Shown piece by piece: positions 1 to 64,000 of a stretch of 64,000 nt of DNA (position 1 is the first letter of the stretch; the number at the start of each line of letters is the position of its first letter). The DNA comes from Lepidodermella squamata (taxonomy: Eukaryota; Animalia; Gastrotricha). Both the position numbers and the translations under genes were made by a program. Location of the stretch: positions 744,001-808,000 of the forward strand of contig JBLDXI010000001.1 in the NCBI GenBank assembly GCA_047495785.1, read 5' to 3'. A model generated the notes under the pieces. It saw nothing but the letters and a program-made list of their open reading frames with translations. It was not told the DNA's origin and searched no databases.

Positions 1-70
1 CATAATAAGTGAGACTAATCGACTCGACAATCAAGTTGAAGTACCTCCTGCGCAATCGCATCTTGCTTGC

Positions 71-3000
71 TCAATTGCTGTTAAAATCACACCAAAAGAT
101 AAAATCAAACTCAAAATGATTGTGTTTAAAGGCTGATGTGTTGAAAAAATAATTTGTCATTCCAAAAAATAAATGTGGGCTTACCGATGCTATTTCTGTG
201 GAAATTTGAGCGAAAACATAGACCCGATCAACAAGCAAAACAACAAGTAGATGGCTGCCGTCGTGAACGGGGCTCCAGCGAATTTTGACAGCGCTCAATG
301 TGTCTAGCATCGCATTTGCTCCCATCAACTCCTGCATCACGCTCGAAGGTGCTTCGTTGCCTAAATCCAGAGTGTCCTCGACGTTCCATGTATAGCCACC
401 AGTTGATTCGCATTCGTAAACCACGACTTGACACGAGAAGGGCGATGGCACTGCCGCCACAGAGCCGCGTTGAAGCAATCTCTTCCCGTTCATGCTATCG
501 ATAGGGCTGACAGGTGGGCTGTTGAATGTAAACGGGGTCGCTACAACCGGGTTAGTTCGCCCACAAGCGACTGCAATTCGGCAAGAAAACGCGCATGACA
601 CACCGATAATTTTCGCATTAGGACAATTTGAGAAAAATGGCGGCCGCAGTTGCGAAGATTCAGCGCCGTCTATTAAGAATGATTGCGGCCTATCGCCCGG
701 CATTTTCCACTCTTGCCACGTTAAGTCGCATTTCGAAGTTCTGACGCCGGACCAAAATCGAACAGTCCCGTCTGTACAGCCGATGACGAGTTGGTAGGGT
801 GAACAGAGGTTCGACAGGAAGGAAGAGCTCATTTGCGAAATCGCAGCATCTGCTTGGGCCAACCCGACCCCGAGCGGCAGAGGTAGCGCGATCGATGATA
901 AAGGTTCTAGTGCTACCATCATCCTCGTTTCAGTTGCTATAGACAGAGACGACGATGACGGGTGCATTTGTGGTAGGCTCTCAGTGGGCGAGGCAATACC
1001 CTCCATACTCGCCGGTTTCGACATAGGCGAGGATACAGTGATGTGAAACGACTGAAGCGTAACCGAGCCATTCAACGAAACAACAAGTTGGATTGCGATG
1101 AATTCCGAAATTTCACTAGAGCTACCCGCCGCGCTGACGTCTGTGGCAGTATGCAGACCGGCGTTTGCCATCGGAAAGGCAGCGATAGGGAAGACGTGGA
1201 AAAAACGGCAGTCTGAATTCAAATTGTTTTCGTGTTGAAAATGCGATAACCGCAAAACGCAAGCAGGCCTCGAAGCTGATTGCTGACTAACAATGCCCAA
1301 TCGCTCGTCCACCTTACTCAACTGGCCTTTCTTTTTCAGGCGAGAGAAAAACGTGTAGGCATCTATGATAACTTGCATCGCTGTGAAGCCTTTCGACGAC
1401 CGTAGGAGGAAAACCGTAGACGGACTGACTCCACAGGGTGAAAAATGACCGGCAAAACTTGTCGGAATCCATGCGACTTGATGATGGTCTTTCTCAGGTA
1501 GAACAACGCGAGTTACCTCGGCGAAACCGCCTGATTGATGAAGTTGGGTTGTCGGGGTTACCTTCCAGAAAACTAGCTCGCCCGGCGACTGGGTGACCAC
1601 TATCGGAAGAACGGGATGAACGACAATGTTTTCCACAGAAGTTCGATGTCCGCAAATTCGTTGGCCGTGATACACGCTTACCAGGGTTGAGTGCTTAGCT
1701 TTCTCAGATAGTGATAGGCTCCAGCGATTAAGCGTGCCGTTATCGTGTACTGAGACCAGGGTGACGTGGCTGTGAGGGTCTGCGTATAAGAGGAGTGGCG
1801 ATGGCAGTAGGCTAGCGGCGTCGGAAGGCGGCAGGGTGCCCGGAAGACAGCTAGTGAAAGTGACGGTGGGTTGCACAAAGGACGCGCCATCGGCTTTGTC
1901 GAGGTGGTCGATGACCCAGAGCAGAAAGCTGCCGTCGGCGGGGCTGAACGATATCACCATATCGGGGCTGTGAATCCATTCGCGCCGCATTAACGCAAAC
2001 TGCAAGGGGCTCAATTTTCCTCGATACTGAAAATAAAAACGATATGAAATCTGCCTTAAAATTAACGTTGATAATTCACCTCGTTGCGGACTCCACGAAA
2101 AGCCAAGGAAGCACTGCTTTGATCAGGCCGAAGAATAGGCGAAGTAGGTACAGCAGGATTGGACGATGAAAGGGACGTGTTTACGGCGTCGAAGTAATCC
2201 CTGTCTTCATACTCGTCATCATCGTCATCGCCTACCTTAAAACCGTTCGGGTTATCGTTGTCCTTAGCGAAGTGAGGCTTTGGCTGTGAATTGCGCGGTC
2301 GCGGCCTGCCGGCATTGGCGTATTGCTCTAAGCTTTGAAGGGCGGCCATGTGCTTGTTGTTAAGCCAAAACACGCAAAAATTCGACGTAGGATGCGAATT
2401 CAGGTAATCAGCCAGAATAGGCGACGGCAGGTCAGCGAATGGAGATATTGAGGCAACGAGGTGGAACTGACGGAATGACTCAAGCACGCATGAATTTTCG
2501 ACAAAATTAACTTTCACCACGGATGATATCTTTCGACTCGAGCTCAACGCAGCTATACCGGGCGAGTTGCCGACTTGCCCTGAGGTGGGCTGCTGGCCAT
2601 GTTGTTGCGACGTATGGGTTGGGTTAGCGGCCATCTCAAGCCAGACCCGGCAAACTCGGTCGGTACAAACAGACAGAACTGCGTTCGCAATACTATCCGC
2701 AAATATTTCAGAGCCATTCTGACGCCACGAAAATGAAACCACTGAATACGGATGAGGTAAATACGTGAACGCGTATGGAGCTGAATTCGAGAGAATTTCC
2801 GAATCTGGGAATAAAACAAAACAAAGCCATCCATCAGTTTGTTGGCTTTCGGAATACCAAGAGGTAAAAGACGATAAAGCTCCCGATTAAAATTTGAAAG
2901 CGCGGTGGGAAAAATATATTGGTAATTTAGTGAAGCAACAGACCAGAATCGGTATTAATGGCCACTCTTTTTCGAGGCTCATAATGCCATGTATTGGCAG

Positions 3001-4064
3001 ACCGTTTGTTTTTCTTCTTAATATTATTCGCATCTAGGAATAGTCAATTTCTATCCGTTAATTGCTTGTCCAAATCTTGGCTAGGATTACTGAAAAGGTA
3101 TCGCTGACCGCAGGACTTGGTAATTTTACAAATGAGTAAAGCGGGGTTAATAGGAAATCTTTCTTATAACTGCGAGGTACTGCAAACTAACCACGTCTCG
3201 CAAAAAATCTGTACTTTCCGACTAGATTCCCTAATTTCAACCCTCAACAATGAAAAGCAGGAGAATAAATGAGTCACCAAGTATTACCTTTCGTGTTTTT
3301 ATACCAGACTTTCAGAATAGGATCGTTCTGTGGAGAAAAAACAATTAGGTGGTGGATTACAAACCTTAGAGTTGTTTAAAACTTACATCGCATGTAGAAG
3401 CGAAAAAAGCACCGTCGGGTGAAAATTGCACTTTGTTTATTGGTTTTTCAAGCCTGATATTAGAAATTCAGAATTAAAACAAAAATCAAGTAAATAGCTT
3501 CAACTTACTGTAACGACGCCAAATTTTTCCAATCTTCAACAGCGTCTTGAGGTTCGACGTCTTCATGCTGGGGATACTCATCACCGCCAATCAGAAAAGC
3601 CTTAGCCTTAACGACTTCCCACAGCTGAAGATAAAGACCACTTGCGGCAAGCAATCGGGTAGCATCAGAATCGCAAGACAGCGCGCGAACTTTGTCACAG
3701 GCCACAATGGTACTGGTCTGTTTCCAGGATATCTAATCAAACACAAGTCAATATCGTAACAACGTCAGATCAAGAATTGAAATACTCTGTCTTGGAGGCA
3801 CTCCTTTATCGAGCAAACTTCGTAAACTTGGATGGTATTTTCGGCAGCGAGAAATACTTTCCCGTTATTAGAACAACACACGGCGCTGACCGTTCGCTTC
3901 TGCGGGTCTTGGATGATTTGAAGGCGCTCAAAATGCGAGCCGAGAATAAACAGGTGAGAACCGGATCCATATGCTAGAATGTCGGCGCCATGGGCGAGAC
4001 CGGAATCAACGCTTTGCCCATTGGTATTGCACGCCCCGGTTAGTATTTGAAAAGGAATCGGCAT
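71..4064 (-). CDS. DMXL: DmX-like / Rabconnectin-3 alpha WD40 protein, 5' portion (multi-exon; continues off the left edge of the window)
   Basis: The N-terminus MPIPFQILTGACN...ILAYGSG resembles the DMXL1/2 start (HQVLTGAVN). Other DMXL-like segments are FSWR, VCTDRVCRVW, RICGHR...HPVLP, VSQQSASRPAC and VYECESTGGYTWNVEDTL. ORF pieces at 3765-4064, 3505-3705, 2062-2742 and 71-2014 are separated by GT-AG introns. Confidence 0.9.
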
Positions 4065-4716
4065 GAGGATGCGGGTTCGTCAATACTACATGTCAGGGTG
4101 GATGGAAACTTTTTTACATTCAAAAAAATAAATCCTAAATTTTAAAATGGCAAAAATAGAAAATTTGGCTTTACATCTCAGCGAAAATAAATACTCATCA
4201 GCACAGTAATGTAACGAATTAGCAGTATAAAGTTCAGCACGATCCCAGTTAACCAAATTTGCGACTCATTTGCAGATAGAGTGTGGGTGAAGTGTTGATT
4301 AGGTGAAAAGCGAATCAGGACAAAATCGCACCTCCTAATCGATATTTGTTCGGCTGAAAGATAGTATATGGTCATAAACAAACAAGGAGTGGCGCTCTTA
4401 GCATTTGAATAATCCAGCACAATATAAACATAATAGTATCGGCACGCGCGCTTTAAACTGGAGCCATTGGCAGTGGTAGCTAATTCACAATATTGAGGAG
4501 CAAAGCGTGTCACAACGACATACTTATAGAAGAGCCCAACAGCCCAGTGTCACTTTCACAGCATTATAAATTAATGTGATTTCCTATCACCATGGTAAAA
4601 AAACTGAAGACAAGAGAAAGCGATAAAAGCGAAGAATAGCGATGGAAAATTGTATGGATGCATTGCGAATTAAATTAAAATGAAAGCTTCAATCATTTGG
4701 TAAAATTGCTGATCAT

Positions 4717-6860
4717 TCAAGAATTTAAAAAATCCTCCGGATAAGATTCAAAATCATATTCATGCTTGAGTATAAAATCGCCCCAAAACCGAAGACATGC
4801 TTGCTGATACCGCGGAATTATCACCGAATCGACATGCTTTACAGCGAAATATTCCTGAGGAGAAGCCATGTTTTGATTCACGGCTGCGTGCGTCAGGAAC
4901 AGCGGTTTGTATATCACCAATTTATTGGAGGAGCGTTGGCGAAACAAATTCTTCGGGGCAAGGCTAAAAGAAATAATAAATATACCACCGACATTTAAAA
5001 TGTCATGATTTTACCGGCTCATAAATGAAGAAAAGGAATCATTGTTGACAGCTACAGTGTTTCTAGAACCGCGCACACTGTCATCTCCATCCGCCAAATT
5101 TCCTTCACTGTGGGATCGGTTGAAAACAGGATGATTTTCGTCCAAATTAAACGGGTAGTAAGAGATTGGACGATCCATGGGAACAGCATTATTCGGACGC
5201 GCAATCCGAGGCTGGCGCAATTTAGAAGGCACAAAAGACTGATTGATAAATTTTGTCAGTATTGCACGGCTGACGTTTTTTTCGACAGGGAAAAACCACC
5301 GGTGATGACCCCGATCTCTACGGCACGCATCAATGCGATCTTTCGGAGACGAAAATGAGAATTCGTAGAAATATTCGGTTAAGAAAGCATTTGCTATTGC
5401 ACTCAAATAATCGCTTGTAATGGAAAAGTCCATCGGATTCTGGCATATTAGTTGGTGAAAGCAGTCCAAGAACAGGATAAACAGATAATTTGGCTGTTTT
5501 TTCGTAGTTCGGAACTCGAAGCCCAGGGAAACTAAATGCTTCTGAATCAGGCGATTTACTCTACCAATAGACGATCGGCTTTTCATTGAAAGGCACAGTT
5601 CCGCTAAAGCAGATACAACAAGACAAAGCGACCGGGATCCTAAAAGTTAGAATTTTTTGATTGGATTCATTTATGGGTTTCATTGAAAATCTACCTGATA
5701 AAATTGCAACACCGAAATCTCTCGATTTCATAGATTTGACGACTTCCGAAGTTACTTGGAGAACTTTTGAGACAAGAGAAAGCCAGCGAGCCGGAAATTC
5801 ACCCTCATTGCTCCAAAATATTGCTGTGCTTGCCAGCCAGTCTTTATAGTGGTCGGCAACAATTTCTCGCGCCAAGTCTTCAAAAATTTGCTGAGCAACT
5901 TTTTGGTCACCGAGTAAGAAATCGATGTCGAAAATTTCGGCATCTCGATAGAGGGCAGATTTTGACGTCAGCAAAAGCATAGAGCCGTTTGTATGAGAAT
6001 AAACCCAAATGGTTGACGGAAACAATTTCGGCGCGATGTAATATTGCGATAGATAGTTCGCCAATGTCCGATTCATGTACGATTCAAGGACGAATCCACT
6101 GAAACTGCCGTATGCTCGACTGTAATTGGCGTCCTCTTTGCACGCAAGAATCTCAGCACTCCATTCGCCGTCATTGTTAAAAGGACATATAGTCGAAACG
6201 TCGATGTATTTAGGGTCCAAATAATGAATTCCACCGATTGATGTTTGCTGCTTCTCTAATATACTTGTTTTGTTCTCATAAAGCGTTTGTAATATCTGCG
6301 TTAATCATAAATTTGAATTGAGCAAGAGTTTTGAACTACTAATGACTGACCTTTCTAATCGCGGGTTGAATGCTTCCTTTTCGCTCTGCCAAGAAGAAAA
6401 GGTAAATTCGCAGACCTCGCGTGACAATAATGAATGATTGTATGTCCTCCATCATCAATGAGAGTGTATCTTCGCCAACGAGTTCAAAATATTTCTTCCA
6501 GTCTGCTAGTCTGTCCAAGTCATCTCTAAAATCTGAACAGAAAATGATTTCGACAACAGCTGATAAAAGTATCTTACTTGACGAAGAAACATAAATTTCA
6601 GATACAACACCATAAGGAATGTCATCGTGTTGCGCGAAATTGAATGAAAAACTGGTGAATTCATTAGGAAATCCTTCCAACAGCAAGCCGTTGGCATTAC
6701 AGGATAGTCTGACATCTTTTAGATCGTCAGTGAAGGCTCGCTTGAATCGTCTCTTCGAAAAGACATTTGATAGATTGATTGCAGCATCTTTTATAGTTTT
6801 CCGTCTGAATTGCACTCTGCCACAGTGGAGTTTAACTAAAACTGATAAAAATTCTACCAT
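4717..6860 (-). CDS. Myotubularin-related pseudophosphatase, MTMR10/11/12-like (4-5 exons)
   Basis: RLIQKHLVSLGFEF...LFILFLDCFHQLICQNPMDFSITSDYL...YFYEFSFSSPKDR matches the myotubularin C-terminal block (LIQKEW..GH.F...FLLFLDCV.QL..Q.P..F.F). The first exon is PH-GRAM-like (IFCSDFR). The spliced P-loop region reads GVAILSGSRSL, with no CX5R motif. Confidence 0.75.
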
Positions 6861-7363
6861 CTAAAAAAAAACAAAAATGCCATAATGTTCAAAAACCGAA
6901 GTGTGACTTTTAATCATTGTATGAATTTTAAATTGACAGCAGATGGTAAATGAAAATGCATCAAAGAAGGCGCAAAAGTGTGTGCGAGAATTGACGAGAC
7001 AGAACAGGGGCGCCGCTGGTTCATGTAAAATATACCGGTCGGAACCAGCGCGCAAGGGTTTTTGGCAAAAAAAACAAAGCAAAGCCACAGACTCGACCAC
7101 ACGATGCGGTATAATCATCAACAAACAAAAACGGGAACGGGATGCATTCATTTGATTAGGTATATTCTTAATAATCCAAATATCCCAGAATCACGCTAGA
7201 TGATGAAGCATGGAACGCTTAAGACTGCGGAAAATGTCACAAGTCTGTAAGAAATTTTGAGCGCAAGTAATTCTGAAAGAGTAATCTATTTACAGACAAG
7301 AAACTTCATCTTGTTTTCGTTCGATTTAAAATGGCACATCACACGCATTGATGTCGTGGTCAA

Positions 7364-8830
7364 TTATTGCTTCGGGTAAAGCTTCCCGGAATTTTGATGA
7401 TTATTGTAGTGAGGAGTTGATAAAGATCGTCGCCGACGAGGCCTTAGATTTTGCAAGTATTCATCTCTCGTGTAACCATTCGCGAGCGTCGTCGTCGTCG
7501 TTGATTCCTCGACAGCTTTCGGAGGATTTCGACTAAACCGCAAGCCTTTAAATCCGAAATGCCAGATCGTCCATATCACCAGCGATGAAATTAGACCCAG
7601 CCAAAACAACTGCATGTGTGGTGGCAATGGCTTCGAAACAGTTTCAGGGTCGAATTTGATGATGAGCAGAGTCTCGGTGATAATAATAGTAGCCATAACC
7701 CACGCCTGGCGTCCGAAGTGATGACACTGAGGGTCATCCAGGTATTGATAAACCTCACGCATCGAAACAGCTCCGATCGCAGCGAACAACATGATACGCA
7801 GGAAGCACATGTTATGATCTGGCGGGACCCATAAAATGAATTTCAGATAAAAATTGCTCAATTCAGCCAGCAAAAATATCGACGCAACGAGAATCACAGC
7901 AAACCACCGTTTTAACGAAGCTTTAGGTCGCCAGTTGAAATCTAACCACACGTATGGACCAAATTGCCCGACAACGCGGCGGAGCTTGTCACGATAACGA
8001 GGAATCTTCCAAACACCTCTCCAATGATAAGGCTTCATGCTCAAATACTTCAAGGTTATCAATCCGAGAACAATTCCGAGTCCATTGCAAACGATAATAT
8101 CCATAATCCAATGATCCCACCAACACTCTGAGAAATTCGGCAATTGATGTTCCAAAGAATATTCCAGAACTTCGAACATAATCGATAAGATGTTGCAAAG
8201 CCATAAATCTCGCAAGATCAAAGTTTTGACCCACCAGCCGAAAAAATGAACGGGGACAAAAACATCGAACTTGTCATACACATTGTGAAAAGGATTGTCT
8301 GGGCGGCTAGCATCATATATCGTACAACTGCCACCGTAATCTTTTTCAGGCAAAGGAACGCCAAGTTTAGGATCCACGAATGTCATGAGTGTTCGGGCGT
8401 CGTCAACAGTTTGAAACATCATGAATATCAAGCAGAGTTCGTAGGCAATTGACAAGCACAAAATGAATCGCCAGAATGCTGGATGGGGCCTGCGGAACGG
8501 GCCATCGGGCGTCACTGTTACGCCGACCAGCATGAAGGTAAACAATGCAGCTAATAGACCGATTTTTATATTTTCACTACGGTCTGGGGAAGGTGTATAT
8601 GTGCAAGCAACGAAAGCCATCACCGCGCAGAACAGCAAAAGCACTGTGAAATGGTGCTTGCGCCAAAAATATTGAAATGTCACCGAGCCATCATCATAGA
8701 AGTCTTTCGTTCGCCTCAAAACTTCCTCCCAATCGTCGTGAGATGAAGAAGTAGCTGGTAAACTTCTTGTATCGGCTTGCTCATCGTCGGTTGAGAATTC
8801 TTCGTTTTTTACTTCCTTCAATCGCTTCAT
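7364..8830 (-). CDS. PTDSS2: Phosphatidylserine synthase 2 (base-exchange PSS), single exon, 488 aa
   Basis: Motifs DGPFRRPHPAFWR, LGVPLPEKDYGGSC, FEVLEYSLEHQLPNFSECWWDHWIMDI and FYLKFILWVPPDH, plus multiple hydrophobic segments. Confidence 0.93.
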   Translation of the reverse strand: MKRLKEVKNEEFSTDDEQADTRSLPATSSSHDDWEEVLRRTKDFYDDGSVTFQYFWRKHHFTVLLLFCAVMAFVACTYTPSPDRSENIKIGLLAALFTFMLVGVTVTPDGPFRRPHPAFWRFILCLSIAYELCLIFMMFQTVDDARTLMTFVDPKLGVPLPEKDYGGSCTIYDASRPDNPFHNVYDKFDVFVPVHFFGWWVKTLILRDLWLCNILSIMFEVLEYSLEHQLPNFSECWWDHWIMDIIVCNGLGIVLGLITLKYLSMKPYHWRGVWKIPRYRDKLRRVVGQFGPYVWLDFNWRPKASLKRWFAVILVASIFLLAELSNFYLKFILWVPPDHNMCFLRIMLFAAIGAVSMREVYQYLDDPQCHHFGRQAWVMATIIITETLLIIKFDPETVSKPLPPHMQLFWLGLISSLVIWTIWHFGFKGLRFSRNPPKAVEESTTTTTLANGYTRDEYLQNLRPRRRRSLSTPHYNNHQNSGKLYPKQ

Positions 8831-11500
8831 ATTAAAATTCTAATGAACAAGGGCAAGTTCTCAACTACAGAAGAGAAAGTAAAGCGTTGAAAAGCAGATA
8901 CTCATACGGCATCATTCAACATACAACATACAACACCATAAACCCAAAACCCTTCACCCATCACCTTACCTCATTTCGCGCGATCAGGGATCAGGTTAGG
9001 TCAGGTTGAATAAGCAGAGAACAGGTCATACGTGATATAGTAAGAGTATGAGATTCGCGCTTTGAAGGCTAGCAACTAGCAGCTAATAGGCTACGAAATA
9101 TCTCTGATACTCAGGCGAAAATCAGTCTCACGTAGCGCACCCCCGAGGAAGGCAATGAATGTGAAGTTGGTGGTGGTTGTCCGCGTCTGGTCGCGATTTG
9201 TCGCGGTCAACTTTCATGATTCAAGGTCATTTAATAATAAAATATGAAATCCCAAGTATTTGCAGTTTTTTCGATAAGGAAAAAGCAATATGGAATAATT
9301 GTAAGAGATTTATAAATATAAAGTGTCTAAAACATTTGAAAATTCATTTTTCGATTATTTTGCAGTATGGTAGCAAATGATAAACTATCAACTATCGAAT
9401 CTTCACACAACAATCGGGGTCGGAGTTTTGTGGAAAAATAATTATATAATTAAAAAATAAAAATTTCTGAAAGCTCAGAATTTATTCCGGTTTATAATAA
9501 AAGAGAAAACCCGTTTTGAAGTCTTGCGGTTTGGGAGATCGCTGCGGTTGACGACTTGTGAGCTTTGCCTAAGGTGTGTTCTTTCTAACCTGTAACCTGT
9601 CCTCTTGGTTTGTGTTGGGCCTCGCCGAGTTTTATTTGCTTGCTATTTACTAGAAAGCATGTCGATTGGCACAAGCTGTTGCAGTATCTCTTTTAGCTTA
9701 TTAAAACATGACACTCAGAACTCAGAATGCTTACTTGTCCATTCACCGGTCTCAAAACGTTTCAACAATAAGTCAAGCAGACTTGTGTATTCTATTGATG
9801 TTTCTTATTTACATGATTTATTTTGGAGTCAGAGTCTGTTAGCCCTTTCTAGGCAATGACTTCCATTTGGCAGTTTGTTTTTATGCTTTACGTTTACTTC
9901 AAGCGCCAGCTGATAATGCAAAATGGCATTTGTTTTCTTGTGTCGAGGGATTTATCACTCATTTATGAAGTTAATGTTGTCCCTAGAAGTTATTCACTTG
10001 GTAAAATAGAATACTGTGTGTTCTCGGTACACCTGTCTTCCCGTTGCAATGCTGAGAGCAATTTTCGCGATTTTGCAGATTGCTTAAAATCACAAGAAGT
10101 TATGGTTGAGCAAGTCACGAAATCTGGCAGCCAGAAACCTAATAAATGCCTCCGAGACTACATTATTTCGATTTCATTTGCCAATGTGCAAGCAGCCCTC
10201 ATTCCTGATGGCTAGACATTACTGCCATCAACTCAATCTACTCTACGATTTGAGGAAATTACGGTCGAGCCTAAGAAATCTCTGTTGAATCGAATCTTGG
10301 TGCGATTACACGAATTCGAAAGAAATGCAAGCTGATTGTAAAGTTCAAAGCGCAGTTATGGATTACTGGCATAGCTGACCAGTTCATCTAATGAAATTCA
10401 GCTCAATAGTCGGACGATCTAGGGAGCGAACGTTAATGTGTTTCTCAAAATACATATTCCAGCCATCGCTTATTCCGTTCATTCGTGCTCTGTGTTCAAC
10501 GCCTAGATCTATTTGCATCTGTTGCTGTCATGAATTAGGCAGGCTTGAATGAATGAAGACATCTATTCTTCCTTCCTGCTATGGCTGTAACTCATGATCA
10601 TTGGAGTCTTCTGAAATTCATCACTGTCAGTGATCAGTGATCAATGTTTCGCGCCTCCTTTGGTGGTCGCATCGTCAATCATTTGTAAAGAAAATGCTGT
10701 TGACAAACTGGAAGCCCAAGATCGTGTCCAGATCCAGGAATTTCTCGCGATTTTAGGCAACAATTCTCGATTTTTTCTTTTGGCCGGCATCTGTGAAGTT
10801 AACAAGATCTGCAAATCACTGGACGTTGATCGCTGATAAGAAAATGAAGTTTGCTTTCAAAGGATCGTCCTGCAAGAAAGCTGACTATTATGAACTAATC
10901 TCGGTGCATCCGATTTTTTATTCAATTTTACTGATTATTATTGATGCTTATTGATTACGGTTATGATTACGAATGCCATGTAACTGAGCAATCATCACAT
11001 TGTGACGCTTTGAGTTGTTGGTACGCATAACAGTTGAGCATTAAGCAATAAAAGAACATTCTTTTTGAACTGAAGCCGAGTAGTGTTGTTTTATTACTGA
11101 CGAAAACCATTTGTGAAAGCAGCAGAAAGCCAGCCGCAGAGCCGAGACTTTGCATAATTGTTTCATGATCTCTTGCTGCAAATGACCGAGAAAGAGTTGC
11201 TATATGAACTTTAAGCCTTTCCCTAGTTTCGGTAAATCATAGTGAGCGTTCAAGTAAACAATCCGGGACCCATCCGCCCCGCCGCCGCCAGCTTAAAAAA
11301 ATAAATAAACAACCACGCGTTCCCTTGACAACACTGCGACAACACTAGCCAGAAATTTCATTTTCGAAAACGGCAACGCTAGCAGGGGTTTATTTATTGG
11401 ATTTATATTTATTATTGAATGTTAATAATGATTTTCAATATTAAAAATTCGACCTTGAAATCCTGAATTGTGTCGATCCAGAGCTACCATACTGTGTTCT

Positions 11501-11520
11501 CATGCTTGTGCTGTTTTTTC
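11501..11520 (+). repeat. Left target-site duplication of the LINE
   Basis: Identical to 15812-15831. Confidence 0.92.
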
Positions 11521-12244
11521 TGAGGAGCTGAGGAGAGAAGACCAAATAACGCTCAGCCAGGGCGTTGACATGCTCGACGGTTCTGAACCGGGCCGGCGTT
11601 CCTACTCCGACGTGACTCGACTTGCTAGCGAGTTGGAATGTATGAAGCGAGATATTAACGCGACGATGGTCGAAAACATGAAGGCGAAGGCTAATTTCGA
11701 AAAAGACAGCCACAAGGGTTCGTATGTTCTGACAGGCATCCCTGAAGCAAAAGGCGAGACAGGCGACCAACTGCTGAACTGCATCTTGAACGCTGTGAAA
11801 TCGCTACACCAGCCAGATGTTGGATCCGCCATCAGACAGGGAAGACCGTCCCCAGCTGCCCGGCCGATTCTATTCCAGCTGACGGAAGAGGGCCACGACA
11901 AGATGAAACGGAAGCTTAAAGACGTACAAGCCCAGCTCCCAGCTGGGGCTCGCATCAGACCCTGGCTCTCCTTTGATCTACATCGACGAGAACAAGAGCT
12001 CAAAATCCGAGGACGAACGATGAAATCCGCCGGGCTGGTAGACTACTTCCAGATTCGAGGTGGCTTGCTGAGAGGCATCAAGAACGTCGAGACTGTTAGT
12101 CGGATCGAGGCTCATTACGAGGGAGCATTCTTGAAAGTCAACGAGGTGACAGCGTCTGACTGGGAAAAGTTCGACAAAAGGTTCCCCGAAGTATCACCCC
12201 TTCGTGTTCGTGCTCCGACTCAAGCGGCAGGCGGGCAGCATTAG
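11521..12244 (+). CDS. LINE ORF1 (C-terminal part; 5' end probably lost at insertion)
   Basis: An open frame runs from the element boundary. It has a coiled-coil-like stretch followed by VLTGIPE...R.GR....RPILFQL, typical of LINE ORF1 RRM-like regions. Confidence 0.75.
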
Positions 12245-15200
12245 GTTTTGTTGAGCCATTTGTTAAGATTATGCTATATCAACATTAATGGATACTTCGA
12301 AAGAAAGCACGACCTAGTATTAGAGCTCACTGATCGCTGCGACATAGTCGCCATTGCTGAACTCTGGAAAGACAAGTCCTGGACGCCTACAAAAATAATT
12401 GGATTCTCATGTATCTTTATACCCGGCCAGAAACTCACTCTGAACGGCCGATGCTCTGGCGGTTTTGCCATATACCACCGCGAGAATAGTTTTTTCAAGT
12501 TGGATCTTCTAGAAGCCGATCAATATGTGGTCATACTCAAGCTACAGGTACCTTGCGAAGAAGCTGTAATACTAACTTTCGCCTACGCCCCACCCACATC
12601 AATCCATCATGCGAACCCGGAAAGGCTGGAATCAATCTCTCAGGCAATTTCGCGTGCCTGCGACCATGTCCCAGCAAACGGTGGCACAGTCGTAATGGGC
12701 GACCTTAACTCTAGAATTGGAGCGGAGCCAGACCTACCGGACGATTTAGCCGAGGAACTTGATATCCCACTGAGAAACACTATGGATAACGCCCCATCTG
12801 ACAGCGCTGACAGGCTCGTGTACTTTTTAAACTCCAATGACCTGATTTTGATGAACGGTAGATTCAAACCTGATGTCACTGGCGCCTTCACTCATTTCTC
12901 CGCACTTGGATCCTCCATGATCGACTACGGCGCTGTATCGCCGGCAATAATAAAGCGCGTTGACTCGTTCGAAGTTCGCCCCCGCTCTAACCACTCTGAT
13001 CACTGCCCCGTCATAGCTAGTCTAAAATTCAGAAGAACGTCGTATAACTCTACGCGTTTAACTTTAAACAAGCAGCGCTTCGATAATCTAATCAAGCAAA
13101 GACTACCGTTGCTAGCCCATGAATCGCAAGCTGCCGACCCGGACTGGATGGCAAAGGAACTCAACAAGATCGCCGAAGCCAGCGCAAAACCTGCGCGATC
13201 AAGAGCAGCTATGGTGAAGAACATTCGTCGCATCCGATACTACCCTGGCCCACCAGTTGACATGCCTGGAAATTCGCGTCTCACTCTAACAAGAGAGGAA
13301 AGGGAAGTCCTTGAAGCTTTGAAAAGAAATCATAACAATATATGGAAATTGCGCAGGAAAGATCCCGAACCTGAGGACATTCCAGATCTGGCGATCTTCA
13401 AAGAACACTACGCGAATCTAATGTCCCGCGGGTATACCGCCCCCGATCCGGCTCCCCAGCCACCAAGCAGTGACCCAAAAATCTTCGGCGACGGTTGGCC
13501 TGATTCATCAGTGAAAGCTCTCCTCCAACAACGGAAACGCGGCTACTCATCTTCACTCGACCCACCTGCAACTCTGGTCCGGCTGACATCTTCGTGGAAC
13601 TGGCACTGCCAATCCCGCCCGTTGCTTTTCAGCAGTGCGGACGTGACTGACTATGAAAAATGGCGCAAGCTCAGTGATGAACCACCGCTCAAACGGGTCA
13701 CTGGCAGAAACCAGCACGATGAACTGCTGAGACCTATTAGCGTAGAAGAAATCACCGCCTGCATCGCCGACTGTGATCTAACTTCATCGGCCGGACTCGA
13801 TGGCATTACCTACGATGACCTGAGAAGAGAAGAAACCACAATCGCGCCATTCCTAGCTGACATGTTCACAAAAATACTGGAAACAGGGAAGTACCCCAAA
13901 GGTTGGAAATCAGTTGTAATCATTCCTATCTTCAAAAAAGGTGACGCCAAGGATCCGAAAAACTACCGACCCATAGCATTGCAATCCTGTACGGCTAAGT
14001 TGTTCTCGAAGATTCTCGACTCAAGGCTGAGAAAGTGGCTTCAACAACGCAGTCCTCTCCGACGCGAGCAATTCGGTTTCCAACCCGGCACATCTGCCAT
14101 TGACGCAATTGCAGTGTTCCATGCCGCCATCGCTTACTGGACTGAACGCAACCCTGAGCTCCGCCGCAAAGTCATAGCCACGTTTGTCGACTTCAGCTCA
14201 GCGTTTGACACGGTCGACCACAAAATATTGCTGGCAAAACTCACAAAACGAGGTATTCCTAATGAGTTTATCAGAGTAATCGAAGATATGTACGAAGGCT
14301 GCTCAGCGGTTGTGTCGTCACAAGGTATTCTCTCGGAGCCGTTCCGCACCGACAGGGGAGTCAAGCAGGGCGACCCGCTCTCACCTCTTCTATTTTGCGT
14401 ATACATAGACGAGCTACTCGACAACCTGGACCGCCTGAGTGGAACGCAAGGCCTCCCAGTAGGCTGCCACACGATTCGTGCACTGCTATACGCCGACGAT
14501 GTCGTGTTTCTGGCACTATCTATAGCCGATATGAAGCGCTACCTGGCAGAACTCGAGCGGTTTTCTCTTGATAATCGTCTCACGGTTAATGTCGACAAGA
14601 CAAAGTGGATGTTGTTTTACAAGGGCGATGCCGATCCCTCCTCTAGCGGCATAACGTTTCGTCTGAATAACCTCGACATCGAAAGAGTCTCCAGCTTCAA
14701 ATATCTTGGCGTATGGCTCGACGAACAGCTGCTCTACAAAAAAGCTATCGCTGAGGCCAACCTGAAATTGCAACGCGCGGCCGGCACCATACCGCAGTTA
14801 TTCAAGTTCTTCAACCACCTGCCTCCGTGGGCAGTTCGCGAACTTTACAACAGCTGCGTCCTATCGCAATTTGGATATGGTGCCGAGATCTGGGGCTTAT
14901 TCTACCCAGCGTCCTCGCCCCCGACGCATATGCGTTTCGCAAAGAGAGCCCTGGGCTTGCACACGGCTACATCTCACCGTATGCTGCATAAAGAGTTCCC
15001 GCTTACACACCCGGAAGACCACCGAACGGCGGCTGCAATCAAATTTCTCTATCGTATGAAGAACGCCAGTTCTCTCAGTCTGCTACACCAATCGCTCCTC
15101 AACTTCGATTGGATGGGGCGGAAAGCTCCTCGTAATCTGGCTGAAAGGGCCGAGAAAGCAGCTACCGATCTGAATTTAGGGAACATTTCCAACTTGCCTC

Positions 15201-15652
15201 AAGCACAGAGGAACGAACTATTGAAAACATCACTGGAAAAGAAGCGTTTAGACGAAACGAGAGACGGACTCGTAACCAAGTACGGTCAACACCCCGTGCT
15301 GGCCGACGTCAACAATGCAAACTTTGCAGAAATCTATTTTGAGATGCTTCCTCGCGAACTTGCCACCACTTTGTTGAAAATCCGCTGCAATTCCTTGTCG
15401 TCACCGCGCCAATACTTGGGCAATTGCCATCGCTGCGCTACTACGCCGACTGACGGCAGCAGTTGGAACTACATCCGCCACCTTATCACCGACTGTCCGA
15501 ACCCATCACCTGCAATCGCCAGCCTACGCCCTTCGCTCCCAACAATTTACGACGTCTACTTCGGCAACCTATTTAGCTCAAAATTAACCATCGACCGAAC
15601 TAGTGAACTCAACAAATGGCTCAACGTATTTAGGAAAATTGTAAACAAATAG
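12245..15652 (+). CDS. LINE ORF2: apurinic endonuclease + reverse transcriptase + C-terminal CCHC motif
   Basis: APE motifs NING, AELW, GDLN, SMIDY and SDH. RT motifs YRPIAL, QFGF, DFSSAFD, GVKQGDPLSPLLF, YADD and FKYLG. C-terminal CHRC-x14-H-x4-C. No stops or frameshifts over about 1135 codons. Confidence 0.95.
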   Translation, partial: VLLSHLLRLCYININGYFERKHDLVLELTDRCDIVAIAELWKDKSWTPTKIIGFSCIFIPGQKLTLNGRCSGGFAIYHRENSFFKLDLLEADQYVVILKLQVPCEEAVILTFAYAPPTSIHHANPERLESISQAISRACDHVPANGGTVVMGDLNSRIGAEPDLPDDLAEELDIPLRNTMDNAPSDSADRLVYFLNSNDLILMNGRFKPDVTGAFTHFSALGSSMIDYGAVSPAIIKRVDSFEVRPRSNHSDHCPVIASLKFRRTSYNSTRLTLNKQRFDNLIKQRLPLLAHESQAADPDWMAKELNKIAEASAKPARSRAAMVKNIRRIRYYPGPPVDMPGNSRLTLTREEREVLEALKRNHNNIWKLRRKDPEPEDIPDLAIFKEHYANLMSRGYTAPDPAPQPPSSDPKIFGDGWPDSSVKALLQQRKRGYSSSLDPPATLVRLTSSWNWHCQSRPLLFSSADVTDYEKWRKLSDEPPLKRVTGRNQHDELLRPISVEEITACIADCDLTSSAGLDGITYDDLRREETTIAPFLADMFTKILETGKYPKGWKSVVIIPIFKKGDAKDPKNYRPIALQSCTAKLFSKILDSRLRKWLQQRSPLRREQFGFQPGTSAIDAIAVFHAAIAYWTERNPELRRKVIATFVDFSSAFDTVDHKILLAKLTKRGIPNEFIRVIEDMYEGCSAVVSSQGILSEPFRTDRGVKQGDPLSPLLFCVYIDELLDNLDRLSGTQGLPVGCHTIRALLYADDVVFLALSIADMKRYLAELERFSLDNRLTVNVDKTKWMLFYKGDADPSSSGITFRLNNLDIERVSSFKYLGVWLDEQLLYKKAIAEANLKLQRAAGTIPQLFKFFNHLPPWAVRELYNSCVLSQFGYGAEIWGLFYPASSPPTHMRFAKRALGLHTATSHRMLHKEFPLTHPEDHRTAAAIKFLYRMKNASSLSLLHQSLLNFDWMGRKAPRNLAERAEKAATDLNLGNISNLPQAQRNELLKTSLEKKRLDETRDGLVTKYGQHPVLADVNNANFAEIYFEMLPRELATTLLKIRCNSLSSPRQYLGNCHRCATTPTDGSSWNYIRHLITDCPNPSPAIASLRPSLPTIYDVYFGNLFSSKLTIDRTSELNKWLNVFRKIVNK

Positions 15653-15811
15653 TCATTCTGATATTTTCATCAGCAGCTCGGTGAATGCCGAGTGCTAAGT
15701 AAGGTTTCTTTTGCTGGTTTATAAATGTTGTTCCTTTTTATTTTCTATGTTTGTTAAAATCAATTATTACAATGGCGATTCATCAATCATCAATAAAACC
15801 TGCTACTACTA

Positions 15812-15831
15812 CATGCTTGTGCTGTTTTTTC
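15812..15831 (+). repeat. Right target-site duplication of the LINE
   Basis: Identical to 11501-11520 and directly follows the (CTA)n tail. Confidence 0.92.
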
Positions 15832-16792
15832 GCGGTTCTCTCGATGTTTTTTTTTGAAATTTTTGCACCTTAGGATGCGAGCCAAAAACCCTCTTCAAGG
15901 CTAGTTAATAGGAATCCTGTAGGACTTCGCAGCATCCAGCTTTCAGATTTTTTATTTGTTTATTGTCGCCTCGTCTCTTCTCGTCAGTGATTTACTTGTG
16001 GATAAATTTATTGCCCAAGTACTTATCTTCTGTTTTCTCCGCAATTACTCTACTTACTCATGAATACTGTAAAACATAATATCCCAGCGGCGGCGGAGTT
16101 AGCAATGTACATGTGCACACGGATGCACTATGCGTTGTGTGCTCCCGAAGAATCCTGACTAGAACTTTGTGGATAACTTGGACATGATTTTGTAATATTG
16201 AAATATTGAAGGCGTTTATATTGCCGGTTTTATTTCGTGATATGGAAGCTCCAAGAGTATTCTCTTCTTCCCCCTTCTTTCCCGGAGGAGTCACTTCCAG
16301 AGGTGCTACTTTGACCTTTGACAGTAGCAGTAACAGCGCCAGCTATCATGGAATATCTTTCCATTTTCTGGCATCGTGTTAGGATTTTCGTCGAGAATAC
16401 TACCTCTGGCAGTGAAACGGTTAAATCATCAACTATTCCGGGATTAGCCATTCTAGAAAGTATGTAGTAGCTCCCATTTCACAAAGTACGAGTCGACGGC
16501 GATATTCAGTGCGGCTGAGCCCGCTATCAGCGTTTCATCATCATCATCAGTTTTGTTTACCTTCAGATTGCACCATTTTTAATTTTATAAAAGAACAGTA
16601 TTTAAGACTGGATTTATAAATGGGCAAAAAGAGGATCGAGCAGTTCAATTTGGTTGTTTGGTTCATGTTGTCTTCGTTTTTTGGTTGAGATATTGTCCCC
16701 TTGTTTTTACTCATCGCTCACGATTACTTACTTGCTTTATTAATTCCACTAGAAATTGATTAATGTTCTTCGCATTCTAGAAAGCATCGTTG

Positions 16793-18740
<1,948 letters not shown>

Positions 18741-19257
18741 GGAATAGTGACGGGACTGTGAAGCCTTCATATATGGTTATTATATATAACAAGTCGCATT
18801 ACAGTGTTTCTTTTTCGTAAAATTGTAAACACGCTCAGTTTTCTAAGCTTTTTTGGAGAAATGATAGAATAAATTTGAATGAGTACATAATGTCGTTGCC
18901 TTTTGTTTCGGTTCCAGTTTAACCGGCTGAAACAGTTGAAACAAGAGCGTTTGCGTCACGAAGGGGATAATAATTACATCTTTCGTCAATACGCGCCTTT
19001 TTTCGCTCTTCTGCCAAAAGAATTAGCGGTGTTATGCACTTGAAACACTGAAGAAATATTACATGCGGTCTAGTCCCAGTGCATTCGTTTAGCATTACGC
19101 GTGTTTGTTCAAGGATCTAATAACCACCCTCAGCTACGTCACGATCAAGGCACCGACACGGCACAAGTCATTATAAATGGGTGCGCGAGTTGGCGCCTCG
19201 TTATATAACGACATCTCATTATTAGCTCAAGTGAGATAAGAATATTTCAACCGCAAA

Positions 19258-20659
19258 ATGAATTTTCGGCAAATCAGCCAATCAATTATTTGCTTCAGCG
19301 CTTTTACGAGCCTGTAAGTTATTGCACTGGCGCTTATACATAAGATTTGTACGAAAAACTTGGGATTTTAGAGCAGGTGCTTGCATGTTTGGTGCTAATG
19401 ACAACCAACCTTTACCGATGTTATCATTTTTCGACATGTTCGAAACAAAATCTGCACCTAATGCAGTTTGCTTTCCTTCTATCGGATGCTTCTCCGGATC
19501 TTTCCCATTCGACGATCTTCCCCCTCCCGAGGATCCAAAGCAGAAAATGTAGGATCTTGCGACATTGGACCCTTGCATTAACTAAATATCAATATATAGC
19601 CCTCCAAAGTTTTTTCGTCTACATCTAAATGATTCACGGACTGGCATTTCTATCTACCCGATCAAAAACTCGCTAGCAGTTAACACCACGAATTTGGTGG
19701 TTTTGACCCATGGCTTTACTGGCAGTTATTCCACCACGAAAGACTGGGTTGATCTCATTGCAACTGCTCTGCTAAAAAATGACGTAAGATTGCGAGTGAA
19801 AATCAAGGTGAAACATTATATTCCTTTTCTTTAGCCGTCGATTTTCTTACTCTTTATCGAATGGGAGAAAGGCGCTGCGATGCGCTTGAACCCAGTGACT
19901 AATCTGTACTCGCAAGCGGCTAGCAATACGCGAACAACAGCCGCAGCCGCGGTAAATTTCTTACAGTCCAATCCCAAATTCAGCATGGGACGGTCACATT
20001 GTATTGGCTTTAGTCTAGGTAATATTTAACGCAATAATTGATCAATACTGGTTATTAATTTTGGCAATTTTAGGCGCTCATGTTTGCGGATTCATGTCGA
20101 AATATTCAAAGCAAAAATGGAACCGTTTGTCAGCCATTGACCCGGCAGCTCCTCTTTTCAACAAGCCCTACAACCCTGAGGCCCGCGTTGATAAAAGCGA
20201 TGGAAATTTTGTCGACGTGTTGCACACCTCGAAAATGGTGAGTATCTCACGAAGTTTTACCAAATCTCTGGTTTTAATTTATATCATTTAAAGGGCATAA
20301 ACTTTGATATCGGGCATGCCGATTTTTATGTTAACAACATGGGGCTGCAACCTGGCTGTGAAAAGGAATTTATGCCACCAGGTACACCTTCTTGGCTAGT
20401 TGGCGAGCTATCTGCTTACTTCGCTTGCGGGCACTATCGTGGACCTAAATTATTTGCGGCTACGATAAATTTGGCAATGCCAAGAGAATGCGAAACTACA
20501 TTCAACTTCTGCCCTTGTTCCAATGACGGCGATATCACCCCACAAGTGAATGGATGTGATCGAAGCCAGTCTCAATTGCTTGGATATTATTCAATCAAAC
20601 ACGCGAATAGGACCGGGGCTTTTTGTGGCGTGACCACAGCCGAACCGCCATATTGCTGA
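19258..20659 (+). CDS. Secreted pancreatic-lipase-family lipase/PLA1 #1 (no PLAT domain)
   Basis: Signal-like N-terminus, [32 protein letters not shown] (split by intron 20019-20073), IDPAAP, VDVLHTS and QPGC...CGH. Ends in PPYC-stop. Confidence 0.88.
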
Positions 20660-21328
20660 TTTCGCATTCTCGTTCGGTTTAGAGCTCAGTTTTGATTTTC
20701 AAAGGTAATACGAAACCGGTAGTAGCAGTCAGTCCTGGTGAAAGCAGCCGGCATTGACGTTTTATCGAAGCACGGAGTTTTCTAGCCATTTATTTTTCAT
20801 CTTGACTTACGAGAACTTTTCAAAATTTTATACGATATCATATTGCTATATACAAAAAGTGAATAAACCTCGAACCTCGTGACGAAAATTGCAGGAGACA
20901 AGTCACTTTTCTGATATGACATGTAGTTCATAATCGAGAGTGTCGCGCCGCTAATGCTACATCATCCTAATACATCAAATCAATGTTTAATGTGACTGAA
21001 TCAGAAACCTGATGCGTAAAATTCATCATGAAGAAATGTATGCGACAATTGCTTGTAAAAGAGCGCAGGTGTCGCTGAAATGGTGCAAATCGAAGAGGAT
21101 GCGCGTGGCTAGAAGCTAGAAGTTACGACCTGCAAGTCTGATAAGTATGGGCTTCTCACTACTACGCAATTGAGGGCACGTAATTCGAGTTATTGATCAT
21201 TCGTATAAAATGCACTCCTTTTCAGCGAAAAACTGTCAAGCAGGGCCTTGAAATCCTTCTATTTCAACACTAAGAATTTGAGTTTTCGCATTTATCTGCA
21301 GTTTCATCGCAAACTTTTCGCAAATTTG

Positions 21329-23054
21329 ATGTCGGCTAAAAGTAAGCAGTTTTCGAGAATTCCATGCAGCATTTGCGCTGCCTCTTCTAGGTTGGTTTTC
21401 AAATTCATATTAAGAGTCTAATTGCATTCATTCATTACTTTTTAGTGGATATCACTTCGGCGCGATAAGTTGCGAGAGTTGCAAAGTGTTTTTCTGCCGA
21501 TCATTGAAACGACCATGCGTGGATAAATCAGGAAACGCGCCCTACTTTCATCGATGTAATGGTTCATCAACAAATCAATCAACCAATATCAGTTGTCAGC
21601 GATGTAGATTCGATAAATGCATCGCAGCGGGAATGTCTCTTTCCTCTGTTTGCATTGGTCGACACTCAGCTGAAAGGCGTTTGCAAAAATCATTGACATT
21701 GAAGAAACTCGCAGAAGAAAACCAGCTATTAGGCGAGGTGGTCACCCGTACTCGGAAGCACTCAGCGAACAACCGCGCAAGCAAGCCTAATAGTTTGAAA
21801 CGGGAATTCGACGACCAGAGTGGTTCATCGAGCAGCCAAAGCTCTAAATTAGAGCATGAAACTCCTTCTACGTCTTTATTGGCTGACTGCAGATACCTAC
21901 AGTCCATGGATCGCGGCCACGAGCTGGAAGCGCTCATTCGTCAAACCATTAGCTCAGACGAAATTTTGAGCGAAATAAGAACTGTTTGTTGTGAATTTCA
22001 GTCTGATATTCAATGACATTGGCCCGTGAATTTTTAGGTCCCATACGTTCCAACAGCTACCCCGGATATGCCGGTTGAGACGATATCCCAATTCATGTCG
22101 GTGGGTCTCCAGAAGTACACAGAAATTATCAGGCGATACGTCAGATCACTGAATGGGTTTGCAGCTATCAGCGATATTCACGACCGAGTGCGGCTGTTCT
22201 CCCCTGCAATGCACGCGCTTTACGCTTTGCAGCTATCACTAGATTACGACTCGGCTAATCAAACGCCGAAGTTTCTCGCGATCGAACCAGGAATTTCTCA
22301 ACGAACTGTGCTACAACGCTTGCCTGTGCTTCAAGTAAGTTTGCCATTTCCGTTAATTTTACAGAAGATTTCAAGGTCCCAAACCTCTCAAAATTGATTA
22401 TTTTGAAGCAATTAGGATTTTATTTTATCTATTTTGAGACATTTCCATAGATAATATTCTCAGGATTGAATTTCAAATTTGAGTGGCTGTCCGGGAAAAA
22501 ATAGACTATAATTTCGCGACTATATATTTTTGAACATTTTTTCACAGAATATTTATAATCAACTAAGAGACTGTGGTGTTGCGATAAGCAATGCTCAACT
22601 AACTCGAGTCGAAATAGCATTAATAGCAGCATTGGTCTTCTTCAACCCGAACCCAAATCGTAATGAAGAGGCAAATTTTGGACTCGGCATTTCGCCCCCG
22701 AATCAGTCCCAATTGCCCGATGCGAAACCGCCAGATAGCAGGCTTCGAAACCAAGCAGCAATTCAGAACATCTGCGCGAATTACTGGCAAGCGGCCGAGC
22801 GGTACATTCGCAGCACTTTCCCAGCCGATGTGGCGGCGAAGCGACTATCAGTTTTCGGCGAGCTGGTCAAATATTTTCGAGACTCCTCGTTGCTAATGCT
22901 GGAATGCTCGCTTCAAATTGCCGAGCAATACCCATGGGCGTTGAACCAAAGTCGAATATTGGCTGATATGGTCGCGAAGCTGATGGCTGACAAACCCTTG
23001 AAATTAGGGACACCAGGCGCAAACACCGTAAAAAATGAACCGAATTACTTTTAA
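21329..23054 (+). CDS. Divergent nuclear hormone receptor (C4 zinc-finger DBD + LBD)
   Basis: The spliced DBD reads CSICAASSSGYHFGAISCESCKVFFCRS...CQRCRFDKCIAAGM. LBD signatures are YVRSLNGFAAISDIHDRVRLF and LTRVEIALIAALVFFNP. Confidence 0.88.
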
Positions 23055-23085
23055 TTTCAGTATTTATTAGCTTTATTATTTTGTA

Positions 23086-25666
23086 TCACCGGTTTTCAGG
23101 ACTTAGAAAGTACGCTTGAATGTGACATTGCCATGTGAAAACTTGTAAAATAAACGGTCGAAATTCGCTTGGCTGCGTCAGGTTAACGTTCTCTAAAAGA
23201 ACGCCTATACCGGGAGTTTTTATACGTAGGAAGCTTTCATTAGGAGTTGATATCGTTGAAGAGTATTGCCACAGCTCATCGTCCTTTTTAAAGACTTGAA
23301 TTCGCTTATTGCGCTCATCCGAGACAAATAAATGAAGCCCAGAATGATCGATAAAACAGCCACGCGGAGTGTTTACCTGGTAACTGTTGTAGGAGCCGCG
23401 TGAAGCCAGGGTTTTCACCTTCTCCTGGCCGACACTGTCAAGTTTTTCGAGGTCAAACATGTATACGGTCGAATGCTGCGTGTCAACAACAGCCAGTTCA
23501 ATGCGCTGCTGGTCATTTTGACAAAAAACGGCGCACTTGAAGGGCCGGAATTCCTGGCCTAACGCGACGGGGTGAGAAATTTGCGACAGGAGCCTGTAAT
23601 TTTTCAGCGACCACACGCCAACATTGCATTTCTTAGATTCGTCACAGCAGAATAAAAGACCGAGGCTTTTCGAGACAGCTAGTCCCGCAAACCGTCGACC
23701 TGCCTCGTGAAACCATTGTTTCGCGGTAATTTGAGGCGGATTCAAGCCGCTTGAATCATATTCGTCTTTCAGACGCTTGCCGCTGACGTGAAATATGCCA
23801 CTTCGATCTTCAATTAGGGTGAAAAAAATATCGAGTGTTGAGTCGTCAAATGGGTCTATAGCTGCATGCTCGATGATAGTTCGTGAACTTGCTGATTTTG
23901 GGGCAACAACTCGACCGCGCCAAATTACCTTCGCCAAATTAAGGTCGGGGTTGTTTGAGAGCGCCTGAAATAAAGCGAAGCTTCAAAATTTTTGCAATTG
24001 TTGAATTTATTACGATTATTTCTCCATCTATACACACAGCGATCGCCAAATTTTGAGGTTGATGCAGAATCAAAAGATCGGCAATTGCCGATGGAGCCGT
24101 GAACCAAGGAGAGGTGAGAAAGCGCTCATTCCATTTCGAGTAATATTCGGTTTCAAAGATCTTCGCCTAATTAAATTTTTACAATTAATAAATCGATATA
24201 AATCGCTCAAAAATAACCCGGCTTTTCGATATTAGAGCAGCCTGCTTCTTTTCTTCGGCCAATCTCGCTTCTCTACGCACCTTGGCTCGATATGTCTCAT
24301 CTTCCAGCTGAATCGATTCCCATCCTCGGCCGCCTGTTAGGACAGCTACTTCATTTCGAATAAATTTGTGCTTAAGAATTTCATTTAATGTCGGCCGAAA
24401 TTTCGGATCTTGTTCCAGCAACCGGTCTAACAGATTGTGAAGGTGCCTTGAATATCGAGAACTCACTGTTTCGTCTCTCTCTTCCCTAAAAATATATAAA
24501 TATACCAATAATTAAATTCAGAATTCACATGGAATCCTACTCGAGGATTTTTTCGAGCAGTTGCTTCACATCCGTTGCAGCAATCTTGAAATTTTGAGCA
24601 TTTCAAATGATGAAAAGTCAACGTTGCGGAACTCACGGGTAGTTGAAGTGCGCTCAGCTGGAAAAGAAGAACGCCAAGAGACCAAGAGTCAGCTTTTTCA
24701 TTCAGACCAGTCACACGTCCGGACAAAATTTCAGGGGCTAAGTAGCCCATATTCGAGGCTTGAATCTCGACGGCCGGTGCTATTGCCACTTCGTTATCTC
24801 CTTTTTTAGACTCTACATTTTGCTCGGACGTTTTGTTTTTGATGTCAGCAGCTTGCTTCAGATTATAGTAAGTAGCTTTCAGCTGAGCTACGCTGTAATC
24901 GCTGATTTTTATAGCGACGGTATCAATTTCGCTTTCTCCGTCATCGCTCGCATTCGCCTTTTTCAACAAAATATTCTTCACGAACATAGATTTCGCATGA
25001 AAATTGGGCAAATATTTGGCATTATCGTTATACCGTTGCGGTTAGATCGCAGTGCGGCAGCTTGTGGACCAAAAAGTAGTTGACGCCGAGCGCTATCTGT
25101 GCGAACCAGTTGGCAATCTTGAATTTTGTTATAATTTTCACCAGGTGTACAAACATTGTTATTAGCCTACCTGTTTCTCATCGATGAGCTCGCCATTCCT
25201 TTCAGTCAGATAGCTTTCCAGAGTACCTAGACATTGAAACATCTCACATTTTGGCCCAAATAGTACCTTGTTGTTTACCTGAATCGCAATATTCCATTAC
25301 GCAATAAACTGCGATGCTTTCTTAGAATTAAAGAATAGTAAAAATTTCGTGAAAAACAGCTAATTTAGATTAATTACCATTTATTATTGAGGAGTAAATG
25401 CGAACGATGCTTTGGTAGGCGTGCCGGTTGAGTCTCTCAGCCTCTTCGATAACCACCTGTCTTTCTTCCGGCGTGGAATTCGGCATTAGTTTTGCCAAAT
25501 TTATCTCGCGAATCACCCACAGCTTTTTGACTTCAGCATTCTTGCTGGTCACCAGCATCAACTTCCCGTATTTACCACCTTTCTTCAGAGTTTCCTTTAC
25601 GTCGAAAAATGATTGGATGGAGAATTTCGCGCCACCCGACTTTTTATCTGACCCAGTATTGCCCAT
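23086..25666 (-). CDS. NEK-like (pseudo)kinase domain fused to a C-terminal NHL-like beta-propeller
   Basis: Kinase subdomains: GKYGKLMLV, LWVIREINL, IAVMEYCD, NWFAQIALGVNY, HCDLTATNIL, IKISDYS, YLAPE, KADSWSLGV and DPKFRPTLNEIL. Phase-0 splices via a linker exon (about 24014-24166) join the kinase to the 23086-23965 exon, which contains PRGCFIDHSGLHLFVSDERNKRIQVF (NHL repeat). Confidence 0.8.
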
Positions 25667-26868
25667 AAAAGTTTAAATCTATTGAAAAAATCGACTAGAC
25701 AGGCCGTTCATTGCGTGAGAAATGCGATGGGATGTAATATAAGGTTGTTAGTGTAAGAAAATGTTCGTTTTTGGAGTAGCTTTTTTAGCATAGGTATAAG
25801 TAACATCCGATGCTTGACATAATATTACATATTAATGTAGTAGAAGTACCGATAACGATACCACGCGACCAATCGATGAACAAACGGGGGTGTACCTAAG
25901 CCTGAGAGGAAAAAACTAAGGCCGCTCGCTGCCGTGTTGTCTCGCCATTTAAAATTCACTACCCAACGGATAGCGCGCACAGGGCATGCGCGCGGTTTAA
26001 TAGGCGTGCCTTTTCTTACCAAATTCTATTGTCTTGTTATTATTTTCGCGCTTTTATACCTACAGACCATCGTCGCAATGACATTGGAGATTACGGCGAG
26101 TTTATTGTTATTTTATGCACATTTTTGTCTCTTGCAATCTTCGCTTTATTGAAGGTATATACTGGCCTTAAGCGTTACTTCTGGGTGTTATTTCACCTTT
26201 TTCATCTTCATTGTCAAATATAGCATGTCCCTACTGAACCGAACAGCTGGTGGTCGTAATGAGGTAAAATCTACCACTAATTACCCCTTCGAAGAAAAGA
26301 AAATTTGGCCTGGTTTGAGCTGGGGGTAGAAGCCGACAGGGTTATTACGTTCCATCTTCAAGATTATTAGCCACACGTGCATTGCCGGGGCGGCACCGCG
26401 CGCTCGCCTATTAAGGCGGCTCGCGAGCGACAACAATAGGTGAGTGCGAAGTACAGGTAATATCAAACCGGGTCGACAACAATAATTACGCGCGGGCCGA
26501 ATATAACGAATCGATAAGATTATATTACTTACTACACGCGGATCACTGTTGTAGCATATTTATTATTAAAACTTCTACGATTATCAACGTCCCTCTCTTA
26601 TTTCCTCTGAAACTTTCAGGTATTAAGCTAATAAATAAGTGTCGGATACTACTAAGCCCAGTGACAGTAAATAATTATAATAACGCAATCGCCATGTCCT
26701 CGCTGGCCTCATTCGCCCTCATTTTATAGTCGCAACTTCAATCAGCGGCACACGCAAGGCCGATGCCTTATTATTTATTATCTTTTACCGCTGCTAATAA
26801 TGCCATCGCCGAGTTTCAACATTGTCTTGTTTTAATTTTCCTTGAATTTTCAAAAATAGATATTTTGA

Positions 26869-30987
<4,119 letters not shown>

Positions 30988-31394
30988 CAGAAAACGATAT
31001 AAGACACAGACCATCTCCGGTAACAATATTTCTCCTCCGGCAGTGTTGGCTTCTTTCAGACTTCTCGTTCGCTATTTCTCCCAGCTCTACCTCAAAAAAA
31101 CTGCGAAATGTTTGCTCCCTGATCTTTTTGCATTCCTTTGATAGATACGATATTGTATAATTGTTATAGACTTTCAGATTATTATTCTATGTTTTCAATC
31201 GTTCTCTTTCTTTCTGTCGAAAGTTTGTTATATAGCTGGAAAAATTTAAAAGAGCGGAAAAATAAACTAAAAATTGAGATATTTATTCAAGGTGTAATAA
31301 TTGCAGAATCAATATTGTATAAATTGGTATAAAATGATTAGGACAAGAATTGAAATATAGGACTGAAATAACGAATAATTAGGCGCTGGTTCAT

Positions 31395-32660
31395 TCATTT
31401 TGGTGACAAGCAAAATGGCGGTGTAGAGGTTGTAAATCCGTAATAAGCGCCAGGTTTAGCAGCCAAGAACGACCAATAGCCCATAGGAGGCGCCTGGGCG
31501 CATTTCGGTTTGCAATTTCCTTTAACGAAATCTTCCAGCGATACACAAGGGCAAAAGTTGTTAAAGGCGCATTTGCGGTCTAGATCTGGCTTGTGAATAA
31601 TCGACTCAGCGAATAAAAGCGGCGCCCTGTGATGGGAACACGCCAGTGCGTCTTCAATGTTCTCGAAAGGATTGAACCCAGAGGTTATTTCAACAGGTTT
31701 CCCAACTTCGCGACGTCTTAAACGACGCCGCTTCGACAGTATGATACAGCCAGGTTGCCACTTGGCATTATTCGCGTAAAAATCGACAGTTCCAATAGGC
31801 CGCTCGAGCCCGAGTCGGGATGTATGTAGAGTGTCTACATATAAGGCATCGCTTCGGTCCAAACGCGCCGTTGGGTCATTTTTATTGAAATGAAGATCGG
31901 CTGGGTCGAGGCCAGTCACCCGAGCGATTTTTGTGGCGTTGTATCGCTTACCGAAAAAGCCGCAAACGTGGGAACCAAGAGAAAATCCGATACAGTGAAT
32001 TTTAGTCGGGTCCAACTTCGGATTCGACTGGACAAAATCAGCCAAACAGTCTCCTACAACGCGAGTGTTGCTGGCGGGCTGTAAATTTTTCAGGTATAAT
32101 TCAATCTTCAATCTCGAAGAATTATTAGTAAAACAACCTGTGCGTATGGATTGACATTGTAGTGGAACGCGGCTCCCTTGGCCCATTCGACGTAAAGAAT
32201 GTGAATATTCGGCTGCAATTTATCAAATAATTTAGGGGTTGAACAACAGGGGATTCTAATGAATTTTTACCTTCATGGTGAAAAGAGCATTGACGATCGG
32301 TTCGTGCCAGCTTTTCGTGTTTTCAAACGTGTCCAGCCAACCGTGAACAAGGATAACCAAGTCACCCTGATCATTGCTCAGATCACCGCTGCTTGTAATC
32401 ACACGAGATGAGCTTTTATTCGCCGATTGATCGAAAGTGAACAAATGATAAGTTGGCCCAATTACAAGCGGATTCTCCGGGAGCGGCAAATCATCGAACG
32501 GCGGCGCTGTCGAATAGCAATGCGACGTTGCTGGAGTAATCAAAGACTGGTAGCAAACATCTTTCGGACTCGCCGCAGCTAAATTCTGCTGGCTTTCGTC
32601 AGCCCGTGCGAGTTGTAAAAATTCACAATAAAATGCGCAAAAAATTGCTAGTAACTTCAT
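31395..32660 (-). CDS. Secreted pancreatic-lipase-family lipase #2
   Basis: Signal peptide, [27 protein letters not shown] and QPGC...CSH. Ends in PPFC. Confidence 0.88.
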
Positions 32661-33220
32661 AGTTCCTATTTAAAATGAGAAAGCATGTGGAAAAGTTTGA
32701 AAAATATTATATGAATGAAGGCGCGTGGCGACTGTGTATTACGCTGGTGCGGTCAACTGACTCAGCTCTTCATCAACATTTTGATCACGACCGCATGTTA
32801 TCATGTGATTCCTTATCTTACTAGGTATACCGCATAGCCAAGCAAATACCTAATATATGCGGTATTTTAACAGTAAACATCGGCCTCCGTGTATTGTTTG
32901 GCATAGATAACGTAACAAAATAATATACACGAGCGGGCTGCAACTGAAAAATAAACTGTCGATCTCAACACTTGGATGCTTTCGTGATTGAACTGAAAAA
33001 CTTGTACCGAAAATTCCCGCGCAAACCGAGCCTACACACACATGCGTGCCGCAAAAAATGGGGTTTAAAGTTTCTGTTGCGTAACACTAGGCACAATAAT
33101 AAACGTTGGGACAATCGACTCTCATAAAATTTTAGAAATCTATTTCGGCTAAGATAAGCTCCTTTTTCAAAATACACAATTCATCGGTAAATCTTGGTAT
33201 ATTTTTTATTGTAAATTGTA

Positions 33221-34421
33221 TCATATGCAATATGGAGATGTTCCTTTGAGATCGCCGTAAAATGTCCCAGTCTTATGTCTCTCTTCATGTGACCAATAAC
33301 CAATTTGCTGCTTCTCGCCTGAGGAGCAACTGGAACATTTTAGCCGCAAGAAGTCTGTAACAGACGGGCAGGGGCAGAAGTTGGCGAAAGAGCAACCGGG
33401 CCGGCTTTTCGCTAGAATCGTTTCGGCATAGATCAAAGGCGCTCGGAGGTGCGAGCATGCGAATAATTCCTCAATTCCTAGCGTAAACTGTTCTACAAAT
33501 CCGATTAAGGCATTATGCCGCCGATGCCGCTTGCTTCCGTGCCCACATCCGGGCTGATAGACGCCGTTAGACACATAGAAGTCAACATGCCCCACCGGCC
33601 GCTCTAATCCTAGCCGCGACGTGTGGATAACGTCGACGAACATCGCGTCGGTCTTGTCGAGTCGCGCTGCGGCGATCGGCGAGTCGAAGTACGGATAAGC
33701 GGGATCGAGGGCACTGATGCGGGCCCAGCCGCCCTCCATAGCCGCTTCCTCGCGAAATCGCTTGCCGAGAAAGCCGCAAACATGAGCGCCGACACTGAAG
33801 CCGATGCAGTGGCTTTTAGTTGCGTCGAATTGGTCGTTTTCCAGTAGAAAACTCCCGACAGCCCATGCGATACTACGCGTATTCGCTGAAATTTGCGCGT
33901 ATGGATCTGAGCTGAAATGAATCGCTGAGCCTTTCGACCATTCAACGAATAGAACATCTATCTCAGGCTGTGAAATTTCAAAATCAGAAATGTTATAGAA
34001 TTATCGCAAACTCCACCTTAATCGTAAGAATATTTCGGATGATTGGTGTTTGCCAGACTTCTGAATTCGGAAAATCTCCCATCCATCCGTGGACGACTAC
34101 AACTAGACCGCTTTCAGCCAAGTTTCGAAGTTCGCGGCTACTTGATATTATTCGCCGTGCATATCCGCCCATTGCCGATGACAAGCTTCGATACAAGTGA
34201 TAGCTAGGAGCGATTTCGGTGAAGGGATCTTGCGGCAGAGGCATCGACTCGAACGGCTGCTTGTCATTTGAAAAGCACTTGCGCAACTTTTCGGTTCCAT
34301 AACAAATGGACGCAGCGTCGGCACTATGTATCAATTCAATTCAGAGAGAAATGAAAGAGAGTAATTATAATATAAACCTCAAACAGAAAGAAAAGAGCGC
34401 CCAGAGGTGATAATGGAACAT
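33221..34421 (-). CDS. Secreted pancreatic-lipase-family lipase #3
   Basis: Signal exon MFHYHLWALFSFCL, VHGWMG, HCIGFSVGAH, LDPA, VDVIHTS and QPGC...CSH. Confidence 0.87.
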
Positions 34422-34577
34422 CTCGTTATATAGTTTTACAAACAAATTTTGAGTTGAACAAAAAACGGCAAAGGTTAAAGTAAACAGCGCTATTTACTTG
34501 TCATATTTTTGCGAGATACCATAAACAAAGGAAGCCTTGAAGATAATCACAGCACTACGATGTGGCTTGTCAAAAAT

Positions 34578-36045
34578 TCATTTATGTGCCGGTGATGAAG
34601 TGAATGTCAAAAGCGAGGCCGATTTGCAAAACGGGCTTGCTGCATTGGTTTCGCCGAAAAAGATGCCTGTTTTCGCTGGGAAATCTTGCACCGACCAATA
34701 TCCGAATGTTACACTGTCGCAATTCATAGAACACATTCTCGACTGCCATTCCGGGATTGAATTGCATCGGCAATATGCTGAGTGACAAGGAAATAAAATG
34801 CTCTCCGCAAATAGCTCCGTCACGCGGTAATGGCTGCAAAATGCCACTTTTCCAGTCACACTGCCAATTGAATCGACTAGTTGCGAAAATATATTTCGTG
34901 GACGGCGGCTTCCCCGTGCAAGCCAATGGACACAACCCGGCTGACTTTTTGCCGGAGGGTTAGGGTAGAAGTCGATGTGACCGACCGGTCTTTCCAAACC
35001 CTGAAAGGGCAATTTTCAGACAAATTATGACATTTTATTCAATGTTATACAGCTTTCGAAGTATGGATTACGTCCACGAAATCTGCATCTTGGCTTGAAA
35101 CTCGAGCGTCGTGGTCGTCTCTGTCGAAAGTTAAGCCAGCGGGATCTAAAGCCGTTATTCTACCCCAGCGAATTCGCTGCTCTCGCCACATTCTCTTGCC
35201 AGCGAACCCGCAAATATGGGCTCCCATACTGAAACCTAATTAAGACGTAAGTAGATGAAAAAATAAGATAAGATTTGAAGAGTGAAACCGATGCAGTGGA
35301 TCCTAGAAAAGTTGAAGTTGCTGCTTCGCTTTCTGTCGTTCCACATCATCGGCGACTGAAGGAAGAAATCTGCTAATTTGTCGCCAATCACGCGAGTATT
35401 TGCCGCTGCTTGGGCCCAAGGTTGTCGCCCCAATTGTGCCGCGGCACCTTTCGCCCATTCCACGAAGATTATAAGCATGTGAGGCTTCAAACAAATTTAA
35501 TAAAAATAGAATACTTTTTCCAAATTTACCTTTATTCTTAGCAAATTTCTGACGATGGGATCTCGCCACATGGCAGTGTTCCGCCAATTTCCAGTCCAAC
35601 CGTGGATTAGAATAGTAATGTCTCTTTCATCCTTTCGTGTCCCGCCGGAACCAGTTTTGCCAGAATGATCTATTATGAGGCCGGCGTCAGGTATCGGCAA
35701 GCGGACGCTTTGAACCTGAGTTTAAGAACAAGGGCGATCGCTGGAAGAATAAAAAATGGAAGAGAAAGAGAACCTCACCAGACGATTGATTAATCACAAT
35801 AACGTGAAAAGATGGATTGATCACATCCGAATGCTCGGGCAGTGGCATGCCATTGTACGGCTCTTTGTCCGAGTAACAAATTGGACCAATCAAAGCACCG
35901 AGAGTATTTCTACGAGGATAGCATAGCTCCTTCGCGAAACTGCTATGCAAAACTTCTCGTTGACTTGTGGGAAATTTCGACAATGCGCTTACCAAATGGA
36001 AAGAAGCGGGCTGATCAACACACATATTCTCGCTTTGATCGACAT
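34578..36045 (-). CDS. Secreted pancreatic-lipase-family lipase #4 (recent duplicate of #5)
   Basis: MSIKARICVLISPLLSI, IHGWTG, HCIG|FSMGAH (extra intron 35236-35288), LDPA and QPGC...CSH. Confidence 0.86.
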
Positions 36046-36960
36046 AAATGTTCGCTGTTATTTCAAGCAGTTATAATAACTACTATTGTAGTCGGTCATT
36101 TTACTCGAGATGTTCTTTGTTAATGTAACTCTTACGCGCTGCGTCAAATAATCATCATTGTTGAATTGACATTTGTCTTCTTTTTATTTATTTCGCATAA
36201 TTTCAAGATTTTATTTGTACAACATTCCGCCTCGCGGCGCACATTAGGTGAGATAAAGTATGCCACGGTGACTGAGTAAAAGTAGTAAATTCGCAGGCAT
36301 TTCTTTTTAGAAAATTCGGAGGGCATTGAGGACTTGATACACAAAATATTAAAATGACTGTGTGGGCAGTTAATTGGTGTCAACAGCCAAAAGCTATCCA
36401 GTTTCTGGAATAAATTTCGAGTTTATATGCGAGCTTGGGTTGTTTTTCGATTTCGGTTGTCAAGTCAGTAGCTAGTGTCATAGCCGATATATTATTATGG
36501 TCAAGGTTATTGGCGATTCGAGTTATCTTGCGAAGTAGCGCTCAACGAATGTCTTGATGATTTCGTCCCGCTTATGAGGTGGTGACTCGGACAAAAGCGA
36601 TGACGTCAACAGCGGGGTGGGTTTCTTGGGGAAGGGCCCTCAGGCAGCATGCTACAAGGCAAGCAGACCCGGACAGGCACATCACAGAGCAGGATCGGGT
36701 CCAAAAGAGAATTGATGGAGTTTATCTGATTGGGTGAGCTGTTTCCGACAGGGAATAAGCCAGTAGCCTAACTTGGCGGCTCTTAACCTGCCTGTAGAGC
36801 TCTATGGCAATGCTGATGTTAATCTAGGATAACTGGCATCGATGAAGTTAGAAAGTTCAGCATCTGGTTAAGGTAAACCGCGCTATTTACTTCACAATTC
36901 ACAAATTTTTGCGAGACACAATAAACAAAAGAAAGCCTTGAAGATAATCACAGTTTTTAT

Positions 36961-38377
36961 TCATTGATGTGCCGGAGAAGTGAATGTCAAAAGTGAGAGC
37001 GGCCTGCAGAACGGACTTGCTGCTTTTGTTTCTCCGAAAAAGATGCCCGTTTTCGCAGGGAAGTCTAGTGCAGACCAATATCCGAATGTTACCGTGTCGC
37101 AATTATTAATACAAGCTTCCGACTGCCAGTCCGACATTGAATTGCATCGGCAATATGAAGAGCGACAGGGAAGTAAAATGCTCTCCGAAAATAGCTCCGT
37201 CGCTCGATAATGGCTGCAAAATCCCACTTTTTCGATCACGGTGGTTATTGATTCGTATATTTGCGAAAAAATATTTCGACGACGGCGCTTCCCCCTAGCT
37301 AGCCATGAGATGCAACCCGGCTGACTTTTTCCTGGAGGATTAGGGTAGAAGTCGATGTGGCCGAGTGGTCTCCCAATACCCTGAAAGAGACATTTTTTTT
37401 AAACTATGAAATTTCACTTCCAACGTTACAGCTTTCGAAGTATGGATTACGTCCACAAAATCTGCATCTTGGATTGAAACGCGTGCGTCATCATCGTCCG
37501 TGTCGAAAGTTACGGCAGTGGGATCTAGAGCCGTTATTCTGCCCCACCGAATTCGCTGCTCTCGCCACATTCTCTTGCCAGCGAACCCGCAAACATGAGC
37601 GCCCATACTGAACCCTATGCAGTGAATCCTGGAAAAATTGAAGTTGCTGCCTCGTTTTCTGTCGTTCCACATCATCGGCGACTGAAGGAAGAAATCTGCT
37701 AATTTATCGCCAATCACGCGAGAATTTGCCGCTGCTTGGGCCCAAGGTTTTCGCACAAGGTGTAACGCAGCACCTTTCTCCCATTCCACGAACATTAACA
37801 GCATGTCAGGCTTCAAAGCAATTTTAAAATAAAAATATACATTGAAATATGTTTTCAATTACCTTTATTCTATGCAACTTTTTGACGATGGGATCTCGCC
37901 ACATGGCAGTGCTCTCCCAATTTCCAGTCCAACCGTGGATTAGGATAGTAATGTCTCTCTCATCTTTTCGGGTCCCGCCGGAACCAGCCTGGCTGAAAGG
38001 ATTTATGATGAAGCCAGCATCAGGGATCGGCAAGCGGACACTTTGAACCTGATTTAAAAAAAGAGAGAGGTTGAAGAATAAGAAACGGAAGGGGAAGAAA
38101 ACCTGCCCAGAGGATTGATTGATCACAATAACGTGAAAAGTAGGGTTGATCACATCGGGATGCTCCGGCAGTGGCATGCCATTGAACGGTTCTTTGTCAG
38201 AATAACAAATTGGGCCAATCAATCCGCCGAGAGTATTTCGGCGAGGATAGCAAATTTCCTTTGTAAAACTAGGCAAAAATCCTTCATAATGTTGGCAAAT
38301 TTTGTGGCACAACGCGTTTACCCAACGGAAAGTAAAGCACTGATCAACATAGTACATATCTTCGCTTTGATTGACAT
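36961..38377 (-). CDS. Secreted pancreatic-lipase-family lipase #5 (recent duplicate of #4)
   Basis: MSIKAKICTMLISALLSV, IHGWTG, HCIGFSMGAH, LDPT and QPGC...CSH. Nucleotide similarity to #4 extends into introns and the 3' flank. Confidence 0.86.
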
Positions 38378-38745
38378 AATTTCCACTGTTATTTCGAGCA
38401 GTTAATAATTACTACTAGACGGTTTCAACAGCCTTTCAGTATTTTCCAGCTCTGATGTGTCAAATGGGTGTGTAATTACGTAATATAAACGGCGCCGGAC
38501 ATGAGTGCGAAAAACTAACCCCTTCTTTTACAAAGCCAAAAAATAATCGCAGTGAAAAACCTACAAAAATCAGCCAATTTGAAACCCATAAATTATGTAT
38601 CTAGGTCATTTTATGTTTATGTTCATGTAACTCTTACGCGCTCTGACAAACCATCTACATCATTGTTGATTTCCCATTTTTCTTCGCAATATTTTTATTT
38701 CGTTGATAGTTGCATACATATTGGTTCAAGCTATTTTCGGTTTTG

Positions 38746-39836
38746 TCATGAAGAGATGGTATTTAGGGAGCAGTATGGCGCCTTGTCGGGTGTGCTGCCG
38801 TAGAATTCACCGCTGGCTGGTGATTTGAATGACCAGTAACCAGCTTGAGCGCTCTGCGATTCAAGGCAGCTCTTGCATTTGCCCGCTTGCACGGCTTTCC
38901 ACGATTCGCATTGGCAGAAGGTGTGTAGGCACCCGTCTGGCGGGTTTATTGAAGCAGTGAACAACTGAGGTGATCTCGAGTGATCACACGCTACGTTCCA
39001 GCAGCCAGGCTGCTGCTTCACGTCATTGACCCAGAAATCCTTATGACCGATTGCAAAGTAAAGACCTAATACAAAGAGGATTGGGTAAATCATACCTGAG
39101 ACTCATTTAAATAGGACTTACCGATGGTAGAGGTGTGTATTACGTCTACGTATTCGGCGTCTCCCTTATCGACGCGAGCATCCGCTCGGTCTGGGTTGTG
39201 AAAAGCCGGGGATGCTGGGTCCAAAGCAGTGATACGGCCAAATCGTTGCTCCATCCTCTTACCAGCAAATCCGCAAACATGAGCTCCCAGCGAAAATCCG
39301 ATGCAGTGGTAATTTGAGTGATCTGATTTCTCATCTTCGTTGAAAAATACGCCGAGAGCAGCTCCGATGGTTCGCGTATTCGACGCGGCCTGGCTGTACA
39401 GGGTCCAACCTGCCCCGGGGGAGGCACCTTTCGCCCAATCGACGACTATTACATCAGAGTTCGGCTTTACTTTGAAAAGCTCGCTGAACATAGGTTCAAG
39501 CCAGGAACTAAACGATCCGTTATAAGATTCGCTGAATCCATGAATTAGCAGATAAACATCGTCTCTTAATTCCTTACTGTTTGAGGGCCAATGTGAAATA
39601 TTGTTTCAAGGCTTGGTCAACTAGACTCACCCATCGTTGATGAGGCGGACTGGTTCGTTGAGCCGGTGCAGGTAATATTTGGCAGGTATTTTATTGTAAG
39701 GATCTTGTGGGACGGGTAAATGGCGGAAGGGTGCGTTTTCGTTGTCGAAACACCCCACTTTGTCGTAGCAAACTTTTTTCGCAGCTACGCCGCTTATCGC
39801 AAGGCCAAATAAAGAAATGAAGGGGAGGAATTTCAT
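38746..39836 (-). CDS. Secreted pancreatic-lipase-family lipase #6 (mini-lid)
   Basis: [49 protein letters not shown] and QPGCWNVACDH. Confidence 0.9.
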
Positions 39837-40288
39837 TGTTTAGGAACTAGCCCGATACTACCTTATGATGATAGAGTGGGGTAGCATATATAATGTGACT
39901 GCGGCGCTGGAATGAGGTCATAGTTATCTCTGCAGTTCATCCCGACGCAACGATATGATAACTGCAAGTGCGACGGTGGGGTAAAGGAAAATTCGCGACA
40001 CTTTTTTCAATGTAACATCACCCTTAAAAAACGGGGCATTTTTCCCACGTTCTTCGAGCGATATGGATGTAATCTTATCACAATATAGCAAATGGACGAA
40101 TGGCCGTTGCTTATCAAAACGACATCCGCATGAGCCCCAATATTTGGCACGAACTTTAAGTTTCTTACTCAACTCGAATTCTTGGTTGATAATTCTATAA
40201 TATGCATTTATTGGACAAGATTTCGGCTAAGCTCTTCAAAGTCATATGAAGAAATCATAGCTTTCCTTTGTGAAAATTCGAATCCTTA

Positions 40289-41398
40289 TTATTGCAAGCA
40301 ATACGGCGGCTGGCTGGTGGTTTTTCCGTAGAACTCCCCACGAGCCGATGACAGGATAGATCTATAGCCCAGCTCAGCGCTTAGGTGCGCGTCGCAGGTG
40401 AGGCATTGGCCTTTGTCGAGCAATGACCACGTCTCACATGGGCAGTAGAGGAAACTGCAACCAGGCGCAGGGTTGATAGATTCAGTGTAGAAATGAGTTG
40501 CCCGAACGTGACTGCAAGATGTGACAGCGCTGACTAAATCGCCGAAACCAGAAATATTATCATAACAGCCGGGTTGCTGCTTGATATTATTCATCCAGAA
40601 ATCGCTATCTCCGACCGGGAAATAGATGCCTGATAAATAAAATCGTTTTTAAAATGAATAGACAACAAAATATTGGAACCTACCCAATTTGGAAGTGTGG
40701 ATAACATCGACGAAATCAGCATCGCCAACAGCAACGCGGGCTTCCAGATTTTTCAGGGTGCTGAAACCGGGCGCAGCTGGATCCAAGGCAGAAATGCGGC
40801 CGAATTTATTGGTCATTGTTTTACCAGCAAAGCCGCAAACATGCGAACCAAGAGAAAATCCGATGCAATGATAAGTCGAGTGATCTTCTTTGCCGTCCTC
40901 GTTGAAGAAAACGCCAAGAGCTGCGCCGATGGTGCGCGTGTTCGAAGCAGCTTGGTTGTAGACGGAAAGGCCTTGAATGGCCTCGGCGCCCTTCTCCCAG
41001 CTAAGGACGATGACATCGGCGCGAGGCTTGACCTGCCACAATCGCTCAATCATATCCTTTTGCCAAGCTGGGTACGAAACGTTGTACGACTCTGTGAAGC
41101 CATGAACAAGCACGAAAACATCCTTGGCCAAAGATTTTCTGTTACACGGACATATTATTTACAAAATATTTGAATATTTCGCTACAATTTACCCATCGGT
41201 GATCGTGACAAGAGGTTGTCCGTTTCGGTGCAAATAGTAAGTCGGTGGAATCTGCTTGTACGGATCTTTAGGTAGCGGCAGGTGGTTGAAGGGAGAGCTG
41301 TTGTTGAAACAGCCAACTTTTTCGTAGCAGACCTTGCCAGCATGGGCAGTACCAGCCGCAAGAAGCAAAACGGCAGAAATTAGACCAATTGAACTCAT
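40289..41398 (-). CDS. Secreted pancreatic-lipase-family lipase #7
   Basis: Signal peptide, [28 protein letters not shown] and QPGC...CSH. Confidence 0.9.
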
Positions 41399-41472
41399 GA
41401 TGGTTTGAAGGTTTCAGTAAGATTCAGGTAAGATTCAGGTTAGACTATATTCTTGGCCAAAATTTACCCGGC

Positions 41473-41480
41473 TTTTATAG
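41473..41480 (-). promoter_or_regulatory. Candidate TATA box of lipase #7
   Basis: TATAAAAG on the minus strand, about 75 bp upstream of the ATG at 41398. Confidence 0.45.
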
Positions 41481-42121
41481 CCGCAACCGAGGCAAATGTC
41501 CCCGGTAAACGAGGCCGTCGGTCAATTTTTTTAGACATTTTATCTGCCCTGCACCGGTAAATTGTTATTTTCGTACATATGCGAAATAGCAGCTGTATAA
41601 GTTGGAAAAAATGGATATCGCACCAATGTACAACCTTATCGCTATATTCCCACGGTTGAATCACGCGTTATGTCCATTTTCTCAGGCTGAAATATTTCGT
41701 CCTTCTCTCAGACATAAATCCGCCCATTACTCAATTGATTGTTAACTTTCGAGAATTTGAGCAAAAAATTAACGCCTATAAGCCAATTCGATGTCTTTAG
41801 TCCGAGCCATAGTGAAAAGAACAAAGAATTTGAAGTTTAAAGGCTATAACACTGAGATAAGGTAAATTAGTTGAAAAGATGCAGCAAGGAAACAATTGGT
41901 AAATAGTCTAATCGATCAATCATTTAATCGATCAAGTTTATTTTCGCGACTGATTGTTAATTTTCGAATTTGCAAATCACACTTGCTCAGGTTATTTATT
42001 ATTGACTTTTATTATGATTTTCAACTCGCATTCGTAAAATACTTCATATAAAAATTTCACCGAAAAATTGAAACCGGATTAATTTTAGCACCTTGTTTAT
42101 AAGTTCTTTGATTCTGTTTTT

Positions 42122-43373
42122 TTACGCGCAGAAAGGCGCCTTGTCGCTGGTGTGACCCCAGAAAGAGCCGCGACCCGGATAGTTGATAGACGGGTAGCCA
42201 GCATGCGAGCCATTAGCCTCGTCGCATTTGTCGCATTTGCCATCTTCGAAGGCCTTCTTGTTATCACAAGAGCAGAAGAAAAAGCTGCAGCCCTTCGGAT
42301 TGACGATCGAGTTTGCGTAAAGTTGAGGCGCGCGTTCGTGCGAGCAGCCGAAAAAGGCCGCAACCCAATCTTCAAGAGAGCTGACAATGCCATAAGAGCT
42401 AGCAGGTGAAGATGGGACTGAAGAAAAAAATCAGTTAACATTTATCAATGGAATGTTTAGAAATAACTCACAGCCATTAACGTAAGCGGCATGAGTGCCA
42501 GGCTCAGGTAGGGGAATGTTGCTTGAGCGGGCCGAGCGGCGTTTGCGGGAGAAGCAACCCGGTTGTTTCACAGCACCGTTGGCGAAGAAATCAACGTGAC
42601 CAATCGGGAACTGCAGGCCACACCAGCTAGTGTGGATGACGTCGACAAACTGCGCATCAGTCTTGTCAACACGGGCAGTTGCGTTGTCCTTGTCAAAGTT
42701 CGGCCCAGCCGGGTCGATAGCCGAGAGACGGCCCCAACCGCCACGAGCGAACTTGCCAGCGAAGCCGCAAACGTGAGCACCGAGCGAGAACCCAATGCAA
42801 TGAGCCTTGGTCGAGTCAAACGCTGGATTCTCCTGCAAGAATTTGATGACCAAACGGCCAATGACTCTGGTGTTACTGGCTGGCTGCGAGTAGATTTTCA
42901 AACCCGAGCCGTAGTCAGCACCCTTGCCCCATTCTACGAACATGACGTCAGCACTTGGGCGAACTTGCAACAGGTTATCAATGATCGGCTGGTTCCAGGT
43001 CTAATAATACCGTCATCGGTAATATTGCTTTTTAATTAAAAAAATGAAGTATTATATACCGCAGTATTGGACAAATTGCCGCCAAAGCCATGGGTCAAAA
43101 TGATTAAATCAGCGACATTGACTTGATTCGCGCTCTGAAGAACTTGTTTAGGCTGGCCTGCGCGGAACAGGTGGAAAGTGGGTTCGATATCCTCTGGGTC
43201 CATTGGAAGAGGCATATCGCGGAAAGGATCGTTATTATCGAAGCATCCAATGCCATCATAGCACACACTTTTCGCCTCACTATTTTGATATTAAAATTGT
43301 GAAACGATAGAATGCGCCTCCTTAAAACTTACGCGGCGAGGAAAGCAGCTGCGAGACACAGCAAAATTTTCAT
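42122..43373 (-). CDS. Secreted pancreatic-lipase-family lipase #8 (longest lid)
   Basis: [14 protein letters not shown] signal exon, [25 protein letters not shown] and IDPA. The last exon (42122-42418, not in the ORF track in this frame) encodes [13 protein letters not shown]...KAPFCA-stop. Confidence 0.9.
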
Positions 43374-44678
43374 GGTTATCGCAAAATAAATTCTGGAAAA
43401 ATTATACATATAGCAATTAACCAATTTGGCGTGCTATATAAGTCTCTGATAGAGGTGTGCACTTGAAACGAACGACTCTGAAGGCGGTGTGGTTCTTATT
43501 TTGTAGTTTTTTCTTAGTTTCAGGTACGCACGAGAAACGACCTTGTGCCAAGAAATGGGATTAAAAAGCGATGAACAAACGTTACACGTGAGTAAGAAGT
43601 AGTGTGTCCAATGTCGCGATTCACGTATTTATAGGCCAAATTTCGCCTGCTTATTTTATCTATCGTTCGCAGTTTTATCTATTTCCGGGTGTTTATTTTG
43701 TCCAAAAAGTGTCTTCAGTATCGTTTTTACGCCTTCCGGTACTTGGATTGAACTCCAGTGACCTCGTGGTCTTCTTATCATTTTTTGGCTCAGCTAACGA
43801 AACACGTGAAGTATCCCAAGCAATACATTTATTTCAGCTTTATCTTAAAAAATTAACAATAAGCGACAGGATTGTTATTTCAATTATCGCGATTATTATT
43901 ATTATTATGACGATATACGCAGCCTTTGAACATAGACGTAGACATGAAAAATTCAGTCGTCGGTTTTCACAACAACAAATAATATTTAATAATAATCGAG
44001 TGGCCTCTGTTTTCGGGTCGCAATTGAAAACGTGTTGCGCTTTGGCAGATGGCGGCGGAGAGTTCAGTAGCGCCGCCGCGCTCTCGGTAATTTGTACACT
44101 GAAACAGGTATTTAAAGGCAGATACATGGAGGTTAAATAATTAAAACGCAATCATTAATTTGTTTACACAATAATATGCAAAATTGTTAGGTACGTATGT
44201 AGAAACGGTGGTAAAATAGCGCGCTCGAGAAAACAACAATATAATTTTCGCATATAATTAAATTCAAACGGGCGCAAAATGCGTGTATTTATTTTGCCGT
44301 CATTGTTTTCACGCAAGTCGTCTATAAATTGCCTCGACACGCGTCGTTTTATCCCAGGTGATGAGACAACACAAAATCACAGCGCTCTCGTTTTATATTC
44401 TTTTGGCATTATTTTTCATTCTGAAACTAACAGCGGCGGGCGTCAAAATAACAAGAAAAAAACGTCTGCTAAATAAATTAAGGCAGCGGCCGGTCCGGGT
44501 GAAAGCAGTTCTACACATCATAGAAATTTAAATCGTCGAGAAAAATGCACCTTATCATCATCATCATTGACGGAACAAAAAAAAACATAGAAAAACAAAT
44601 GCTTGTGTTATATAGACATATATCATAATAACGGATGATATTATTATTATAAAATATTAGCCTCATTATTTCATCTCA

Positions 44679-47600
44679 TCAGAACGTCGTCAGGTGAATA
44701 CGCGCGACCGTGTGCAGTTTATCAAGCCACGCCCGTTTCGCGTGGTCGTCGTGGGCTATCAACGCTATTCGCTCACTTGTCGCCGCCGGGCCGTTTTCGG
44801 CCTCATTATTAAGGTGGCTATTGTTGTTGCTGAAGAACGACCGTTTGTGGTGGTCTTTTTTGTCGCCGGCCGACGACGAATCGCCGCTCGGCGTAGCAGG
44901 CGGCGTATTGAGGCGCGTAAACACGCGGAACATGGCCTGCGCTTTCTGCCCGTTGCCACTCGACGACGATGATGATGATGACGAGCCACTCGGCTCGTGA
45001 CCATTTGCGCTGTGCGAGCGATTAGCGCTGCCGAAAATGTCGCGCAGCAGCGACGAGCCTGACGTTGTTTTGTGGCTCGAATTCACCTTGTACATGAAGT
45101 GCGACGGTAATTGGATGTCTTCGATGGCGAGCGAATCGCGCGGCAGCCCCGGCACAAATATGCGATATTCTGGGCTGTGACTCGACGAGCTCGTCGTTTG
45201 TTTCGCTAGCACCAGGCCCGAGTCAAAGAGGAACGCTTGCACTTTGACGCCTTTCGCCGTTTTCAACGGCCCGTCGAAAATTAGCCGGCTAGCCGTTTGT
45301 ATGACAGGGTCTGAATCTGACGTAGACAACTGCCGTTTCACGACCGCTAATTGCGCGTCGCCTGTCAATTTATCGACAGTTTGCAGCAGATGTTCAAATT
45401 TCTTTATCTAAAATTAGGGAAAAAATATATTAATTTAAAGATTAATTTTAAATTAAAGACTGGAAATATGAGATGACCACTAACAAGAGAAAAGTGGGGT
45501 TTGGCGCATTTTCTGTAATTTTCAACAAATGGCAAACAGTATTGACTTGAATAGGGACGATTCTTGGATTCCAAGTTGTTCTTACTCAGTTCTTCTTGAG
45601 GATTCGGAATGTTCAACTTTCAGATCTCCATGAGGCTCCCATCCTCCTTAAAATACAGGAACCTCAAAGTGTCGCCGAAAAGGCTTTTCGAATTAGGTCG
45701 ACGTGGAAGCATCAATATCAAGCAAGATTCCTCACCTCAGATTACCTCAAAAAATCTCGACTGCGAATAAGAAAATAACATCAAATTTTATTGCGCGATT
45801 CTTTAATTGATGCAATAAAAAAACTAAATTTGTTAAGCGCGCATTTTTCAAAATCAGAAATTTTCACCCGAAAACTTTGAAGCCCTTTTTCTCACCTGAT
45901 GACTATCAACCTCTTTCTGATATCGTTCGACACCTTATTCATCGATCTTGAAAGCGGCATCAAAATCTCACGATGTCGAAGATTTCGCCAAACCCCACTT
46001 TTCACTTGTTAACGGTCATATTACAGCTAATATTGCCAATTTTCCGAAAGCGGGGGAACACATTTTCATGAGTTTTGTAAGAAAATATATCTTACCGATT
46101 CAAGTAGAGGTTTTTGATCTGAATGATTCGCATCTGTCCATTTAAGGATATTCCGCACCATAAGCGGGTATTTCGCTAGACGCGCTCGAGGTTTATCGAG
46201 AATTGAGTACAAATCGAGCCGAGATCGCACCGCTGTCCGGCACTCGTTTAGAATGGTCGCAAACTGCTGACTGGTCTGCAGCCGTACGTCGATAAGGCTT
46301 TTCGCGTGAACCAGGCCCGGGCAATAGTTTCTACATGACACATCAAGTGTTTACACGTATGTATAGCTACGCATCAATGAGCTTACTTGTATTTCTCTAA
46401 ATCATCAGCCCAGCGAAGGACGGCATCGCCTATCGGGCCGAACCGGCCATTTTCATCACGCTGACGCATTAAAACACTGACGAGATCTTGATGGCAAATA
46501 CTCAATTCGGCGTAACAGTTAAACACGATTGTGAGTTCGTTTTGCGATAGTAAATTTGCCGATTTCAACTTCTCGTAAAACAAATTTAGCGACAACAAGT
46601 CACCGACTAGCTCTTTTTCTGATTGAATCAGCTCAAATATTGCCTGAAATTAGAAAAAATATACAATTTTCGAAACGCTTGATTGTTAAAATTCAACCTC
46701 TTGCCGTTTGACTTCATTTGTACTGCACATTTTTCTAACTGGACTTTGCACAGTTTCAGACCAGAATGTCAAAGCTTTTTTCGTCAGCAAAGGACCCGTT
46801 ATTGGTTTCCCGGCAACAATCACCGGCCGCTTCATATCCGACGATCGCAAACTCAGCGAGCGCTTTTGGCGAAAAATGTTTAAAAATTATATGTTACTAA
46901 ATCGATAAAGCAACTCACCTGGCATGCTGATTTGAACGCCTTCAAGGATGGCGAAAAGCGGCCGGTTTCTGGCGGCTGGGTATTAGACGGGCAGCGTACA
47001 AGGCTTGAGGAACGCCTGTTAGGCGTTTCGGCAAGTACCATTAAATTATTGTCTGGTTTTTACATTAATTCTATCTATATAAAAGGAAAAACGAAACGTT
47101 CTAAGCCGAGCCGTCATACAAAATGCAGATTAATTGCACTCCTGGCCCACCGTGTGCAATTTAATCAACAAAGATCGATTGCGGTCATATACGATTCGTA
47201 CTAGTCAGCACTTATACTTCAGGGGGCAGTACATATGACGCCGCGGCTAGCCAACAAAGCCGAGGCTTCGCGAGTTCTCCTAATTTGTAAACACGCGCGA
47301 CGTGCAGAGCAAAACAATATTTGTCGATTAAGCATACCTCATCATTATTTATAGTACAAAAAATACACATGCCGTCGTAGAATTTTGTAGAAGAAAACAC
47401 TAATACCCGAGATGAAGGCGGAAATTGAAGAAAGCTGAACACAATGAGCCCGGCTTCATCAAAACTTAGTAAACCATGATATCGGATCGACGCTAGAAGC
47501 TGCAAACAACTCTACGCTTAATCATCTAATCAATCAGTGAAATTGACTGCTTCAAAGTCAAGCAAAAAGTGCTTCATGTTTAATTAAATCGCGTCATCCT

Positions 47601-49322
47601 AATATTCTGCACAGCCCGTGTGATAATCTCTGATTATACCATAATGATACATTCAGATTTCAGTTCTAGAGATTTGCGATCTGGAACTGGAGAGGATTTC
47701 AAGACTCTATGTCAAACATTCATCATTTATGAAACGCTGCAAAACGTAGCAGAGAATAGCTGAAGACTTGAAATATCATTCATGACTTTCTTTAAGGGAT
47801 TTGATTAGCCCAATCTTCATGTGCCATCGTTTAGGTTTAACGCTAATGGGGCATGGGGCTTTAACGTTCGCAATTTATTTGTTCAGTGATGGCTGATAAC
47901 AATCAATAATCGTCCATCAATAGCAATTGGTACGGTTAACTCCTAGAGGTGGAGATAATGGGTCGCCGCGAATCCGATAAGAAGCATTGTTGAGCTATTC
48001 AAGGTGGAAGATTCACCAATAATAGCACCAGCTTTCTTCGCTTCGCTAATGACCGACAGTCGATTGTCTTGAATCATTCTTCCAATGCTCTAGGGTGAAT
48101 TTCAGATCTCAGACCAGATTGCAAAATAACAAGCCGATGTTTAATCAACAAATTGAAACAACTGAGCGCGTGGCACGACGGTAGTCCAATTTAATGTAAT
48201 TCGCCCATATCGCAGCACATCTTCCTTCCCATATCGCAGCCACCGGTAGAGATTTTGCGATACCATACGCCATAGTATTCCACGTTTCTACTTTCGGGAT
48301 GTGACCTCGCAGTTCTTCTTCATAAGGAGTAAGGAGTAATGGATATCAGGCATTCTATGATCGGAAAATTGCCTAAGAAGGTCTGCTATGCTTGGCTGAC
48401 TGTCTCTTTTCTCTTTTACCTTGTAAACTGTATACGATGTGGAATGCGGAATAGAGATACACATGCAACACGCAAGATTTGCAATGCATAGCCTCAGCTA
48501 CAGAAACACCGATAAATATCTATGGCTGATTTCAGAAGCAAGTAAAGAATAGGCAATTTGGAAGACTATGCAAAACATATACTTGGGTAGATATCATGGA
48601 TTAAAAGTATGGATAAAAACCTATCGATATGTGTCAAATGTTTCCGGCGGAATCATGAATCACATCGAACTCTACAGAAACTTTCGAACTATCTAGGATA
48701 AATAACAATTCCGACTCTTTATTTGACACGTATCAGGTAGATGGCGGCTGGAGCACGAAACATGAAACTTGCCGCAATCATCTGCCGGGCAATGCCTATT
48801 AACAATTAACGGTGGCTGATGATGGCAGTTAACAGCCGATTTTTTTTTAACATCCGAAGTTCGTCTTCGTCAAACATTTCGAAAAAGAGCATCGTTGATC
48901 TTCAACATGAAAAAAATGTGTTGCAAAAATTAATAAAATAATAATTATTTACATGTTTATTCAAGATGAATTTATTAGAATTGAGGCATTTGTGCCGCAG
49001 CGAAATCAAGGAATTTTGAAATTTTCTTTCAGCAGGAACGCGCCGGTTCTTTTGGCTAAAGCATTTTTTCTCGGCGGGCCATTAGCGACAAGCTTTAACT
49101 GGGACAACTAAAAACAGACTAATTCTCTTGCGTTAGCAGGTTACTTATCTCTTGGTGTCTTCTTTTTTGTCCTAAAGAACGGCGACTTGCCCCTGTTAAA
49201 GGATTCGGCGAAGTTGATCGCAGAAAGTCTGGCGGCGAATAAAAAAGGAGCATATTGCTTAGTAACTGAGATGTCAAAGGTTGATGACGGGCAGTGACAT
49301 TCATCCAAGAGCCGTCTAGCAT
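44679..49322 (-). CDS. DH-PH RhoGEF, NET1/ARHGEF3-like (5' exon at about 49144-49322 is tentative)
   Basis: The spliced sequence RSLSLRS...FWSETV...EVKRQE|AIFELIQSE and LDLYSILDKPRARLAKYPLMVRNILKWT match the ARHGEF3/NET1 DH domain. The PH domain runs from LIFDGPLK...AFLFDSGLVLA to HAKRAWL. Confidence 0.85.
45473..46019. mobile_element. Degenerate MITE / non-autonomous DNA transposon in a RhoGEF intron
   Basis: An imperfect inverted repeat of about 40 bp (core GAAAAGTGGGGTTTGGCG / CGCCAAACCCCACTTTTC) at about 45473-45513 and 45978-46019 fills an unusually long intron. No clear TSD. Confidence 0.6.
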
Positions 49323-50391
49323 TGAGAAAGGTTTTAGTGAACTGGAAAAGACTCCGCTAGATCCCTAACAGCTGTTTGATCAACCTTAATCTTGCCATTA
49401 CACTTCATTCATTTGATTAATATTTGAATTAATATATTTCTCGTGGAAGAGCAACTTCTAAACCATATGTCAAAATCCTTACTACATGAGAGAATGCGAG
49501 CGTTAATGGCTGGGCGTCTCCTTGAATGTTCAGGTGTGTTATTGAGTCCGGCCGACTGCGCTGTTTCAAAATTCCGAAATCTAGAATATAGACTACGGCA
49601 CAGCCAGTCTCAGCTATCGCGGGCCAGTATTTTTCAACACATAGCCATTAAACTTCCATTTCTCGTAAATACATCGGCCAGTGGATATCTGCACGGCAGC
49701 TTTCCAACCTGCGACTATGAAACCCCCGCGAGTGAGTCACCGCGAATAAATGCTGACTATAAAAATTGCTTGGTTGTTGACTATTTTACAACAATTCATT
49801 TTATTTTGCTATGACTTCACGAAACGAACAGACACATCTGCTCGCCATTCTGATACCTACAACTAATTTCCACGTCGAGCTCTCAACTGTGAGACAATGA
49901 TAATTTTAACTATACAAGGCGCGTTGTAGATAAATAAGGCGCAACTCATCTGCTCCACTGAACTCTACATCTTTCCGCTAAAAATCGTACAAAGCACTTA
50001 TTCCTGCGCGACCCCTGATTCATTAGCTGAGCCCGCCTACAGTTAATAGAACATGTTAATTAATCATTCAACCGCAATTTGCGACTCATTCCGATCCAAG
50101 TTATCACCAGCAATGGTAATTAATTCTTGTTGGGAGCTTTTATTTTTTTCCACATTCATGAATGTGCCCATTTTCAGGAAACATGCAAGAATCTGAATGT
50201 AATACATACCTATGTATTCATCGTCATGACTCTCGCAGAACAAAACATACCGCACAAGCTGGCTCTTAATGTTGACCTTATGCCTCATGTTGTATCAAGA
50301 GGCACCTTGCTAATAAGAAACTACGCGTTTACCCTGATTTAACTTAGTTTTATTTGTTTCAAGTGGACCAATACCCTCAGCTTTGGCAAGA

Positions 50392-51731
50392 ATGTTGGCA
50401 AGAAGATGTTTAGCTTTGAATGCCGCTGTTCTTCTTACTCTCTTCGGTTCAACGTAAGTTTCTGGTGTGTAAATAATTTATGAATTAATCTGGGTTTCGT
50501 ATTTTTTTCAGAAACGGTGGCTTTTTAGAATGGTAAAATCCATGTTGAACTTAGTCACGTATTGATACTTTGTCTCCTCTTTAGGGTGACTAAAAGATTG
50601 AGCCAAGTGCTTCCAGCTACAAAGAGCGACCCGTTATCCAAAATTATGCCTACTGTTCACCTGTTTTCGCGCGACGCAGATGAATCCGACACCAAAAAGA
50701 AATACTGTCAGACAAAGATTGCTTTACCTTAAAATCATTTTTCATATGCGTCTTAATAGGTGGCCACTTCAAATATTATCCAGAATCGATGGCAATGGCC
50801 AGCACGACAGCCGAGTGGCGGCATGAGCAACTAGCCAGAAGCCTATTCGGCAATGGAAGCGAGGAACTTGGCCAAGGCGAGTTAATTGTGATGTCACATG
50901 GTTGGCATGGCAAATTATGCGGCGGTTTCGGCTCCGCATCATGGAGAGCACCTCTCGTCAACAATTTGCTCGACACCGTTGTAAGTGATATATGGCTTGA
51001 TTCTGGCAGTTTTACGCCTCTGTCTACTCTAGCCCAACGCCAAAATTTTGTTCATTGATTGGAAGGATGGTGCGAAGGGCTCTGTTTTTTCGCCGTACTC
51101 ACGGGCAGCATCGAACGCCCGTGTTGTAGGCGCCGCGACGGCTGATTTTGTCGTGAAACTCGCTGGTTTGGCCAAAGCCTCGTTCAACGCAACAAAGCAT
51201 ATCCACTGCATAGGATTCAGCCTCGGAGCTCATGTCTGCTCTTTCTTCTGCAAGCAAATGGCAAATCGCCACAAGCAAATTTGCGGTCATTTGACAGGAT
51301 TAGACGCGGCCGGTGCCCGATTTGAAAACACCCCGTCAACTGAACGACTAGACAAAGATGACGCACTGTTTGTCGACGTTTATCATTCTTCGGAGCTGGG
51401 TATCTCGCACCCTGTCGGGCATGTTGACTTCTACATAAACGACTACACTAAATCAGCCCAGCCCGGATGTGGGTTTACTTTAATGGGGAGTTTTTCAAGA
51501 TGCAGCCACACTTTAGCGGCTCAGTTTTACGCTCGGTCAATTTTGTACGAGAACAACCTGTGTTATCGCACGGACATATGCGCCTGTAATAATGGCGATG
51601 ATGATGATGAGGATGATGAATCCTTCAAAACGGAATGTTCAAAAGAATGTTTGTTAAAAGCCGGTTATTATATCAACTACAGGACCCCGGTGGGCCGTGT
51701 CGATTTATCGCGCGGGAAGCACTGCTGGTGA
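50392..51731 (+). CDS. Secreted pancreatic-lipase-family lipase #9 (divergent subfamily)
   Basis: Signal exon [47 protein letters not shown] and QPGC...CSH. Confidence 0.86.
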
Positions 51732-51976
51732 AACATATATTATTATCATTTTACATAAACGCACGGAAACAGTTGTACTATATACCCGGTCTAATCAAAG
51801 GCTCGCTCAGCGATTTGTTTTGTTTTAAATATGGTTGAAAAAGCAATAAAACGATAAAGGTAAACATTGCGAGATAACGCGCAAATTGATTCCGAATAAC
51901 GCGTGAAAGCTCTCAGCAGGTGACTTTTGCGTTATGGCGAAGAAAATCTTGGAGAATACGCTCATATTATAAAGAA

Positions 51977-54220
51977 ATGAAAAATTCTCTTCTGCTCAGT
52001 ATTTTTGTCGTAGTATGCCAATTTTTCGGCCAGGCTAGTCTGTCTATCGCCCATTTGCCCGGTCCTAGGGGCCATATGTACAATGACTCAAGATGGACAG
52101 ACAAGTCTGCAGAGACGGACGAAGAACGTATTTTGATGCACGTTTTCGGTAACGGCCGATACTTTTCAGATGCGCGGCCTATCGCCCGAGCCGATGGATC
52201 TATCAATGTTTCAATCGGTATGTACCTGACTAGGATTTTGGACGTCAACGAACGGGATCAGGTGCTCACCTCAAACGTGTTAGTTCGTTCTTGAATGACA
52301 TTTTTGCGTAAATAGTAACAGCTATTATGCATTTTAATTAGTTGGATAGACCTGACCTGGGTTGATGAGTACATCAGATGGAACTCGTCCGCGCTGAATA
52401 CTACCCTGAACGAAGTGAGAATTCCAAATAATCTAATTTGGCTGCCAGGTAATTTTCAGACATCATCCTAATGACTCAGGAGTTAATTAAGCTGAACTTC
52501 AACAGACATAGTTTTGTACAACAGGTAATAGGTTACAAACCCAAAGTTATCACGTGTCTAATTTAGTATAATTATTGCAAATAGCGCTGCCGATTTCAAG
52601 AAAACAGTCATCGAAATCCGAGCGATCATTTCATCTACGGGCGATGTTTTCTACTCGTGTCCGGTCAAGCTATACAGGTAAATATTTTCATAAAAAAAAC
52701 CATGTCAATCGCGAATTTTTTCCAGCTCTTGTCACATCGACGTCGATGTTTTCCCGGTAAATTTCCATGCTTTTTAGTATCAAGTACCGCAAATATCTCT
52801 GTTTGAAGTTCGATGAACAAATTTGCCACTTCAAATTCGGAAGGTTGGTTTGCGGTAACATTTTATAGCTGAAGTAAAACGTGTTTTTTGTTGGAATTTC
52901 AAGCTGGACATATAATGGTATGAATTAGCCAATAATTAACGTATTTGCTGATATCATGCACTATCCCGCCAGCTATGCTAATGAATTTGTTCAACCACCG
53001 CGATGATGTGGATACGTCCTTTTTCGTTAAAAATGGCGAATGGGATCTTGTTCGAACCTTGGCGCAGCGAAACGTACGATTTTACTCCTGTTGCACCGAG
53101 CCGTATGTCGTAAGCATTATTTCCACTATTCCGAAGAATGTGTTGAACCTAATTTCTCTTGTCACAGGATGTTACGTTTTACGTAGGTTACGGGTGAAAA
53201 AATCATCAATCAAGTGATTTAGGGCTTTGTTTGAAATAGATATGGATTAAAAGGCGAACCCTTTACTACATGTACACTGTAAGCTCAACGAGTGCCTTGA
53301 TGGAGCTTGATGGTTCGATTTGTTTTCCTTTGTTTCAGGTCTTTTTTCCAACTTTGATCATAGCAACGTTCTCCCTCATGGCGTTTCCGTTACCAGCTGA
53401 ATCTGGCGAGAAATGTATGCTAGGGATAAGCATTATGCTTTCGGCAGCTGGTAAGACACATTGTTTCGAACTAAATTACCAGCATACATAACTATTCAAT
53501 TTTTCAGTGATGATATTTACCATTGCGGACAAATTGCCGGCAACCAGCGAGAAAATTCCCTTAATATCGCTTTATTTGAGCGTACTTTTAGCGATAAGCT
53601 GCGCGTCGTGCTGCGCCACTGTCTTCGTCATGTCCTTACATTTACGTCAACGCCGTCGACTCTTCAAGATGAACGAAAGACCTTCGCGTTCTATGCGTCG
53701 CGTCATAAAAACTTTCATCGCAACACCTCTCATAGATTTTTGCACGTCTTGCGAAAGGTTCCGTGAAATGGACGAAGATAATGCTGCTGACAATAATGGA
53801 AGGAAAGTCGACTCGAAGGAAGAGGTTACTTTTTCAACTGAAAGTCTTCGCCTCAGCAAGCAGCTTAATGGGCTAATAAAGGAGTATTTCGAAACTAAAT
53901 CAGAGGTGGAGGACCTTGAAATTATTGGAAATCCAGAGCTGATCAAGCAAAGGAATACGATTGCATCTCTCCCAAGGCTTGCGAAGCAGATCAGGGCGGA
54001 GGCAAAGGCCCAGGAAACGATCAATGAATGGCAAAAAGTTGCGGCTGCGGTCGATCGGTGCTTGTTCATCCTCTTCATTGTTACCACCCTCGGTTTTACT
54101 GTCGGTATGGGTGTAATGCCTGTGTTCGGGCCGCAAGGGCCTGATTTGAGGCACATCGTTGGAGCTGAAGTTGCCAAAAAACTTGATGCAAATCATGTCT
54201 ACCATCCAAAATCTTCTTGA
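51977..54220 (+). CDS. Nicotinic acetylcholine receptor alpha-type subunit (many micro-exons)
   Basis: ILDVNERDQVLTSNVW, IWLPDIVLYNSA, Cys-loop CHIDVDVFPFDEQIC, FGSWTY, loop C FYSCCTEPY with vicinal cysteines, RRTLYY, PAESGEK (cation-selective) and EWQKVAAAVDR before M4. Confidence 0.92.
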
Positions 54221-54330
54221 GTAGGAAACTTGATTTTATTCTGCTCATGCCCACACTCAGGCATATTTGAATGAAGCTTTCGCAAAAGCCAAAAGTTTTA
54301 TGTATCTCTATTACCTTTGATAACTCAGAT

Positions 54331-55654
54331 ATGCACTGCATCTCAGGCTCCTTCCTAATCGCTGTCCTCTTTTGTTCCGTCAATTATTCGTAAATAAATA
54401 ATGCAACTGATTTTTCTCTATAAATGTCTTTGTTTCTCGTGAACAGGATCGGACAGGTCATCAAACAATGGTATAGCCTTACAATGTCTTTCATTTTTTC
54501 ACTTCTGAGTTTCAATTACAAGATTTAGGTTGGTCAAAGGTATTCTCTCTGCTGTGAAGAAGCCACCAGCCGATTCCATGGCGTTCATCAAGCCGACCTT
54601 ATACTTGTTTACATCGAAATCAACCCACGAAAAATATTGTAATATTTGCTAGCAGCTCGTGGGGCCTAATGATTGAGTCTTTTCGCATAGGCACTTACTT
54701 CGATCATGTTCCAACGGCCCTCCAGTATCCCGGAACGCCACAAAGCAACCTCGAGTTCAGTAGACAGCTCTACGACAAGCCTGGCCGGTATTATATTGTA
54801 GCTCATGGCTGGTTGGGCATGTTTTGCGGGTCTGAAGCGAATATTTGGCGAGCTCCACTCATCAATAACTTGATGAAAGCTATTCAAGTAGGTCTAGTAG
54901 CTGATTTAATTCATTAAGTTGGCTTTCTTTTTTTCTAAAGCCAAATGACAAGGTGATATTTGTTGACTGGAGTAAGGGTGCAAGCAACAGGCTGTTATCG
55001 CCATATTTGAAAGCGGCAGCTAATACGAAATCAATTGGCATAGGTGTCGCTGACTACCTGGCATCTCTAGCCAAGAATTACCGAAACATCAAAATAAGTG
55101 GACAATTTATACACTGCATCGGATTCAGTCTCGGAGCTCACGTTTGCTCGTTCCTCTGCAAGCGAATGAAAGAGATCGGCGCTAAGCAACCTTGCTACCG
55201 TATTTCTGGTCTCGACCCAGCCGGACCGGGTTTCGAACGAGAACTATCACATGGCCGGCTAGATAAAACAGACGCTAACTTTGTTGACGTTTATCACTCA
55301 TCAGAGGTCGGCTTAACGTCTCAAATAGGCCACACAGATTTCTTCTTGAATGATGCTAGAATAGCACAACCTGGCTGCTCCAAGGGTGGTGAAACGGATT
55401 CTCTCAACGCGTGCAGTCACACAGTGGCAGTTCAGTTTTTCGTCAAGTCCATTGCTCAAGGACAGGTGACAAGGCGATCTTCAATCGTCAGCAAAAATAC
55501 GGCTTGCTTCATCGACAAATGCAAATGTAGGACGTACGGTGAAGACTCAGCCTGCCCTCAGAGATGCTTAGTAAAAGTTGGATTTTACGCGAATTCAAAC
55601 CACAGAGAGGGACGAGTTCAGATCAGACGATCAGAGGATTGCTTACATGAATGA
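54331..55654 (+). CDS. Secreted pancreatic-lipase-family lipase #10 (same subfamily as #9)
   Basis: Signal exon [44 protein letters not shown] and QPGC...CSH. Exon layout matches #9. Confidence 0.86.
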
Positions 55655-55780
55655 ATAACAGATTTACTGAAGATAAATATTCAGAATCAATTACAAAAGA
55701 AATTTAAAGCTGAATTAATTCATGAATAAATGTTGCGGAAAAGTGGCAAGTTAGAGCTTTTTAGAGGACATTTGCGGCAG

Positions 55781-56933
55781 TCATTCAATGTTTGTTTCGT
55801 TGAGGCATGTTGTGCGCACGATCATCTCAGTGACAATGTAAGGGTCGCAGTTACTGGCCGGGCGACGGTCCTCCAGGTAGCCATAGCCATCGGCGGCGGT
55901 TTGGCGAGGAACGCGGATGGAGCAGCCGCGATTGGCGACGCCCCACGAGAATTTTCCGATGTGGGCGGTTTCGTGGTGGCCGGTCAGACGGCGCTCATTA
56001 CCCTTGCCGTAGTTCTTGATGTGAAGATTGTGGCGCGGTTCCAGTTTGGCAATAGCTTCTTCAATTGCTCTAAAGAAGTTGAACATCATTTAACATGTAC
56101 AAATACATGACAGAGACTTACTGCATTCCTTTCCCGGGCGTTCGCATAGCTTCCGTTGAGTAGTTCGTATGAGCTCCAGCTCCATTCCAGTCACCAGGAA
56201 TCGGCTTCGGGTCATACGTTATTACAACACCGTAATCTTCCGCAACTCGGTTCAGAAGGTAGCGTGCGACCCACAGCTGGTCGCCCATTTCAATACCCTC
56301 GCACGGGCCGACCTGGAACTCCCATTGAGCGGGCATGACCTCGGAGTTGGTGCCAGCGATCTTGATGCCAGCGTAGAGGCAGGCCTTGAAATGCGATTCC
56401 ATGATATCACGACCGAACGCCTTGCCAGCCCCTACCGAGCAATAGTAAGGGCCTTGAGGACCCGGATATCCATTCTTCGGCCAACCGAGCGGGTGCAAAT
56501 CAACGTCAAGCATCGTGTATTCCTGCTCGATACCAAACCATGGTATATCGCCTTTCGCTTTATCCATAGCTTCTTTACAGGTCTTGCGGTGATTCGTTTC
56601 AACAGGCTTATCCTGATAGTCATAGACATCGCACAGGACGATAATGTTGTCGCCTCGCAAGAATGGATCCGGATACATAGCTACAGGGTAGATGTAAACG
56701 TCAGAGTTCTGACCGCTCGCCTGTCCAGTTGACGAGCCATCAAAATTCCAGATTGGCAGTTCTTTCACATCGGTGGGCTTTTTATCCAACGCACGGGATT
56801 TGCCGCGGACGTTCTCGCCAGTGCCGTCGATCCAAATGTAGGTAGCGATTACGCGACCCCGCTGATCCAAATGCAAGTAGTTGTTAGTTATAGCTTTGTT
56901 CAAAATTTGAGACGGACCCCACATTCCTGACAT
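55781..56933 (-). CDS. GLUL: Glutamine synthetase type II, copy A (2 exons)
   Basis: [56 protein letters not shown] and GYLEDRRP. Confidence 0.95.
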
Positions 56934-58278
56934 TTTTAGGCTTAAATGCTATTTTCAAACAAGTTCAGTGTCTAGTGTTGCAAAATTAGATGGTTGATCT
57001 TTATTAAAAATGTCAAGGCTCGACAAAAAAAACTATAAGGAAGCATGAGACAGCATAGCTGCTCCTATGATTTGCACTTAGGAAAGAGGATGTCTGCGGT
57101 CTGTGGCCACATGACGTCCCGGGAAGTTCAATATAGCGATATGACCGCAAGGCAATCTTCTAATTAAATAGATACACATCAGTCAAGAGTCGAAGTTGTA
57201 TCTTGTCATGTGAGGAGTCGGCAGTGGAAAGCGTGTGTGTTGATGGGAATTGCTCGCCAATTTTAATGCCGTAATACACACAGACACACACATAGATCAG
57301 CATGTAAAACATGTCGCGTATACACACCACCGCAAGACGTATTATAAAGCGTTACTCTCCATCTCTGTGATGCTATTATTATTATTATCATGGTCATGTC
57401 GCCTGGTGTCATGTTAAGGTAAAAAAAAGGAATTAACCCCGTATTCCTGTTCTAGGGGTGCCAATCGGCAACGGAAGCTAAAAAAATTGAGAATAGAAAC
57501 GGTTTTAAATCTGAAGTTGCTTTCAAATCACTAAATTATAATGGATCACCTGATTGCAGATTGTGAAGCGCTACGCTTTCAAGTAATATATCGCTTCCGA
57601 GTATGTATCGATTTTTGCGAATAATTTCGCCGGTTTTTGAATGCCGTAGAGACCCTTTTTGGATGCGCGCAATATGACGCGTTTTGCCGCTGTCATCATG
57701 CCGAAATTGCGCCTTTCTACCTCTTTCACGGTCACATGCATCCAGGCACGTGCGCTGTACAAAAAAATACCTGCCATTTAATCAGAAATGCCGATAAACC
57801 CTGCCTACTGACGTCAGGGGTCGAACCAGGGCACGAGTCCATTACCCAGTTTTTAGCGTAGTAATTATGCATTCAGATGCCAACTGTCATATGAAAAAGG
57901 TGTGGACCGTGACAGCGACATTAATTTGATGCTTGAAAGGATTGAAAGCTTTATTGACCACTTAACATATTACAGTGCTAAGCTTGGTTAAGCAGAGGTG
58001 AGCAGGTGAGTTGTATCACGCTAATTCTGCATGGCCGCTTTTCCATGGAAACACTGAAGAAAAAAATGTAATGCACTGGTGAGATTGCCTTGGCAATGAA
58101 GGTTGCAGTCAAAAAGAGAAAATAAATATATTATTCTGAATAATATTCATTTTATTGAATTTTTTTATATACACTCAAGCTTGATCGGAGTCAATAAAAA
58201 ATAAGCATCAGAGCGGTAGCCTGAAATCAGTCAAATTACTTATACAGCGTAGGGTGAAGATACAGGTGTGTTAGCTGC

Positions 58279-59436
58279 TTAATCGGTGTTGGTTTCGTTA
58301 AGACAGGTCGTGCGAACGATCATCTCAGTGACAATGTAAGGGTCGCAGTTGCTGGCCGGGCGACGGTCCTCAAGATAGCCGTAGCCATCAGCGGCGGTTT
58401 GGCGAGGAACGCGGATGGAGCAGCCGCGGTTGGCAACGCCCCATGTGAATTTTCCGATGTGGGCGGTTTCGTGGTGGCCGGTCAGACGACGCTCGTTACC
58501 CTTGCCGTAGTTCTTAATGTGGATGGCGTGGCGCGGTTCCAACTTGGCGATAGCTTCTTCGATAGCCCTGAAAAATAATCATAGATTAAAATCTATTTAG
58601 ATAGGTTAGGGAGTGAAAACATACTTCATGCCGACACCAGGGGTACGCATGGCCTCAGTTGAGTAGTTGCTATGGCAACCAGCACCGTTCCAATCACCAG
58701 GGATGGGCTTAGGATCGTAGGTGATGACGACTCCGTAGTCCTCAGCAACGCGGTTCAGAAGGTAACGAGCAACCCACAGCTGGTCACCCATTTCAATACC
58801 CTCGCACGGGCCGACCTGGAACTCCCATTGAGCGGGCATGACCTCGGAGTTGGTGCCAGCGATCTTGATGCCAGCGTAGAGGCAGGCCTTGAAATGGGCC
58901 TCCATGATGTCACGGCCGAACGCCTTGGCAGCGCCAACCGCGCAGTAGTAGGGTCCCTGCGGGCCGGGGTAGCCGTTCTTCGGCCAGCCGAGGGGATGGA
59001 GATCGACGTCGAGCATGGTGTACTCCTGCTCAAGGCCGAACCACGGCTTCTCAGCCTTCGCCTTGTCCATGGCCTCTTTGCAGCTCTTGCGATAGTTGGT
59101 TGCGACAGGCTTGTCCTGATAGTCGTAGACGTCGCAAAGGACGATGATGTTGTCACCGCGGAGGAATGGATCCGGGTAAATGGCGACGGGATAGAGGTAG
59201 ACATCAGAGTTTTGGCCCGTAGCTTGACCAGTTGACGAGCCATCGAAGTTCCAGATTGGCAGTTCTTTCACATCGGTAGGCTTCTTATCCAACGCACGGG
59301 ATTTGCCGCGAACGTTCTCGCCACTGCCGTCGATCCAAATGTAGGTAGCGATAACACGGCCCCGCTGATCAAGGTCGAGGTAGGTATTGGTAATATTTTT
59401 GTTCAGAATTTGGTACGGTCCGAGCATAGCAGCCAT
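58279..59436 (-). CDS. GLUL: Glutamine synthetase type II, copy B (2 exons)
   Basis: Same motifs and intron position as copy A. A TATATAA lies on the minus strand at about 59531-59537. Confidence 0.95.
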
Positions 59437-61392
59437 GGTTGCTAGAGTTTATAGTGAGATTCTCAAAAATGAGTTGATGAAGAAAAACGTTGAATTAAAA
59501 CCACGGTTTAACACGCGAAATCGGCCAGCTTATATAACCTCGCGGGCCCGGGGTCGGGGAACTAGATGGCGACGTAGTGAAGTGGCGTCTTAATGACAAC
59601 AGGATTATGACGTATAGCAGCGGTCGTTCCGAGGGCAGCAAAAAATTCGCGCTTCTCAACACGTAGTAGTTATTCGTTCGCTTGAGAACAAAAGAAAAGT
59701 TTGCCGGCACATACGTGGTGAACAAACCGAAGCTACGTCGTCGAAATTACATAAAAAAGCGCTCTGTGTAGGTGACGTTTCACCGTTTGACACGCCGGCT
59801 CAGAAATTGTAGATTAAAGCAATATAATAATTTGAAATCAAATTCCTCCTCGTTGCATTGGTGGCTACCGCGTTGCCTGTCGTGTGTAAGCATAGCGGCT
59901 GGTGTGTAGCTTTAGGAAGTTTCCTGAACTAATATTTTTTGCCGACTACAAAAAATCTTAATAGGTTTTTGAAGAGAAAAAAACTCGTCCATGACGTCGA
60001 AATTGCGTGTCAATTTGACGTCACTTCCAACTTGACGTGAAAAAAATGACCTCGTGCGAAGCCCAAAGCGAATTTTCCAGCAGCCTTATACTGCCAGAAA
60101 ATACAGCGGCTACATTTTAATGCTGCCTTTTAGACACACCAGCAAAACGAAACGATTCGATGCTGTATACATATCCCTTTTTTGATTTGTTCCGATTCCC
60201 TTCGTTTCTTTTATCTGTTCCCTTTTTATCGATGAAAACCAATCAGTTTTCAAGCCATTTTTAAATTGTTGAGGATTTTTGTAAAATACACCTTTGTGTG
60301 GGGTAATTTGGCCGGGAAAGTCACCTAGACGCCAGTTTCTAATCAAGAAATTTATTTTCTCCACATTTTTGCGAAAGGGATATTCCTTGGCACCTACGCT
60401 ACAACCTCATCTTCGGAATCCGAAAACTGGTCTTGCTTTTACATGATCGGCATTTCCAGCCATCGATTTTTTTCATTAACTCGGATAGTGGGACCTTGGG
60501 ACACCGAAATATCACCCACAGATTCCTCTCGATGACATCTCTTTCACGACAAGAGTTTTAGTCTTATTTTTATGGCGTAATTCGGCCGATTTTCGGGAGC
60601 AAAATGCTCGTTAAAATATTTGAGCACGATGCCCTGTCGGAAATCCGTAGGCCGAGTTAAATTGTTTCAAAAGCTTTGGCTCAATTGGTCGCAAGCGGGC
60701 TCAAGTCATAGCCCGATTGGGGCAGAATTGGCAATAATCGTCTCATCATTGCAAGAAATACGCTTGCACCTTTCCTACAATTCGCCCTGATCGCTTTCAC
60801 CTGGACAGAATATATTGATTTTATCGGTTTTCGACTGGGGTTTGGGGTTTTTTCTTGGTTAAGATTTAATGTCTTTTGTTATTTATTTTGTGTTATGAAC
60901 GTTGAGCAGCTACTGGCTAGCTAAAAACCGTTCTTCCGGCCCCACGCCACGGTTCTAGGCTCATGTGTTGTTCGCTTTCGATCTTTCAATAGTATCCGTA
61001 ATTTGTCGCAGATTGCCACGGTTTGTTCTATGCCGCTGGATTTTCCTCAAATTTTCGGCTTTAGTTCTCAGTTGATTTTTTTTGTTTCATTCTGATGATG
61101 GTTGATGGTTTCCAGAAGGGTAAGATACCAGATGAAAAATGCTGAAAAATCTTACGCTCGCAGCGCTTTTGAAGTTGCGAGAATATCCTCGGGAAGAAGT
61201 AACTTCGAATCATCGGAACAACAATAACTTTCATCGGACCATTTTAAATTAACTATCGGAATAATTAATTATACACGAAACTTTTCATCGGAAAAGCACT
61301 ACTTATTCTGTTATCATACAATATTCCGATGAATATCATATTAAGCCACGACGATTGCCACCTCGAATTGAAGGTTGAACTTCGTTGACCTG

Positions 61393-61861
61393 GGGTGTGT
61401 TTTTTTAGTTCGGTCTGAAAGAAGTTCAGTTGGTCCGATTATTTTTCGAGCGGTCTGAAAGCGTCATGTGCGGCACGTGCCGTGAAAAGGGTGAAGACCA
61501 AGAAGACCGAGTTGCCAACATATCAAGTGAAAGGCGGCGACTAGTTCGATTGGAATCTGAGTAAAATTCAATTGAAAAAACCTAAAAATACCCCACATTA
61601 GGCCAAAAAAAGTTCTAGAGGTGAATGGTGTTGATATAATATGACCACATCCGTGGTCTTTTTAATGAATTTGTAGTAATTTGTGGTTATTTGTGGGCTA
61701 CTTATATTTGAACTAGTCACCCCCTTTCACTTGAGTTGGCAACTCGGTCTTCTTGGTTTTCACCCTTTTCACGGCACGTGCCGCACATGACGCATTCAGA
61801 CCGCTCGAAAAATAATCGGACCAACTGAACTTCTTTCAGACCGAACTAAAAAAACACACCC
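61393..61861. mobile_element. MITE with long TIRs, PIF/Harbinger-like
   Basis: 127-bp inverted repeats (61393-61519 / 61735-61861) with only two mismatches, extendable by about 25 bp past a small indel. Termini are GGG...CCC, and CTG is duplicated at 61390-61392 and 61862-61864. Confidence 0.9.
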
Positions 61862-64000
61862 CTGGGTTCCAGCCTGGGTCACCGAACGCCTGCGACCCCG
61901 TCTAGCCTCAACAGCTTCGACTGAATATTCCACTGTCTGGAAATCTGCAGAAGCCCGCGGGGCCACGTCCTCTTCCTCGTGATTGCGTGTTTGGCGTGGC
62001 AACTTCGCTAACCACTGAAACACTCGAGTTGGGGACGACTTGAACGGCATCATGGGAAATTGTAGTTTCATTAGGTACCCATTGAGGATTCCGCTTCAAC
62101 AGCAAAACTCCACGGCCACGTCCTCTTTCTCTTCCTTGACCACGACATCGCGTTGATAGATTGATAGCCACCTCAAGACCAACTGGAACATCAGGGTTGA
62201 CCGAAGGAGCGGCTACGATAGCAGAGCCACGCTGTTGAACGAGTGAAAGGGCAAGGCCATGGCGGGGAGGTATACCACGATTCCCGCGCAGACCAAGCGG
62301 AATCAACTGAAGCTCATGGCCGATTGTCCTCTCTCCGAGCTCATGCGCCAGGGTGGTAGCGTAAAGGCAGGGAATTATCTTCATTCCTTCTCGGCACGTG
62401 GCTGCATTCAATCCAACTACCTTCGAAGTAAACGAGGCAGCAAAAGTCGATAGAGCTTTCGAATTGAGCCAAACTGTCCAGGATCCTGAAGCTCGCGCTT
62501 CGCTGATCGAAGAGGATCCACATTCCAGCCTTGTTTTTGAACAATCCAACCGCTATCGGCGATTATCTCATATCCGTCTTTGAACTTGGTGTAAAGTTGA
62601 TAAGCTTCTTTATCGAGGCGATTGGTTAACTCAGGCGTAGTTCTCTGCCTTCAGCCTGTTTTGAGCGATTCACTACCATTATTAGTGGCGCAGAAATAAG
62701 ACGCGCATTCATATCAGCCTCTGGAACTAGACGGCTTCTCCTCCGATTATCCTTACAAAAAGCTAACTTCAATACCAAATTATGTTTCTAAAGTTTAGCG
62801 TTGTTCAATCCTGCCGTAGAAGAACTTTAAAATTGTTGAGAACTTGGACAGGTTAGAAGCCATGTAATCTGGCATGAAAAAGATTTGATTGTACAACCTT
62901 TGCCTCTCGGCACTCGCGGCGCGTTAACTTCCCTGATCTAATCTGATTCCCATTCTACTTTCTGGTACAAGCCAAGATCTTGGGACCAAGATGGCAAATA
63001 TTTTCCGATTATGTCTTCTGACTTTGGGCTCGCGATTTTAAGATTCTTCAGTATAGCTCGCAGCTGAGCAATATTAATTTTTAAATACCCTTTTCCCTTC
63101 GTTCTTCGTTGGAGTGTAAGTAGATCTTTGGACTAAGCTACTGAACTCTGAAGTCCCTAGAAAGTCATTTGGATCGCTTCGTTTTATAGCACCTGTATAC
63201 TCATCTTAGTTCTTCGAAAATGAATGCTAAACAAAGCCGAAATTGATGACATCTAATAGTGGGAATTTAATAATTATTCAGTGAGAAACATCGACGACAA
63301 CATTCCAAATAGGCCTTTTCTATACTTCGTGATTATTCCGTGATTATTGCGAAAAATTGAGAAGTAATTCATCTACATTTTTAAATTGGGTTCAAAGCTT
63401 GGTAGTGCTGATTTTCCATTTTTAACTTGTAAATTCACGCTCATTTTTCGCCTGTGATTAAATAGGGTTATTAACTTACGGACGGAGGATTGGCAAAGGA
63501 ATGTACCTAAATGCCTAGGAAGAGCAATGCCACCCACAACTGGAAAATTAGATTCTATCCTATTAGATTCTATCAGACATCAGCGCCGTAATTGGCCTAT
63601 TCTGGCAGCAGTGAGCTCATGCTTTGATCGAAGGTGGACCGAAAAGATGCCAAACAATCTTTACCGGCGTCACTACAACACAACCAAGAAACCAAGTGGT
63701 TTGCCATGAAACCACGGTGGCCATCTGTGGTGACAACTGGATGTGGCAAAGGAAATCGATCGTCGATCGCCAGTTGAGTGTTTAACATTTAAATGAAATG
63801 ACATTGTCGTGCCTGGGCTTTGTTACTTATTGCCACGGTCAGGGAACATCTCCGTTTCCTTGATCGAGCCATACAACAAACTGGCATGACTCAACGACTT
63901 AATAAACGGTTTCCTTGAGTACTTCCGAAATTATTTTTGGTGACTGTTTCATGCTATAACAACTCGACGATGCTAAAGGAAATAATCGAGGCAGGTTTTA

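Follow-up and report, generated by a model that had tools for sequence, protein, structure and literature searches.

Convertase-type arginine-rich motifs in the lids of a tandem lipase array of Lepidodermella squamata: candidate sites for a nick between the lid cysteines

Are the Arg-rich insertions in the lids of a gastrotrich lipase array cleavage sites for proprotein convertases, and would a nicked, two-chain lipase result? The window analysed (64,000 nucleotides of Lepidodermella squamata, contig JBLDXI010000001.1, positions 744,001 to 808,000) contains ten intron-containing genes of the pancreatic-lipase family (PF00151). In about half of the paralogues a short Arg-rich insertion, placed 2–8 residues past the first lid Cys, immediately precedes the canonical lid helix.

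The lipase array

Gene #1 (19460..20659, plus strand; tblastn and splice models) was obtained with its N-terminus not resolved. The minus strand carries #2 (31395..32660; 382 aa, 3 exons, signal-like N-terminus), #3 (33221..34421; 365 aa), #4 (34578..36045; 402 aa, 6 exons), #5 (36961..38377; 402 aa), #6 (38746..39836; 326 aa), #7 (40289..41398; 333 aa) and #8 (42122..43373; 361 aa, 4 exons); #9 (50900..51731) and #10 (54801..55654) are on the plus strand and were modelled in their core only. The N-termini of #3–#5 were modelled with short upstream exons. Exons of #2–#8 matched the PF00151 HMM with E = 1e-37 to 1e-10, and PF00151 was present in all relatives. The catalytic motifs were found in 10/10 genes: GFS[LMV]G (GxSxG), [LI]DP[AT] and C-S/D/G-H (His directly after the second lid Cys). 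Both lid cysteines are near-invariant (columns C237 and C298 of alignment A1); the disulfide is predicted. Hydrophobic N-terminal segments of #2–#8 (best 10-aa Kyte–Doolittle mean 1.9–3.0) are signal-peptide-like, and the proteins are putatively secreted.

The HMM search gave no match to a PLAT domain, and the proteins end ~80–90 aa past His; lacking a C-terminal PLAT domain, the window lipases were placed in the single-domain invertebrate/PLA1-like branch, still inside PF00151. The array is a tandem set of putatively secreted, single-domain members of the pancreatic-lipase family. They share with single-domain invertebrate PF00151 enzymes (vespid venom phospholipase A1, insect 'neutral lipases') the HMM match, the Ser-Asp-His motifs, the Cys-bounded lid before His and the alpha/beta-hydrolase fold, predicted here, and with hornet PLA1 (4QNN) the lack of a C-terminal PLAT domain. 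Unlike in the vespid and insect enzymes, some lids of the window lipases and their relatives are 29–60 aa long with an Arg-rich R-X-K/R-R insertion after the first lid Cys. Gene #4, in which GFSMG seemed interrupted, was considered as a pseudogene; this was ruled out, since the reading frame is recovered once a 53-nt GT..AG intron is removed, and comparison of #4 with #5 gave a dN/dS of 0.30, indicating purifying selection on both.

Basic tracts and splicing of the lids

Lid lengths were taken from QPGC...C-x-H scans and spliced gene models. Basic tracts were found in the minus-strand lids of #2 (31641–31745, 35 aa; KRRRLRRR at 31710–31733), #3 (33458–33544, 29 aa; KRHRR at 33518–33532, then the lid helix), #5 (37219–37311, 31 aa; KRRRR at 37276–37290) and #8 (42347–42553, 51 aa with an intron inside; RKRRSAR at 42527–42547), and a minimal motif, RRPR at 34896–34907, in that of #4 (34839–34931, 31 aa). 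The lids of #1 (20360–20425, plus strand, 22 aa), #6 (38989–39000, minus, 4 aa), #7 (40517–40564, minus, 16 aa), #9 (51471–51500, plus, 10 aa) and #10 (55379–55411, plus, 11 aa) carry no such motif. All ten lengths agree exactly with those of an earlier note on this DNA, and its two further observations were reproduced on the translated minus strand and across the window: an Arg-rich tract opens all five lids of at least 29 aa, and it is missing from all five short ones.

The strict R-X-K/R-R consensus of furin/kexin-type proprotein convertases is matched in 4/5 long lids (#2, #3, #5, #8); #4 has the minimal R-X-X-R, and its Pro at P2 makes RRPR a weak convertase site. From Arg/Lys frequencies the strict motif is expected by chance at ~2.7e-4 per position, roughly 1% per 30–50-aa lid. 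Alignment to horse pancreatic lipase placed the tract of #5 within a 10-aa insertion ahead of the canonical lid helix. The earlier suggestion that cleavage could expose a new membrane-binding helix is not supported by this alignment: the segment concerned is the canonical lid helix, RNIFSQIYE aligning with KNVLSQIVD of the horse enzyme.

RNA mapping covered positions 37000–42990, with #2–#4 outside. The lid of #8 is the sole one interrupted by an intron (42418–42471); contigs assembled from RNA in runs X3 and X4 show this splice, and X1 adds coverage. The basic tract sits in the retained exon and is kept in the mRNA, so that the possibility named in advance as fatal to the cleavage proposal, a basic segment removed by splicing, is ruled out for #8; in #2–#5, where each lid is contained in one exon with conserved motifs on either side, it is unlikely. 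Gene #7 is transcribed, RNA contigs being abundant for #7 and #8, and #6 is transcribed and spliced; no RNA contigs were found for #5 in the runs mapped over 37000–42990.

Conservation in relatives and predicted structure

Relatives carrying the motif come from at least three other genomes (about three in all): P0002 (RRRR, lid 29 aa) and P0003 (RSRR, 33 aa), relatives of #3; P0092 (RRRR, 60 aa), 56% identical to #8; P0093 (RKKR, 39 aa); P0210 (RRRR, 14 aa) and P0211 (RRKR, 17 aa). Alignment of homologues, the check proposed beforehand, gave a site fixed in position across species with diverging flanks, the rest of the lid ranging from 14 to 60 aa. The site is followed by S, G, N, H or Q, and the next residue is in most cases I, L, V or A. 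The link between motif and long lid holds inside the window and fails in general, relatives' lids of 14, 16 and 17 aa carrying the motif.

The six relatives listed above all fall in one clade (support 100/99), with the motif in four deep subclades. Strict R-X-K/R-R was found in 9 of 238 sampled lids, only 3 of them outside the clade; in the 16 clade proteins tested it was confined to the lid. Over the first 14 residues of the lid Arg:Lys was 38:8, vs 158:144 elsewhere (Fisher p ~1e-4; the sequences are not independent). A metagenome scan gave no additional clade members. The tract is degenerate (RPRH) in P0001, the closest relative of #2, so the constraint on it is not universal; the closest relative of #7, P0212, is also free of the motif. 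The P0092 lid contains a 69-nt candidate intron, removal of which would shorten the lid from 60 to 37 aa and leave the motif untouched; the P0093 lid contains no in-frame unspliced intron, one being found elsewhere in that protein. Since relatives keep the motif, it is probably functional. What appears to be new here is a convertase-type motif conserved in position in the lids of relatives from other genomes.

AlphaFold models were those of relatives ~55% identical to the window proteins. The P0092 model has a mean pLDDT of 87, ~50 in the lid, and a non-helical tract; its fold matches 1HPL, 2PPL, 1W52 and 1LPA (E ~1e-27, TM ~0.7), and hornet PLA1 4QNN is among the fold matches. In the P0002 model (mean pLDDT 87, tract region 53–57) the tract is a four-residue turn with no long helix, and a helix runs from residue 206 onward. 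The models thus predict local flexibility at the tract, with a confidently modelled lipase fold around it.

Proposed cleavage of the lid and competing explanations

Signal-peptide-like N-termini, a fixed motif position with diverging flanks, the Arg bias and the predicted flexibility of the location together fit a convertase site, and cleavage of the tract is a plausible reading to which we give a probability of about 0.5. The protease would nick the putatively exposed lid loop late in the secretory pathway, and the basic residues may then be trimmed. The two lid cysteines flank the motif, so that a cut there would keep the His-bearing chain attached through their disulfide, as had been proposed: of the two linked chains, the N-terminal one would carry Ser and Asp and the C-terminal one His. 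The N-terminal end of the lid helix would be freed and the gating of the active site altered. We lean towards maturation or easier opening as the effect of such a nick, although the data would equally allow an enzyme that is activated, inactivated or unaffected by it. A bolder version is tentative and carries clearly lower odds than cleavage itself: the lid may be an internal pro-segment, the pro-lipase being one latched chain until the convertase nick converts it to two chains, linked by a disulfide, and a lid with a free end. Cleavable and non-cleavable paralogues would then have coexisted since before the species split.

Lipase enzymology has interfacial activation by lid movement as its central idea, and usually regards it as a change of conformation alone. 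A conserved protease site at the lid hinge, if real, would bring in a further level of control that is covalent and irreversible. The lipase would pass through a zymogen-like step, as protease and phospholipase A2 proenzymes do, and this step would differ from the hinge cleavage by which lipoprotein lipase (LPL) and endothelial lipase (EL) are known to be inactivated; it would also offer enzyme engineers a natural design of a protease-switchable lipase. Basic clusters of LPL have a heparin-binding role. The convertase sites of EL (RNKR) and LPL (RAKR, residues 296–299) lie between the catalytic and PLAT domains, and the cut splits the two apart with loss of activity (PMC9656567, PMC8319833). 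Common to these enzymes and the window lipases are the enzyme family, the proposed protease family, the consensus and a basic surface loop as the cut site, putative here; unlike EL and LPL, the window lipases are devoid of PLAT and carry the site within the loop closed by the predicted lid disulfide, so that the chains would stay linked.

The tract might instead stay uncleaved and act as a basic patch at the lid base, anchoring or orienting the lipase at surfaces that are anionic (acidic phospholipids, glycosaminoglycans, cuticle, food particles) or tuning substrate preference. This is the most serious rival, possible if well short of cleavage in probability, and the two are compatible. Arg-rich loops bind heparin and anionic lipids well, and the tract is conserved and, in the predicted models, surface-exposed and flexible; the LPL furin site RAKR, moreover, is within a basic region (PMC9656567, PMC8319833), and basic clusters may therefore bind in this family. 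A binding patch accounts less readily for the strength of the Arg bias, with Arg at P1 and P4 every time and not any Lys/Arg mix, or for a tract that is always a compact block of 4–8 residues at one position; an exposed RRRR-S/G loop on a secreted protein would in any case be expected to meet convertases.

A nick could also be made outside the cell by trypsin-like digestive proteases, with or without functional consequence. In horse PLRP2 the proteolysed form reportedly has its nick in the lid, and the nick is attributed to pancreatic proteases acting on a lid of the ordinary kind, with no conserved convertase motif. For the existence of a proteolysed form of horse PLRP2 a later source cites the original work (Mancheno et al. 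2004, via PMC8287333). The window lipases belong to the same lipase family, and a nicked form, known there, is proposed here from genes and models; unlike horse PLRP2, their lids have a conserved convertase-type motif. PDB 1W52, a horse PLRP2 structure described as a 'proteolyzed form', ranks with the best fold matches, and the window enzymes look secreted and possibly digestive, with the abundant RNA contigs of #7 and #8. We nevertheless regard digestive nicking as unlikely: trypsin needs no more than a single Arg or Lys, and a conserved pattern of four residues having Arg at P4 as well as P1 is convertase-specific. A literature search, the primary papers on horse PLRP2 being outside its scope, gave no report of a convertase site in the lid of the pancreatic-lipase family.

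Least probable of all, and in our view distinctly improbable, is a tract devoid of function, inserted neutrally as low-complexity sequence into a loop that evolves fast. The lid does evolve faster (#4 vs #5 dN/dS 0.46 in the lid and 0.29 elsewhere), and the degenerate tract of P0001 is in line with such drift; against it, four deep subclades and at least three genomes besides this one have kept the motif through changes in the length and sequence of the remaining lid, the Arg codons are mixed, and the chance of the motif is ~1% per lid. Two further candidates were discarded apart from these: an excisable peptide between two convertase sites, a second site being absent from every lid, and codon-repeat slippage as the origin of the tract, which the same mixture of Arg codons rules out.

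Lipase genes of the window and their lids

With tblastn matches as guides, spliced lipase models were assembled by searching for GT..AG junctions; introns of the window are GT..AG, about 50–60 nt. The ten lipases (#1–#10) are located at 19460–20659 (+; #1), 31395–43373 (−; #2–#8, head-to-tail), ~50.9–51.7 kb (+; #9) and ~54.8–55.7 kb (+; #10); PF00151 matches to exons of #2–#8 (Pfam): E 1e-37 to 1e-10. Reading frames of #2–#8 are complete (326–402 aa), each with a hydrophobic N-terminal segment. GxSxG, the LDPA-type Asp motif and His directly after the second lid cysteine were found in 10/10 window lipases, a PLAT domain in 0/10. Comparison of #4 with #5 gave dS 0.45 and dN/dS 0.30, so that both are under purifying selection. 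Lipase #4 contains a 53-nt GT..AG intron within the catalytic GFSMG codons, 35236–35288 (−), that is flanked by a GGTTTC repeat and is absent in the 78%-identical neighbour #5; in P0093, a lipase from a different species, this position holds an in-frame read-through of 21 codons (contig L004, ~1900–1960). The comparison favours loss of an old intron from #5 over a recent gain.

Ten QPGC...C-x-H lid regions were detected by motif scan, and the models reproduced the lid lengths claimed in the earlier note: 22, 35, 29, 31, 31, 4, 16, 51, 10 and 11 aa (#1–#10). The basic starts reported there for the five long lids were likewise recovered: KRRRLRRR (#2), KRHRR (#3), RRPR (#4), KRRRR (#5), RKRRSAR (#8); nothing comparable was seen in the five short lids of the window. 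The strict proprotein-convertase consensus, R-X-K/R-R, did not occur outside the lids of 16 clade proteins tested. Arg:Lys was 38:8 in the first 14 residues of the long lids vs 158:144 over the remainder of these proteins (Fisher p ~1e-4, indicative only, since the sequences are related). The tracts use mixed Arg codons, evidence against an origin by replication slippage.

Only the lid of #8 is split by an intron (42418–42471). Contigs of the public RNA runs X1, X3 and X4 contain spliced joints (CT..AC on the plus strand, i.e., GT..AG on the coding strand), exactly the #8 lid joint being present in those of X3 and X4; in the DNA run X2, the introns are covered. Lipases #6, #7 and #8 are thus transcribed and correctly spliced; at #5, no RNA contigs were seen in X1, X3 and X4. 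Splicing out of the basic segments had been named as an objection to the proposal; the spliced frame of #8 gives the 51-aa lid and retains the basic tract, which the upstream exon encodes.

Conservation of the lid motif in the clade

Word-index searches gave 319 family members in total, and a maximum-likelihood tree was built with the lids masked. All ten window lipases fell into one clade (support 100/99) that included nine proteins from metagenome and Logan assemblies; the source genomes of these relatives number at least three besides L. squamata: an intron-poor animal genome (P0002, P0092, P0094, P0210, P0211, P0212), a GC-rich genome (P0093) and another genome (P0003). The motif was found in four subclades (#8+P0092; P0093+P0210+P0211; #3+P0003+P0002; #2+#4+#5), starting always 2–8 residues past the first lid cysteine; motif and next residue in the relatives: RRRR-Q, RKKR-S, RRRR-S, RRKR-G, RSRR-H, RRRR-H. 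Lids of the #8 and P0093 subclades (51, 60, 39, 14 and 17 aa) share only the initial motif and a terminal hydrophobic x-F-G; in these subclades, the motif keeps its position and what lies between it and the terminal x-F-G turns over. The tie between motif and long lid held inside the window (5/5 long lids) but failed among the relatives, where lids of 14 and 17 aa carry the motif, so that the motif does not require a long lid. A candidate in-frame 69-nt GT..AG intron lies inside the 60-aa lid of P0092 (contig L003, ~1380–1450); its splicing would give a 37-aa lid with the convertase-type motif untouched.

The motif was absent in both #7 and its nearest relative, P0212; the motif-free lid type is inherited as stably as the motif-bearing one. 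In P0001, the nearest relative of #2, the tract has decayed to RPRH, so that the constraint on the motif is not absolute. Among all 238 lids sampled, nine had the strict motif, and six of the nine are clade members; the others belong to one annelid (Owenia) protein, one wasp protein and one further protein. Strict lid motifs outside the clade suggest occasional independent origins. Contig L004 of the GC-rich relative carries a motif-free lipase with a 21-aa lid (909–1259) directly upstream of the motif-bearing P0093 (1439–2581), so that the two lid types are found side by side in tandem in a further species as well.

Predicted lid structure and possible cleavage

Relatives P0092 (56% identical to #8) and P0002 (55% identical to #3) were folded in place of the spliced window proteins; mean pLDDT was 87 for each model. 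P0092: core >95, 60-aa lid ~50, basic tract without secondary structure, helix confined to the C-terminal end of the lid; Foldseek matches: horse and human pancreatic lipases, PLRP1, PLRP2, LPL and hornet PLA1. P0002: basic tract within a region of pLDDT 53–57, long helix from residue 206 passing through the catalytic His. When the last exon of #5 was aligned by HMMER to horse pancreatic lipase (1HPL), RNIFSQIYE paired with KNVLSQIVD of the classical lid, and a 10-residue gap stood opposite ISWLARGKRR, directly after the first lid cysteine. The amphipathic-looking segment of the earlier note is therefore the ordinary lid helix; by this alignment, the novelty of the #5 lid is the insertion ahead of it.

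The lid tract fits a proprotein-convertase site, as judged from sequence and models: probably secreted protein, loop predicted to be flexible, P1 and P4 occupied by Arg throughout, conserved position, P1' small or polar, P2' mostly aliphatic. We put the probability that a convertase cleaves it at about one half. Such a nick would leave two disulfide-linked chains, since one lid cysteine precedes the site and the other follows it (the chain-tethering argument made previously is sound as reasoning), and would free the lid helix at its N-terminal end. That the tract serves instead as an uncleaved basic anchor is rather unlikely, and anchoring and cleavage are mutually compatible; nicking by digestive trypsin-like enzymes appears improbable, and a tract devoid of function very improbable.

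The convertase site of endothelial lipase is RNKR and that of LPL is RAKR (residues 296–299); both lie between catalytic and PLAT domains, and the cut inactivates the enzyme (PMC9656567, PMC8319833, PMC10160976). Those sites are interdomain, before PLAT, whereas the candidate site of the window lipases, which have no PLAT domain, is in the lid. Full-text literature searches yielded no paper that describes a convertase motif in a lid of the pancreatic-lipase family. We rate the enzyme family and the regulatory protease class as known and the lid position of the candidate site as new; this position is mechanistically interesting. The nick in crystallised horse PLRP2 reportedly lies in the lid. 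Horse PLRP2 was crystallised in a proteolysed form (PDB 1W52; cited in PMC8287333).

Other genes of the window

A single-exon MYST-family acetyltransferase gene, 17061–18560 (+), is directly upstream of lipase #1; on a relative's contig (L001, 44–3221), a MYST gene is followed by a lipase of #3 type, i.e., local synteny, but with a different paralogue. A tolloid-like gene (astacin protease with CUB, EGF, CUB), 27822–30987 (+), lies directly upstream of the block of minus-strand lipases. A 1134-aa ORF with AP-endonuclease and reverse-transcriptase domains (LINE-type retrotransposon), 11468–15652 (+), is directly preceded by a 258-aa ORF. Adjacent ORFs at 56118–56933 and 58606–59436 (−) each match both the N- and the C-terminal domain of glutamine synthetase and apparently arose by tandem duplication. 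An uninterrupted phosphatidylserine synthase ORF (488 aa; PF03034, E 1e-112) lies at 7364–8830 (−).
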